A stretch of DNA of 64,000 nucleotides from Gammaproteobacteria bacterium (GCA_011051755.1 DRKN01000089.1:4917-68916), one strand, 5' to 3'. Counted from the first letter of the stretch, positions 1-64,000 are shown. Made by a program: numbers and translations. Notes: a model not told the origin generated them from the letters alone.

Positions 1-913
1 GCGCACCGGGAATACCTCCATCGGCGGCGCTACCGCTGGAGCGTTCTTCTGTCATCTGGTTACTGCGTAACACGGATGTATCCGGATTATAACGTTCCTG
101 AGTTTGCTCACTGGCGGTGAAATCCAGATCCGCCGTCACCTGGGCGCGCAGGGCATTGTTTCCCAGCAGCGGGCCGAGAATGCCCTCGATGCGCTCGATG
201 TAACTCTTTTCCAGGCGCCGGGTATATTCAAACTGGGAATTGCTCAGGGCCAGCCGTTTGTCCATATCACCCTGGGTGAGCAGATTGCCCTTCTGATCCA
301 CGACCGTTACCCGATCCGTCTCCAGATTCGGCACACTGGAAGAGACCATGTGCACAATGGCCGTGACCTGGCCTTTTTCCAGCATCCGGCCCGGATACAG
401 ATCCACCACCACCGAGGCGCGCGCCTTCTGCCGGTTACGGACAAATACCGACTGTCGCGGCAACGCCAGATGCACGCGCGCGGATTGCACACTGCGCAGG
501 CTTTGCACGGTGCGCGCCAGTTCGACCTCCAGCGCCCGCTGGTGACGCGCCTTTTCCATGAACTGGCTGATGCCGAAGGTGTTCTTTTTATCCAGCGCCT
601 CAAAACCGGCACTGACGCCCTTGGGCAGCCCCATGGCCGCCAGCTTGATGCGCGCCGAATGAATCTCGGCCGCCGGCACCAGCACCGCGCCGGAGGTTTC
701 ATCCAGCTTGGCATCGATACCACTCTGCCGCAGCGCATCCAGCACCGTGCCCACATCCTGCTCCGCCAGTGCGCCGTACAGCACCCCGTAGTTGGGCGTC
801 CATGACCACAACACCACCGTGACACCGATGGCCACACTGGCCGCCAGACCGATCATGAGACCGACCTGACGCAGTGCATCCAGCCCGTTCAAGCCTGAAA
901 ACGAGGCCGACAT
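1..913 (-). CDS. fliF: Flagellar M-ring protein FliF, N-terminal ~300 aa (partial; continues beyond the window start)
   Basis: Manual minus-strand translation from the ATG at 911-913 gives MSASFSGLNGLDALRQVGLMIGLAASVAIGVTVVLWSWTPNYGVLYG...GFEALDKKNTFGISQFMEKARHQRALEVELARTV..., which is collinear with the FliF N-terminus. It is missing from the ORF track because it has no stop inside the window. Confidence 0.85.
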   Translation of the reverse strand, partial: MSASFSGLNGLDALRQVGLMIGLAASVAIGVTVVLWSWTPNYGVLYGALAEQDVGTVLDALRQSGIDAKLDETSGAVLVPAAEIHSARIKLAAMGLPKGVSAGFEALDKKNTFGISQFMEKARHQRALEVELARTVQSLRSVQSARVHLALPRQSVFVRNRQKARASVVVDLYPGRMLEKGQVTAIVHMVSSSVPNLETDRVTVVDQKGNLLTQGDMDKRLALSNSQFEYTRRLEKSYIERIEGILGPLLGNNALRAQVTADLDFTASEQTQERYNPDTSVLRSNQMTEERSSGSAADGGIPGA

Positions 914-1002
914 TTCTTCTGTTTTTACCAATGCCATTTCAGCGCGCCGCCCTTCATCGAATCATTGCAGCAAAAAAAATCACTGCACAAAAACACAGCC
1001 CA

Positions 1003-1329
1003 TCAAACCTGCATCGCCATTATCTGCTTGTAGGCATCCAGCAATTTATTGCGCACCTGCACCGTGGCCTGGAAAGCGATGCCGGATTTCTGTTTGGCGA
1101 TCATGACCTCGGCCAGACTCACATTGGGATCACCCATAACAAAGGCGTTACCCACCTTGCCCGAGTTTTTCTGCAAGCCATTGACGCCGTCGATGCTCTG
1201 TTTCAGCAGGGCGCTAAAATCTCCGGCGGCGCCATTGGCCTGCGTCGGATCGGCAACAGTTTGCCCCTGTGCGGCGGCGGCCATGGCACGCATTTGCACC
1301 AACAACTGGCTGGTATCGATTTCATTCAT
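1003..1329 (-). CDS. fliE: Flagellar hook-basal body complex protein FliE
   Basis: 108 aa. The C-terminus ...LLDAYKQIMAMQV and the size are typical of FliE. It lies immediately upstream of fliF on the same strand, as in the Pseudomonas fleSR-fliEFG layout. Confidence 0.85.
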   Translation of the reverse strand: MNEIDTSQLLVQMRAMAAAAQGQTVADPTQANGAAGDFSALLKQSIDGVNGLQKNSGKVGNAFVMGDPNVSLAEVMIAKQKSGIAFQATVQVRNKLLDAYKQIMAMQV

Positions 1330-1445
1330 GATGGAATCCTCCTGTAATACCTTGCAATAACTGCAATTATTCGTTTCACCACAACGACACGGAGTACACG
1401 GAGGCCCGTCAATCCATAGGCCGCAAATCAGTTGCTCTTAGCCAC

Positions 1446-1469
1446 ATCGCGGGCATGGCCCGCTCCTAC
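1446..1469. repeat. REP element, family A (ATCGCGGGCATGGCCCGCTCCTAC), single copy
   Basis: Imperfect palindrome GCGGGC-ATG-GCCCGC. The same 21-24 nt motif recurs at 7622, 7738, 14376, 14522, 42066, 42163, 53022 and 53143. Confidence 0.8.
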
Positions 1470-1520
1470 CTGTGCGCTGTGTTTCCGTGCTGCATCATTA
1501 ACCCACCGCTAAACGACGGC

Positions 1521-2951
1521 TCATGACATCTCTGCACCGTAACGGCCCGGTACCGACATGCCCATTTCACGCATCCGTGCCAATTTGTAACGCAGGGTGC
1601 GCTGACTGATGCCCAGTTTTTCGGCAGCAGTCTTGCGATTGCCATGATCGGCCTTGAGCACCGACAGGATACGGCTGTATTCGTGACCCTTCATTTCATC
1701 GACCAGCGATTTGGGGCCGTCGTCGTCGCCATCCGCCAACACCGGCAGTTCATCGATCCGTTCGTATTGAATGTCTTCGGCGGCAATACATTCACCGTTG
1801 TACAGAATCAGCGCGCGCTGGATGACGTTGTCCAGTTCGCGTACATTACCGGGCCAATGATGATTCTGTAATTGTGTCTTCGCCGCCTCACTCAGCAACG
1901 GAACTTTGACCGAACTGTTGGCCGGGTCGTTGAGCAAAAGAGAGGCGGAAAGCGTGCCACTGACGGCGCGGAAATGCTTCTGCAACAGGCGCTCGGCCAG
2001 TGGCACAATATCGTCGGTGCGCTCACGCAATGCAGGAATGCGAATCGGAAAGACGTTGAGACGATAGAACAGGTCTTCACGAAAATGACCGGCCTGTACC
2101 TCTTTGCGCATATCGCGGTTGGAAGTGGCCAGCACACGCACATCCAGTTCGATGAGCTTGTTGCCGCCCAGACGCTCCACCTGCCGTTCCTGCAATACAC
2201 GCAGCAGTTTGGCCTGTAAGGCCGCATCCATTTCGGAGATTTCGTCCAGCAACAGGGTGCCACCCTGGGCCAGTTCGAACTTGCCGGGGCAGGCCTTGTA
2301 GGCGCCGGTGAAGGCGCCCTTCTCGTAACCGAACAGGGTGGCCTCGAGCATGTTGTCGGGGATCGCCGCGCAATTGATGGCGATAAAGGGCTGCCCGGCA
2401 CGCGCCGAATGGCGATGGATATGCTGCGCCAGCACCTCTTTACCGACGCCGCTCTCGCCGGTGAGCATCACCGTGGCGTCACTGACGGCGACGCGCTTTG
2501 ACAATTCCACCAATTGGCGGCTGCGCACATCCACCGCCACCATATCGTCACCGGCCAGGCCACCGGTGGCCAGTGCCGTGCCGATACGCGGATCGACGTG
2601 CAGCGCCACATTGGCCGCCAGCACCTCGGCCTCAAAGGGCTTGGTCAAATAGTCCACCGCGCCGTCACGCATGGCCTCGACGGCCATTTCAATGGAGCCG
2701 TAAGCCGTCATCAGCATCACCGGCAACGGTGGCCATTTCCGTTTGATCTGTTTCAACAGGGTATGGCCGTCCATGCGCGGCATCTGAATATCGGTAATCA
2801 CCATCTGCACCGTCTTGCGGTCGAGGATGTCCAGCGCCGCATAGCCATTATCGGCGGTTTCCGTGGCATAGCCCGCCAGGCTCAGGGTGTCGCAGAGGGC
2901 GCTGCGCAGCTCTGCATCATCTTCCACGACCAGAATTACTACTTGTTTCAT
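1521..2951 (-). CDS. fleR: Sigma-54-dependent response regulator (FleR/FlrC-like): REC + AAA+ sigma-54 interaction + HTH
   Basis: Start moved to the MKQVVILVVEDD ATG at 2949-2951, which has a GGAGG RBS. It contains GESGVGKE (Walker A), the GAFTGA sigma-54 contact motif and a C-terminal HTH. It follows fleS and precedes fliE. Confidence 0.85.
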   Translation of the reverse strand: MKQVVILVVEDDAELRSALCDTLSLAGYATETADNGYAALDILDRKTVQMVITDIQMPRMDGHTLLKQIKRKWPPLPVMLMTAYGSIEMAVEAMRDGAVDYLTKPFEAEVLAANVALHVDPRIGTALATGGLAGDDMVAVDVRSRQLVELSKRVAVSDATVMLTGESGVGKEVLAQHIHRHSARAGQPFIAINCAAIPDNMLEATLFGYEKGAFTGAYKACPGKFELAQGGTLLLDEISEMDAALQAKLLRVLQERQVERLGGNKLIELDVRVLATSNRDMRKEVQAGHFREDLFYRLNVFPIRIPALRERTDDIVPLAERLLQKHFRAVSGTLSASLLLNDPANSSVKVPLLSEAAKTQLQNHHWPGNVRELDNVIQRALILYNGECIAAEDIQYERIDELPVLADGDDDGPKSLVDEMKGHEYSRILSVLKADHGNRKTAAEKLGISQRTLRYKLARMREMGMSVPGRYGAEMS

Positions 2952-2988
2952 ATAACCTCCTGAACCGAAATCTGTCGCCGCGAATGGA

Positions 2989-4104
2989 TCATTTGTCGTC
3001 ATCCAGGCGTGGCAGTTGCAGGATAAATTCGCTGCCCTCACCCAGCCGGCTATGGACACGCACACCACCGCCGTTGGCCTGAGCCACGGCCTGCACCACG
3101 GACAGACCCAGGCCGGTGCCGTTGGCGCGGGTGGTGAAAAAGGGTTTGAAGAGATGTTTTTGCACCTCGGCTGTCATACCCGGGCCGCTATCGGTAATGG
3201 TGATTTCCAGCATGTCGCAGGCGCCCTGGCGCAGTCCCAGTCGCAGCACACCGCCCTGCCCCATGGCCTGCATGGCATTGTTGGTGATATTCAACAGGGC
3301 GCTGAGCAGGGTGCGGGGATTACCCTGCACGCGGGCACCTTCGCAGGCAGTGCGAAGCTGTAATTCAGTGCCGCGCTCCTCGCAGTGCGGCGCCACCGCG
3401 CTCGCCAGACTGGCGAGCAGAGCGTCCAATTCGATAAGCTCTTCCCCACCATAACCACTGCGTGAAAACAGCAACATGTCGTTAGTCAGCGCATCCAACT
3501 GACGCAATTGGGAGACAACCTTGCCGGCCAGTTCGGCGCGGGACGTCACATCGAGATGGGATTGCTTGAGCTGTGAGGCGTACAACAGACCCGCGGCCAA
3601 CGGCGTGCGTACCTGATGGGCGAGGCCGGCGGCCATCTCACCCAGCGCCGAGAGCCGTTGGTGCTGGCTCAGGCACTGCTGTAATTCACGGGTTTCGGTG
3701 ACATCGTTGAGCAACAGCAACTGGCCCGGCTCATCGCCCAAGGGGCAGGTGGAGATACTGACACGGCGGCCATCGGCCAGGGAGATTTCATGACCATCGT
3801 CGCTGCGGGGAGAAAAGGCGCGGCCAATGATGTCGGTCCAGCGCTCGCCCGTCAGCGGTTCGCCGAGCAGTTTGATCGCCGCAGGGTTGCATTCCTGCAC
3901 ACGCCCCGAGGCATCCAGCACCACGACGCCGGACGGCAGGGCACTGAAAATGGCTTGCAGGCGCCGAGCCTTGTCCGGCACGGGCGGTAACGCTTGATCG
4001 ACGGAATGCAGCGGGTAAGAAGGTTCCCGCCGTGGAGGAGCCAGATCGAAAACCTGAAAAGAGTGCTCCAGGGTTTGGATCTGTGGGGTTTGCTGTACGG
4101 CCAT
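2989..4104 (-). CDS. fleS: PAS-domain sensor histidine kinase (FleS/FlrB-like)
   Basis: The likely start is MAVQQTP at 4102-4104. It has the H-box LAHQVRTPL and a HATPase_c region (NAMQA...GTGLGLS). No TM segments are evident, so it is a cytoplasmic PAS kinase like FleS. Confidence 0.8.
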   Translation of the reverse strand: MAVQQTPQIQTLEHSFQVFDLAPPRREPSYPLHSVDQALPPVPDKARRLQAIFSALPSGVVVLDASGRVQECNPAAIKLLGEPLTGERWTDIIGRAFSPRSDDGHEISLADGRRVSISTCPLGDEPGQLLLLNDVTETRELQQCLSQHQRLSALGEMAAGLAHQVRTPLAAGLLYASQLKQSHLDVTSRAELAGKVVSQLRQLDALTNDMLLFSRSGYGGEELIELDALLASLASAVAPHCEERGTELQLRTACEGARVQGNPRTLLSALLNITNNAMQAMGQGGVLRLGLRQGACDMLEITITDSGPGMTAEVQKHLFKPFFTTRANGTGLGLSVVQAVAQANGGGVRVHSRLGEGSEFILQLPRLDDDK

Positions 4105-4176
4105 CGTCACGCCTCGCTCTGACTGTTGTTGTCCGCCGCGGGTTTTCCCGCAGGCGGTACCTTGACAGCCGTGATG

Positions 4177-4193
4177 GAGCAAAATACGTGCCT
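4177..4193 (-). promoter_or_regulatory. Sigma-54 (-24/-12) promoter upstream of fleS-fleR
   Basis: The minus strand reads aGGCACgtattTTGCt. GG and GC are separated by exactly 10 nt, a near-consensus match to TGGCAC-N5-TTGCW. It lies about 75 nt upstream of the fleS start. Confidence 0.6.
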
Positions 4194-4248
4194 AAATAAT
4201 TTTTTCCTTTTTATTCAGTTGCTTGGGGTATCCAAGAAAAAACAGGAG

Positions 4249-5673
4249 TCAAATTCCCGTCACGGACTCACTGCGTTGCAGGCCATACTTGCGCAATTTC
4301 TCGACGAGGGTGGTGCGGCGCATCTTCAGCCGCTTGGCGGCATGGGCCACCACACCGCCCGCCTCGTCCAGCGCCTGCTTGATCAGCGAGCACTCGACGG
4401 TGGAAATATGCTCTTTGAGGTCCAGCCCCTCACGCGGCAAGCGGGCAGGCTGTAAGGGCATCACGGGTGTCAACTGCGGATCCAGCGTGATCTGCGGCAG
4501 ATTTTCGCCACTGCCAGCGGGACGGAACTTAGCCGGTAAATCACCCACATCGACAATGCCATATGGATGCATGATGACCAGCCGTTCGAGCAGGTTGGAC
4601 AGCTCGCGCACATTACCCGGCCAGCGGTACTGGCACAGGGCAATCAGTGCGGCCGGTGTAAAGCGTACTGAGCCACGTTTTTCATTTTCCATGCGCGCGA
4701 TCAGTTCATTCACCAGCAGGGGCACATCGTCGATGCGCTCACGCAGGGGCGGCATGTCGATGGGAAAGACGTTCAGGCGGTAATACAGGTCTTCGCGGAA
4801 TTTACCCGCGCTGATCAGTTCATCAAGATTGCGATGCGTGGCGGCGACGATACGCACATCGGCGCTCAGCACTTTGTTACCGCCGATGCGTTCGAAAGTA
4901 CGTTCTTGTAGCACCCGCAACAGCTTGACCTGCATGGTCGTAGGCATATCGCCGATTTCATCGAGGAACAGGGTGCCACCCTCGGCCATTTCAAAGCGGC
5001 CGCGACGGGCGCTGATGGCGCCGGTAAAGGCGCCCTTCTCGTGACCAAAGAGTTCGCTTTCCAGCAGCTCGCCGGGAATGGCGCCACAGTTGATGGGGAC
5101 GAACGGTTTGTCACGACGGGAGGAATGGTAGTGCAGGTTGCGCGCCACCACTTCCTTACCGGTACCGGACTCACCCAGAATCAGCACCGTGGCGTCCGTG
5201 TCCGCCACCTGTTCGATGAGCTTGTGCACCTCAAGGATGCCACGGCTATTACCTACCAGACTGCGGAAAAGCTCCAGGTTCATACCACCACCGCGCTTTT
5301 GACTCAGTCGATAAACCTGGGCGCGGTGCAGAGCGTCGGAGACCTCGGCGTAACGCATGGGAAGATTGATCAGACTAAACGCGTTCTTGACCATGTCCTG
5401 GTCAAGATCATGCTCGCCATTTTCCGCAACCAGCACCAAAACAGGTATATTTCCAGGCGCCTGACGCAGTGTGTCAAAGGTTGTCTTACGCGCCTCTGCG
5501 GAGCTACACCCCCCCAGGATAATGGCCTCAACCCCATCGTCCAGCCTATCGCCGGCCGCCTGGTAGTCGATGATGGTGATCGGCTCCTGGGCAACGAATT
5601 CGAGTATCGCGGCAAGCTTGTCCCGCTGCTGCTTATCGTCTTCCACCAGCAAGATAGTCATGGAATCGGGCAT
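4249..5673 (-). CDS. fleQ: Sigma-54-dependent master flagellar activator (FleQ/FlrA-like)
   Basis: The best start is MPDSMTILLVEDD at 5671-5673, with a GGAG RBS. It has GESGTGKE, GAFTGA and a C-terminal HTH. It sits upstream of fleSR, as FleQ does in Pseudomonas. Confidence 0.8.
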   Translation of the reverse strand: MPDSMTILLVEDDKQQRDKLAAILEFVAQEPITIIDYQAAGDRLDDGVEAIILGGCSSAEARKTTFDTLRQAPGNIPVLVLVAENGEHDLDQDMVKNAFSLINLPMRYAEVSDALHRAQVYRLSQKRGGGMNLELFRSLVGNSRGILEVHKLIEQVADTDATVLILGESGTGKEVVARNLHYHSSRRDKPFVPINCGAIPGELLESELFGHEKGAFTGAISARRGRFEMAEGGTLFLDEIGDMPTTMQVKLLRVLQERTFERIGGNKVLSADVRIVAATHRNLDELISAGKFREDLYYRLNVFPIDMPPLRERIDDVPLLVNELIARMENEKRGSVRFTPAALIALCQYRWPGNVRELSNLLERLVIMHPYGIVDVGDLPAKFRPAGSGENLPQITLDPQLTPVMPLQPARLPREGLDLKEHISTVECSLIKQALDEAGGVVAHAAKRLKMRRTTLVEKLRKYGLQRSESVTGI

Positions 5674-6860
5674 TTTTTTCTCCGTGCACCAGTCGAGTAC
5701 TCTGTCCATATTCACCTTGACGAAGTACTTGGACTCCGTCAGTTTTCCCAGCCCGCTAAGTAAAACACCTGATTTCCGGTATGTCAAAATATTGTCACGA
5801 GAAATAAAGGGAAAATGCCTTTAAAAACGGAGAGCTATCGATTTTTCCTGAATACGGACACAAAGAAACAGGCTCAACTCACTATCCTTTCACCGTGGTT
5901 TGACGTCTTTCGGAGGAGCCGCTCCGGTGGGCGCGTAGTTTGTGCCCACGCGCTACAAACCGCGTTGTAGGAAATTTCTGAAGTCGATGCGATATTTTGG
6001 GCATGTGCTCGCTCCTTAATACCGAAAAACATACTGAATTTTAACCGGCACTTCGTAAGAAACAAGCTTCCAGGAGTCCTTTTCCGTGCGCAAATGCGCG
6101 CCCTGTCGTCCACAGGGCGCCCCGTTTGACCGCCCTTTGAGGTTTGATATAAACATGGCGTTTGATAGGTGTGCCCTTTGCTCGTCCACTTTACCGACCC
6201 TGTCATCTGCGGTGAGCCACCGCTATCAAAATCCGTGATCGCTTCTTGGGTCGCCAACTGGCCAATTTCATTACCGGCCTGTTGAATGGCTTCTTCGGCT
6301 TCAAACAGGGAGCCACTGATTATTGACCGTCACTTCCAGTGTCCGTTGTTTTTTGTCCGTGTGAGCAATTGTGCCATGATGAGTTTGCCTATTGTATACA
6401 AATCATGGTGTTGTAGAGTAAGCTTGGAAATCACATCATGCCAAGTTCTCACCCGGTAAGACCTTATGCTGTGTCGTTACAGCAGCTTTTCTGGAAAGAG
6501 AACAGGAATACCTCAAGATTAACCCCAACGTCAGGGCGAGACTGGAAAAATTGCCCGAACTACAACAGCCTTTTAACTTTTTCAGAACAATTGATCAGCT
6601 GGGTTTAGGCTCAAAATGATGAAGATACGAAGCCAAGACTGCCAGCACAAGAAACGATTCAGGAAGGCGACCTACGACTATCTTGGTGGTCTGGATCTTT
6701 AACCGACCGGTGTTAAACGGGAGGGATCGCCCGTTCGATAATGGGAAAGACCCAGAAAAAATAATGTATTTAAAACAGCATCACTACCGAATCAAGCGAT
6801 TTTTTTCTCCTATAAAGCCAATATTCTTGTTATTCATGGCGGCCGCTGCTGCAACAGAAA

Positions 6861-7601
6861 ATGCGTGACACCACCACAAACAACATCCACATCGAAATCT
6901 TTTCCGACGTACTCTGTGTCTGGGCCTACAGCGCACAGATCCGCTTCGACCAGCTGAAACGGGATTTCGGCGACCAACTGCAACTCCAGTACCGCTACAT
7001 TCCCATCTTTGCCGCCGTTGAAAAACGCATCGGCCAGGGCTGGAAAGACAAGGGTGGCTTTACCGGTTTCAACGAAAACCTGCACAAGACGGCCGCCGGC
7101 TGGGATCATGTCGAACTGCACCCGAAAATCTGGCTGCAAAACCGGCCGAAATCATCCACCGTGCCACACCTGTACCTGAAAGCCGTCCAGCTGCTGCAGG
7201 AACAGCACATCATCTCGACACAGGCACTAGTCCACCAAGGTTATATTGACGGAGCAAAACACGACGGCCACAGCCTGTTCGAGGCCTTTTCCTGGTACAT
7301 GCGCTGTGCCTTTTTCAAAGAGACGCAAAACATCGGTGAAATGTCCGTCCTCGACACCCTCGCCGAAGACATGGGCATCCCCGTGCCGTCCGTGCACGAA
7401 CGGCTCGACAACGGCGAGGCCCATGCCGCCCTGCAACTCGACAGCGACGCCCGCGACCACTATCGGGTACCGGGCAGCCCCACCCTGGTATTCAACGATG
7501 GTCGTCAGCGGCTATACGGCAATGTCGGCTACCGTATCATCGAGGCCAATATCCGTGAGCTGCTGAACGACGGCGACAGCGGGGAAGCCAGTTGGTGTTA
7601 G
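6861..7601 (+). CDS. DsbA-family thioredoxin-fold oxidoreductase (FrnE / 2-hydroxychromene-2-carboxylate isomerase-like)
   Basis: The N-terminus is IEIFSDVLCVWAY, with a single active-site Cys in a DsbA-like fold. 246 aa. Confidence 0.6.
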   Translation: MRDTTTNNIHIEIFSDVLCVWAYSAQIRFDQLKRDFGDQLQLQYRYIPIFAAVEKRIGQGWKDKGGFTGFNENLHKTAAGWDHVELHPKIWLQNRPKSSTVPHLYLKAVQLLQEQHIISTQALVHQGYIDGAKHDGHSLFEAFSWYMRCAFFKETQNIGEMSVLDTLAEDMGIPVPSVHERLDNGEAHAALQLDSDARDHYRVPGSPTLVFNDGRQRLYGNVGYRIIEANIRELLNDGDSGEASWC

Positions 7602-7621
7602 AGCCGGCGCCATGTTTCACC

Positions 7622-7761
7622 GGAGCGGGCCATGCCCGCGATGGTCTGCCTATGGTGTTGTAGGCGCGGCAGCCCGGTGATGAAAAACTATCGCACCTAA
7701 AGGCGCTCCTGATGTGTTGGTGATGTCTCAGGAAACCATCGCGGGCATGGCCCGCTCCTAC
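7622..7761. repeat. REPIN: inverted doublet of family-A REPs (GGAGCGGGCCATGCCCGCGAT ... ATCGCGGGCATGGCCCGCTCCTAC)
   Basis: Two copies in opposite orientation, about 95 bp apart, forming a long hairpin-capable unit. Confidence 0.8.
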
Positions 7762-7793
7762 GCAATCGATGACATCCAGGCGAAACAATACCC

Positions 7794-8525
7794 ATGGCAA
7801 TCCTCTGGCAAAAACAGGTCGGCGACACCCGTTACGAAGTGCGCACCGCCGGGCGTTCGCGACGCCTGTATTCCAATGGCGTATTCCACAGTCAGTACCA
7901 CCCGGGTCGCCCCCACGCCGGCGGCGTCTGGGATCTGCTCATGTTGCCAGCTTTTTTCCGCTCGCCCACGCGTATCAGACGCATCCTGGTGCTGGGTGTT
8001 GGTGGTGGCACGGTGATTCATCTGTTGCAACGTTTTCTGCGGCCGGAAGCAATCATCGGCGTGGAATTGAACCCTGTTCACCTACAGGTGGCGCGGCAGT
8101 TCTTCGATATCAGGAAAGACATGGCCACCCTGCACCAGGCCGATGCCGTGCAGTGGCTGAACGACTACGACGGCCCCGCCTTCGACATGATTATCGATGA
8201 CCTGTTCGGCAACGAAGACACCGGTCGCGCGGTGCCCGCCGACACGGCGTGGTGCAGCATCTTGCTGCGCAATCTCAACCGCAATGGCGTGCTGGTGATG
8301 AATTTCATCGGCGGCAAGGCCTTGCGCCACAGCGCCTGCGTCAGCGAACCGCTGATCGCCCGTCACTTCACGTCCCGCTTTCAGCTTAGTCTGCCGGCCT
8401 ACGAAAACGCCATCGGCGCCTTCCTCGGCCACCCGGCCAGCAGCCAGGGCCTGCGCAAGAATCTTGCCCGCGTGCCCGAACTCTCCAGCAAGCGCATCGA
8501 CTTTCGCATCCGGCAGATCACTTGA
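7794..8525 (+). CDS. Spermidine-synthase-like SAM-dependent methyltransferase / aminopropyltransferase family protein
   Basis: It has the VLGVGGGT glycine-rich SAM/dcSAM-binding motif and a DDLF acidic motif. 243 aa. Confidence 0.55.
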   Translation: MAILWQKQVGDTRYEVRTAGRSRRLYSNGVFHSQYHPGRPHAGGVWDLLMLPAFFRSPTRIRRILVLGVGGGTVIHLLQRFLRPEAIIGVELNPVHLQVARQFFDIRKDMATLHQADAVQWLNDYDGPAFDMIIDDLFGNEDTGRAVPADTAWCSILLRNLNRNGVLVMNFIGGKALRHSACVSEPLIARHFTSRFQLSLPAYENAIGAFLGHPASSQGLRKNLARVPELSSKRIDFRIRQIT

Positions 8526-8743
8526 TAAGCGCCGGAGGAAGGTGCTGTAGAAATTCCATTTCTTTCATCATTGAACGATTTCAGTACCATCGAGCACACA
8601 GCGCGCGCCACGAACAGGTGTAGTGTGCGCCGTGCGCACAAGATGGATATCCCATTCCTCTGTAAACGCTGCATCTCTGCGATGAGCTGAATAATGACTC
8701 TTTTCTTTGCGCTCCCCGCCCCCCTGCGCCCACTTCATTTGAC

Positions 8744-11248
8744 TCAACCCTGCCGCAATACCACCAGCGGTGGACTGCTCACCACCCGCCGCGTACCCAG
8801 CAAACCCGCCAATCCGACACCCAGCCCGCCACCCACCGGCCCCAGCAACCATAACCAAAAATTGACGGTGTATTCCAGCTCCAGCACCTGCGTCGCCAAC
8901 ACGTAGCCCAGCACGCTGGCGAGCGCCGCGGCCAACAACCCTGCCAATGCGCCGAGAGTGACGAACTCGCTGGCCAGACTCTGCCACAGGCGGCTGCGGC
9001 GCGCCCCGAGGGCACGCAGCACGGCATTCTCGCGCAGACGTTCGTCGAGACTGGATTGAATCGCGGCGTACAACACCGTGAGTCCAGCGGCGAGGGTGAA
9101 CAGAAATACATATTTCACCGCCAACACCACACGCTCGATGATACTGCGAATCTGATTCATCAGCGCCGACACATCGATCACCGTAAGATTGGGAAAACGT
9201 TTGATCAGTGCATCCATCTGTGCCACGTGCTGCGGGGCCAGAAAGAAACTGGTGATATAACTGGCCGGATAATCCTGCAGCAGACCCGGCGGCGACAACA
9301 CGAAAAAATTGGCGCGAAAACTGTCCCATTGCACACTGCGCAGGCTGGTCACCGTTGCTGTCACTCTTTGCCCGGCAATGTCGTAAGTCAGTCGATCACC
9401 AAGAGCGATACCGAGGGTACGGGCAATGCCCTCCTCCACGGAAAATTGCGCCACGTCAATGGCGTTCCCTGTTGCATCGAGCGCCCACCACTGGCCAGCG
9501 GTAATGGCATTATCGACTTGTCGTCGTGTCGTCCAGGAAAGATTGAACTCCCGCTCGACAAGACTCTGCGCATGCTCGTCCCGATAGTCACCGGGGCCGA
9601 CCGGCTTGTCATTAATACCCTTCAAGCGCGCGCGCACCATGGGGTAAAACGTCGCCTCAGGCAGTCCCGTATCACGGAAAAAGGCCTGTACATCGGCCAG
9701 CTGACCGGGTTGAATATTGATCACGAAGCGATTCGGCGCATCCACCGGCAACCGCCCCGCCCACGCGTCCAGCAGGTCATCGTGCACCACGCCCAACAAC
9801 AGCAACACCATCAAGCCCAGGCCGAAGGCCATCACCTGCGCCACGCTGGCCCCGGGCCGGCGGCTCAGGTTGGCCAGTCCGAAGCGCCATGCCACCTGCC
9901 CCCGGCGCGGCAACCGCCGCAACAAGCGCACCAGCAACGCCGCACCCAGCCACAGCACCAGTGCGGTAACGGTGATCCCGGCGATCATCGCCAGAGCCAG
10001 CGGCCCATCACCCGCCTGCCACCCGATCAACGTGGCGAGGATCAGCAGTCCCAGCAAATAAGAACCGGCACTGGCCGGGCGCAGTCCCCCCAGTTCACGA
10101 CGCAGCACACGCAGGGTCGGCACCGACTTGAGCTGTATCACCGGCGGCAGGGCAAAGCCCAGCAAGCCACCCAGGGCCACGGCCATCCCCATCAACACCG
10201 GCAGCAATGAAGCCGGCGGCAAACTCACCATAAATAGCGGCCCCAGCAGCGTCACCAACACCCCCTGCGCGGCAAAGCCCAGCAGCGAACCGAGCAACCC
10301 CGCCAGCAGGCCGAGGGTGGACATCTGCCACAAAAACAAACGGTTGATCTGTCCCTGCCGCGCACCCAGACAGCGCAGCACGGCACAGGTGTCGAGGTGA
10401 CGACGGGCAAAGCGCCGCGCCGCCATGGCGATGGCCACGCAGGCCAACACCACGCCCACCACGGCGGCCAGACCGAGAAACTGTTGCGCCCGCTGCAAGG
10501 CATTGCGAACCTCCGGACGCGCATCGCGCACGCCCTCCATGCGTTCGCCCGCGCCAAGGCGATTCATTATCGCTGAGCGAAAATGCGCCACGGCATCGCT
10601 CTCCCCTGCCAGCAGCAGCGTGTATTGCATGCGGCTGCCTTCCTGTTCCAGGCCACTGGCGGGCAGATCGGCGAGATTCATCAACAGGCGCGGGGCAATG
10701 CTGAACATGGCGCCGCTGCGATCCGGCTCATAACGGAGTACGGCAGCGATGCGCAGCGTAACATCGCCGACCTCGACGCGATCCCCCACCTCAAGCCCGA
10801 GCTGCTGCAACAGCAGCGGTTCCACCCACACCGCACCGCGCGGTGGCGGCCCCGTGCGGATCCGGGTGGCCGCGAACGGCGCCGATGCCGTGCGCAACTG
10901 GCCACGCAGGGGATAACCCGGCCCAGCGGCCTTGATCTCCGCCAGCCGCGCACCTTCACCCGCCATCACCATACTGCGGAAGGCACGGAATTCGGCGTGG
11001 CGCAGGCCCAATGTCTCGGCCCGTGTCCGCCATGCCGGCGGAAGCGGGTGATCGGCCAGCAGCCGCAGATCGGCGCCCAGCAGTTCACCGGCCTGACGGC
11101 CCAGGGCCTGACCGATGCGATCAGTGAAAAAAGCCACTGCGGTGACGCAGGTGACGGCGATCAGCAATGCCGCCAACAGCACCCGTAGCTCACCGCTGCG
11201 CCAGTCACGCCGCAGCAGGCGCAGCGCCAGCCGCATCATGCGGTGCAC
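8744..11248 (-). CDS. ybbP: ABC transporter permease with duplicated FtsX domains (YbbP family)
   Basis: 834 aa with many TM helices. It lies directly downstream of the YbbA-like ATPase, and tesA is divergent, so the synteny tesA<>ybbA-ybbP matches E. coli. Confidence 0.8.
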
Positions 11249-11937
11249 ACCAGGCGGCCATCATGCAGACTGAGCACGCGGTCACAACGGGCCGCCAGCT
11301 CACGGTCATGGGTCACCAGCACCAGGGTGGTGGCCTGCTCGCGATTGAGGTCAAACAACAGTTGGATGACCCGCTCGCCAGTGTGCGAATCGAGATTACC
11401 CGTCGGCTCGTCCGCCAGCAGCAGCGACGGCCCGACGGCAAAAGCACGGGCGATGGCGACGCGCTGCTGTTCACCGCCGGAGAGTTGCAGGGGCGTGTGT
11501 TGCAGACGCTCGCCCAGCCCCACCCACACCAACACATCTGCGGCCCGATGCCGGGCATCATTGCGTCCCGCCAACTCCAGTGGCAGCATGACATTCTCCA
11601 GCGCCGTGAGCATGGGCAACAGCTGGAAGGACTGAAACACGAAACCCAGTTTTTCGGCGCGCAGGCTGGCGCGATCATCTTCGCCGAGGGCGCTAAGATC
11701 CACACCGTCCAGCAGCACCCGTCCACGGCTGGGGTCGTCCAGTCCCGCCAACAGTCCCAGCAGGGTGGACTTGCCGGAACCCGATGGCCCGGTGATGGCC
11801 ACCGATTCAGCGGCGAGAATGTCCAGGTCGATGTCGCCCAAAATCGTCAGCCAGCCATCGCTTTCGCCCGCCAGCGACGGCACATCCTTGCCCAGCCCCT
11901 CCACTTTCAGCACAACCTCATTTAAGCTCTGCAACAT
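11236..11937 (-). CDS. ybbA: ABC transporter ATP-binding protein (YbbA/LolD-like)
   Basis: It has Walker [10 protein letters not shown], the LSGGEQQR signature and Walker B LLLADEPT. The start was chosen at MLQSLNEV (11935-11937) by alignment with E. coli YbbA. Upstream in-frame codons would run into tesA. Confidence 0.75.
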
Positions 11938-12550
11938 GCGACTCACTATCCTCATGGTTTTATTCTGCGCCGGGCTCTTCGCCGGCACCGCCACAGCGGC
12001 CCCGGTGATCCTGGTCATGGGAGACAGTTTAAGCGCCAGCCACGGTATCGACCAGCAGCAGGGCTGGGTAAGCCTGCTGGCAGCCCGCCTGCAACGGGAA
12101 GGATTCCCGCATCATGTCGTCAACACCAGCATCAGCGGCGAGACCACCGCCGGCGGACTCAGCCGTCTCGGGCCGGCACTGGCGCAACATCAAGCGGCCA
12201 TCGTCATCATCGAGCTGGGCGCCAACGACGGCCTGCGCGGCCTGCCATTGACGCAGGTGCGCGACAACCTGCAAAAAATGATTACCGCGGCAAAGAGCCG
12301 GGGCGCCAGCGTACTGCTGATCGGCATGCGCCTACCACCCAACTACGGACCGCGTTATACCCGCGGCTTTCAAAACATTTATTTGGAGTTGGCAAAAGAA
12401 AACAGTATCGCCGTGCTGCCGTTTCTGCTGGAGAGCGTCTCCGAGAAACGCGAATGGATGCAGGCCGACAATTTGCACCCAAATGCCGCCGCTCAACCTA
12501 GATTACTGGAAAACGTCTGGCCAGCCCTGCTGCCCCTGCTAAAGAAATAA
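11936..12550 (+). CDS. tesA: Acyl-CoA thioesterase I / lysophospholipase L1, SGNH (GDSL) hydrolase
   Basis: Signal peptide [21 protein letters not shown], then the GDSLSA block and GANDGLRG. The ORF-track entry starting at 11765 is over-extended. Confidence 0.85.
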
Positions 12551-12555
12551 CCCCG

Positions 12556-12624
12556 TAGGGTGGACACCGCCCACCAATACCGGTTTCTATCATTCGCAGA
12601 AATGGTGGGCAATGCCCACCCTAC
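12556..12624. repeat. REPIN, family B (GTAGGGTGGGCAnnGCCCACC inverted doublet)
   Basis: cgtagggtggacaccgcccacc ... ggtgggcaatgcccaccctac in inverted orientation. The family recurs at 17430, 28637, 39486/39536, 45666 and 59131/59176. Confidence 0.8.
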
Positions 12625-12689
12625 CTGATCGAATGACGAATTAAACCAGACCATCCTCAAATTTTTCCAGTGCACTCTTTGATTTTACG

Positions 12690-12722
12690 CCGTTACATTT
12701 AACTTGCCCCTGAGCTATTGGG
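12690..12722. repeat. Short intergenic repeat, family G (CCGTTACATTTAaCTTGC...TATTGGG); second copy at 53424-53479
   Basis: A ~30-55 nt near-identical block found in two unrelated intergenic regions, each just beyond a REPIN. Confidence 0.5.
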
Positions 12723-12780
12723 GTGCGCTGCTCGGCTTTAGCATCCTGCGTCACCCGACCTCCTATCTAACCGGAAAAAC

Positions 12781-14253
12781 TCACAACGACAATATCTTCA
12801 ACACCGGCTCACTCCGTTTCGGGTCGTCACGAAACCCGGAAACCACCAACACGGTGTGACCCGGTTTGGTCAGGCCGCAACAGGGATTGATGTCGGCACA
12901 GAGCTTGCGCCAGTCTTCGATGGCGGGGCGTTCACGATACACGGGCACGATACCCCAATGCAGTGACAGGCGGCGGCAAATTGCTACAAAATCACAGACA
13001 CCCACCATCGGTGCAATGGCGCGATGGGCGGCGAGCACCCGCGCCGTGGTGCCCGAGCCGGTGGGGATGATCATGGCCTGCAATTTCAAATCGCTGGACA
13101 GGGTCTGCGCAGCATGGGCAATAGCCTCGCGAGTGCTGTAGTCGCTTTTGCGGCGGTCGCCGAAGACGACGCTGCCAAAGCGTCCTTCCTCCCATTGGTG
13201 GCGCTCCGTTTCGCGCAGCACGCGATCCATGGTCTGCACGGATTCCAGCGGATATTGTCCGCTGGCGGTTTCAGCGGACAGCATCACCGCGTCGGTGCCG
13301 GTTTCGGCGGCGTTGGCCACGTCGCCCACTTCGGCGCGCGTGGGACGCGAGTGGCTGATCATGGATTCCAGCATCTGCGTGGCGACGATCACCGGCACAT
13401 GCGCACGGCGCGCCTTATTGATCAGTTCGCGCTGGATCAGCGGCACCTTTTCCGCCGGCAGCTCGATGCCCAGATCACCGCGCGCCACCATGATGCCGTA
13501 GGACTGGGCGAGTATCTCGTCGATATTCGCCACCGCCTCCGGCCGCTCGATCTTGCTGACCACGGGAATTTCTGTGCCATTGCGTTTCATGAAACGTTGC
13601 AGCCGCGCGACGTCCGCGGCACTGCGCACAAAACTCAGGGCCACGAAATCGGCTTGCAGTTCCATGGCCAACAGCGCGTCCACCTTGTCTTTTTCGGTAA
13701 ATGCCGGCGTCGATACCGTGGAATCAGGCAGGTTCATGCCCTTGTGATCTTTTAGCGGGCCGCCATGCACCACACGGCACAGCACCTCGGTGCCCTTCAC
13801 CGACAGCACCATCAGCTCCAGGTTGCCATCATCCAAGAGAATGCGTTCAGCCTTTTTCACGTCCTTGTGCAGCTTGCGGTATTGTGAGGGGATCAGGTTC
13901 TTTTCACCCAACACATTGCGGCTGGTAACGGTGACTCGTTCGCCGCTGGAAAGAGTGATCATGTCATCACGAAAACGGCCGGCACGGATCTTCGGCCCGC
14001 ACAGATCCATGAGTATCGCCACGTGACAGCCCAACTGTTCGGCAACACTGCGCACCCGCGCAAACAGTGCCCGATGACCGTCGTGATCTCCGTGGGACAT
14101 ATTCAAGCGCACCACGTTGACCCCCGCCTTGAGCAGACGGCGGATAGCACTCACCGAATGGCTCGCTGGCCCCAGGGTGGCAATGATCTTGGTGCGACGC
14201 CACTTCAGGGCGACCTTTTTCTGATTAATGAGGGACACCGGTTTCTCCTTCAT
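12781..14253 (-). CDS. pyk: Pyruvate kinase
   Basis: RTKIIATLGP near the N-terminus, MVARGDLGIE and the core signature. The start was set at MKEKPVSL (14251-14253) with an AAGGAG RBS. The longer track ORF is an upstream extension. Confidence 0.9.
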   Translation of the reverse strand: MKEKPVSLINQKKVALKWRRTKIIATLGPASHSVSAIRRLLKAGVNVVRLNMSHGDHDGHRALFARVRSVAEQLGCHVAILMDLCGPKIRAGRFRDDMITLSSGERVTVTSRNVLGEKNLIPSQYRKLHKDVKKAERILLDDGNLELMVLSVKGTEVLCRVVHGGPLKDHKGMNLPDSTVSTPAFTEKDKVDALLAMELQADFVALSFVRSAADVARLQRFMKRNGTEIPVVSKIERPEAVANIDEILAQSYGIMVARGDLGIELPAEKVPLIQRELINKARRAHVPVIVATQMLESMISHSRPTRAEVGDVANAAETGTDAVMLSAETASGQYPLESVQTMDRVLRETERHQWEEGRFGSVVFGDRRKSDYSTREAIAHAAQTLSSDLKLQAMIIPTGSGTTARVLAAHRAIAPMVGVCDFVAICRRLSLHWGIVPVYRERPAIEDWRKLCADINPCCGLTKPGHTVLVVSGFRDDPKRSEPVLKILSL

Positions 14254-14375
14254 GCGCTTTTGTCGGGCGGTCAGGCTTGGGAAATACGCTGCACAGAGAA
14301 TAGCGGAAAAACCAGGGAATGGTTGAAATGCCGATTGCCCTCGTGACATGGCCCGCGGAGTCATACAAAAAAGCC

Positions 14376-14545
14376 GGAGCGGGCCATGCCCGCGATAGTT
14401 TTGCCCTTACGCCACAGAGATTATTGTTTTGGAGATTGTGGGAACGACTTCAGCTGCGAATAAAACCAGCCTTCTTCGCAACTGAAGTCGCTCCCGTAGA
14501 TTGATGATTTTCCCACCGATGATCACGGGCATGGCCCGCTCCTAC
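14376..14545. repeat. REPIN, family A doublet, with an internal 16-bp inverted repeat (cgacttcagctgcgaa / ttcgcaactgaagtcg at 14441-14495)
   Basis: ggagcgggccatgcccgcgat ... atcacgggcatggcccgctcctac. A degenerate half-copy lies at 14348-14361. Confidence 0.8.
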
Positions 14546-14558
14546 ACTTTCGGCACGC

Positions 14559-15281
14559 CTACAAAAGATATTTCAGATACAGCCCGGCCAGAGCCAGATC
14601 TTCGGGATGGGTAATTTTGATGTTGTCAGCGTGGCTTTCCACCAGCAGGGGGGCATGCCCGGCCCGCTCCATGGCGGAGGCTTCGTCGGTGACGAGGGCA
14701 GTGGCCGCCAACGCCTGTCGTAAAGCATCGCGCAGTTCGCCAAGACGAAACATCTGCGGGGTCTGCGCGTGCCAGAGCTGGTTGCGATCCATAGTCTCCC
14801 GCACATTCCGTGCAGCATCTGCACGCTTGAGGGTGTCCTTTACCGGCACCGCCAGCAAACCACCCACCGGATGCGCTGCACAACGCCGAATCAATTCATC
14901 GATATCTTCGCTACGCAGACAGGGACGCGCGGCATCGTGCACCAGCACCCAGTCCTGCTCAACCACCTGTGCAGAGAGTGTTTGCAAGGCATTCAATACA
15001 GAGTGACAGCGCTCGTCACCACCTTCGGCGAGCCACAGAGGTTTGTCCGTTTCGATCTTGACTTTCGGCCACCAACCGTCATCACTGGAAATAGCGACTA
15101 CGGCACCGCTGATGCATGGATGGGCCAACAGGCGTTGCAGGGTATGCTCGATGACGGTTTTCTCCAGCAGGGGAAGATATTGCTTGGGCCGCTCGGCCTG
15201 CATGCGGGCACCAACACCGGCGGCCGGAACAACGGCCCAGTAGCGGAGGCTGGCGGCAAGATCAGGGGAATCAGTCACCAT
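14559..15281 (-). CDS. ispD: 2-C-methyl-D-erythritol 4-phosphate cytidylyltransferase
   Basis: The MVTDSPD start is at 15279-15281, followed by [11 protein letters not shown]. Size and synteny, downstream of ftsB-eno, fit IspD. The track M1 is a TTG upstream extension. Confidence 0.8.
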
Positions 15282-15795
15282 GACGATTTCTTCCAGAAAA
15301 CACCTTTTGTGCAACAGACTCTTCGGTCAGACAAATTTTGAAGATTGGCAGAAAGCGACCAGGAATACTCGCGGACTCCCTCTTGCCCGTAAGCCTGCCG
15401 CCCGCCGCCCGATAAAAATTCTCGGCATTTGGATCCCCCTGAATAATCAAGGTACGCCCGCCAGCGGTTTCTGCACGTTTTTTTGCATGTGTGATCAATG
15501 CCCGACCTATGCCCGAACCTATGTATCTTGGCTCGACAAATAGCGCTTCCAACTCAAACTCTGCTGCGGACAAGCGTTCGAGGGCGTAGTAACCAACGAT
15601 GACACCATGATGTTCTGCAACCACATAGCAAAATCGGCTATTTTCCAAATGACTTTGCGGGACAGACAGTTCTTCGCGACATGCGTCCATGAATTCACGT
15701 GAATAACCCCAATATGCCTTGGAGCGCATGGCAAGCCCGCTCAATTCAGAGGCCTCATCCCGCCGTGCGTTTCGTATCACGATATCCATGGACAT
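15271..15795 (-). CDS. GNAT-family N-acetyltransferase
   Basis: 174 aa with the acetyl-CoA motif GIGRALI. It is inserted between ftsB and ispD, and its stop overlaps the ispD start by 11 nt. Confidence 0.7.
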
Positions 15796-15825
15796 GGTTT
15801 AACCGGATTCATCACCTTGGGATAT

Positions 15826-17413
<1,588 letters not shown>

Positions 17414-17429
17414 TTAAAGTCGGTTGATC

Positions 17430-17498
17430 GTAGGGTGGGCACTGCCCACCGGGAATTTTATAACTTATTGTAGGTTGGGGTGGGGAACGAACCCCAAC

Positions 17499-17502
<4 letters not shown>
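17430..17502. repeat. REP family B single copy (17430-17450) plus a family-D palindrome GTAGGTTGGGGTGGGGAACGAACCCCAACCTAC (17470-17502)
   Basis: The family-D palindrome overlaps the kdsA stop codon. A related GTTGGGGTTCG motif occurs at about 29560-29590. Confidence 0.7.
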
Positions 17503-19969
<2,467 letters not shown>

Positions 19970-20419
19970 TCAGGTGGAACAGTGGATTCAGGAAGGGGCA
20001 AAAGGGTAGCAGAATGGCGTGAATTGCTCAATGGCGGCCAACCGGAAGCCTGTACCCGGACGCTACAGAGCCACACCCTGCCCGGTGGCGGAATGCAGCA
20101 ACAAAACCATATTTTACAAAGGGATAAAGACACCCGGGCTGGGCTGGTTAAGCGCCCAATAGTGCTTGAATACAGCTTCAAGAATCCCGTCAGTCAGGCT
20201 CACTTCATCACCTTGTGTGGCACATCGGTTCCGGCTTCCATCATTTCCCCGGTTTTCAGGACATTGCCCGGGCCACCCGGCAGCCCGGGCCGGAATGCAT
20301 CAATGATTTCTATCACGTCAGCGCGGCACACTGGAACCCTGCCGTACAACATACCGATGATCGTCACTGGCTCAGTGAGCCGTCAGAAAAAGCAACCCCG
20401 CCCCCTTTTCTGTCATCAC

Positions 20420-20848
20420 CTACTTGATTTCCAATAATTGCATCTTGTGTGCAAAATATTCAAACACCTTTCGCTCTCTACCAATATTGCATGCGCCACT
20501 TGTTTTTGTTACTGAACTTGGATAAACAATGCCATTGTTTGCAACAGCGACAGCCGTATATTTCGCAATACACCGCTCCTTATTTTCTGCTAGTGTCTCG
20601 ATTAGCAAAACATAAAAATTCCCAATCCGCTCTGCATGAGGAATATTGGTTTGAGAATGATGAATAAACCGGCAATTCTTCGATGATTCTTTCTCAAAGA
20701 AATGAATTTTTTCCATTTTACCTTTTGGCTGTGTCACTGATAGCGTACAATTTGCATTTAGCTCCAGCTTGGAGTCAAAGATTAATAGTGGGCCGGCATA
20801 TGAACAACCTGTGACCGTAAAAAAAATTACAAAAGAAAAACTTTTCAT
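20420..20848 (-). CDS. tai4: Putative Tai4-like immunity lipoprotein (cognate to the upstream Tae4)
   Basis: The start MKSFSFVIFFTVTGCSY gives a signal peptide and a lipobox Cys. About 142 aa. The 4-nt ATGA overlap with the tae4 stop is the usual effector/immunity coupling. The local GC is far below that of the flanking genes. Confidence 0.5.
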   Translation of the reverse strand: MKSFSFVIFFTVTGCSYAGPLLIFDSKLELNANCTLSVTQPKGKMEKIHFFEKESSKNCRFIHHSQTNIPHAERIGNFYVLLIETLAENKERCIAKYTAVAVANNGIVYPSSVTKTSGACNIGRERKVFEYFAHKMQLLEIK

Positions 20849-21279
20849 GGCAGTGTCCACATCCAAATCGTTTTTGCATCCCAATATGAGTCCCCGACAG
20901 CAACGTTGTTTTCCCATAAATCGATATGACCCTGACCGTTAAAACCAGGGACATTCATATAACAAACAACTCCTTTTTTTCCAATCGCGTTTGCGGGAGC
21001 CGATCCACTTGGCTGGGCATTCCAACCGAGAGTTCGCATTCCCCATACGCTCGGTAGAGCTAAAATAGAAGCTAAATCCTGGGCGCCACGAATATAACCA
21101 TGAGGACACTTGTTCTTCGGGGATCTTTTGAAGGCATCTAAAAGCTTTGGGTCAGCCCTGACAAGTGCTTCACTCATTCGTATTGCGCACGTATTGGGAA
21201 AATGCATTGAGCATGTGTGTATCTGTGTAGACTGTGTTTTATAATTTGTTTTCACTTTTGTAAACGCAGGCTTCATCAT
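20845..21279 (-). CDS. tae4: Tae4-family type VI secretion amidase effector (peptidoglycan DL-endopeptidase)
   Basis: 144 aa. NTCAIRMSEAL matches the Tae4 catalytic-Cys block (N-A-C-P-I-R-M-S in Salmonella/Enterobacter Tae4). The C-terminal GQGHIDLWEN...WMWTLP matches the Tae4 His block and C-terminus. A GAGGAG RBS is present. Confidence 0.7.
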   Translation of the reverse strand: MMKPAFTKVKTNYKTQSTQIHTCSMHFPNTCAIRMSEALVRADPKLLDAFKRSPKNKCPHGYIRGAQDLASILALPSVWGMRTLGWNAQPSGSAPANAIGKKGVVCYMNVPGFNGQGHIDLWENNVAVGDSYWDAKTIWMWTLP

Positions 21280-21592
21280 CCACTGATTCTCCTCGGTATG
21301 TTAATTTTTGGCCAACTTATTAGTATTGATAGTTGCGTAAATATTCGCAGTCGTTCCTCCTTGTTACCTGGGGAAAACACTTGTTTTCATGCGAGAACAT
21401 ACACAACTGTTAATATTAAGCATAAGAGCCCTATTTCCCTGCAATATTAGACCAAAAATCAGGCAATAACATTCGACAATCACCTAAAAACAAGCCAATT
21501 CGCCTTGATGTCTTTATAACGCCATAAAATTCAGGCATGTTTTCGTTATTCAAACACCTAAACAAGTAGCGGGACGCTATAAACAACTTTCG

Positions 21593-22717
21593 TCACGCCT
21601 CGCGCCGCAGCATGGCCAGGCATTCCACATGCCAGGTCTGTGGAAAGAAGTCGTAGGGTTGCAGCCGCTCCACCCGATAACCTGCCATGCATAGGCGTTG
21701 CAGATCACGCGACAGGGTGCCGGCACTACAGGACAGATAGGCCATACGCTGCGGACGGTAGTCTTCGCAGATCCAGTCGAGCACCGCCGGTTCCAGCCCG
21801 CTGCGCGGTGGATTCACGTACAGCAGACGTTCGCCGGGCGCCGCCACCCATTCACGCACCTGCGGCAGACGCTGTGCGCAAGGGCCGCGCAACACCGGCA
21901 CCCCCGGGGCGTTGTGCGCTGCACAGGCCACCGCCTCGGCGCCAATCTCCACCCCCAGCACGCGTGCGCCAGCCTGCTGCCAACACCGCAGGGTGCGGCC
22001 GCTGCCACAATAGAGATCAACGATCCGGGTATGCGCATCCGGTGCCAGGAACGCCTGCGCGGCATCGAGAGATTGGGCATAGAGTGCCGGGATCAGCTGC
22101 TGAAAGGCGCTGGGCCCATAGCGCATGCCCGCCTCGTCCGTGGAATACGGCACGCCCCACAACAAGTGCCAGCCGTTCTTGTGAAACAGGCGTTTGCCGG
22201 CAGAGGGGAACAGCTGTAACCAGAGCCCCTCGACGCCGGCCCGGTGCAGGGCCTGTACGGTGTCGGCATTGAACCAGGCATTGTCGGGTGGCCTCGCCGT
22301 CTTTAGCACCAGGGTGACCTGTGCCCCCGCCTGCACATAGAAGGCAAGGGGAAAATGCGCCGCGGCGGGCAATACTTGCAGCAGCGCGGCGAGGGTTTTT
22401 CGCACCCGCACGCTGTGCACCGGGCAAGCGCGGATATCGATAACCTCGTCGCGCCGCATCAGGCCGATGCGCCATTCATCACACGCATCCCCGCCGGCCA
22501 CCCACTGCGCCGTCAACGTCACCCGGTCACGATAGGCCCAGCGCCGTGTGCCGCTCACCACACGGATCGGCGCCAGACATTCGCGCCACGGCGCCAACGC
22601 GCCGGTCAGCCAGCCGAGCTTCTGTGTCTCACTGGCCCGTGCCGACAGGGCGCGATGGGCACAGCCGTTGCAGTCCACCCGGCAACCCGCAACCCGTGTT
22701 ACCGCAGGGCTCGGCAT
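21593..22717 (-). CDS. rlmC: 23S rRNA (uracil-5-)-methyltransferase RlmC/RumB-like
   Basis: 374 aa. It has an N-terminal Cys cluster (C..C..C plus a fourth Cys) for the Fe-S centre, then DLYCGSGRT, VNPPRSG, the nucleophile SCS and a C-terminal YxxxRxxxxDxFPxTxHxE block collinear with E. coli RlmC. Confidence 0.7.
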   Translation of the reverse strand: MPSPAVTRVAGCRVDCNGCAHRALSARASETQKLGWLTGALAPWRECLAPIRVVSGTRRWAYRDRVTLTAQWVAGGDACDEWRIGLMRRDEVIDIRACPVHSVRVRKTLAALLQVLPAAAHFPLAFYVQAGAQVTLVLKTARPPDNAWFNADTVQALHRAGVEGLWLQLFPSAGKRLFHKNGWHLLWGVPYSTDEAGMRYGPSAFQQLIPALYAQSLDAAQAFLAPDAHTRIVDLYCGSGRTLRCWQQAGARVLGVEIGAEAVACAAHNAPGVPVLRGPCAQRLPQVREWVAAPGERLLYVNPPRSGLEPAVLDWICEDYRPQRMAYLSCSAGTLSRDLQRLCMAGYRVERLQPYDFFPQTWHVECLAMLRREA

Positions 22718-22727
22718 GTCTTTTGAA

Positions 22728-23228
22728 CTACTCTATGCGCGCCTTGCGCATCATCTCTTCGCGGTCACGGCGCGGCTGGCGAGAGCCATCCTCAGCCTCC
22801 TCCCAGACTTCCTCGCGCATGAAGCGAACCACAATGGCCTTACCGGCCACCTGCCGGCGCAACTTGCGCAGCACCTCCAGCACCTTGTCCTGTTCTTCAC
22901 GTTCGATAACGCCGTAGATGGTGACCACCAGCCGCCGCGGCTGCGCCTCGCCCATCACCGCGGGGCGATCCTGAAACTTCCCCTGTACGGGAAAATCATA
23001 ACGCTCGATCAGCGTGTCGACGATCTGCTGCACGTCGCGCTGATCCTGATCCGAGGCACCCCAGTTGGAGGAAAAAGCCAGTAACAGCATCATGGAAATC
23101 GCAAAGGCCACCAGGGCATATTCACCCATGTGCGGCTTGATGCCGTGTTTGTAGCGCAGGTAGGCCCACACCAGAATACTGATGGGAAAGACCACATAAA
23201 CGAGAATAACCAGCAACGCCTGAACCAT
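22728..23228 (-). CDS. Hypothetical membrane protein (two N-terminal TM helices, charged C-terminal half)
   Basis: 166 aa. Its stop is 10 nt from the rlmC start. No recognisable family. Confidence 0.5.
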   Translation of the reverse strand: MVQALLVILVYVVFPISILVWAYLRYKHGIKPHMGEYALVAFAISMMLLLAFSSNWGASDQDQRDVQQIVDTLIERYDFPVQGKFQDRPAVMGEAQPRRLVVTIYGVIEREEQDKVLEVLRKLRRQVAGKAIVVRFMREEVWEEAEDGSRQPRRDREEMMRKARIE

Positions 23229-23628
23229 GATGCAGTACCTTGTTTAAGTCCGCGCTGAATCCGTGGATTCAGGCACGAAAAAACGTTCTATAAAAAATAC
23301 CGTAGCCGAAAAATCCCACCAACAGCAGATCACACGACAACGGCGCACTGCCACCCCATGCACCGATACAAAACCGCTGATTTCGACTCACGGCAAGACT
23401 TCCATTGTACAGGAAAAGGACGCAGGCCCGTTCATTCTGTCACGGTTGTCCCCGGGTCAGCGAAACAGCAAGATGCCAATGATGGACTGCGCGGCAAAAC
23501 CTTCGAACAGGCCGTCTGACACCTGCCGTCGAAGGTGAAAACCCGGCCACAGTGAAGAATCCCACCGCCTTGCCGCTAATGCTAGTACTCCGCCCCGACA
23601 ATATTGACGGATTTTCAAGGACTTCCGC

Positions 23629-25941
23629 ATGAAGCTGACAGACTCGACACCCGGGCACCGGGACGCCCACTGCCATTTTTCACGACTGGCCCTGCTGCTG
23701 GCAGTCTGTCTGCTGCTGGCCGGAACCCCGTCCCGGGCCGCGGACAGCATGGCCGAACCCGTCGACGACGTGCGCGTGCTGATCGATATCTCCGGCAGTA
23801 TGAAGCGCACGGATCCGCATAACCTGCGCCGCCCAGCCCTGCGCCTGTTCACCTCCCTGCTACCCAAGGGCGCCCATGCCGGCGTATGGACCTTCGGCCA
23901 GTGGACCAATATGCTGGTCAAACACGGCCAAGTAGACACCCCATGGAAAAATAATGCCCGCAAGAGCGCTGGCGGAATCAACTCACGAGGCCTGTATACC
24001 AACATCGAAGACGTCCTGCGCCGCGCCACCTGGGACTGGAAACGCCCGGACGCGGGCCACCGCCGCAGCCTGATCCTGCTCACCGATGGTCTGGTCGACA
24101 TCTCAAAGAACCCCGCTGAAGACACCGCCTCGCGCGAGCGCATTCTCAACGACGTGTTACCCCGTCTGCAACAGGCCGGCATTACCGTGCACACCATCGC
24201 CTTGTCCAGCGAATCCGATGCCCCCCTGTTGCAACAGCTGGCCGCCGCCACTGGCGGCTGGTTCGAGACCATCGAATCCGCTGACGGCCTGGAGCGCCTG
24301 TTCCTGCGCATGTTCGAAAAGGTCAGCAAGGCCGACACCCTGCCGCTGGAGGACAACAGGGTCAACATCGACAACAGCATTCACGAGGCCACTTTTTTGG
24401 TCTTCCGCAAACCCGATGCCGGTACCACCACGATCACCGCCCCCGATGGCGGCAGCTTCGACCGGCAACAACTGCCCGCCGGCGTGGAATGGTTCGAGGA
24501 CGAACGCTACGAGCTGATCACGGTGCAGAATCCGCCACCCGGTGAGTGGCGCATCAATGCCGACGTCGACCCGGACAACCGCGTCATGGTGGTCACCGAC
24601 CTGCGCATGAAAAACACCGAGCTTCCCAACGATCTCTCGGTTGGACGACCGCTGTTGTTCACTATGCAACTGGAGCAGAGGGGAAAAATCATCGATCGTC
24701 CGGACTTCCTGCAATTCGTCAAGGTCACCCTGACACAGGTTTCTGCTAACGGTGATGAATGGCAGTGGCGCCTGCGCGACGACGGCAAGCACGCCGACCT
24801 CACCGCCAACGATGGCATTTTTTCTACCCGTCTGGGTGAGTCACTCATCGAGGGCGAGCACGCGTTCATTCTCGATGTGGACGGCATCACCTTCAAACGT
24901 AACAAGCATCAGCAGGTCAAGGTCTACGGCCAACCGGTAGACGCCCACATCGAAGCGCTGGGGCACGACCGCTTCGCCCTCATTATCGTGCCCTATGTCA
25001 GCCTCATCGACCCGCACAGTATGCACATCGACATCGAACACGTACTGCCCAACGGACGCCTGGAAAAGGCTGAGGCAACGCAGGTGAGCACCGTCGAATG
25101 GCGCCTGGAATTGGATGCCAGCGGCAGCACTGGCGAACACGAACTGACTGCCCACATCCGTGGACAACGCAGTGACGGCAGTCCGGTCAATGTACAGCTC
25201 GGCCCGATCCACTTTGCGACTGGCGGCGACGCCACGCCACATGAACGCACACCCATGCGGGCACCGCAACCTGAGCAGCATGAAGCACCGGCCCACGAGC
25301 CACCCGTTGCCGAACATCAACCACCTCCCGTTCACCACGAAGCCGAACCTGCAGCCGAAAAACCGAAACTTGAGCAGCCGGTCGAAGACAGCGGCCACGC
25401 TGCCGAAGAAGACGAGCATCCGCCACAGATCGGCTGGGGCATGATCATCGGCAGCATCGTGGGTCTGACGGTATTGATCGGTGGTTTGGTGTTCGGCGGC
25501 ATCAAGCTGTGGCCGAAAATCCAGGCCATGCGTAAACGCAAAGAGGAAGGCTCCGCCAAAGAAGAAAAGAAGGAAGAGCCACCAGTGGCGGCGGCAACCG
25601 CAGCAGCGCCGGCGCCAGAAGCGGAAGAAGCGGAAGAAGCGGAACCCGACACTGGCGTACCCGACGTGGATCAGGCCATCGACGAATTACTGGGTGACAG
25701 CACGCCACAGGAAACACCCCGGGAAACAGAAACAGCCGAACTCGATCCCGAGTTGGATCTCAGCGCCGATGATGGCGAGGAACCCGCCGAGGTCAAAGAA
25801 GTCACGGAAATGGATGCCGTTGAAGAACCCCAAAAAACCGCCACACAGGAAACGGTCAGCAAAGAAGCCGAGGAAATCGCCGAAATCCCCGAAGATCTTA
25901 TCTCACTGGATGACGACAACAAGGACAACAAAAAGGCTTGA
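23629..25941 (+). CDS. Secreted/membrane-anchored von Willebrand factor A (VWA) domain protein with a C-terminal TM helix and an acidic, Pro/Glu-rich cytoplasmic tail
   Basis: 770 aa. It has a signal peptide, then the MIDAS motif LIDISGSM and the LTDG VWA blocks, then about 300 aa of beta-rich sequence. A single TM helix (GWGMIIGSIVGLTVLIGGLVFGGI) is followed by KRKEEG and a long E/P/A-rich tail. Confidence 0.75.
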   Translation: MKLTDSTPGHRDAHCHFSRLALLLAVCLLLAGTPSRAADSMAEPVDDVRVLIDISGSMKRTDPHNLRRPALRLFTSLLPKGAHAGVWTFGQWTNMLVKHGQVDTPWKNNARKSAGGINSRGLYTNIEDVLRRATWDWKRPDAGHRRSLILLTDGLVDISKNPAEDTASRERILNDVLPRLQQAGITVHTIALSSESDAPLLQQLAAATGGWFETIESADGLERLFLRMFEKVSKADTLPLEDNRVNIDNSIHEATFLVFRKPDAGTTTITAPDGGSFDRQQLPAGVEWFEDERYELITVQNPPPGEWRINADVDPDNRVMVVTDLRMKNTELPNDLSVGRPLLFTMQLEQRGKIIDRPDFLQFVKVTLTQVSANGDEWQWRLRDDGKHADLTANDGIFSTRLGESLIEGEHAFILDVDGITFKRNKHQQVKVYGQPVDAHIEALGHDRFALIIVPYVSLIDPHSMHIDIEHVLPNGRLEKAEATQVSTVEWRLELDASGSTGEHELTAHIRGQRSDGSPVNVQLGPIHFATGGDATPHERTPMRAPQPEQHEAPAHEPPVAEHQPPPVHHEAEPAAEKPKLEQPVEDSGHAAEEDEHPPQIGWGMIIGSIVGLTVLIGGLVFGGIKLWPKIQAMRKRKEEGSAKEEKKEEPPVAAATAAAPAPEAEEAEEAEPDTGVPDVDQAIDELLGDSTPQETPRETETAELDPELDLSADDGEEPAEVKEVTEMDAVEEPQKTATQETVSKEAEEIAEIPEDLISLDDDNKDNKKA

Positions 25942-26050
25942 TCAGGCCTTTATTTGTAGGATCGGCTAATACCCAAAGGGCACGATGAGCCGTTCCCACA
26001 AATGACACACAGATGAAATTCAAGCAATCACACCGCACTAAACCAACACC

Positions 26051-27688
26051 ATGAAAGCACCCAAGCTATGGAGTCTGCAAAGCAAATCCATTCTGGTCGT
26101 GGATGACTTCCCCGGCATGCGCTCCATGATGCGTGGCATGCTGTCGGCCTATGGCGCCGATGACATCACCGACACCAGCAATGGCGAAGAGGCCATCAAG
26201 CGCATGCATGACAAAAGCTTTGACATCGTGCTCTGTGATTATAATCTTGGCGAAGGCAAGGATGGTCAGCAGGTGCTGGAAGAGGCCAAGGAAGACAACC
26301 TGCTACCCTACTCGTCCATCTTCATCATGACGACGGCGGAAAACAGCATGGAAATGGTCATGGGCGCGGCCGAATATCAGCCGGACGACTACCTCTCCAA
26401 ACCCTTCACCAAGCAGGTGTTGCAGACACGCCTCAAGCGCCTGCTGGCGCGCAAATCCAGTCTGCGAAAAATTGCCAGCGCCATGCAAAAAAAGGATTAC
26501 AGCCACGCCCTCAGTCTGTGCAAAAAACAGCTCGCACTACAGCCCGGCAACCGCTTCGAACTGCTCAGGCTCAAGGGTGAGCTGTCTATCAAGGCACAGC
26601 ACTTCGATGCCGCCGCCGCCGCCTTCGCCGAGGTCATGGCCGAACGCGAACTGCCCTGGGCCAAGCTCGGTTACGGCGAGGCCTTGTATCATCGCGAACG
26701 CTACGAAGAGGCCAAGAGCACCTTTAAGGAACTCATCAAGAGCAACCCCAACTACGTCTTCGCCCATGACTGGCTGGCCCGGGTCTACAAAAAGCTGAAT
26801 GAACCGGAAATGGCTCAGGAGATCCTCACCGAAGCCACGGAAAAATCGCCCAAAGCGGTACTGCGTCAGCGCGCGCTGGCCGAGATATCGTATCAGAACG
26901 AAGATCTGGATAGCGCCGAAGAAGCTTACCGGCGCGTGATGCGGCTGGGGAAAAACTCCTGCTATAAAAGCCCCACCGATTATGCCTCGCTCAGCCGTGT
27001 TTATCTGCAGAAAGGCAACAATGCCGAGGCCGTGAAGACCCTGGCATCGATGAAAAAGGAATTCCAGCGCGGCAAATCCGGCGACCGTCTGCATGCCGTC
27101 ATTCTGGAAATCATGCTCTACAAGGACATGGCGCGAGAAGACGAGGCACGTAAGGGCATCAGCGAGGCCATGAAACTGTTCCGCAACAACCCCGGCGGGC
27201 TCAACACTCAGCTGGCGATGGATCTTGCCAGTGCCTGCTACGGTTTAGGACTGAAAGAAGAAGGCGACGAAATCGTGCGCCATATCGTGCGCAATAACCA
27301 CGAAGATCAGGCCATCCTCGATGGCGTGCAAAGCATGATGGAAGACTGCGGGATTGGCGACTCGGCCGCAGATCTCATCGCCGCCACCCGCGATGAAGTC
27401 ATCGCCCTCAACAACCGCGGCGTGGAAATGGCCACTAACGGCGCCCTGCAAGACTCCATCAAGCTGTTCGCCCAGGCCGCAGACGGCATGCCGGAAAATC
27501 TGGTCATCAACCTCAATGCCGCACAGTCACTGATCATGTTCATGCAGCGCTACGGCGCGGTGCCGGAATTTCTTGAACAAACCCAGGCTTACCTGGTGCG
27601 CGCCCAGTCGCTCAACAAACCCAGCCAGAAACAGGACAAACTGCAAACCGCCTACCGCAAGTTGGTCACTTCACTGGCCAAGGCATGA
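26051..27688 (+). CDS. Response regulator: CheY-like receiver fused to TPR repeats, with no DNA-binding or enzymatic output
   Basis: The receiver has ILVVDDF, the phospho-acceptor D in IVLCDYNL, and the T and K motifs. It is followed by about 400 aa of TPR-like helical repeats. Confidence 0.8.
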   Translation: MKAPKLWSLQSKSILVVDDFPGMRSMMRGMLSAYGADDITDTSNGEEAIKRMHDKSFDIVLCDYNLGEGKDGQQVLEEAKEDNLLPYSSIFIMTTAENSMEMVMGAAEYQPDDYLSKPFTKQVLQTRLKRLLARKSSLRKIASAMQKKDYSHALSLCKKQLALQPGNRFELLRLKGELSIKAQHFDAAAAAFAEVMAERELPWAKLGYGEALYHRERYEEAKSTFKELIKSNPNYVFAHDWLARVYKKLNEPEMAQEILTEATEKSPKAVLRQRALAEISYQNEDLDSAEEAYRRVMRLGKNSCYKSPTDYASLSRVYLQKGNNAEAVKTLASMKKEFQRGKSGDRLHAVILEIMLYKDMAREDEARKGISEAMKLFRNNPGGLNTQLAMDLASACYGLGLKEEGDEIVRHIVRNNHEDQAILDGVQSMMEDCGIGDSAADLIAATRDEVIALNNRGVEMATNGALQDSIKLFAQAADGMPENLVINLNAAQSLIMFMQRYGAVPEFLEQTQAYLVRAQSLNKPSQKQDKLQTAYRKLVTSLAKA

Positions 27689-27701
27689 GACGGATAAAGT
27701 C

Positions 27702-28394
27702 ATGAGCAACAATGCGCAAAAACTGGATTTCGCCACCGTGATCGCCAGCGCCGTTCACGACATGAAAAACTCCCTTACCCTGCTACTGGACACGCTGGAT
27801 GACACCGCCAGCGAGCAAAGCATTGCAGCAACCCCCTTGCAGGAAAAGCTACTGCAAGCTCAACATGAAGGGAAAAGGCTCAACCGAAATCTCATCCAGC
27901 TACTAGCACTCTATCGCCTGGAGCGTCGCCAGCTATTCATCAATATCACCGAGAACGGTGTTGCCGAACTACTCGAAGATGTCGCCATGGAAAACCAGCA
28001 ACTGCTGGATGCCAGAAATATAAAACTGGAAATAGATTGTGAAAGAGGACTCATCGGATTTTTTGATCGTGAGCTTATTAGCGGAATCGTTAATACCATC
28101 ATCAACAATTCCTACCGCTACACCAAAAACACCATACGCCTCAGTGGAAAAAATCAAGGCCGCTATCTGTGCATTCATATAGAGGATAATGGCCCTGGCT
28201 ACCCGGAAAAAATGCTACACGGTGAAAGTAACACGGACTCACCCATCGACTTCCAAACCGGCAGCACTGGTCTTGGCCTCTATTTCGCTGCGCAGATCGC
28301 TCGAATGCACAGTAATAGTGAATGTCATGGCTATACCGAAACCAGCAACGATGGCATCAACAAGGGTGGCAAATTCAGTCTGTTCTTACCCTGA
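27702..28394 (+). CDS. Soluble, sensor-less histidine kinase (HisKA-like H-box + HATPase_c)
   Basis: The start MSNNAQKLDFATVIASAVHDMKNSL is 13 nt after the receiver-TPR stop. It has the N-box IINNSYRYT and the G-boxes DNGPGY and GSTGLGL. About 230 aa with no TM or sensor domain. Confidence 0.75.
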   Translation: MSNNAQKLDFATVIASAVHDMKNSLTLLLDTLDDTASEQSIAATPLQEKLLQAQHEGKRLNRNLIQLLALYRLERRQLFINITENGVAELLEDVAMENQQLLDARNIKLEIDCERGLIGFFDRELISGIVNTIINNSYRYTKNTIRLSGKNQGRYLCIHIEDNGPGYPEKMLHGESNTDSPIDFQTGSTGLGLYFAAQIARMHSNSECHGYTETSNDGINKGGKFSLFLP

Positions 28395-28536
28395 CACCGA
28401 CGGCAAACGGGGCGGCCGGCCCGCTTTTGCAATCCAGCCCTGTCATCAATCCCTGAGATTACACATATAGGACGGTAGGTTTCACGCATCGGTCGAGAGC
28501 AGTGACGCCGATAAATAGGGAGATGTCTATCCATAT

Positions 28537-28666
28537 TTGTGCGCACAGCGCACACTACACTTGCCCGTAGCATGCACTGTGCGCACGACATCCCTGAAAT
28601 AGAACCACTCAGCAACAAAAAACATGAAATACAAGCCTGTAGGGTGGGCACGTCTTTGGTGCCCAC
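28537..28666. repeat. REP cluster: family-C doublet (TGTGCGCACAGCGCACACTAC ... CGTAGCATGCACTGTGCGCACGAC, 28537-28590) plus a family-B copy (28637-28666)
   Basis: Family C (GTAGCGTGCGCCGTGCGCAC) also occurs at 8620-8639, 37339-37363 and 60181-60228. Confidence 0.75.
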
Positions 28667-28727
28667 GCGGTTGACTGTAATGATATAGTTACTTCATTTG
28701 TCTAAAACCCCTAACCGGAGAAAACGA

Positions 28728-29441
28728 ATGGAATTGCCAAATTTAAGGCGCGAAATCAGATACGGAATGCCTGCCGCAGATCAAGTCATATTCAATAGAC
28801 ATTACGTGCTGGGTTATTCGTACTATTTTCGCCAAGCAAAATGGGCTTTGGAAATTGTAGATCCTGACAATATTCGCTTGGATCGCGCAGATAACTTTCG
28901 ACCGGATTACCGAATACCCGAGAATTTTCGGGCTGACCTCGTTGATTATTCCGGCTCTGATTATGACCGCGGCCATCTCGTGGCAAGCGCCAACCAAAGA
29001 GAAACAAAATTACAAAACAGTGAAACATTTCTTTTATCCAATACGTCGCCACAAAGACCCCAATTCAACAGAGATATATGGGGTAAATTGGAAGCTGAAA
29101 TCAGAAATCTGAATGCCAAACCAAAAATACTGGAAACGTATGTCATTTGCGGCCCTATTTTCTATTTTGACAAGCCAGTCGAATGCATAGGAAGCAACGA
29201 TTCCAACAAGGTAAAAATTCCGGTGCCTCATGCCTATTTTAAGTCTGTCTTGACCGAGAATAACAGAGGAACCCTCCACATGTGGTCATTCATACTGGCG
29301 AACGAGGAATCCAACCAGGCACTGGATACATTTGCAGTACCAACGACATTGGTTGAAAAATTAGCCGGCATCAATTTATGGGAAAGTTTGGTAGGAAGAA
29401 AAATTGACCGGGAAAAATCAAGAGTCCGCAAAATGTGGTGA
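28728..29441 (+). CDS. DNA/RNA non-specific endonuclease (Endonuclease_NS / EndoG-NucA family), no signal peptide
   Basis: The beta-beta-alpha-metal catalytic motif DRGHLVASANQ is present. The start MELPNLRR has a GGAG RBS. 237 aa in markedly AT-rich local DNA. Confidence 0.75.
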   Translation: MELPNLRREIRYGMPAADQVIFNRHYVLGYSYYFRQAKWALEIVDPDNIRLDRADNFRPDYRIPENFRADLVDYSGSDYDRGHLVASANQRETKLQNSETFLLSNTSPQRPQFNRDIWGKLEAEIRNLNAKPKILETYVICGPIFYFDKPVECIGSNDSNKVKIPVPHAYFKSVLTENNRGTLHMWSFILANEESNQALDTFAVPTTLVEKLAGINLWESLVGRKIDREKSRVRKMW

Positions 29442-29699
29442 ACCCTCAAAAAAACCAGCCGCAAAATTTTGATGCCTTGCCACAGGCGGGCGCACAGTGG
29501 CCAAACACGGCATATATTGTTGCCGGGTTAATATTGTCGATTGGTGGTGACGCAGGAATCCCAACATTGTTGGTTTCGTTGGGGTTCGCAAGCTCACCAC
29601 CAACCTGCAAAACAGTCATTATCTTGTTAACTTAATGGCATTGATGGGCTTTCCATCCCATTGCCCTATTTCCAGCTTAGTGCTCATCACCGTCTCGGG

Positions 29700-30896
29700 C
29701 TAACGTCGTGATTCAATAACTTCACGTATCTCATCGTCGGTTAACACGATGGGGTTGGTGCGCATACTGCCACTGCGACAACCGGCAACGATGCTGTCCA
29801 CGTCCGATGCCCGGACACCATAGTGACCCAGGCGCGGAAGCGCCATTCGTTGGATCCATTCATGGAGTCTCGTGATCAACGCCGCCCATGCCTGCGGGTC
29901 GGTTAATTCTGCACCCGGATTCAACAAACGACCAAGCTGCGCATATTTTTCCAGCGCCGGACTGTCCGGCTGGCGTTGGCGCAGGCTGCGGATATTGCGC
30001 TCAGTGGCGGCTGCAACCAAGGTGCCACAGACAACGCCGTGGGGAATAGGAAAATAGGCACCGAGTGGCGACGCCAAACCATGTACGGACCCCAAGCCCA
30101 CCTGTGCCAGGGTAATGCCGGAGATGAGCGCGCCATAAGCTATGCCGGCACGTCCTTGCCTGGCCGCCGCACCATCCCCCCCTTCCCAGGCCGCCAAAAA
30201 ATGCTGGGTCATCGCTTGCAGACCACTCCATGCCAAGGCGTCCGTTAGCGGGTTTGCACGACACGACAGATACGATTCCAACAACTGGGTGAAAGCATCC
30301 ATGCCATTGGCGGCGATCAGCGCGGGTGGACAGGAGGCCAGCAATAACGGATCGACAACGGCAACCTCGGCCACCAGATCGGGATGACGAAACGATTTTT
30401 TAAAGCCATCACGCCCTTGCTCACTAAGCACCGCATTCATGGTGGCTTCACTGCCAGTACCGGCAGTAGTGGGTACCGCAATGAAAGGCACGGCAGGCCC
30501 CGCATAACTGAGACCCTGACCAACACCTTCCAGATAATCCATGACCGAATTCCCTTTTGGCAAGAGTCCGGCAATGGCCTTGGCCGCATCCAACACACTG
30601 CCACCACCAATTCCCAGAACGATATCAATACCTTTTTGGTAAAACTCCGCCACAATCCGATCCACCTGCTGTGGCGATGGCTCCCCGTCGACGATGACAT
30701 CGCTCCACTGCAATCCTGCCGCCGTCAGTGCATCCCGAAGCGGCGGCCAGTAGGGCGTGGCGCGAAAAGAGGAGGCTCCGGTCACCAATAACATCTGCCG
30801 ACCATAGGTGGCCACCAGGGCTGGTAGTTGCGTGTGGCTGTTTTCAGCAAAAATAATCCGTGGCAGACGGACGGTGGAAAATGCGGGTATCTCCAT
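29700..30896 (-). CDS. Iron-containing (group III) alcohol dehydrogenase
   Basis: The start MEIPAFSTV is at 30894-30896. It has GIGGGSVLDAAKA and the Fe-ADH His cluster. The track ORF has a long N-terminal over-extension. Confidence 0.8.
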   Translation of the reverse strand: MEIPAFSTVRLPRIIFAENSHTQLPALVATYGRQMLLVTGASSFRATPYWPPLRDALTAAGLQWSDVIVDGEPSPQQVDRIVAEFYQKGIDIVLGIGGGSVLDAAKAIAGLLPKGNSVMDYLEGVGQGLSYAGPAVPFIAVPTTAGTGSEATMNAVLSEQGRDGFKKSFRHPDLVAEVAVVDPLLLASCPPALIAANGMDAFTQLLESYLSCRANPLTDALAWSGLQAMTQHFLAAWEGGDGAAARQGRAGIAYGALISGITLAQVGLGSVHGLASPLGAYFPIPHGVVCGTLVAAATERNIRSLRQRQPDSPALEKYAQLGRLLNPGAELTDPQAWAALITRLHEWIQRMALPRLGHYGVRASDVDSIVAGCRSGSMRTNPIVLTDDEIREVIESRR

Positions 30897-30900
30897 CGAC

Positions 30901-31197
30901 TCAGTACTCTGGATACAGGCCGATGTAGCGTACCCCCTGGCGCGGCGATGCCATCCAATCGGCAACAGCCTCCCGCCATGCCAGGTAGTGCGCGGTCTTT
31001 TTATGCGCGGCGGCAGCATCGGCATCACGATAGGCTTCGTAAAGGATGAACTGGCCGGGGGAATCCACCATTTGTAATACATCAAAGCGTAAATTTCCGG
31101 ACTCCTGCACAGAGGCTTCATGATTCAAGCGTGTTGCCGCAATAAAATCATCAATGTGCTCGGCTTTGACGTTGACCTTGACCAGCGTTGTATGCAT
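30901..31197 (-). CDS. ABM-family (antibiotic biosynthesis monooxygenase / YgiN-like) small monooxygenase
   Basis: 98 aa in the ferredoxin-like ABM fold pattern. It is 4 nt upstream of the ADH gene. Confidence 0.6.
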   Translation of the reverse strand: MHTTLVKVNVKAEHIDDFIAATRLNHEASVQESGNLRFDVLQMVDSPGQFILYEAYRDADAAAAHKKTAHYLAWREAVADWMASPRQGVRYIGLYPEY

Positions 31198-31257
31198 GGC
31201 ACGTTCTCCTATTCTTTACTGCGCTATCGGTCGATACCATTTCAATGTGCATGCCCC

Positions 31258-32919
31258 TTAACTGTCAAGCAATGGACAGTCCACGGGTAACAGTACCGTG
31301 AATGTCGATCCGACGTTCACGGTCGACGTGGCCATCAGGCGGCCACCCATTAATTCACAATAACTGCGGCTGATCGTCAAACCGAGACCGGTGCCCCCAT
31401 AACGCCGGGTGGTACTGGTATCCGCCTGGGAAAAAGGCTGAAAAATATGCTCCAGACGGTCAGCGGGAATGCCAATCCCGGTATCTCGAACCTCGAATGC
31501 GAATTGATCCCCATCCTCGTCTGTATGACGTAAAACAACATGAATATCAATCACGCCGGCAGTCGTAAACTTAGTGGCATTCGAGACGAGATTCAGGAGT
31601 ACTTGATGTAAACGCTCTCTATCGGCCCATACGCTATCCTGGGATACCTTACGTGTCACGCGCAACGTATTACCACGCTGCTCAACCGCAGGCGCAATTG
31701 TCACGCGGACTTCTTCCAGCAAGCTATCCAAATCGACCCAGGTCATATTCATGTCAATGCGTTCAGCCTCGATTTTGGACAAATCAAGGACATCGTCGAT
31801 GAGTGATAGCAATTGCGTGGCGGCCAGCAATATTCGCTTGAGATCGCTGACCATCTCCATGTTTTCATACGCTTGCGCATCCTCGGAGAGTAATTCTGCA
31901 TAGCCAATAATGGCATTCAACGGGGTGCGTAGCTCATGACTCATGTTGGCGAGAAAACTGGATTTAGCGCGATTCTCTGACAATGCCGTATCACGTGCAA
32001 TCACCAGTTCGGCATTCATGTCTTGCAAGGCCTGTTCGGCAAACACCCAGCGGGTGACATCGGCAATCACCAATAGCCGATCATCGCCTGCGGTCTCCAT
32101 TAAGGTGACCTCATGGGTGAAACGGTTGCCCAGCGGACTGACATCACCGATGCGCACCGTATTGCCAAGCTCCAATCGGCTGCAATAATGTGACCACCAG
32201 GCATCTGGCGTCCCCCAGTCCGCGAGAATCTCATGCAGCGTGCAGCCGAGGGGAACCAGGTCTGCCGATAGCACATAACCAACACCGGCCCCCACACTAC
32301 CCAAGGCACGTTCAAGAAGGTCGCGGTGAGCCGCAATCGCGGTCGCCGCCTGGTTTTGCTGCTCGCTTTCAAGCCGTAGCTGAAAACCCTGAATAGAGAG
32401 CAGGGCGGCCGATACCATCGGCACAATACGCTGTGCAGTGCGGGTATGGCGGGCGGTAAAAAAACCTTTCTCGGCATGGCCACAAATCAGTACGGCAACA
32501 CTCTCTCCGGCAAAAATAGGAATGTGCAACGCCGAACGAATGCGGCCGAGCAAGGCGGGCGATTGCGCCGCCCAGGCAGGTTGTTTCGAGGTATCAAAGA
32601 CCGCCACAGATTTGCCACGCAGCACTCGTTGTAGCGCGGGGTCGATACATAACTGAACCCCAGAAAGAAGGTGGTCTTCTGCGGCCATTGATACCAATAC
32701 ACTATCGTCAACCAAAAACAGGGCGGCAACATCAAAGTGCAGCAATGGGCCCAGTACATCGACAAGTACCGCATAAACAGCTTCAGGGTCTCGTGCAGTT
32801 GCCAGGAGGGCAACCCCCGCAAGCAGTAAATCACCTTCCTTGCGTCTGGCGCGCTCGTGCTCAAGCTGCACCTGAAGCTCGACCAAACTCTCCCGCAGCT
32901 CTTCATTCACTTGCTTCAT
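31258..32919 (-). CDS. Cytoplasmic sensor histidine kinase with GAF-type sensory region
   Basis: The H-box is SHELRTPLNAIIGYAELL, with the N-box LVSNATKF and the G-boxes DTGIGI and GGTGLGL. There are no TM helices. It starts 4 nt after the FIST gene stop. Confidence 0.8.
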   Translation of the reverse strand: MKQVNEELRESLVELQVQLEHERARRKEGDLLLAGVALLATARDPEAVYAVLVDVLGPLLHFDVAALFLVDDSVLVSMAAEDHLLSGVQLCIDPALQRVLRGKSVAVFDTSKQPAWAAQSPALLGRIRSALHIPIFAGESVAVLICGHAEKGFFTARHTRTAQRIVPMVSAALLSIQGFQLRLESEQQNQAATAIAAHRDLLERALGSVGAGVGYVLSADLVPLGCTLHEILADWGTPDAWWSHYCSRLELGNTVRIGDVSPLGNRFTHEVTLMETAGDDRLLVIADVTRWVFAEQALQDMNAELVIARDTALSENRAKSSFLANMSHELRTPLNAIIGYAELLSEDAQAYENMEMVSDLKRILLAATQLLSLIDDVLDLSKIEAERIDMNMTWVDLDSLLEEVRVTIAPAVEQRGNTLRVTRKVSQDSVWADRERLHQVLLNLVSNATKFTTAGVIDIHVVLRHTDEDGDQFAFEVRDTGIGIPADRLEHIFQPFSQADTSTTRRYGGTGLGLTISRSYCELMGGRLMATSTVNVGSTFTVLLPVDCPLLDS

Positions 32920-32922
32920 GTG

Positions 32923-34131
32923 CTACACGGGAGTATTGCCTAGCAACAGTACTGAAATCATCAGATTTCCGTGGCGATTTTCACCACCGATAAAGCAACC
33001 CTGTTCGCCAAAGGTGAACGAGCCCAGAAAGGGACGCCCTTCCAGGGCATCATTAAGATGCCCGACCACGTTATCCATCTGATCCTGGACGGTTAACATA
33101 CAGCCGGCACAGTAAATCACCAAACCACCGGCGATATCACCGGGTGCCACATCACCGGTTCGCATCGCCGCCCGAGCCACTCGCCCCGCCCGCTCGATCA
33201 AGCTGTCCCGCGTCCCTTTCATCAACCAAAATTCGTCGCCCACCGCAACATCTGCAAATAAGCTCAGGCCACGTTCCGGGGTAATCTGATCCGGGTGGGA
33301 TAGTTGGTGATAAGCGGTACCACCGACACTGCCCACCACCCGACCCAGCGGGTATAACGTTGTCAGTGGCAACACATTTTGCTCACCGCTCGCAAACGCA
33401 TCCTGGAGTACGCCACCGGTCCAGTCATTGTAAACCTCTGCCGCCGGACGCCCATCGATCTCATACAGAATACGGCCATCAGCACGTGTCACACGCCCTT
33501 TTATTTCTGTCGGCTCATAACCACTGTGAAACGCAAAACAGAGTTCGGTCGACGGAAACAGCACCGAGACGACAATCGCATCGCGGTACACACCGACCTG
33601 AGTCAGTTGAGCCCATTGACCACTCACATCGTTGTCGGCAGAGCTACCGCCGACAATCGGCACACCCGCCCCGAGCGAGGTCTCAATCTCACTAATCACT
33701 CTTTCCTCACAACCAGGGGGGGCACTGATCCATATCAGGTCGGGTACTTCGCCGGGCCGTCCGGCATCATTGAGCGCAGCATCCAGCGCTTGGCAAGTAG
33801 CGGCTTCCGGTGATGCCGCCGCATCCAGCGTTGCCTCGCCAACACCATAATGTCCATCCGGATCGACAATACCGAAGGCGGCAATACCCCGTCCCTCGGC
33901 ATTGACCACACCCCGCTCGGTCATTGCGCCAAGACAAGAAGTACTTCCATGAAAACGCTTGGCTCCGTGGTTAATCAGCGTTTGCTGTAATTGAGAAATA
34001 TCGTAACTGACGGATGGCGCAACAATGATCCAATCAGGGGAACCACCCAGTCGGGCTGAGAGCTGTTCCCAAAGTTGATCTGCGGCTTCTTTGGAAGAGT
34101 CAAGAATTGAGTCTGCGGTTGCAACATGCAT
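32923..34131 (-). CDS. FIST (N+C) sensory-domain protein
   Basis: The start MHVATADS is at 34129-34131 with an AGGAGAA RBS. About 400 aa with the FIST_N/FIST_C pattern. It lies directly upstream of, and likely cotranscribed with, the GAF kinase. Confidence 0.65.
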   Translation of the reverse strand: MHVATADSILDSSKEAADQLWEQLSARLGGSPDWIIVAPSVSYDISQLQQTLINHGAKRFHGSTSCLGAMTERGVVNAEGRGIAAFGIVDPDGHYGVGEATLDAAASPEAATCQALDAALNDAGRPGEVPDLIWISAPPGCEERVISEIETSLGAGVPIVGGSSADNDVSGQWAQLTQVGVYRDAIVVSVLFPSTELCFAFHSGYEPTEIKGRVTRADGRILYEIDGRPAAEVYNDWTGGVLQDAFASGEQNVLPLTTLYPLGRVVGSVGGTAYHQLSHPDQITPERGLSLFADVAVGDEFWLMKGTRDSLIERAGRVARAAMRTGDVAPGDIAGGLVIYCAGCMLTVQDQMDNVVGHLNDALEGRPFLGSFTFGEQGCFIGGENRHGNLMISVLLLGNTPV

Positions 34132-34721
34132 GCTGTTCTCCTTTGTTACAGCAATACGACCTGAAACATACCTCTTTCCGGTCACTGGGAGGTTGTTAAC
34201 AATCATTTTGACAACCCCTGAGGGTCATCCGGCACCAGCAGTCAGCCTAAAACAATCCATTGTAGAGCGCAAATAACCGGATCACCCACTAACCGCCTTC
34301 CATATTGTCGGACTGTTGCAGGAAATTTTAACACCGCCATGGAACAAACAAAGCGTGTAATAACACCTGAATTTTCATCGTTTTGGGGCGATGCCGCCGG
34401 GTCAGCCGGCCTGACCACCATTGCGACAAGGCCACCCCTTCATTGATGTCCACAAAACCGGGGAAAAAAACGGATCGGCACGATAGCGGAAAGTTCTGTC
34501 GATCAGACCGGATGGGCAAGCGCACGCCGATCCGGGTACCGGATCAGAGACAGGGTTCAAGGAGATCAGGCTGGCCAGCGGTCGTACAAGAAGCCAAACC
34601 TGGAATCCTTATGCCATTACCCACCATCTCCATTTTTGTATGGCGGCAACAATACTTATATCGATAAATTTTATGCTTTCTGATATTGAAAAACGCATCA
34701 CTCAAGCAACCTCGGATGTAT

Positions 34722-35468
34722 CTATTCGCCGTTTGACAACCACAGCAGACTGGCCATGCGCCCGGTAATGCCGTCACGGCGATAGGAATAAAACATGCCG
34801 GCCTCGCTGTAGGTGCAACGGCCACCGCCATATACAGCGGTAACCCCGGCCCGCGCCAGTCGCCGGCGCGCCAAGTGATCGATATTCGCCAGCCAGCGGT
34901 CATCCCCCAGAGCAACGAAGGCACTGGCGCTGTCGGCATCGTCATCGACGAAGGCCGCACGCACATCCGTGCCCACTTCAAAGGCCTGCGGGCCGATGGC
35001 GGGGCCGAGCCAAGCCATGATCTCGTCCGGGGCCACGAGCATCTGCGCCACCGTCGCCTCCAGCACCCCCGCCGACAGCCCCCGCCAACCGGCATGGGCG
35101 GCGGCAACACGCGTGCCGGCACGATCACAAAACAGCACCGGCAGGCAGTCGGCGGTCAGCACGGCGCACACCCGACCAGGCCCGGTGCTGACACTGGCAT
35201 CGGCCTCTGGCGGCCCGGCCGTTGGCAAACCATCAAGGGTAATGACACGACGGCCGTGCACCTGTTTCAGCCATAGAGGCTCCGCTGGCAGGGCCAGTTC
35301 TTCCAGCAACAACTCGCGGTTGGCCAGCACCGCCGCCGGATGATCACCAACATGATCGGCCAGATTGAAGCTGTCGAAGGATGCAAGACTGACACCACCG
35401 ATCCGCGAGGTAGTGGCCGCCTGTACATTTTTCGGCGCCGGCCAGTCCACGGAAATCAGTCCGGGCAT
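34722..35468 (-). CDS. pgeF: YfiH/PgeF purine-nucleoside phosphorylase / laccase-domain (DUF152) protein
   Basis: The start is MPGLISVDW. It has the conserved His and Cys residues (HAGWRG, CTY). It lies downstream of rluD, as in E. coli rluD-yfiH. Confidence 0.8.
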   Translation of the reverse strand: MPGLISVDWPAPKNVQAATTSRIGGVSLASFDSFNLADHVGDHPAAVLANRELLLEELALPAEPLWLKQVHGRRVITLDGLPTAGPPEADASVSTGPGRVCAVLTADCLPVLFCDRAGTRVAAAHAGWRGLSAGVLEATVAQMLVAPDEIMAWLGPAIGPQAFEVGTDVRAAFVDDDADSASAFVALGDDRWLANIDHLARRRLARAGVTAVYGGGRCTYSEAGMFYSYRRDGITGRMASLLWLSNGE

Positions 35469-35472
35469 GGCG

Positions 35473-36429
35473 TTAAACCGCCTTGCTGTCTTCGCGGCAG
35501 GCATCCACCAGCGCCGCCATATCAAGCGGTAAGGGCGCCCGCCAGCTCATGGACTCACCGCTGAGGGGGTGCTCGAAGCCCAGCCGTCCGGCATGCAGGG
35601 CCTGACGCTTGAAACCACACAGGGCTTCTATCAACGCCGGTGTGGCGCCGGCGGGAATGCGCAGACGGCCGCCGTAGACCGGATCGCCCACCAGTGGATA
35701 TTTTAGATAGGCCATGTGTACACGGATCTGGTGAGTACGGCCGGTCTCCAGTTTCACGCGCAGCAGGCTGTGGGCGCGAAAACGCTCCTCGACCCGGTAA
35801 TGGGTGATGGCCTCACGGCCACCCGGCACCACGGCCTGGCGCAGACGCTGGCCGGGATGCCGGCCGATGGGCGCCTGCACGCTGCCACCAGCGGTCATCA
35901 GGCCCATGGAGAGGGCCAGGTATTCGCGCTCGACGTCACGCGCCTGCAGCTGTTCCACCAACGATTTCTGTGCCGTCAGGGTGCGCGCCACCACCAGCAG
36001 ACCGCTGGTGTCCTTGTCGAGACGATGCACCACACCGGCGCGCGGCACCTGTTCCAGCGCCGGGTCATAGTGCAGCAAGGCATTGCTGAGGGTACCGTCC
36101 ATGTTACCGGCGCCGGGATGCACCACCAGTCCGGCGGGCTTATCGATGACCAGCACGGCCTCGTCTTCAAAGACGATATCCAAGGGAATATCCTGCGCAC
36201 GCCAAGTGGTCTCCACCTCCTGCTCCGCCGCCAACACCACTTCCTCACCGCCGTGTACGGCGTCGCGGGGGCGCAGGCGTTTACCATCCACCAGCACATG
36301 GCCGCCCTTGACCCAGCGTGTCAAACGGGCACGCGAGTAATCGGGGAATAGTGCCGCCAAAGCCTGATCCAGGCGCAGGCCGGCCAGTGTCTCGGGGACG
36401 ATTTCGGTCAACCTGTGGGACTCGGTCAT
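35473..36429 (-). CDS. rluD: 23S rRNA pseudouridine(1911/1915/1917) synthase RluD
   Basis: An N-terminal S4 domain is followed by the [14 protein letters not shown] catalytic motif. 318 aa. Confidence 0.9.
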
Positions 36430-36500
36430 GGATTGTCGCTCACTGTTCTCTACCCCGCCGGGCCGCTATAATAACCTGCTTTGCAGCAATTGCCCCCTTT

Positions 36501-37307
36501 CTGACCCTTTCCGAGGCCACAACCCTGAATACCAACACACCGCTCCACCGGCTATCCGCCCTGCTGCTGACCGCGCTATTGCTCGGCGGCTGCGCCTCCA
36601 CGCTGGACGACAGCAGCAAGTGGTCTGCCGAACTGCTCTACAGCGAGGCCAAGGCCGCACTTAAATCCGGCGATTACGAGTCGGCCATCAAGCACTTCGA
36701 AACCCTGGAAGCCAAGTATCCCTTTGGTAAATACGCCGAGCAGGCACAGCTGGACACCGCCTACGCCTATTACAAGTTCGAAGAGCCGGATTCCGCCATC
36801 GCCGCTGCTGACCGTTTCATCAAGCTACATCCACGTCACCCCAGCGTGGATTACGCCTACTATCTGCGCGGTCTGGCCAGCGCCAGCAAGAAAGACAACC
36901 CGCTGGACTTTGCCATCACCATCGAACCCAGCCTGCTCGACCCCAGTTCGGCACGGCAGTCGTTCAACTACTTCAACCAACTGGTGCAGCGTTTCCCCAA
37001 CAGCCGCTATGTGCAAGACGCCATCCGCCACATGAAGATACTGCGCGAACACCTCGCCGAGCACGAGATCCATGTGGCACGTTATTATCTCAAGCGACAT
37101 GCCTATGTGGCGGCCGCCAAACGCGCCACCTTCGTGCTGGAAACCTATCCCCGCTCGCCCACGATTCCCAGCGCACTGGATATTCTCATCACCGCCTACG
37201 AGGCGCTGGATCTGCAAGACCTGGCCACAGATGCGCGGCGGGTAAAAGAACTCAACTTCCCCTCGGCGCTGGACACTCCCCGATCCGCTGTCGATTTCAG
37301 TCTGTAA
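36501..37307 (+). CDS. bamD: Outer membrane protein assembly factor BamD (YfiO), lipoprotein; start codon uncertain
   Basis: It has the lipobox LLLGGCAS followed by TPR-like BamD sequence, and is divergent from rluD as in E. coli. There is no in-frame ATG downstream of the rluD start. The only track start is a GTG at 36318, which overlaps rluD by 110 nt. A TATAAT -10 box lies at 36466-36471, and CTG at 36501 or 36525 are the nearest candidate starts. Confidence 0.7.
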   Translation: MTLSEATTLNTNTPLHRLSALLLTALLLGGCASTLDDSSKWSAELLYSEAKAALKSGDYESAIKHFETLEAKYPFGKYAEQAQLDTAYAYYKFEEPDSAIAAADRFIKLHPRHPSVDYAYYLRGLASASKKDNPLDFAITIEPSLLDPSSARQSFNYFNQLVQRFPNSRYVQDAIRHMKILREHLAEHEIHVARYYLKRHAYVAAAKRATFVLETYPRSPTIPSALDILITAYEALDLQDLATDARRVKELNFPSALDTPRSAVDFSL

Positions 37308-37406
37308 CAGGCAACTGAAACCGTTCAGAAACAAAACCCCGTAGCGTGCGCCGTGCGCACGACACCTTCTGGATTCAGATATTCGGGAAAAAGCAACCAC
37401 GGGCAG

Positions 37407-37811
<405 letters not shown>

Positions 37812-39443
37812 TTAACGCCGATCATAACCCGAGGTGATGGGATAACGCCGGTCGCGTCCAAAGGCGCGGCGGGTGATGCGCACCCCCGGCGCTGCCTGGC
37901 GGCGTTTATATTCGTTGCGGTTCACCAACCGGATCACCCGGTTCACGATGGCCGTATCATACCCCGCCGCAACGATTTCTTCCGCACAACGATCCTGTTC
38001 CACATACATTTCCAGGATCGCATCCAGCACATCGTAAGGCGGCAGGCTGTCGCTGTCTTTCTGATCCGGGGCCAGCTCCGCCGACGGCGAACGTTCAATG
38101 ACGCGCCGGGGGATCACCGGTGACAGACGGTTGCGGTATTCGCTGAGACGGTAGACCAGGGTCTTGGGCACATCCTTGAGCACGTCGAAACCACCGGCCA
38201 TATCGCCGTAGAGGGTGGAATAACCTACTGATATCTCACTCTTGTTGCCCGTACTCAATACCACTTTGTGCTTCTTGTTGGAGATCGCCATCAATAGCAC
38301 GGCACGACAACGGGCCTGGATGTTCTCCTCCGTGGTATCCGGCTCACAACCGGCAAATTCGTCCTTGAGAGTCCCGAGAAAGGTCTTGAAGGCCGGCTCG
38401 ATGGACAGTACATGATACTCCACGCCCAGCATCTCGGCCTCGGCCCGGGCATCGCTCAGGCTGATATCCAGGGTGTAGCGCGAGGGCATCATCACCGCCT
38501 CCACCCGCTCCGCACCGATGGCGTCCACCGCCACCGCCAGGGTGAGGGCCGAATCAATGCCACCCGAAAGACCGATGATGGCACCGGGGAAGGCGTTTTT
38601 TTCGATATAGTCGCGCACGCCGAGAACCAGCGCCTTATAGACGCTCTCTTCCTCGCAGACCGGCGTGCAGACGGTACCCGGCACGGCATCCACACAGCCA
38701 TCACCGGCGATGGTGAAATCGGCCGGGTAGAGGTCGTCCACAAAGGCCGGTGCACGCTGCGCCAGACTGCCATCGGCATTCATCACCAGCGAGGCGCCGT
38801 CGAACACCAATTCGTCCTGCCCGCCCACCAGGTTGACATAGAGCACCGGCAAACCGGTCTCGGTAATACGTGCACGCAGCGCCTCGATACGCTCGTCACG
38901 CTTGCCGAGGTGAAACGGCGAGGCATTGAGATTGACCAGCAGGCGCGCCCCCGCCACCTTGGCCGCGGATGCCGCCCGGGGATACCAGATATCCTCACAG
39001 ATAGTGATGCCCACCGGCACCCCGGCGATCTCTACCACGCAGGGCTCGTTACCGGCGGCAAAATAGCGTTTTTCGTCGAACACACTGTAATTGGGCAGCT
39101 CGAACTTGTCGTAGGTGGCAACGACCGCGCCATCACGCAGCAGGCTGGCGGCATTGTAGAGACCGGCCTCCGCCTGCCGCGGATAGCCGAGGATCACATC
39201 GATGCCGTGCACCTGCTCAGTCACACGAGCCAACGCGGCATCGACACGGCGGTTGAAACCAAGGCGCAACAGCAGGTCTTCCGGTGGATAACCACTCAAG
39301 GTCAGCTCGGGAAAGACGATGGCCTGCGCATTCAATGCATCGCGCGCCGTTGCCGCGGCGGCAATGATTTTTTCGGCATTGCCGTCGATATCGCCCACCA
39401 GCAGGTCGATCTGGGCCATGACGATGCGTAGGGAACGGGACAT
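37812..39443 (-). CDS. nadE: Glutamine-dependent NAD+ synthetase (nitrilase domain + NAD synthetase domain)
   Basis: The start MSRSLRIVMAQID is at 39441-39443. An N-terminal CN-hydrolase domain is followed by a C-terminal SGGIDS PP-loop ATPase. About 543 aa. Confidence 0.85.
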   Translation of the reverse strand: MSRSLRIVMAQIDLLVGDIDGNAEKIIAAAATARDALNAQAIVFPELTLSGYPPEDLLLRLGFNRRVDAALARVTEQVHGIDVILGYPRQAEAGLYNAASLLRDGAVVATYDKFELPNYSVFDEKRYFAAGNEPCVVEIAGVPVGITICEDIWYPRAASAAKVAGARLLVNLNASPFHLGKRDERIEALRARITETGLPVLYVNLVGGQDELVFDGASLVMNADGSLAQRAPAFVDDLYPADFTIAGDGCVDAVPGTVCTPVCEEESVYKALVLGVRDYIEKNAFPGAIIGLSGGIDSALTLAVAVDAIGAERVEAVMMPSRYTLDISLSDARAEAEMLGVEYHVLSIEPAFKTFLGTLKDEFAGCEPDTTEENIQARCRAVLLMAISNKKHKVVLSTGNKSEISVGYSTLYGDMAGGFDVLKDVPKTLVYRLSEYRNRLSPVIPRRVIERSPSAELAPDQKDSDSLPPYDVLDAILEMYVEQDRCAEEIVAAGYDTAIVNRVIRLVNRNEYKRRQAAPGVRITRRAFGRDRRYPITSGYDRR

Positions 39444-39485
39444 GTTTTTGCCTGAAGAAAATACCGGTTTGATTCGCCACGATCC

Positions 39486-39556
39486 CGTAGGGTGGGCACT
39501 GCCCACCAAAATGACTTGCCTTATGCGGACAGAATGGTGGGCAATGCCCACCCTAC
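39486..39556. repeat. REPIN, family B doublet
   Basis: cgtagggtgggcactgcccacc ... ggtgggcaatgcccaccctac. Confidence 0.8.
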
Positions 39557-39578
39557 CTGACTGTGGTCAACAGAAAAA

Positions 39579-40451
39579 TCAGCCGCCCAGCGCCTCCAGC
39601 ATGCGCGCACCCAGCTCGGCGGGGGAACGCGCTACGGTAACGCCGGCCGCCGCCAGCGCGGCGAACTTATCGGCAGCGGTGCCCTTGCCACCGGCAATAA
39701 TAGCGCCGGCGTGCCCCATGCGTTTGCCGGCTGGCGCCGTGACGCCGGCGATATAACCCACCACGGGCTTGCTGACCCGGGACTGGATGTATTCCGCCGC
39801 CTCTTCCTCGGCGGCGCCGCCGATCTCGCCCACCAAAACAATGCCCTCGGTCTGCGCATCCTGCTCGAACAGCGCCAGACAATCGATGAAGTTCATACCC
39901 TGGATGGGGTCACCACCGATGCCGACGCAGGTGCTCTGCCCCAGACCGTTGATCGTGGTCTGGTAGACCGCCTCATAGGTGAGGGTGCCGGAGCGGGAGA
40001 CGATGCCGATCCTGCCCGGCTGGTGGATGGCGCCGGGCATGATGCCAATTTTGCACGCACCGGGGGTGATGATGCCCGGGCAGTTAGGGCCGATGAGGCG
40101 CGATTCGCTGTGCGCCAGCACCGCCTTCACCTTCACCATGTCCTGCACCGGAATGCCTTCGGTGATACAAACGATGACTTTTATGCCCGCCTCCTCGGCC
40201 TCGAAAATGGCGTCGGCAGCAAAGGCGGCGGGGACGAAGATCAGGCTGGCATCGGCGCCGGTTCCATCCACCGCGTCACGCACGGTATTGAACACGGGAC
40301 GCTCGAGGTGACTCTGCCCGCCCTTGCCGGGGGTGACGCCGCCGACCAACCGGGTGCCGTAGGCGATGGCCTGTTCGGCGTGGAAAGTGCCCTGCCGGCC
40401 GGTAAAACCCTGCACGATGACGCGTGTCTGCTGGTCGATGAGTATGGACAT
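39579..40451 (-). CDS. sucD: Succinyl-CoA synthetase alpha subunit
   Basis: [24 protein letters not shown]..., 290 aa. The phosphohistidine loop is present. Confidence 0.9.
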
Positions 40452-41617
40452 CAGTTCTGCCCTCCTGCGGCGACCACCTTGACGGCGGCATCGGCCAGAT
40501 CGTCGGCCGGAATCACCGCCAGCCCGCTGTGGGCGAGGATCGCGCGGCCCTGCTCGGCATTGGTGCCTTCAAGGCGCACCACCACGGGGATATCGAGGCC
40601 GACATCCTTGATCGCCGCAACGATGCCGTCGGCAATCAGGTCACAGCGCACGATGCCGCCAAAAATATTGACCAGGATCGCCTCGACCTTGTGGTCGGCG
40701 ACGATCAGTTTGAGGGCCTCGGCAACACGCTCGGCGGTCGTACCGCCACCCACATCGAGAAAATTGGCCGGCTCGCCACCGTGCAGCTTGATGATGTCCA
40801 TGGTGGCCATGGCCAGACCGGCGCCATTGACCATGCAGCCGATGTTGCCGTCGAGGGTGACGTAATTGAGATCGAACTGCTGGGCCTTGTGTTCGGTGGG
40901 ATCTTCCTGGCTGGGGTCGCGCAGCTCTTCCAACGCCTTCTGCCGAAACAGGGCGTTGTCGTCGATGTTGACCTTGGCGTCCAGGGCCAGCAGGCGATCA
41001 TCACGGGTGAGCACCAACGGATTGATCTCCACCAGGCTGAGATCCTTTTCCGTGAACAGGCGGTAGAGACCGAGCATGGTGCGGGTCAGTTCACGCACCA
41101 GCGCGCCTTCGAGGCCGAGGCTGAAGGCGAGTTGACGGCACTGGTAGCCCTGCAAACCGGCGACGGGATCGACGGCCACGGTGAGAATTTTTTCCGGGGT
41201 TTCGGCGGCCACCGCCTCGATATCCATGCCACCTTCGCTGGAGGCCATGAACACCACACGGTTGCGGGCGCGGTCGATGAGCGCACCGAGGTAGAGTTCG
41301 CGGACGATGTCACAGGGCGCCTCGATGAGCAGCTTGTCCACCGGCAGGCCCTTGGGGCCGGTCTGGTGGGTGACCAGATTCATGCCCAGCATGGTCTTGA
41401 CGGCGGATTCCAGCTCAGCCTCGCCAGTGACCAGCTTGACGCCACCCCCCTTGCCGCGGCCACCAGCGTGTACCTGCGCCTTGACCACCCAGCGCTCGCC
41501 GCCCAGCGCGCGGGCCGCGGCGCGGGCCTCGCCGAGGGTGGCGGCCATCTGACCGGCCGGCACCAGCAACCCATATTCCGCAAACAGGTGCTTGGCCTGA
41601 AATTCGTGAAGATTCAT
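40451..41617 (-). CDS. sucC: Succinyl-CoA synthetase beta subunit
   Basis: The start [16 protein letters not shown] is at 41615-41617, with an ATP-grasp domain. The track ORF is over-extended upstream. Confidence 0.85.
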
Positions 41618-41761
41618 GACGGTTCCCCAGACGATCCCGCGTTGTCCATCGCCGGTATCGTTGCCAATAACGCGCGCAAGTCTGACATACAAAGACGGCC
41701 AATGACAAAACCCCATTCAAGCAGCCACAAAACACACCGTTCCTTAATTATGTGTCGGGTG

Positions 41762-42010
41762 ATGAGATGGGCTCCTCTCCCCTTTTATAAACGGCGAACG
41801 GCGTCGCAATGCGCCATGCTGGAGTCCTGCCTGATCGGCATGAAATCCTGTGCAAGCGCCCATTACTGGGCCCGGCGGCTTAAGGCACTGGGTCATGAGG
41901 TCAAACTGATTCCGGCGCAATATGTGAAAGTCTGCGTGCGAGGCAACAAAAATGACGACAACGATGCGCCGGCCATCAGTGAAGCGTTCACTCATACCAC
42001 AGAGGCGGTT
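41762..42010 (+). pseudogene. Remnant of an IS110-family (DEDD) transposase, N-terminal region only
   Basis: ...CLIGMKSCASAHYWARRLKALGHEVKLIPAQYVKVCVRGNKNDDNDAPAISEA matches the conserved IS110 N-terminal block (CLIGMEACGxAHYWAR...GHxV.L....VK...K.NKND.NDAEAI.EA). The reading frame dies about 115 codons in, inside a REP. There is no C-terminal catalytic domain. Confidence 0.55.
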
Positions 42011-42065
42011 TGTCTTAAGCACAAAGAATCTTCCCACGACCGAAGCAGAAAAACCTATTGGACAA

Positions 42066-42186
42066 GGAGCGGGCCATGCCCGCGAAAAGCAACAAAAAAC
42101 AACCTGTGAGGGCGGCTTCCACAATGTCCGGATATTCTATCTCTGCGGTGAAGGACAGGACTATCGCGGGCATGGCCCGCTCCTAC
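42066..42186. repeat. REPIN, family A doublet
   Basis: ggagcgggccatgcccgcga ... atcgcgggcatggcccgctcctac. It directly abuts the IS110 remnant. Confidence 0.8.
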
Positions 42187-42282
42187 ACACACGGCCCTGC
42201 ATGTCAGCGCCGCCGCGCACAAACGGGTGCATATCTGTTTAGGTGTCCTGAAACACCAACCTCGTTTCAGGCACAGCCCCAC

Positions 42283-43737
42283 TCAGAATAGGTGGGAATA
42301 CATCACCTGCCAATTGACCTGACTGTGGCTGACGGTCACCCCCTGACCACTGGTCGCCGGGACCTCGGGCGAATAGGTAAACGAGGCGTTCACGCTGGAA
42401 GATTTGTTGATGTCATAACCACCACCGAAGGTGTAGTTGTTCTCTATCGTCGCCGGGAACAGGGGATTGAGGTACTTGTCCGGCACCGGATTGGTCGAGC
42501 CGTTGTAACCCACCCTCAACACCAGCTCCCCGGTGGTCTGAAAACTGGCCCCCAGAGCGATGACCGTCTGATCCTCCCAATCCTGGAACATAACGGCATC
42601 CAGTGTTTGACCGGCAAAACCTGCCGCCAGGGGATTGGCCTGGTTCGCATCGGCCACGAAACGCATTTCGAAATTCTTCATGACGCTCGCCCAACCGATA
42701 CGCTTGACGTCGGCGGCGATCATGATCCTGTCAGTGGCCTGGAAGGCGGCGCCGATACCGTAGGTCTCCGGCCATTGGAAGTTCTTGACGCTGATTTTGC
42801 CCGACACCGGAATAGCCACGGCCGTGTAACCGGTGGAAGCACCGCCTCCCGCCAGACCAAGATCCATGTTGACGTTCATGCTGACCTCGGCGTTACCGGT
42901 GGTCATGTCACCCAGGCGGGTCTTGGCGTGGTAGGTGGCGCCCACGGTCCAGCGGCTGCCAATCCTGTAGGTAAAACCCAACTTACCGGCGAAACCATTG
43001 CCGTAGGCCTCACCCAGGAAGGCGCTGTTGTTAGAGAAATCAAAACGCGCCCAATTTACCGGCCCGGTGGGATCCAGTGCCGTGCCGACCATCCCCATCA
43101 TGCTGTCGACCATCGAGCCACTGGCCGTACCGTATTCCTGGGCGCCACCGTAGGCGGGCGCAAGCATGTCACCAAACTGCGCCCCCGACAGGGCCATCTT
43201 CAGATCCATGCTGGCCCAAATGTAGTCGAGACTGCCAGCAATATTGAAGCGGTCATTGACGCGATAACTCAGTGGAATCAGGAAACGCCCCAGCCCCACT
43301 TCGGAGCGAACCGTCTCATTGGAACCCGCCGCCAAAAAAGAGTTGGTATCATACTCGGTACCCATACCGCCTTGGGCGAAGACACCCACGCCATAGGCCA
43401 ATGCACCGCGCTTCTTCACCCAACCCACCGCCGGCATGTAAAAGGCGCTAGCGGATGAGTTCGCGTCGGGCATGCCATCCATGGCGCTTGAAATGTCGGG
43501 GCCCAGAGAACCCACCGCGACATCCAGCCGGCTGCCTTCTTCCATCATGCCCAGGGTGGCCGGATTATTCATGACTGCGGCAGTGCCGTTGTCGTAGGCA
43601 AAGGCCGCACCGCCCATGCCGCCAGCAATGGGGCCGTAGGCCTCCAGGTTCATCCCGTTCGTGGCCCAGGCCGCAAGTGGCGCCAATAAAGCGCTGATCA
43701 CCGCCATTAAAAGAATACGCTTTTTAGTGGAACCCAT
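42283..43737 (-). CDS. FadL/OmpP1/TodX-family outer-membrane hydrophobic-compound transporter (paralogue 1)
   Basis: The start MGSTKKRILLMAVISALLAPLAAWA gives a signal peptide, with a GGAGG RBS. The mature protein begins with the NGMNLEAYGPIAGGMGGAAFA block and ends with an aromatic C-terminal beta-strand ...VMYSHLF. Confidence 0.75.
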   Translation of the reverse strand: MGSTKKRILLMAVISALLAPLAAWATNGMNLEAYGPIAGGMGGAAFAYDNGTAAVMNNPATLGMMEEGSRLDVAVGSLGPDISSAMDGMPDANSSASAFYMPAVGWVKKRGALAYGVGVFAQGGMGTEYDTNSFLAAGSNETVRSEVGLGRFLIPLSYRVNDRFNIAGSLDYIWASMDLKMALSGAQFGDMLAPAYGGAQEYGTASGSMVDSMMGMVGTALDPTGPVNWARFDFSNNSAFLGEAYGNGFAGKLGFTYRIGSRWTVGATYHAKTRLGDMTTGNAEVSMNVNMDLGLAGGGASTGYTAVAIPVSGKISVKNFQWPETYGIGAAFQATDRIMIAADVKRIGWASVMKNFEMRFVADANQANPLAAGFAGQTLDAVMFQDWEDQTVIALGASFQTTGELVLRVGYNGSTNPVPDKYLNPLFPATIENNYTFGGGYDINKSSSVNASFTYSPEVPATSGQGVTVSHSQVNWQVMYSHLF

Positions 43738-44151
43738 ACCGCCTCCCCGCCCCGCATATCGCGACAAAATACTGCTTTTCTCTTCCGCGGTTAGCACAGT
43801 CTGGCCAGGAAATTCATTATCTGTCAATATTAGAATCAACAGATTTATTAAATCCCACGATAAAAAAAATAAATATGAAATCCAATGATTTACTTATATC
43901 TATACACGCTAAGTATAGAGTTCGGCTGATTTGCGTGTTAAAGATACAGTGACAAAAAACGGCCGGATTCAAGACTGGCCCACGGCAAAACCACTCATTT
44001 TACTGGCTTAATTCGATTATTTTTGTTATAGACGCCCTCTACTTACCTTAATTTTTCCGCAAAAGCGGGGCTGAACGGTTTCCCCCACGACGACCGCTTA
44101 TGTACGATGACACCCTTGGGTGAGCAATCATTAATTATGGAGAAGCACAGC

Positions 44152-45507
44152 ATGAAAACACCTATCCGCTTAACCCTGGCAGCGACGGCACTGACTACCT
44201 TCGGACTGGCGGCATCGGCCAGCCATGCTGGCGGTTTCGCACTGATTGAGCAGGGTGTCAAAGGACTGGGCAACGCCTACGCAGGCGCTGCAGCGAGCGC
44301 CGAGGATGCCAGCACGATTTTCTTCAATCCGGCTGGCATGACCCTGCTCGATGGCCACCAGGTTGTTGCCGGACTGCACATCATTCAGCCTTCCACCAAG
44401 TTTACCGACAACGGTTCCAAATCCCTTATTACCTCTGCCAATACCAGCGGGGGTAATGGCGGAGATGCCGCTGATCTGGCCGTGATACCCAATCTCTTTT
44501 TGGTCGCCGACATTAACGACGAGGTGAAACTCGGCCTCGGCATCAGCGTGCCCTTCGGCTTGGGCACCAACTATGACAAAGACTGGAAAGGCCGCTACCA
44601 GGCGGTCGAGACGGCCGTGGAAGTCATCAACATCAACCCGTCCCTGGCCTTCGAGGTCAATCCGCAATGGTCCGTCGGGCTGGGCGCGAACATCCAGTAT
44701 TTCAAAGCCAAGTTGACCAATGCGGTGGATTTCAGCACGGTATGTCTGGGCTCGGCCCTCGCACCCAACTGCGGTGCGTTAAACCTCAGCACTCCCCAGA
44801 CGCCAGCTACCGATGGCTTCGCCGACATCACGGGCACCAGTTGGGGCTTTGGTTATAACCTCGGCGTGCTGTTCTCCCCCACCGAGGCCACCCGCGTCGG
44901 TCTGGCTTACCGCTCTCAAGTCAAGCACTCCCTGGACGGCAAGGCGGACTTCACTCTGCCGGCAGCAGCCGGGGCGATCTCGCCAATTGCGGCACGATTT
45001 GCCGACACCGACATTACAGGAGACATCGACCTGCCGAGCACGCTGTCCCTGAGCCTGTCCCACCAGTTCAATGATACCTGGACATTACTGGCAGACATCA
45101 CCCGCACCGGCTGGAGCAGCTACGACAAACTGGTCATAGAGTTCGATAACCCCGCCAAAGACCCATCGGAAGAAGTCAACGACTGGGAAGACGTCAATCG
45201 CTACTCCATCGGCGTCAATTTTACCCCCAGCCAGACCTGGATCTACCGCGCCGGTATCGCCTATGACGAATCCCCCGTTCCCAGTGCCGAACTGCGCTCT
45301 GCACGCAGCCCGGGCAGTGACCGTACCTGGCTGGCGCTGGGCCTGGGCTACCAGATGGCAAAGAACCTCACCCTTGATTTTGGCTACGCCCACCTGTTTG
45401 CCAAAGACGCCGAGATCAATCGCGAGGGAGCGACAAAAGACCTTTTAAAAGGCTCATACGAAAGCAACGTGGATATCCTCAGCGGCCAGGTCGTCTGGGT
45501 ATTCTGA
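44152..45507 (+). CDS. FadL/OmpP1/TodX-family outer-membrane transporter (paralogue 2)
   Basis: Signal peptide MKTPIRLTLAATALTTFGLAASASHA, then GGFALIEQGVKGLGNAYAGAAA, with a C-terminus ...VVWVF. It is divergent from paralogue 1 across a 414-bp AT-rich region. Confidence 0.75.
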   Translation: MKTPIRLTLAATALTTFGLAASASHAGGFALIEQGVKGLGNAYAGAAASAEDASTIFFNPAGMTLLDGHQVVAGLHIIQPSTKFTDNGSKSLITSANTSGGNGGDAADLAVIPNLFLVADINDEVKLGLGISVPFGLGTNYDKDWKGRYQAVETAVEVININPSLAFEVNPQWSVGLGANIQYFKAKLTNAVDFSTVCLGSALAPNCGALNLSTPQTPATDGFADITGTSWGFGYNLGVLFSPTEATRVGLAYRSQVKHSLDGKADFTLPAAAGAISPIAARFADTDITGDIDLPSTLSLSLSHQFNDTWTLLADITRTGWSSYDKLVIEFDNPAKDPSEEVNDWEDVNRYSIGVNFTPSQTWIYRAGIAYDESPVPSAELRSARSPGSDRTWLALGLGYQMAKNLTLDFGYAHLFAKDAEINREGATKDLLKGSYESNVDILSGQVVWVF

Positions 45508-45739
45508 CCTCGCTCTAGTCTCGTTTTACGTTGAACTTGTGACACCGCTCTGCGGTGTCACACAGCCCGTGGCGCTCAGCGCCACCTTGGTGGATTAGCC
45601 TGGCTTTCTTACGCCACACCGCAGAGCGGTGTAGCGAGTCACATACAAGATGATACTAAGCCAACCGCGTGGGCACAAAAAACGTGCCCACCCTACATGG
45701 CTGGGTATTTTAGCCGCGCACCCGGCATGATCCCGCGCA

Positions 45740-45775
45740 AAAAAAGGCAGCCCCGAAAGCTGCCCTTTTTTATTA
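45740..45775. terminator. Bidirectional rho-independent terminator
   Basis: aaaaaaaGGCAGCcccgaaaGCTGCCcttttttt is a GC stem flanked by an A-run and a T-run. It lies between the convergent fadL paralogue 2 and the dsrE-like gene. Confidence 0.7.
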
Positions 45776-45818
45776 ACCCTGAAATAACGCTTGTCGAGCG
45801 CCCGGTTAAACGCAACCT

Positions 45819-46286
45819 TCAAACAAACAGCGTAATATCCGACTCACCCGCAAACTCGAAAAAGGTCGCGGCACCCCCGTATTCGATACCGTCGATAAAA
45901 TCACTGCTATCGAAATCAAACAGATCCACCGTCATCTGACAGGCAACCAGCCTGACCTCGGCCTCGATGCACAGCTCACGCAGCTCTTCGAGGCTGGCCA
46001 CGCCCTTCGACTTCATCTTCTGCTTCATCATCAGGGTCATCATGGATTGCATGCCCGGCAGCGCCTGCAATAATACCGGCATGGGCATCGGCATGGGCAT
46101 GCCGGGATTACCCAGCGAGGTGACCTTGAGATCCAGTTTCTTGCGCAGCAGTTGCAGACCGTAGAAGGTGCAGAAAATTTCCACCTCATAGCCCAGCGCA
46201 GCTGCCGTAGAACCCAGAATCAAGGGCGGATAGGCCCAGTCCAGGCTGCCCTTGGTGGCAATAATCGCCAATTTTTTTCCAGACAT
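45819..46286 (-). CDS. DsrE/DsrF/TusD-family sulfur-relay protein (DsrE3-like)
   Basis: 155 aa. MSGKKLAIIATKGSLDWAYPPLILGSTAAALGYEVEIFCTFYG is the characteristic DsrE-fold N-terminus with a conserved Cys. It is 35 nt downstream of tusA. Confidence 0.65.
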   Translation of the reverse strand: MSGKKLAIIATKGSLDWAYPPLILGSTAAALGYEVEIFCTFYGLQLLRKKLDLKVTSLGNPGMPMPMPMPVLLQALPGMQSMMTLMMKQKMKSKGVASLEELRELCIEAEVRLVACQMTVDLFDFDSSDFIDGIEYGGAATFFEFAGESDITLFV

Positions 46287-46320
46287 AACGCCCTCTTCCG
46301 GTCAGACCAAGGCCATCCCG

Positions 46321-46551
46321 CTAGTGCTTTTTCATCAGAAAATGAAACTTGCCACCTTCCTCGCGGGACTCCACCAACTCATTGCCGGTCTGCTTGGCAA
46401 AGGCCTCAAAATCCTTCACCGCACCCGGATCGGTGGCGATGATATGCAGAACCTGACCTTCGCTCAGGGCCGCCAGCGCCTTTTTGGCACGCAGGATCGG
46501 CAACGGGCAATTGAGGCCGGATGCATCCAGTTCTTGATCAAAATCTGCCAT
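46321..46551 (-). CDS. tusA: TusA-family sulfurtransferase
   Basis: 76 aa. The CPLP (Cys-Pro-x-Pro) active-site motif lies in LDASGLNCPLPILRAKKAL. Confidence 0.8.
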   Translation of the reverse strand: MADFDQELDASGLNCPLPILRAKKALAALSEGQVLHIIATDPGAVKDFEAFAKQTGNELVESREEGGKFHFLMKKH

Positions 46552-46961
46552 GTCAAACTCCTTCGATGGTTATTGCAAAAAAGTGCCTATCGCCGCCAGA
46601 AGCGGCCTGTCCGGCCTTTCCCTCGCGATAATCGCCCCAAAAACCCGGCAGGCCCCCAGTGAAACCTTTATTAGAATTCAATGGTCAACTTATATTCCAA
46701 AGCCGGAAAAAATGCAACCCGAATTCTCCAGCCCTGCGAATGAACAAAATCACCGGCTGACGATCTCAAACAGGTATCGGATCATTGATACAAAATCTGC
46801 AACATATTTTGAACCGCAGGCCAGCGACAGTTTTGATTAGCCGACATTCACATCTATTTTTCCGAATAAGAAGCTCAATTCAATAAGGAATGCTCGCCAT
46901 TAAACAAAATTCACACTACACTCGACCTTCCCAAATGCGGGGATTCCGCTCACGTCCGCCG

Positions 46962-48419
46962 ATGCAACTGCGCTCCATTTTTCTGTTTTTTCTTGCCTTT
47001 ATCGCAGGATCTGTTTCCCCTTTCCATCATGCCGGGGGCAGCGAGGTCATGCCCCTGAACCTGCCCGATATCGGCGATGCCGGCGGCAATCTGATCACCC
47101 CGGAACAGGAGCGGCTGATCGGCCTGGAATTCATGCGTAGCGTACGCCGCTCGCTGAATATCCTCGGCGACCCCGCCGTCACCACCTACCTGCAAAACCT
47201 GGGGGAACGCCTGATATCACAAGTCGACGGCTATGAGCAGAGGGTCACTTTCTTTCTCGTCAACGACCCGTCGATCAATGCCTTTGCCGGCCCGGGTGGT
47301 TATATTGGCGTGCACACTGGACTGATTCTCTCCGCCCGCACCGAGGGTGAACTGGTGTCGGTACTGGCTCATGAGTTGGCTCATGCCGTACAGCGTCACC
47401 TGGTACGTTCATTCGAGGCCGGCCAACGAATGGAAATCACCACCATCGCCGCGATGATCGCCGCCATTCTGATCGGCAGCCAGAACCCACAGGTCGGGGA
47501 AGCCGTGCTGAACAGCACCATGGCCGGTTCCATCCAGCGGCAGCTCAGCTATTCACGCCTGCATGAACAGGAAGCGGATCGGGTCGGCATCACCATGATG
47601 ACCCGGGCGGGCTTCAATCCCCGCCAGATGGTCAGTTTCTTTGAAACCCTGCAATCCGCCAACCGCTACGCCGGCCTGCGCGCGCTGGAACTCCTGCAAA
47701 CCCACCCGCTCACCCTTTCCCGTATCGCCGACGCGCGCAACCGCGCAGAGCAGATAAACACCGGCAGCAAAGGAGACGACCTGACCTTTCAACTCATCAA
47801 GGCACGCGTGAAAATACTCAGTGGTGACAACATTTATCGACAACGGCAAAAGACGGCGGACGAAATACCGCTGGCCGCCACCCAGTACAGGCAGGCATTG
47901 AGCTGGCTGTCAGAAAAGCACTACGACAAGGCAAGAAATACCATACGGCAGTTGTTGGAAAAGGATCGCCAGCGCGTGCTGTACCACCTGACCGCCGCCG
48001 AAATCGAGCTGGCAGCGGATAAACCACAGGCCGCACACAGGGTGCTCGCCCCCGCCCTTGACCTGTTCCCCAACAACCTGCCATTGACAGAAATGCTGGC
48101 GGAAACCCTGCTCAAGGAGGGCAAGGCCACCGAGGCCAGCGCGCTGTTGGAACAGCAGCTTCGCCACCGGCCTGAGCGCAGGCTGTATGCTCTTCACTTC
48201 CAGGCCACCAAAACGGCTCGCCGCTACGCCGATGCCTACCAGTCACTGGCCGAGTTAAATTACATCGACGGCAATACGGTGCAAGCCATCACCTACCTAC
48301 AACAGGCTATTGAGCAAGACAGCAAAAACCAGTATGAACAATTGGCCATGCAGGCCAGACTGGCGGCCTGGAAGAAGGAAGTCCGGACAACCCGGACTGA
48401 CGGCAGTAAGAAGCATTGA
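46962..48419 (+). CDS. bepA: M48-family periplasmic metalloprotease with C-terminal TPR region (BepA/YfgC-like)
   Basis: The start MQLRSIFLFFLAFIAG gives a signal peptide. The HEXXH motif is in HELAHAVQRH, and TPR-like repeats follow. Confidence 0.75.
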   Translation: MQLRSIFLFFLAFIAGSVSPFHHAGGSEVMPLNLPDIGDAGGNLITPEQERLIGLEFMRSVRRSLNILGDPAVTTYLQNLGERLISQVDGYEQRVTFFLVNDPSINAFAGPGGYIGVHTGLILSARTEGELVSVLAHELAHAVQRHLVRSFEAGQRMEITTIAAMIAAILIGSQNPQVGEAVLNSTMAGSIQRQLSYSRLHEQEADRVGITMMTRAGFNPRQMVSFFETLQSANRYAGLRALELLQTHPLTLSRIADARNRAEQINTGSKGDDLTFQLIKARVKILSGDNIYRQRQKTADEIPLAATQYRQALSWLSEKHYDKARNTIRQLLEKDRQRVLYHLTAAEIELAADKPQAAHRVLAPALDLFPNNLPLTEMLAETLLKEGKATEASALLEQQLRHRPERRLYALHFQATKTARRYADAYQSLAELNYIDGNTVQAITYLQQAIEQDSKNQYEQLAMQARLAAWKKEVRTTRTDGSKKH

Positions 48420-48660
48420 TACAGACACTGCGGAGAGCAACCATTTATTTTCCCCCGCACCATCCCTGTATTTTTCAGCCGACCTGTTGTGCTACCCGTC
48501 AATTCTGGTATAAGAGTCCTTGGCGTTCAGGATCTCCTCAACGGATCGATATACGATATGAGCGTTTCCTACAAAGAATAAAATCGGCTCATGGCCATCA
48601 TATAAAAATTAAATACCCGGCGAAAAATAATTTATATTTCTAATTAAGGAGGAAGCAGCA

Positions 48661-49035
48661 ATGCGGAAATCCGCGAGTAGTACACTGGCAGCGGCCGGTA
48701 CCCTGGCCTTGATGCTCGGCAGTCTCGCCATTGCCCCCCAGGCCGCCCTTGCCACAGAGGCCTCGGTGGTGGAGGAAGGAAAAGCCATTGCCTTCGACCG
48801 CAAAAAAGGCAACTGTCTGGCCTGTCATAAAATGAAGGATGGCACACTGGAAGGCAATATCGGCCCAGCCCTGGTGAATATGGCCGACCGTTACCCTGAC
48901 AAAAAGAGGCTGCGTGAACAGATCTGGGATGCCACCAGGATCAACCCTTACACCATTATGCCCCCCTACGGCAAACACAAGATTTTGACCGAAGAAGAAC
49001 TCGATAAGGTTGTGGAATTTATCTACACACGTTAA
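48661..49035 (+). CDS. soxX: Sulfur-oxidation cytochrome c SoxX
   Basis: 124 aa, signal peptide, a single haem site CLACH, and an AAGGAGG RBS. It is the first gene of the soxXYZA block. Confidence 0.8.
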   Translation: MRKSASSTLAAAGTLALMLGSLAIAPQAALATEASVVEEGKAIAFDRKKGNCLACHKMKDGTLEGNIGPALVNMADRYPDKKRLREQIWDATRINPYTIMPPYGKHKILTEEELDKVVEFIYTR

Positions 49036-49084
49036 TCGACGGGTCACTTAATAAAAGTAAAAGCTAGAAGGAGATCACCCTATT

Positions 49085-49549
49085 ATGAAACGTAGAAGCT
49101 TCCTCAAGGGCACCATTGCCAGCAGCATACTGGGGGTTGCCGCCGGCGCAGGTTTACTGACCCCGCAGAGCGTACTGGCCGCATGGCCTAAAGCCGCCTT
49201 CGAGGCAAAGACTATTGACGACGGCATACAGGCGGCTCTGGGCGCCTCCGACGTCACCGAAAGTGGCGATATCAATATCAAGGCACCGGATATCGCGGAA
49301 AATGGCGCCGTTGTCCCTGTCACCATTTCCACCGGCATGTCCGGCGTGGAGTCCATCGCCATCTTTATTGAGAAAAACCCCGTGCCCCTGGCCAGCAGTT
49401 ATGACCTGGGCCCCAACACTGAAGGCTTCATTTCCTGTCGGGTCAAAATGGGCAAGACCTCTGACCTCATTGCCGTCGTCAAGTCCGAAGGCAAGCTGTA
49501 CAGCGCCAAAAAGATGATCAAAGTCACCATCGGCGGTTGCGGCGGTTAA
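49085..49549 (+). CDS. soxY: Thiosulfate-carrier protein SoxY
   Basis: Tat signal RRSFLKG. The C-terminus ends with the invariant sulfur-carrying GGCGG motif. Confidence 0.9.
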   Translation: MKRRSFLKGTIASSILGVAAGAGLLTPQSVLAAWPKAAFEAKTIDDGIQAALGASDVTESGDINIKAPDIAENGAVVPVTISTGMSGVESIAIFIEKNPVPLASSYDLGPNTEGFISCRVKMGKTSDLIAVVKSEGKLYSAKKMIKVTIGGCGG

Positions 49550-49595
49550 ACCACACCCACAACACCCGACAAGTTAACCGTTTGAGGAAAAGAGA

Positions 49596-49913
49596 ATGGC
49601 CAAGAAAAAAATCCGTATCCGCGCCAAAATGAAAGGCGAGGTGACTGAAGTCAAGGCGCTGATGAGCCACCCGATGGAAACCGGCCTGCGCAAAAACAAA
49701 AAAACGGGCGAAAAAATTCCCGCACACTTCATCCAGGATATCACCTGTGAGCACAAAGGCGCCCGGGTACTGGTCGCCCACTGGGGGGTTGCCATTTCCA
49801 AGAATCCCTACCTGGCATTCAAATTCACCGGCGCCGCCAAAGGCGACACAATCAAAGTTAGCTGGAACGATAATAAAGGTGAAAGCGCATCCGCTGAAGC
49901 CAAGATCGGATAA
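49596..49913 (+). CDS. soxZ: SoxZ
   Basis: 105 aa immediately after soxY. MAKKKIRIRAKMKGEVTEVKALMSHPMETG is a typical SoxZ N-terminus. Confidence 0.85.
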   Translation: MAKKKIRIRAKMKGEVTEVKALMSHPMETGLRKNKKTGEKIPAHFIQDITCEHKGARVLVAHWGVAISKNPYLAFKFTGAAKGDTIKVSWNDNKGESASAEAKIG

Positions 49914-49986
49914 TGCATACTGCCAACAATAACCGGCTAACGAACCACTGCCTGCAGGCAGTATCGATATGGATGGAGGAACACTC

Positions 49987-50823
49987 ATGAAAAAACTGCT
50001 TTTGATTACTGCGGTTATTGGCGCCCTGGGCGCAGTCCCGCTGATCAGCCAAGCAAGCCCGGAGGATGACCTCAAGGCATTTCAGGGATATTTTACGGAA
50101 CGTTTTCCCAATGTACCGCTGGAAGAATTTGCCAATGGTGTCTATGCCATCGACAAGGCTTCGCGTGAGCAGTGGGAAGCGATCGAGGAATTCCCTCCCT
50201 ACGAAATCGCCATTGAGGAAGGTGAGGAAATGTTCAACACCCCCTTCAAGAATGGCAAGACCTACGCCAGCTGTTTCCGCAATGGCGGCATCGGCATCAA
50301 GAGTGACTACCCCTACTACGATATCGAAAAAGGTCGCGTGGAAACCCTGGCATCGGCGATCAATGAATGTCGTACCAAGAATGGCGAAGCCCCCCTCAAA
50401 TACATGAAAGGAGAACTCGCCTCACTGGTCGCCTACATGGCCTATACCACCCGGGGTCAGATCGTCGACATCAAGATTCCGTTTGACCAGCGCGCCCGTG
50501 ACGCCTACGAAGATGGCAAGCGTTTTTTTTACGCCCGTCGCGGTCAGCTGAACATGTCCTGCGCCCATTGCCACGTCGACAATGCCGGCAACAAGATCCG
50601 TGCCGACCTACTGTCTCCGGCGCTAGGCCATCTCACACATTTTCCGGTCTACCGCTCGAAATGGGGCAGCCTGGGCACCGCCCACCGCCGCTTTTCAGGC
50701 TGCAACAAACAGGTTCGCGCATTACCTTTCAAGGCACAAAGTCCTGAATACCGCAATCTTGAGTACTTCATGACCTACATGAGTAACGGGCTTCCCTGGA
50801 ATGGCCCCGGCGCCCGCAAGTAA
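49987..50823 (+). CDS. soxA: Cytochrome c SoxA
   Basis: The start MKKLLLITAVIGALGAVPLISQA gives a signal peptide, with the haem site CAHCH. It has a single haem, as in Allochromatium-type SoxA. Confidence 0.8.
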   Translation: MKKLLLITAVIGALGAVPLISQASPEDDLKAFQGYFTERFPNVPLEEFANGVYAIDKASREQWEAIEEFPPYEIAIEEGEEMFNTPFKNGKTYASCFRNGGIGIKSDYPYYDIEKGRVETLASAINECRTKNGEAPLKYMKGELASLVAYMAYTTRGQIVDIKIPFDQRARDAYEDGKRFFYARRGQLNMSCAHCHVDNAGNKIRADLLSPALGHLTHFPVYRSKWGSLGTAHRRFSGCNKQVRALPFKAQSPEYRNLEYFMTYMSNGLPWNGPGARK

Positions 50824-50851
50824 GGTGTTTGCAGCGTAGTTTGCAATGAAA

Positions 50852-50886
50852 AAGGCCCGGCGAGATTTCTTCCCGGGCCTTTTTTC
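50852..50886 (+). terminator. Rho-independent terminator after soxA
   Basis: aaaaaGGCCCGGcgagatttcttCCCGGGCCtttttt. Confidence 0.7.
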
Positions 50887-51192
50887 ATTGACAACGCTTC
50901 CGAAGTGGACACGGCCCATTGCAAGATATCGAGAATCCCCAGGGTCACCAACGAATACATACCCCTTAAGAGGAGTGTGAGTGCTCGTATTCACATGTAA
51001 GACTTTCTGTTCGCATGGCCGCGAAGTATCGCAGTCACCCGGCCTATCACCACGCCGTAAACATGAGTGCACATACCGGCAGGCGGCTGAACACAACATA
51101 TTAGGTGGCCGGGTTAATAACCAGCCACAGGCATCCATTGACGACACAATGAAGGCCTACCAAAACCATCCGTAGTAGGAGGAACGCATCAT

Positions 51193-52914
51193 ATGAACAT
51201 CTCCCGTCGTGAATTTCTGCAAATGCTGGCCGTGGCCAGCGCCGCTGGCGTCGCACTACCCGGCCAGGCGGCCAGCAAGGGGAGCATTGTCCCTAACCAG
51301 ATGTATGAACTTCCCGCTTTTGGCAATGTTTCATTTCTGCATTTTACGGATTGCCACGCCCAATTGATGCCCATCTGGTTCCGCGAACCCAATATCAACA
51401 TCGGCGTCGGCAACATGAAAGGGAACCCTCCACATCTGGTAGGCGGGCATTTCCTCAAGCACTATGGCATCGCCTCGAATACACCGGAGGCCAATGCCTT
51501 CACCTATTTAAATTTTGTCGAGGCCTCCAAACAGTACGGCAAGGTCGGCGGTTTTGCGCACCTGGCGACATTGGTAAAACATATCCGCGCGCAACGTCCG
51601 GAATCCCTGCTACTGGATGGCGGCGATACCTGGCAGGGTTCCGCCACCGCCCTGTGGAGCAATGGACAGGACATGGTCGATGCCACCAAGCTGCTCGGTG
51701 TCGATGTCATGACCGGCCACTGGGAATTCACCTATGGTGCAGAACGTGTCAATGAAATCATCGAAAATGATCTCGCAGGGCACATGGATTTTGTAGCCCA
51801 GAATGTCATCGACAACCAGTGGGAGGAAGACGTCTTCAAGCCCTACGTCATCAAGGAGATGAACGGTATCCCGACAGCCATCATTGGCCAGGCCTTCCCC
51901 TACACACCCATCGCCAATCCGCGCTGGATGATTCCTGAATGGAGCTTCGGCATCCGCGACGACAAGATGCAGGATACCGTCGACGCCGCGCGGGAAGCCG
52001 GCGCACAGGTTGTTGTCGTTCTTTCTCACAATGGTATGGACGTCGACCTGAAAATGGCCAGCCGTGTGCGCGGTATCGACGCCATCCTGGGCGGTCATAC
52101 CCATGACGCCGTGCCCGAACCAGTCAAGGTCAACAATGCCGGTGGCGCCACGCTGGTGATCAACTCCGGCTCCAACGGCAAGTTCCTCAGCGTGTTGGAT
52201 TTTGATGTAAAGAACGGCAAGGTGCGAGACTTCCGCTACCGCCTGCTGCCCATCTTCTCCAACGTCATCGAGCCCGATGTCGAGATGAGTAAGTTCATCA
52301 GTGCCGTGCGCAAGCCGTATATCAAGAGGCTCGACGAGCAACTGGGCGTGGCGGACGAAGTACTCTATCGCCGCGGCAACTTCAACGGCACCTTCGACCA
52401 GCTGATTCTCGATGCCATGCTCGACGTGCAGGAGGCCGACATTGCCTTTTCTCCCGGCTTCCGCTGGGGCGTGAGCGTGATGCCGGGCGAACCGATCACC
52501 TTTGAGCATGTGATGACACAAACCGCCATCACCTACCCCACCGCCACACTGAACGAAGTCAGCGGCGAACAGATCAAGGTGATCCTCGAGGACGTGGCGG
52601 ACAACCTGTTCAACGAAGACCCCTACTATCAACAGGGCGGCGACATGGTGCGCGTGGGTGGGCTGAAATACAGCATCGACCCCATGGCAAAGATCGGTAA
52701 GCGCATCACCGATATGGAGCTGAATGGCAAACCGCTGGACGCCAGGAAAAACTATCGTCTGGCCGGCTGGGCCAGCATGGAGAAACGCGAAGGCACCCCT
52801 ATCTGGGACGTGGTGGCCGAGTACATCCGCGCCCAGGATACGGTGCGCATCAAGGAACTCAACATTCCCAAGATCAAGGGACTGGGCGGGAATCCGGGGT
52901 TGGCCGAGGTCTGA
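51193..52914 (+). CDS. soxB: Thiosulfohydrolase SoxB (5'-nucleotidase/metallophosphoesterase family)
   Basis: 573 aa. Tat signal SRREFLQMLAVASAAGVALPG, with metallophosphatase motifs (HFTDCH, GGDTWQG, GHWEF, GGHTHD). It has its own RBS and a 370-nt leader. Confidence 0.85.
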   Translation: MNISRREFLQMLAVASAAGVALPGQAASKGSIVPNQMYELPAFGNVSFLHFTDCHAQLMPIWFREPNINIGVGNMKGNPPHLVGGHFLKHYGIASNTPEANAFTYLNFVEASKQYGKVGGFAHLATLVKHIRAQRPESLLLDGGDTWQGSATALWSNGQDMVDATKLLGVDVMTGHWEFTYGAERVNEIIENDLAGHMDFVAQNVIDNQWEEDVFKPYVIKEMNGIPTAIIGQAFPYTPIANPRWMIPEWSFGIRDDKMQDTVDAAREAGAQVVVVLSHNGMDVDLKMASRVRGIDAILGGHTHDAVPEPVKVNNAGGATLVINSGSNGKFLSVLDFDVKNGKVRDFRYRLLPIFSNVIEPDVEMSKFISAVRKPYIKRLDEQLGVADEVLYRRGNFNGTFDQLILDAMLDVQEADIAFSPGFRWGVSVMPGEPITFEHVMTQTAITYPTATLNEVSGEQIKVILEDVADNLFNEDPYYQQGGDMVRVGGLKYSIDPMAKIGKRITDMELNGKPLDARKNYRLAGWASMEKREGTPIWDVVAEYIRAQDTVRIKELNIPKIKGLGGNPGLAEV

Positions 52915-53021
52915 TCCCGGTCTGTCGCAGTGGTGTGCTGATTTCATTGTGCGGATCACTGTCACTGCGAGCAGGTAAGTAGAGCTGGCACTGACATGCT
53001 GGGCTGTGTGTGTAGGAGCGG

Positions 53022-53166
53022 GCCATGCCCGCGATTATCGGCCATAAAAATTGGAGCGGCTTCAGCCGCGACAGCCGTGCTCGACAATAGTCACGGCTGA
53101 AGCCGCTCCTTGTATGCCACGAATCCTTATTGCGCAGCGATGATCGCGGGCATGGCCCGCTCCTAC
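53022..53166. repeat. REPIN, family A doublet, with an internal 17-bp inverted repeat (GGAGCGGCTTCAGCCG / CGGCTGAAGCCGCTCC, 53063-53109)
   Basis: gtaggagcgggccatgcccgcgat ... atcgcgggcatggcccgctcctac. Confidence 0.8.
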
Positions 53167-53612
53167 ACTCAATAGACTTTTCTGCCTCAGTTGTGGAAAA
53201 TTCTTCGTGAGTAGTGGCATTGATGGGCCGTAGGGCATGACAACGAGCCGACCGCCTTGCGCTGTCGCTTCGGTTTTTGTTTTTTCACCGCAGTAGGGCA
53301 CAAAGTACACGAAGCCATTGATCACTGCCCAAAACCATACATAAACCAAGGCAGTATCGTTTTGTAGGATCGGCACCGCCCACCATAATGCAGCCCCTGT
53401 GGTGAGCACAGACTAATTCTACTCCGTTACATTTACCTTGCTGAGTCAACATTCCCGCCCCAAGGGGCGAGGTATTGGGAGGAATTCACCCACTACGCAT
53501 TGTTCAATGCTTGTTCGCAGCAGCAAAAGTAGGCGCTTTTCTTAAAGAACCTACTTTTGGTAGGCGAGCTGTGGGGAATTGACCCCTCAGAGATTAAAGT
53601 AACAGCGTAGAA

Positions 53613-54674
53613 CTAATAAATCCGCCGCATCAACCAAAACCCGGCGCCCAGCGCGAGGGCCAGGGGTAGCACCGACGTCAGCGCTGGATAGATGCCCGCC
53701 ACCAAGCCAAGGTAACCCAACATCTGGTTCAGTAAATGGAATCCGATACCCACCAGGGTACCCACCAGAATACGGTGGCCGATGCTGACCGAGCGCAACG
53801 GGCCGAACACGAAGGGGATGGCCAAAAACACCATCACCCCGGTCACCAGCGGCGCCACGACCTTGCCCCACAGGGCCTGCTCATAGACCGCCGCATCGAG
53901 GCCATTTTCGCGCAGATAGCTGACATAGTCGTACAGCCCCATAATCGACAGGGTGTTGGGCTTGACCGTCACCACGCTGAGCAGATCCGGACTCAGGCGC
54001 GTGTTCCAGGGCTCGGTCTCGATACGCTGCGCCGTGACGCCCTCGAAACTGACTTCGCTGCCGGTGATATTTTCCAGCATCCAGCGGCCATCCTGATAGA
54101 CCGCCGATTCGGCATACAGCATGCGCGTCAACTGTTGCTCGCCATCGAAGGTATAAATGGTCACGCCGCCCAGGCGTTTGCCCGGCAGAAAGTTGCGTAC
54201 ATTGACGAAACTGTCGCCGTCGCGGGCCCAGAAGCCGCTGCGTCCGCCAAGATCCAGCTTGTCGGACTTGGCCACCGAGCGCAGCGTTTGCGCCCGCTCC
54301 TCCGCCACCGGCGCAATGCCCTCACCGATCACCAGTGAGACGATGACAATCAGCAGTCCCACCTTCATTACCGACCGGACAATACACCCCAACGACACTC
54401 CGGCAGCGCGCATCACCGTCAGCTCGCTGTTACTGGCCAGCACGCCGAGGCCGATGGTGCAACCGATCAGCGCCGCCACCGGAAACAGTTGATAGGCCAG
54501 TTTGGGCACCGTAAGCAGCACATACTGAACCGCCTGCCAGGTGCCGTAATTACCCTTGCCGATGTCACCCACTTCATCCATGAAAGCGAAGAAGGTGAAC
54601 AGGGTCAGCAGCACCGTGAGCGTAATGAAGGTGCTCCAGAGCACGCTGCGGCCGATGTAGCGGTCGAGAATCTG
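53613..54674 (-). CDS. lptG: LPS export ABC permease LptG
   Basis: The start is MQILDRYIGRSVL. It has six TM helices and a periplasmic beta-jellyroll. It lies downstream of lptF and divergent from pepA, as in E. coli. Confidence 0.85.
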   Translation of the reverse strand, partial: QILDRYIGRSVLWSTFITLTVLLTLFTFFAFMDEVGDIGKGNYGTWQAVQYVLLTVPKLAYQLFPVAALIGCTIGLGVLASNSELTVMRAAGVSLGCIVRSVMKVGLLIVIVSLVIGEGIAPVAEERAQTLRSVAKSDKLDLGGRSGFWARDGDSFVNVRNFLPGKRLGGVTIYTFDGEQQLTRMLYAESAVYQDGRWMLENITGSEVSFEGVTAQRIETEPWNTRLSPDLLSVVTVKPNTLSIMGLYDYVSYLRENGLDAAVYEQALWGKVVAPLVTGVMVFLAIPFVFGPLRSVSIGHRILVGTLVGIGFHLLNQMLGYLGLVAGIYPALTSVLPLALALGAGFWLMRRIY

Positions 54675-54678
54675 CATA

Positions 54679-55836
54679 TTAATCAGACACTCTTTGCAGC
54701 CGCACCCGCCCGCGCAGGCGATCGAGCAACCAGCGCGCACCGATCTGGCGCACCATCAGCCAACCCAGCAGCGCCAGCAAAACCGCATGCACCCACCACA
54801 GCCCCAATTCCGCTGGCACCACCCCACGCTCGACCCAGTTTTTCGCCACGCCCAGGGTGTTGTAATAAATGATGAACAGCAGGATGGCCACGAACAGCTT
54901 GCCGAAACGGCCCTGACGCGGTGAGGTGCGGCTCAGCAACGCCCCCAGCAGCGCCAGCAGGAGGGTGGCGACAGGCATGGCCAGACGCCACTGCAACTCG
55001 GCGATTTCGTTCAAGTGCGACGAACCCCTCAGTCGCTCTGTGGGCAATGCCCACAGACGGCGTTCCATCTTTTTCACCTCGCCCTCATCCAGCCGCACCC
55101 CATGCTTGTCGAAACGATAGATGCGGAAATCCACCTCACCGGGCATCCCCTCGTAACGATAACCATCGACCAGCGCCAGATACAGCACCCCCGTATCGGG
55201 GTCACGGTAGCGGTAGCCGCTGCGTGCGGAAAACAGCGTCAACCTGTCCTGACGGCGATCAGACACGAACACATCCCGCAGCTCGCTGCGATCTTCCGAC
55301 AACGCCTCCACATAAAACACCCGGTTGGCGCCACCCACCTCGCTGAACCGCCCCGCCGTTACCGCCGCAAAGGCATTGGTTGCTGCGGTCTGCTCCTGCA
55401 ACCGGGTGGATGCCTCGTGCGCCCAGGGCGTGGTCCACAACGAAAACACACTGACCAGCGCCGCCAGCAACAGGCCGATCACCAGCACCGTGCGCAACAC
55501 ACGTCCCATGCCCACGCCACCAGCGGCCAGCGCGGTCATTTCGTTGTCCTTGTACAAACGCCCGAAGGCCAGCAATACTGCGACATACAGCGCAAAGGGA
55601 AACATCATGCTCAGCGCGGTCACGGTGCGCAGCAGCAGCATATCGAGCACAATGGCCGCGGAAATCCTGCCCGCCAGGGCATCGGACAGATAGAGGGCAA
55701 AAAAACGGCCGAGGAAAATCAGCAGCAGCACCAGCAACACGGCCAGCATGGTCTGCACGACCTCTTTTGCCAGGTAGCGATCAATAATCAAAAAATTCGG
55801 CCTGGAATGATTGACGGAAGACAAATCCCGGGACAC
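54679..55836 (-). CDS. lptF: LPS export ABC permease LptF (start uncertain: GTG at 55836 or TTG at 55781 giving MIIDRYLAKE)
   Basis: Its LIIDRYLAKEVVQTMLAVLLVLLLIFL aligns with the E. coli LptF N-terminus MIIIRYLVRE. There is no ATG in frame near the N-terminus. Confidence 0.8.
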   Translation of the reverse strand: MSRDLSSVNHSRPNFLIIDRYLAKEVVQTMLAVLLVLLLIFLGRFFALYLSDALAGRISAAIVLDMLLLRTVTALSMMFPFALYVAVLLAFGRLYKDNEMTALAAGGVGMGRVLRTVLVIGLLLAALVSVFSLWTTPWAHEASTRLQEQTAATNAFAAVTAGRFSEVGGANRVFYVEALSEDRSELRDVFVSDRRQDRLTLFSARSGYRYRDPDTGVLYLALVDGYRYEGMPGEVDFRIYRFDKHGVRLDEGEVKKMERRLWALPTERLRGSSHLNEIAELQWRLAMPVATLLLALLGALLSRTSPRQGRFGKLFVAILLFIIYYNTLGVAKNWVERGVVPAELGLWWVHAVLLALLGWLMVRQIGARWLLDRLRGRVRLQRVSD

Positions 55837-55940
55837 ACACTTTTGTGGCCAACACGGAAGTTCGAGTAGACTCTAACCGTATAATAAAAATCCACGTAAC
55901 AAAACCGCCCGAAATCGACAGATTCTAAACAGGAATATCT

Positions 55941-57473
55941 ATGGAATTCAGCATCAAGAGTGGCTCCCCCGAAAAACAACGCTCCGCCTGCGTGGTGGTC
56001 GGTGTCTTCGAACCGCGCCGCCTCAGCCCCGCCGCCGAGGCCCTGGACAAAGCCAGCGACAGCTTCCTCTCCACCGTACTGCGCCGTGGCGACATGGAAG
56101 GCAAGATCGGCAAGACCCTGCTGATTCACAACCCCCAGGGCGCCATGGCCGACCGCGTGCTGTTGGTTGGCTGTGGCCGCGAACGCGACATCAGCGACCA
56201 GCAATACCGTGAAATCATCGGCAGCGCCGTAACCCGACTCGACGAGACCGGCACCATGGAGGCCACCTGCTACCTCACCGAGGTCAACGTCAAGGGCCGC
56301 GACTTGCACTGGAAGGTTCGCCACACCGTGGAAAGCAGCCGTGAAATTCTCTATCACGCCGATACCCTAAAAACCAAAAAGAACGACATCCGCCGCCCAC
56401 TGCGCAAGCTGATCCTCACCGTGCCACGCCGCAGCGACCTGAGCAATGGAGAACTGGCGATGCGCGAAGGCGAAGCCATCGCCGAGGGCGTGTCACTGGC
56501 CAAGGATCTGGGCAACCTGCCCGGCAACATCTGCACCCCGACCTATCTGGCCACGCAGGCCGTCAACCAAGGCAAGAAATACAACAAACTCAACGTGGAG
56601 ATCCTGCAGCAGGCACAGCTGGAAAAACTCAGCATGGGCTCCTTCCTCTCGGTGGCCAAGGGCTCGCGCGAGACGCCACATCTTATCATCGCTGAATACA
56701 AGGGCGGCACCAGCAAACAGAAACCGGTGGTACTAGTGGGCAAGGGCATCACCTTTGATGCCGGCGGCATCTCCATCAAACCCTCGGCGGCCATGGACGA
56801 AATGAAATACGACATGTGCGGCGCCGCCACCGTATTAGGCGCCCTCACCGCCTGCTGCGAACTCGAACTGCCCATCAACCTGGTAGTGGTCATTCCCACC
56901 TGTGAAAACCTGCCCGATGGCGCCGCCAACAAACCCGGTGACATCGTTACCAGCATGTCCGGACAGACCATCGAAGTGCTCAATACCGATGCCGAAGGCC
57001 GTCTCATCCTCTGCGACGCCCTGACCTACGTCGAACGCTTCTCACCCGATGCCGTGATCGACGTCGCCACCCTCACCGGCGCCTGTGTGATCGCCCTCGG
57101 CCGCCATGCCAGCGGCGTAATGGGCAATCATCATCCACTGGTGCACGACCTGCTGAACGCCGGCAAGAGCAGTGGTGACCGCGCCTGGGAGCTGCCGCTG
57201 TGGGATGAATACCAGGATCAGCTAAAGAGTAACTTTGCCGATATCCCCAACATCGGCGGCCGTGAAGGCGGCACCATCACCGCCGCCTGCTTCCTCTCGC
57301 GTTTCACCAAAAAGTACCACTGGGCGCACATGGACATCGCCGGCACCGCCTGGGTTTCCGGTGAAAAGAAAGGCGCCACCGGCCGTCCCGTACCGTTGCT
57401 CACCCAATACCTCATCGACCGCTGCGACAACAAGAGCAAGGCCAAAAGCAAGAGCGTAAAAGGCAAGAAATAA
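55941..57473 (+). CDS. pepA: Leucyl aminopeptidase (M17)
   Basis: 510 aa, with the NTDAEGRL signature and the [14 protein letters not shown] block. Confidence 0.9.
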
Positions 57474-57479
57474 TCCCCC

Positions 57480-57902
57480 ATGACCAAGGTCGATTTTTAT
57501 ATCCTCTCCACCGGCTCACGCGAACACATCGCCTGCAAGTTGGCGGAAAAGGCCTGGAGCCAGGGCCATCGCATCTACATCCACACCGCCAGCGCCGATC
57601 AGGCCCGACATATGGACGGGCTGCTGTGGATCTTCCGCGAGGGCAGCTTCCTGCCCCACGAGCCGTATCAGGCGGGCCGGGAGTACGACTCACCGATCCT
57701 CATCGGCAACGACGAGGCACCGGACACCGACAGCGACGTGCTCATCAACCTGGCCAACGACGTGCCACTGTTTTTCAGCCGTTTCCTGCGCGTGGCCGAG
57801 GTCATCGGCGCCGACAACGATGCCAGGCGCAGCGGCCGCGAGCGCTTCCGCTTCTACCGTGATCGCGGCTACCCACTCGACAGTCATGAATTGAAGGGGT
57901 AA
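57480..57902 (+). CDS. holC: DNA polymerase III chi subunit
   Basis: 140 aa, MTKVDFYIL... It lies immediately after pepA, as in E. coli pepA-holC. Confidence 0.8.
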   Translation: MTKVDFYILSTGSREHIACKLAEKAWSQGHRIYIHTASADQARHMDGLLWIFREGSFLPHEPYQAGREYDSPILIGNDEAPDTDSDVLINLANDVPLFFSRFLRVAEVIGADNDARRSGRERFRFYRDRGYPLDSHELKG

Positions 57903-58684
57903 TGCACGCTCAACCCGAGCCTCTTTGCATGCAGGCAAAGCTACCGCGTCCTGCTCTCGCCCCTCGCCTAAGAGCGCCTACTTTTGGTGCCTGCGTCCAT
58001 GCAGGCAATAAAGCCAGTGAGATTATGCATGACTTCATGCAATATCCAGTCTAACCATGAACGACAAACACCACAGATGCGGCCAGCCTTGTATGCGCTG
58101 GAAGCGACTAAAAGCCACACTATTTTCAATGACCAAGTCAATCAATGGGTTAAAAAAATCATCTTACGTCCAACAGGCTCCTAAACAAACATGGATTCAG
58201 CAATGTTTGACTTGAGCCATAATGAGCGATGGCTTACAGTTAGCACCATCGAACCAGGACTGTGAGGGTGCATCATGCTTGTTAAACTATTGATTTACAA
58301 TTTGTTTCAATACGGTGGCCCTGCGTAGAAATTCCCGAGTGAAAATACCTGGCGGATTCTTGACTTTTTTCCTCTTTGCATTCCTCGCCCCAAAACCTGC
58401 TTTGACGGGAAAAATCAAGGGGGAAATGGCCGAAGTAATGAACTTTTTGGTTTTTTGACAGACTATTTCCATTGCATGTTCAATGGTATTGATAATGAAT
58501 GTAGTATGTCGTCATAGGAAATATTGACGACATATTTTCTAAAAAGTTTTTATCCGGGCAGCAGCACCCGCTTAAGAACGAAACAAAACAACCAAGGCCA
58601 ATCGACGATTGCCGACGGTTATACCAGCCCCGCCGCCACATCGCGGGAAACACCACCCATTTGAGACCAACGAAGAGAATACCT

Positions 58685-59047
58685 ATGAAACCTATCATGC
58701 TCGCCATCACCCTGTGCCTGTCCGCCCTGATCACCACCGGCGCCATGGCCGCCGCCACCAAGACCGTTGAAGCCGTCAATAAAGAGTTCACCAGCCTGAA
58801 AGGTCAGCAAGTCACCGTCAGCGGCAAAGTTGTAAAAGTGAACAACGGTATCATGCGCCGCAACTTCATCCACATTCAGGATGGCACCGGCGGCCAAAAC
58901 AGCAACAACCTGATCGTCACCAGCAAGCAGACCGCCAAGGTTGGCGACCAGGTCACCATCACCGGCACCGTAGCGCTGGATACCGACTTCGGTATGGGCT
59001 ACATGTATCCCCTGCTGGTCGAACAGGCCACGATTCAGCCCCGCTGA
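58685..59047 (+). CDS. Small secreted protein, possibly a BOF/YgiW-like OB-fold protein
   Basis: Signal peptide MKPIMLAITLCLSALITTGAMA. The mature region is about 100 aa with the (V/I)TVSGKVVKV beta-strand pattern reminiscent of YgiW. The family call is weak. Confidence 0.45.
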   Translation: MKPIMLAITLCLSALITTGAMAAATKTVEAVNKEFTSLKGQQVTVSGKVVKVNNGIMRRNFIHIQDGTGGQNSNNLIVTSKQTAKVGDQVTITGTVALDTDFGMGYMYPLLVEQATIQPR

Positions 59048-59130
59048 GCAAACACCTGAAACACAAAAGGCCGGCTGGGCTTCCCCGGCTGGCCTTTTAA
59101 ATGCCTCTAAACGACTTTCAGCTTCCTGAC

Positions 59131-59196
59131 GTAGAGTGGGCACCGCCCACCAGTTACGTTCTATCCAAGCAGCGATAGTGGGCAGCGCCGCCCTAC
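59131..59196. repeat. REPIN, family B doublet
   Basis: gtagagtgggcaccgcccacc ... tagtgggcagcgccgccctac. Confidence 0.75.
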
Positions 59197-59287
59197 ATAT
59201 TTAATTTTGTGACCACATACGCCCTGTTTAAAGACATATTTCCTATGTGGTGCCATTGACTATGCATGGGCTGTTAGGCTTCAAACC

Positions 59288-59941
59288 TCACCCCGCCGCC
59301 CTACCGGGCTGACAGTATTTGCGCTTGTAGCCCACCAAGCCAAGAAGGCCGATACCCATCATCAGGATGGAGGAAGGCTCGGCGACGGGAACCGTGCTAT
59401 TTAATTCAATTCGCAGGGTATCCCAATAGATATCTGCACCCATAACGCCATTCATCCCGCCGCTGTATTGTTGATCCAGCCCAGCGAGCAATACGTTAAC
59501 CTCAAAATTTGTGGTAGGCCCCGTATTGCCGAAATCATAGCTAACGGATCCACCGGAATACGGATTGACGGACCACGTCAATGCCCCGGCAGTGCCACTA
59601 AAAGGCGGCAGTGCAGGAATCAAGTAAACACCCGAGGTAAAGCTGGTGTCCGGCAGATCAAAATCCGAGATCGTATCGCCATTGAAATCCATCCAGAACC
59701 CGTCCAGGCTGAAGCTTATCGTGTATTCCCCCGGCACAAAAAGGCTCAGGTTTTCATCAATATTCCCGGAAGTACCCGTAAAGCTGAATGTGGCAGGATT
59801 GTTTATCCCTAAACCTACAGCATAATTAACTTCACCAATACCTGTTACGTTTGTTGCCTCATAATAAATTGACGTCGCCATTGCAGACCCGCCAAAACAC
59901 AAAAATGCAGCACAAGCAGTGGTCGTTATGAGCTTTTTCAT
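59288..59941 (-). CDS. PEP-CTERM sorting-domain secreted protein
   Basis: Signal peptide MKKLITTTACAAFLCFGGSAMA. The C-terminal tag is VPVAEPSSILMMGIGLLGLVGYKRK, a PEP-like motif plus TM helix plus basic cluster, which is the exosortase recognition signal. Confidence 0.75.
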   Translation of the reverse strand: MKKLITTTACAAFLCFGGSAMATSIYYEATNVTGIGEVNYAVGLGINNPATFSFTGTSGNIDENLSLFVPGEYTISFSLDGFWMDFNGDTISDFDLPDTSFTSGVYLIPALPPFSGTAGALTWSVNPYSGGSVSYDFGNTGPTTNFEVNVLLAGLDQQYSGGMNGVMGADIYWDTLRIELNSTVPVAEPSSILMMGIGLLGLVGYKRKYCQPGRAAG

Positions 59942-60180
59942 TCGTCTACCTCTTTAGCAGCCTGTTAAATCGCCGTATTTATTACTTACCGGCACACGCA
60001 ATAACCTTAAGCAAACAGGGTGCCACCCACAACAACCACTTGAAATGAAAGGGAACCATACAGTGCAAACCAGTTGGAACCCCGATCACTGTAAAAAATA
60101 CCGACAGCCCCATAAAATCGCCGTTTCGATTCAGTTCGCTACAGAGTGATAGAATTTACAAAGGAAGTGTTTATCCCTAT

Positions 60181-60228
60181 TGCGCGCACAGCACACACCT
60201 GCCCGTAGCGTGTGCCATGCGCACGATG
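60181..60228. repeat. REP family C doublet
   Basis: tgcgcgcacagcacacac ... cgtagcgtgtgccatgcgcacgat. Confidence 0.7.
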
Positions 60229-60516
60229 CCCCCAGGATCAGGAAATCATTGAAACTACGAAATTTCGAACCGGACTCTGACGACTCCCCACAAAAAACCT
60301 GGTGGGGTGGGCAGGTTTTTCATGCCCGGGTGGAATATGCGTCAACGACTAAATTTCGGACCGAGTCCGGAGACCCAAAACACTTCGCGGGGCAAACCCT
60401 AACGAGAGAGGCTGCCTGAATTTATGTCCCAAACACCTTCAATCATGCTGCACACTTTGCAAACAGAGTATTCAAAATACGGTAAAAATCTGTTAATGGC
60501 ACAACAATAACCATGG

Positions 60517-60882
60517 CTACTGACTCAGATTCACCGCAATTCCGACAAAATCCTCAACGTTCTTTTTCTCAACATCCTCAATGATATAAATCTTTATATG
60601 CCGCCTTTTTTTACCCTTGCCTTCCAGCACCTTATCGGGATCTGGGAATTCAGCGCCAAAACTGAATTCAATGGAAATGTGTTTCGCATAAACGAAAATA
60701 CCGCCTATCAAGGTATTGGAAAGGATAAACACCAAGCCACCATATTTTATATCTTCAACTAAACCCGAATTGGTATTGTGAAATATCGTTCTTATCGATA
60801 TAAGAATTTCAAACATTTCCGGTGATTGATATTGAATGTCGTTTAAAAAACTATCAACTTTATCATTATTCGAAAAATTCAT
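60517..60882 (-). CDS. DUF1801 (YdhG-like) domain protein
   Basis: 121 aa. It follows the DUF1801 pattern (...KYGGLVF...IGGIFVYAKHISIEFSFGAEFPDPDKVLEGKGKKRRHIKI...). The region has very low GC. Confidence 0.55.
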   Translation of the reverse strand: MNFSNNDKVDSFLNDIQYQSPEMFEILISIRTIFHNTNSGLVEDIKYGGLVFILSNTLIGGIFVYAKHISIEFSFGAEFPDPDKVLEGKGKKRRHIKIYIIEDVEKKNVEDFVGIAVNLSQ

Positions 60883-61094
60883 CTCAGTTACTCACTTAGC
60901 AATCTTTCTTAAAAAAACGTCTCTCATTACCTGTAGTACATCGCTCAGGCTCAGTGATAGTAATGCCCAGTATTCAAACATCGTAGAGCAGCATACCTCA
61001 CACCAGACCACCATATTTACTAGCGATCACAGGGTCATATCTTAGCGCATAATGTCATACGATCATTAATAAACATAGATCTCCAACATTATAA

Positions 61095-61349
61095 TTATGG
61101 CATCAGCAACCGAAAATTGGCCACCGCTACTGAAATGCCATTTACCACAACTTCCACTGCCTGCATTCCTGGATAGAACACGCGAGCAGTGATTTTTCTA
61201 CGTTCTTTACTTGCGCCTTTCATCCACTGCTCTGCTATTCCAATCACAGCATCAGAATGATCTTTAGCAATATCATTTAGGTTATTTGCAACCGAACGTC
61301 GGACATATTCTTTATCATCATCTTTGAGCCGTTCCAGTAGATCGATCAC
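61095..61349 (-). pseudogene. C-terminal fragment of an AlkD-like (HEAT-repeat) DNA alkylation repair glycosylase
   Basis: ...KEYVRRSVANNLNDIAKDHSDAVIGIAEQWMKGASKERRKI matches the conserved C-terminal block of DNA alkylation repair proteins (PF08713). Only about 80 codons are in frame. Upstream sequence is in other frames and is interrupted. Confidence 0.55.
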
Positions 61350-61580
61350 TGGAGAAGTGATTTTTGATATACATCGGCAATCTCATCGCCCAAGGCAATC
61401 CTGACCGACGTCCTTCCGAAACCAATCGCCGTACGTGTTGATTGTTATCAGTAGTCCAGGTTTTCAACACCGATAATGTTTTTTAAAGACTGGGGGAGAT
61501 GCTCTACTTCATTGCATCGCGGTTGACATCCTCAAAAAAGCTGTGCTACCGGGCTACAGATTCTGCTGAGAAGCCAAATA

Positions 61581-62084
61581 TTATTTATTATTGATGCTCA
61601 GCATTGAGTAAAGAACATTTGACAGGCGCTTTATTTTTTCAATTAATTCTTCATGCCCTTTTTGATGGATTTTTGTTTCTGGACTGGACATTACTTCTTC
61701 CACAAATCTTTTTTGTGTGTTTTGGTAATCTTCGTGATCAGGAAATAGTTCACGGATTTTTTCAAGTTCTTCGGCATCCAGCCATATACCGCCACACTGA
61801 GGACATTCATCAATCTCGATCTGGAATTTACTGCTATAGAAACGGCGCATCATTATTACATCTGTATCACGCGGGCAATTCAGCCTTTTGTTCACATCGA
61901 CTAAAGGGTTGTGATATTCTCTTAGGTGTTCAATTAAAACTTCCCCCATAGCAATGGATGATTGATTAAGTTTATCTAGCTCAAAATTATCGAACCATAT
62001 CCCCCCACATCCTTCTGAAATATCCAGATCTATTCCGGCTACTTTTATTGGTTTAAGCAATTTCCTAGTCCTCGGACACTTCAT
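61581..62084 (-). CDS. Protein with two tandem zf-TFIIB-type zinc ribbons (CPxC...C.GCGGIWFD; CPRD...CPQCGGIWLD)
   Basis: 167 aa. Two copies of the CxxC-x(n)-CxxCGGIW(F/L)D motif are characteristic of PF13453 zinc ribbons. AT-rich context. Confidence 0.55.
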   Translation of the reverse strand: MKCPRTRKLLKPIKVAGIDLDISEGCGGIWFDNFELDKLNQSSIAMGEVLIEHLREYHNPLVDVNKRLNCPRDTDVIMMRRFYSSKFQIEIDECPQCGGIWLDAEELEKIRELFPDHEDYQNTQKRFVEEVMSSPETKIHQKGHEELIEKIKRLSNVLYSMLSINNK

Positions 62085-62231
62085 CTTATAAGTCCTTTCA
62101 TTGAAAAAAGAGAAATTACACCTTTTCTGGTGCGGGTATATGGATATTTTATCATGAATCCCGTCATTCTAAAGGAACTACACCCTCCTCAGAAACCCCT
62201 GTAGAATGTGGTAAGTTCCACGAACCACATC

Positions 62232-62756
62232 CTATGAAGACTCTTGCTTTCTACTCCGGTCGGCAATCATCTGCTCAATGCGCAGCGGCAACATGATGAC
62301 GAGGTCATAGAGACTCACCAGCACCCTGCCCAACTGGTAACTAAGGTTTCCTAGCAGCCGCAGCAGGAAGGCGATACCACGCAGCAGCCCGGCCATCGCA
62401 AGCCCCATAACAGTACGTGACGAGTGGATGAAGGATTCCAAAGGAATGGCGACGAAGGCCAGCGTGAAGGGCAAAATGAAGCCCATCACCATCTGTCCGA
62501 TAGAGGGAATCCAGCGGAATTGCGCCTCGACCACGCCAGACCCGGCCAGTGACGGGGCAATCACCTCACGATCCATCGCCAACAGGTCACGCATATAGGC
62601 CAGTGACGCCTCGATGGAGGCCAGAATGAACAGGATGCTGAAGGTGATCACGATCATGCGTTTGCGCATCGCATCATCCATGCTGCCAATGACGGGAAAC
62701 AGGCGCGTGATACGCAGCGACTCCAGCAGGAACAGACCCATGGCAACTTCCACCAT
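62232..62756 (-). CDS. Hypothetical integral membrane protein (about 4 TM helices)
   Basis: 174 aa with a GGAGG RBS 13 nt upstream of the ATG. No recognisable family. Confidence 0.5.
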   Translation of the reverse strand: MVEVAMGLFLLESLRITRLFPVIGSMDDAMRKRMIVITFSILFILASIEASLAYMRDLLAMDREVIAPSLAGSGVVEAQFRWIPSIGQMVMGFILPFTLAFVAIPLESFIHSSRTVMGLAMAGLLRGIAFLLRLLGNLSYQLGRVLVSLYDLVIMLPLRIEQMIADRSRKQESS

Positions 62757-63164
62757 GATGATATAGCTGCCTCCTCATTCAATGTGGAAACCTCTGATTG
62801 CCTTTTGTCATTCCGGCGCGGGCCGGCATAACGAATCGATCAGAGATTCTTTCAGTCTTGCCCGCGAACCTCGCGTGGCCTTGTAGACCGTTGTACCAAG
62901 GGGCTGTAAAAAATCTGTGAAAACACCCATTCACCGATGGACATTTTCCACAGCGCTGGACGCATCACACATTTTTGTGCTGATTTGGTTACTATTGAGG
63001 GCAGAAAAAGGAAAGAAAAAACGGCCGAAGGGTGCACTGATGGCAAAGATTTTCTGGGTCGAGGATCAAGCTCACTGGATAAACCGCTTCAAGGCGGCAC
63101 TGGAGTCCAGCGATTTCGATGGACGAGCCAATTCATCGATCTCTCCACCACCGACAACATCGCC

Positions 63165-64000
63165 ATGTATATCGCCAACAAACTGTATGAATCCGAGGAA
63201 CAGTATTACCAGCAGCTACTGGCCGGTGACGATGAAGCTTCCCCCTACTCACCAACTTTTTCTGCCCGCAATGCAATACGTAAGGCCGTGCATGGATTTA
63301 TCGATGCAGACGACCTGATGATGCCGAATGAAAGCGGTGCAGAGTCCGTCTGGCGCCACAATGACAAGCATTTCCGCATCGAACTGCATGCCACCAGTGA
63401 GCTGCTGGGCGATGAAAACTACCTGGTGTTACTGGCAGAAAATCTAATCAATAATGCACTTTTTTACAGCGGCAAAAAACGCCAGAAAAACCCCCATGCC
63501 CGGGTCGCCATTCGCCTCGTCGACGACGACGACGAGCACATCCGCTTGTCCATCTACAACCGCGGCCCGGAAATCCCCGATGAGATGCAAGATAAAATCT
63601 TCCAGTTGGGTTATTCCACCAAGCGGGCACGCGAAACCTCCGGCAGTCTTCGTGAGCACACCGGCAAGGGCCTGGGCCTGTATTTCGTCAACGAAATCGC
63701 CAAGGGTTATGAAAGTTCGATCCGCGTCGAAAATATCCGCAATCGTGAAGACGCCTACGTCATCCGTATTGAACTTGACAGTGGTGAAAAACTCACCGAG
63801 ATCATTCACACGACGCTGGATGAAAACCGCCTGCCACGCTGCCGCCCCTCGAAAAATAACCCCGAGAACGAAAAGACCCTGGCCAGCATGGAATACCGTT
63901 TTACAGAGACCATCACCAGCATCGAGATCACCTCGCAGGCCACACAGAAAACCTGGCCCGTCGAATCTCCCAGCAATGACGCCCCCATCACCTTCCTCGA
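63165..64000 (+). CDS. HATPase_c-containing (histidine-kinase-like ATPase) protein, partial at the window end; possible frameshifted N-terminus from 63040
   Basis: The open frame continues to the end of the window, and the first ATG is MYIANKLYE at 63165. It has the N-box LAENLINNALFY and the G-boxes YNRGPEIPDE and GKGLGLYFVNE. A 28-codon stretch MAKIFWVEDQAHWINRFKAALESSDFDG in the +1 frame begins at 63040. Confidence 0.55.
   Translation, partial: MYIANKLYESEEQYYQQLLAGDDEASPYSPTFSARNAIRKAVHGFIDADDLMMPNESGAESVWRHNDKHFRIELHATSELLGDENYLVLLAENLINNALFYSGKKRQKNPHARVAIRLVDDDDEHIRLSIYNRGPEIPDEMQDKIFQLGYSTKRARETSGSLREHTGKGLGLYFVNEIAKGYESSIRVENIRNREDAYVIRIELDSGEKLTEIIHTTLDENRLPRCRPSKNNPENEKTLASMEYRFTETITSIEITSQATQKTWPVESPSNDAPITFL

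Follow-up and report, generated by a model that had tools for sequence, protein, structure and literature searches.

Among the closest described systems, that of A. vinosum is spread over rhd_2599-tusA-dsrE2 (Alvin_2599-2601), soxYZ (Alvin_2111/2112), and soxBXA (Alvin_2167-2169) (PMC4175335; PMC11094781; PMC11267869). The rhd-tusA-dsrE2 genes are an established relay module of rDsr and sHdr organisms (PMC11094781; PMC4175335). DsrE2A, for which Alvin_2601 is the prototype, is defined by two strictly conserved cysteines (PMC4175335); its role "remains unclear," and the protein is biochemically undefined (PMC11094781). The pair with biochemically demonstrated thiosulfonate transfer is DsrE3A-TusA (PMC4175335; PMC11094781), and archaeal DsrE2B was unreactive toward every sulfur compound tested (PMC4175335). 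On pyrite, A. vinosum soxYZ rose (+2.9 and +2.4 log2), whereas tusA and dsrE2 fell (−2.6 and −2.1 log2) (PMC11267869).

Related modules are combined differently elsewhere. The shdr-lbpA-sox region of the alphaproteobacterium Hyphomicrobium denitrificans holds soxXA, soxYZ, and soxB with soxSRT, tusA, dsrE3C, rhd442, shdr, and lbpA (PMC11582611; PMC11094781). Type I shdr clusters of Thioalkalivibrio, Thiorhodospira sibirica, and Acidithiobacillus include rhd-tusA-dsrE2. In P. aeruginosa, the locus tag PA1005 belongs to a putative BepA orthologue (PMC11445079), and PA1006 is a TusA-like protein needed for molybdenum homeostasis (PMC3568122).

We analyzed a 64-kb stretch of DNA (here, the window) from an uncultured hydrothermal-vent gammaproteobacterium. 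It holds an ordinary thiosulfate-oxidation gene set (soxXYZA and soxB), adjoined by genes for two cytoplasmic sulfur carriers, tusA and dsrE2. As in A. vinosum, a Sox set with no SoxCD, here over the inspected part of the contig, goes with a relay of TusA and DsrE2A. In both, two cysteines of DsrE2A are conserved, an M48 peptidase gene lies beside sox genes (Alvin_2110 in A. vinosum, adjoining soxYZ by its locus tag; PMC11267869), and soxB is, here probably, transcribed apart from soxYZ. However, the A. vinosum genes occupy three separate loci by locus tags, whereas the window has one cluster of soxXYZA and soxB, with tusA-dsrE2 ~2 kb away across the M48 gene; the window lacks rhd and dsr genes, and no soxK-like gene was seen.

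The H. denitrificans region likewise clusters the genes of a truncated periplasmic Sox system with those of cytoplasmic sulfur transferases including TusA (PMC11582611; PMC11094781), and the two systems are alike in the concept that SoxY-bound sulfane is handed to a cytoplasmic oxidation system. That cluster, however, encodes DsrE3C and Rhd442 in place of DsrE2, includes SoxT importers and SoxR/sHdrR repressors, and, as the papers describe the region, has no BepA gene between the modules; the window has neither shdr nor lbpA, and none of the genes beside its cluster is for a transporter or a regulator. Type I shdr clusters share the tusA-dsrE2 order and the DsrE2 subgroup with the window, in which, by contrast, tusA-dsrE2 stops at a terminator followed by a fadL-like gene, and shdr and lbpA are absent from the 64 kb. 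P. aeruginosa shares a BepA-type M48/TPR gene beside a tusA-type gene, judged by consecutive locus tags, and a second gene (PA1007) after PA1006 in the same operon. It has no sox genes, PA1007 encodes a transmembrane protein rather than DsrE2, and the TusA there functions in molybdenum cofactor and nitrate metabolism.

The sox genes and their transcription units

ORF calls and profile searches located all eight genes of the locus where they had previously been placed, and SoxX, SoxY, SoxZ, SoxA, SoxB, and DsrE2 each scored above the NCBIfam equivalog cut-off. The monohaem cytochrome c gene soxX (48661..49035, plus strand; TIGR04485, 95.5 bits; cut-off, 61) encodes a single CxxCH, located by motif search at residue 52. 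SoxY (49085..49549, plus strand; TIGR04488 SoxY_true_GGCGG, 168.6 bits; cut-off, 125) has a Tat signal and the tail VTIGGCGG, the C-terminal carrier arm with Cys152. It is followed by soxZ (49596..49913, plus strand; TIGR04490, 141.7 bits; cut-off, 76) and soxA (49987..50823, plus strand; TIGR04484, 242.9 bits; cut-off, 110). The soxA gene call is 278 amino acids (aa); the ORF opens at 49969 (284 aa), with a single CxxCH at residues 198 to 202 of that ORF. The thiosulfohydrolase gene soxB (51193..52914, plus strand; TIGR04486, 882.5 bits; cut-off, 550) also encodes a Tat signal. Every feature by which a truncated Sox system is recognized in SoxYZ (GGCGG, Tat), SoxXA (CxxCH), and SoxB was thus present.

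A prior reading made from the sequence alone (the sequence-only reading) had described a truncated Sox system with no soxCD in the window. A profile scan of all large ORFs in the 64 kb bore this out, and the source-contig gene table listed no soxCD just outside, up to 8.7 kb past the window. The search around the cluster covered 45 kb upstream and ~20 kb downstream (at least 65 kb). Pfam-annotated gene tables likewise showed no soxCD beside the soxXYZAB-type clusters of five relatives (L085, L086, L088-L090). The term "truncated" holds for this contig, of which ~73 of 97 kb were inspected, rather than genome-wide.

Gaps of only 46 to 73 nt separate the genes within soxXYZA, and an intrinsic terminator, a hairpin with a U-run, follows soxA (50844..50891, plus strand; −35.1 kcal/mol, z = −5.61), in keeping with the tight, strongly terminated block described previously. 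None of 200 shuffled sequences folded as well. A simple terminator scan overlooked this hairpin because of its 12-nt loop; its sequence is kept in the closest genome (L003; blastn). The soxA-soxB gap is 369 nt, with an AGGAGG ribosome binding site (RBS) ~9 nt 5′ of the soxB ATG, at the 3′ end of the spacer (50892..51192, plus strand). About 265 nt of this spacer are missing from the closest genome in blastn comparison, and the gap measures 131 nt there and 70 to 835 nt in other genomes; the spacer is lineage specific. We found neither a significant RNA fold (z = −0.03) nor a credible Rfam match in it. Of the earlier proposal of a 370-nt soxB leader with its own RBS and separate regulation, the gap, the RBS, and the terminator stood, whereas the spacer itself proved unconserved and unstructured; only the soxA terminator argues for separate soxB transcription.

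A divergent promoter region, together with the terminators 3′ of soxA and 3′ of dsrE2, probably divides the locus into three separate transcription units: soxXYZA, soxB, and tusA-dsrE2. A motif search across the regions upstream of tusA, soxX, and soxB found no shared operator motif. The genes around the cluster (bamD, nadE, sucCD, lptFG, pepA, holC, and valS) are housekeeping genes.

The TusA-DsrE2A pair and the adjoining protease

The DsrE-family protein noted previously is specifically of the DsrE2A type: dsrE2 (45819..46286, minus strand) encodes a 155-aa sulfur carrier that matches the NCBIfam equivalog NF047629 (293 bits; cut-off, 210) over positions 1 to 159 of the 159-position profile (Pfam DrsE_2, 1.2e-53). 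Both cysteines of the DsrE2A definition are present: Cys116, which aligns with the active-site cysteine of 2QS7, 3PNX, and 3MC3, was present in all 81 sequences compared, and Cys106 in 79 of them. Directly 5′, across a gap of 34 nt, tusA (46321..46551, minus strand; Pfam TusA PF01206, 87.2 bits) encodes a 76-aa protein whose Cys15, in a CPLP motif, aligns with Cys19 of E. coli TusA and is present in all 66 homologues. Its score against NF001423, the E. coli-type TusA equivalog, is 59.6 bits (cut-off, 78), which places it by profile as a TusA-family member rather than an E. coli-type equivalog.

The active-site cysteines are therefore kept in both carriers, as their proposed role as a sulfur-trafficking pair requires; however, transfer is demonstrated for DsrE3A with TusA, and the rhodanese gene is missing here. 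A tblastn search with a rhodanese from L082 found no rhodanese homologue in the whole window, and the divergent region 5′ of tusA (46552..46934), where most relatives have rhd, holds no such gene. The rhd-tusA-dsrE2 synteny, with a gene for a rhodanese of ~100 aa in front, is thus not seen in the window. The 64 kb likewise hold no rDsr, sHdr, shdr/lbpA, or sulfur-globule genes and no sulfur importer gene. Beyond dsrE2, a terminator scan and the sequence (A-run, GGCAGC...GCTGCC, T-run) revealed a bidirectional terminator-like hairpin (45740..45775), and then a convergent gene for an outer-membrane protein of the FadL/Toluene_X family (44152..45507, plus strand; Pfam Toluene_X, 3.5e-111). A second gene of this family (42283..43737, minus strand; Pfam Toluene_X, 3.3e-28; gene call, 484 aa) was counted as a neighbor only.

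The gene that diverges from tusA is not soxX but the M48 gene, a point on which the sequence-only reading, correct as to the divergence, needed revision. This gene (46935..48419, plus strand; ORF opening at 46890) encodes a 494-aa BepA-type periplasmic zinc metalloprotease whose C-terminal part is a TPR domain (Pfam Peptidase_M48 and TPR), so that the BepA-like protease reported beside the cluster was upheld by its architecture and its alignment to BepA. Query residues 57 to 492 align with the E. coli BepA structures 6SAR/6AIT (7.6e-63; full length), and HExxH (HELAH), the Glu ligand (EQEAD), and the THPL histidine are kept; the score against the NCBIfam BepA equivalog NF052400 (374.6 bits) is under the cut-off of 570. 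In a neighbor-joining tree, the L087 homologue, which is not sox linked and is 45% identical to the window protein, nests among sox-linked M48 proteins, some of which are only 29 to 35% identical to the window protein. Given this nesting, the full-length alignment, the consecutive numbering of PA1005 and PA1006, and the housekeeping surroundings, the most likely identity of the M48/TPR gene that separates tusA from soxX is the housekeeping BepA of this organism. That assignment does not account for why the gene lies almost always directly 5′ of soxX or soxY, nor for its joint rise with soxYZ in A. vinosum.

Recurrence of the layout in relatives

Conservation of the layout was assessed from three independent anchors, DsrE2, M48, and SoxB. 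The order sox, M48/TPR protease, and, divergently, (rhd)-tusA-dsrE2 recurs in many related sulfur oxidizers. Of 80 DsrE2-anchored genome loci, 64 had tusA adjacent and 45 had rhd. Of the 70 loci that extend 2 kb or more upstream, 29 showed a divergent M48 gene; 16 of these M48-bearing loci reach 4 kb or more upstream, and in 14 of them soxYZ followed behind the M48 gene. Five of six M48-anchored contigs were sox linked. Of the nine SoxB-anchored metagenome loci of the soxXYZAB type that extend 2 kb or more upstream, eight had the M48 gene directly 5′ of soxX and codirectional with it.

One relative (L086) has the same gene order as the window, lptFG and pepA included, and another (L089) has the backbone, with tusA divergent from bepA-soxXYZAB, without dsrE2 or fadL. 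Three (L007, L028, and L041) carry bepA-soxX divergent from rhd-tusA-dsrE2-shdrC1B1AHC2B2-lbpA-dsrE3-lbpA-lipS1-slplAB, running, in likeness to type I shdr clusters, from tusA-dsrE2 directly into the shdr genes; in three more (L085, L090, and L092), dsrE3-lbpA-lipS lies 3′ of dsrE2. A FadL-like gene is directly 3′ of dsrE2 in 25/56 DsrE2 loci and is convergent in 19. In two loci (L075 and L122), tusA-dsrE2 abuts sox genes codirectionally, with no bepA between. We take the layout in which bepA-soxXYZA(B) diverges from (rhd)-tusA-dsrE2 to be old in Gammaproteobacteria, with gains and losses of rhd, dsrE2, shdr-lbpA, and fadL genes around it in different lineages. The physical linkage of Sox and TusA/DsrE modules, remarked on previously, is therefore real and recurs in many genomes, yet it is built from known modules.

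Proposed sulfur route and competing explanations

We favor, with a probability of roughly 0.7, a joint reading of the locus as a Sox set without nearby SoxCD, a TusA-DsrE2 relay, and a housekeeping BepA, held together in an old arrangement. For the periplasmic steps, based on equivalog-level family membership, SoxXA would couple thiosulfate to SoxY at Cys152 of its GGCGG arm, with SoxYZ as the carrier, and SoxB would release the sulfone as sulfate by hydrolysis. With no SoxCD nearby, the sulfane sulfur would stay on SoxY and have to be off-loaded. For the cytoplasmic steps we drew on published work on A. vinosum and sHdr and on the gene neighbors of relatives: TusA (Cys15) and DsrE2A (Cys106/Cys116), as part of the known (rhd-)tusA-dsrE2 relay module, may supply an rDsr or sHdr-LbpA oxidation system, encoded outside the window, with persulfide sulfur. 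Because the 64 kb hold no rDsr/sHdr or globule genes and no importer, this downstream half of the pathway is modeled from relatives only, and no candidate transporter for sulfur across the inner membrane is encoded here. Counted against this joint reading are the undefined biochemistry of DsrE2A (PMC11094781) and the unreactive DsrE2B (PMC4175335), the missing rhd, which is the first relay member in A. vinosum, the lack of a common operator motif, the opposite responses of soxYZ and tusA-dsrE2 in A. vinosum on pyrite, and the score of the M48 protein below the BepA cut-off.

Alternatively, the adjacency could be inherited gene order without functional coupling, in which tusA is the general sulfur hub of the cell (tRNA thiolation and molybdenum cofactor), bepA has a housekeeping role, and sox came to lie beside an old bepA-tusA pair. 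The pairing of PA1005 with PA1006 in P. aeruginosa, no lithotrophic sulfur oxidizer, is consistent with this, as are the relative that retains tusA divergent from bepA-soxXYZAB without dsrE2 (L089), the surrounding housekeeping genes, and the separate transcription units lacking a shared operator motif. The opposite responses of soxYZ and tusA-dsrE2 in A. vinosum on pyrite point the same way and mean that coinduction of the two modules is not a given. Inherited order alone, however, does not lead one to expect that rhd, dsrE2, dsrE3, shdr, lbpA, and lipS have repeatedly accreted at exactly this sox-adjoining tusA, or that tusA-dsrE2 is joined to sox in two other layouts that lack bepA (L075 and L122). 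Moreover, the window DsrE2 is an equivalog match with both cysteines, from a subgroup that the literature connects, by genetics or by function, with Dsr or Hdr systems. We regard this explanation as unlikely, although it is the strongest of the alternatives.

Somewhat less likely still is that the M48/TPR protein, beyond housekeeping, assists the gammaproteobacterial soxXYZA(B)/soxYZ system as an accessory factor, which might keep the SoxYZ carrier or further Sox proteins of the periplasm under quality control or help to assemble the neighboring FadL-type outer-membrane channels. Its codirectional placement directly 5′ of soxX or soxY (8/9, 14/16, and 5/6 of the SoxB-, DsrE2-, and M48-anchored loci) spans several orders of Gammaproteobacteria, narrows to a gap of only 31 nt before soxX in L089, and persists where no adjoining tusA was found (L118, L133, L135, and L163). 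On pyrite, Alvin_2110, soxY, and soxZ rose together (+2.50, +2.92, and +2.40 log2) (PMC11267869), and the subequivalog BepA score would also fit. We found no discussion of the M48-sox linkage in the literature searched. The full BepA architecture and active-site residues argue otherwise, as do the nesting of the non-sox L087 protein among sox-linked members that diverge to 29 to 35% identity and the consecutive bepA and tusA locus tags in Pseudomonas without this sox layout; there is also no biochemical hint of a Sox substrate. If the M48 protein were such a factor, it might turn over dead-end SoxY conjugates or assemble an outer-membrane channel for sulfur compounds, and the FadL-type gene recurring after dsrE2 may share in that role.

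Least probable is a complete Sox system, with soxCD elsewhere in the genome, thiosulfate fully oxidized in the periplasm, and TusA-DsrE2 serving another substrate: the inspected stretch is ~73 kb of a 97-kb contig, and out-of-cluster soxCD as well as complete Sox alongside rDsr are described categories (PMC13500833), but no soxCD lies in the 45 kb upstream or ~20 kb downstream or beside the soxXYZAB-type clusters of the five relatives, and both the kind of cluster and the DsrE2A encoded with it fit rDsr or sHdr organisms.

Gene content and boundaries of the sox cluster

The window derives from a 97-kb contig of a hydrothermal-vent metagenome. Profile searches confirmed that the genes proposed in the sequence-only reading are real open reading frames (ORFs) of unambiguous families. 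The reverse strand carries tusA (46321-46551; Pfam TusA, 87 bits) and dsrE2 (45819-46286; NCBIfam equivalog "sulfur carrier protein DsrE2," 293 bits versus a cutoff of 210). On the forward strand, Pfam and NCBIfam profiles identified a gene whose M48 peptidase product carries TPR repeats at its C terminus (46890/46935-48419), followed by soxX (48661-49035), soxY (49085-49549; GGCGG at the C-terminal end of the protein), soxZ (49596-49913), soxA (49969/49987-50823), and soxB (51193-52914). All five Sox proteins (X, Y, Z, A, and B) scored above their NCBIfam equivalog cutoffs, and the intergenic gaps within soxXYZA are 46 to 73 nt.

The earlier claim that the window lacks soxCD was borne out by a scan of all its large ORFs, and the contig gene table, followed to 8.7 kb past the window end, lists valS and antiporter genes in that stretch and no soxCD immediately outside the window. 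Together, these two sources show no soxCD within 45 kb upstream or approximately 20 kb downstream of the sox genes. All other large ORFs in the window have housekeeping, regulatory, or no assigned functions (e.g., fliF, sigma-54 regulators, pyk, ispD, eno, a kdsA-like gene, pyrG, bamD, nadE, sucCD, lptFG, pepA, and holC). Hidden copies of rhd (the small rhodanese gene that usually accompanies tusA-dsrE2), soxK, soxCD, shdr, or lbpA were sought by tblastn and Pfam scans, which were negative; rhodanese, shdr, lbpA, and dsr genes were not found within the 64-kb window.

A hairpin followed by a U-run was detected after soxA (approximately 50844-50891; −35 kcal/mol, z = −5.6), in agreement with the strong terminator proposed there; a simple terminator scan overlooked it because of its 12-nt loop. 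soxB starts 369 nt past soxA, with AGGAGG approximately 9 nt before the ATG. Given the terminator, separate transcription of soxB appears plausible. The sequence-only reading had gone further and assigned soxB a leader with its own ribosome binding site (RBS) and separate regulation; the RBS and terminator stand, but nothing we found points to a regulatory leader. Across other relatives the soxA-soxB gap ranges from 70 to 835 nt with no sequence or ORF common to different lineages, and only the spacers of one closely related pair of loci (L053/L066) align. The closest genome (L003; 95 to 96% protein identity) has a gap of 131 nt; it shares the terminator and the RBS region with the window and lacks approximately 265 nt that lie between them in the window (50885-51148). 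This extra stretch folds no better than shuffled sequence (z = −0.03), contains no conserved ORF, and is not repeated within the window; Rfam assigned no RNA family to the soxB spacer, the sole match being noise (E = 0.11). On these grounds we rejected the idea that a regulatory RNA or leader precedes soxB. We likewise rejected a common operator for tusA, soxX, and soxB, whose upstream regions share no word of at least 10 nt and no palindrome. A sigma-70 scan returned 0 sites in the region.

DsrE2 contains cysteines at positions 39, 106, and 116. Cys116 is kept in 81 of 81 homologues and corresponds in alignment to the active-site cysteine in the DsrE2B/DsrE3A structures 2QS7, 3PNX, and 3MC3; Cys106 is kept in 79 of the 81. 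Judged by its alignment, the protein matches the published definition of the DsrE2A subgroup (prototype Alvin_2601 of Allochromatium vinosum), which specifies "two strictly conserved cysteines" (PMC4175335). TusA Cys15, within a CPLP motif, aligns with Cys19 of Escherichia coli TusA and is kept in all 66 homologues. A DsrE-like protein devoid of the active-site cysteine had been named as evidence against a TusA/DsrE trafficking pair; because the active-site cysteines of both DsrE2 and TusA are conserved, this objection falls away. Thiosulfonate transfer, however, has been demonstrated for a DsrE3A-TusA pair; no compound tested with archaeal DsrE2B gave a reaction (PMC4175335), and what DsrE2A does "remains unclear" (PMC11094781).

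Residues 58 to 92 of DsrE2A form a conserved Met/Pro-rich insert (LGNPGMPMPMPMP...PGM..MM..MMK.KM) with a median of 10 Met per approximately 39 residues, in which G59, N60, P61, P70, P77, G78, and M87 are invariant across 81 sequences. The insert is largely missing in archaeal DsrE2B (2QS7). It forms no clear transmembrane helix, since its hydropathy is too low (maximum Kyte-Doolittle 19-residue mean, 1.26). We therefore rejected DsrE2 as a membrane protein, in agreement with doubt already voiced (PMC11094781).

Conservation of the layout across related loci

The linkage of Sox to TusA-DsrE recurred in three independent surveys of homologous loci, anchored on DsrE2, on the M48 protein, and on SoxB. 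Among 80 DsrE2-anchored genome loci whose neighbors were scored by tblastn, dsrE2 was immediately preceded by tusA in 64 and rhd stood before tusA in 45. Upstream sequence reached at least 2 kb at 70 loci, and 29 of these had a BepA-like (M48) gene divergently beside (rhd-)tusA. At 16 of the M48-bearing loci it reached at least 4 kb; 14 of the 16 had soxYZ behind the M48 gene, 11 of these 14 also having soxX and soxA. The taxa represented included Thiohalomonadales, Thiohalophilus, Granulosicoccaceae, Ectothiorhodospiraceae, and several unclassified metagenome-assembled genomes (MAGs), together with Methylophaga, which had soxYZ only.

Of six M48 homologues on long contigs (45 to 48% identity to the window protein), five were sox linked. 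One contig (L086) reproduces the gene order of the window, including fadL, lptFG, and pepA. Another (L089), which lacks dsrE2 and fadL, reads rluD-bamD-nadE-sucDC-tusA <> bepA-soxXYZAB-lptGF <> pepA ("<>" denoting divergent genes); at 7001-8867 of L089, bepA lies directly upstream of soxX, just 31 nt away. The sixth homologue (L087) is surrounded by unrelated housekeeping genes. Finally, among 80 SoxB-anchored metagenome loci, an M48 gene was directly upstream and codirectional in 8 of the 9 clusters of soxXYZAB order for which 2 kb or more before soxX was available, and tusA was divergent from it in 4 of these 8. Clusters of soxYZA(X)B order had no M48 gene immediately upstream; in one of them (L109), an M48 gene lies approximately 2.7 kb upstream on the opposite strand.

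Taken together, these surveys establish a widely conserved layout, sox <- bepA <> (rhd)-tusA-dsrE2(-shdr-lbpA), where "<-" marks leftward transcription, often with a fadL-like gene at its end. We found no published description of this layout in the literature searched, and we regard it as a modest addition. Other arrangements were also observed. At one locus (L122 5254-11700), tusA-dsrE2 is codirectional with and directly before soxY of a soxYZAXB-type cluster, with no bepA between; at another (L075 2661-5663), soxXYZA-tusA-dsrE2 lie on one strand without an M48 gene. On its other side, at 53613-57473 and continuing past the window (L083), the sox cluster adjoins a widely conserved housekeeping block, lptG-lptF <> pepA-holC ... 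valS. The soxB-lptGF junction is common to L003, L062, L085, L086, and L088 to L090, with pepA past it in L003, L086, and L089.

Contiguity with cytoplasmic sulfur oxidation genes

In some relatives, the locus continues past dsrE2 into shdr- or lbpA-type genes, so the sox-facing tusA-dsrE2 locus is there the entry to the sHdr-LbpA pathway. In a gammaproteobacterial MAG locus (L007), dsrE2 is followed by genes for HdrC-like, HdrB-like (CCG domain), and HdrA-like (FAD) proteins, a gene of no family, and genes for HdrC-like, HdrB-like, and GcvH-like LbpA proteins, which is the canonical order shdrC1B1AHC2B2-lbpA. The complete island (L007 3369-12400; also L028 and L041) reads soxX <- bepA <> rhd-tusA-dsrE2-shdrC1B1AHC2B2-lbpA-dsrE3-lbpA-lipS1-slplAB and thus places periplasmic Sox genes beside the whole cytoplasmic sHdr-LbpA pathway. 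Its lbpA-dsrE3-lbpA-lipS1-slplAB part is common to L028, L041, L070, and L079. In three further loci (L085, L090, and L092), dsrE3-lbpA-lipS1-slplAB-lipT directly follows dsrE2, with lipS2 also present in L085 and L090. In Sedimenticola and Chromatiaceae, the locus appears as an rhd-tusA-dsrE2 module, which has been tied to the other cytoplasmic system, rDsr, in A. vinosum (PMC11094781). The window is a reduced version, in which tusA-dsrE2 stops at a bidirectional terminator (45740-45775).

Gene identities, carrier and catalytic residues, the signals separating the units, gene order, and the contiguity with shdr-lbpA in relatives are direct observations. From what is known of these families, SoxXA would load thiosulfate onto SoxY Cys152 and SoxB would release sulfate; without SoxCD, the remaining sulfane would have to leave SoxY. 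In the cytoplasm, persulfide sulfur on TusA would feed rDsr or sHdr, DsrE2A contributing in a way yet to be defined. The route by which SoxY-bound sulfane reaches the cytoplasmic system in SoxCD-less bacteria has been called unknown (PMC11582611). The cluster is an example of an already known kind of system, ordinary in its annotation, and contributes no new component to the sulfane-transfer problem. The original observation is confirmed, and its interpretation is partly supported.

The BepA-type and FadL-like genes

Alignment of the M48 protein with E. coli BepA is full length (7.6e-63), with HExxH, the Glu ligand, and the histidine of THPL all conserved; its NCBIfam BepA score (374.6 bits) is under the equivalog cutoff of 570. 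The one reading of the locus with real novelty is that this protein is a partner of Sox rather than a bystander. The adjacency to soxX or soxY does persist, the gene being directly upstream and codirectional in almost every soxXYZAB-type cluster. Judged by consecutive locus tags, Alvin_2110 ("Peptidase M48") of A. vinosum neighbors soxY and soxZ (Alvin_2111 and Alvin_2112), and on pyrite the three were upregulated together (+2.50, +2.92, and +2.40 log2, respectively), with tusA at −2.63 and dsrE2 at −2.09 log2 in the same experiment (PMC11267869). Beyond this one table row for Alvin_2110, the literature searched contained nothing on an M48/BepA-Sox link. A neighbor-joining tree with E. coli BepA as the root does not support a sox-specific paralogue, because the L087 protein, which is not sox linked, branches within the sox-linked ones; that protein is 45% identical to the window protein, and some sox-linked homologues are just 29 to 35% identical. 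The gene neighborhood is rich in envelope housekeeping genes. In Pseudomonas aeruginosa, moreover, the putative BepA orthologue PA1005 (PMC11445079) is next to PA1006, which encodes a TusA-like carrier of persulfide and shares an operon with PA1007 (PMC3568122). These lines of evidence favor an ordinary BepA, and we consider a dedicated Sox partner unlikely.

Two genes for FadL/Toluene_X-family outer membrane proteins lie beside dsrE2 (42283-43737, reverse strand; 44152-45507, forward strand). Of 56 DsrE2 loci, 25 have a FadL-like gene immediately after dsrE2, and in 19 the two genes converge. Loci with such a neighbor include L011, L013, L014, L024, L029, L037, L053, L062, L066, L085, and L086; in L085 the gene follows the lbpA-lipS block, not dsrE2. 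Sedimenticola and Chromatiaceae loci without bepA or sox neighbors also have a FadL-like gene after dsrE2. A FadL-type protein might serve as a channel for hydrophobic sulfur species; no report of FadL with tusA-dsrE2 was found in the literature searched. Across many marine and freshwater Gammaproteobacteria, then, Sox genes and a tusA-dsrE2 relay flank one BepA-type gene, the same locus runs on into shdr-lbpA in some, and M48 and FadL-type genes accompany the cluster. The latter two could be targeted genetically at little cost in relatives that can be cultivated (Thiohalomonas, Allochromatium, and Sedimenticola).

The spacer between the convergent second fadL-like gene and dsrE2 (45538-45775) is densely hairpinned. 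It contains the 17-nt palindrome ACACCGC-NNN-GCGGTGT twice (45542 and 45616; 0.01 expected by chance), with complementary loops and no other copy elsewhere in the window. An IS110-family transposase fragment (41849-42109, forward strand; profile positions 57 to 119 of 343) between sucC and the first fadL-like gene marks the point at which the housekeeping backbone gives way to the fadL/dsrE2 block, which is missing from L089. Elsewhere, ARAGORN called a 93-nt tRNA-Ile(GAT) (8053-8145, reverse strand) within an ORF that weakly resembles spermidine synthase. This call is probably spurious, because Rfam detected no tRNA in the window at the gathering threshold. Patches of low GC content (20001-22000, 28001-30000, and 58001-62000; 0.41 to 0.49 versus approximately 0.57 overall) hold ORFs without a family match, a nonspecific endonuclease gene, and small genes without assigned function, and may be horizontally acquired islets.
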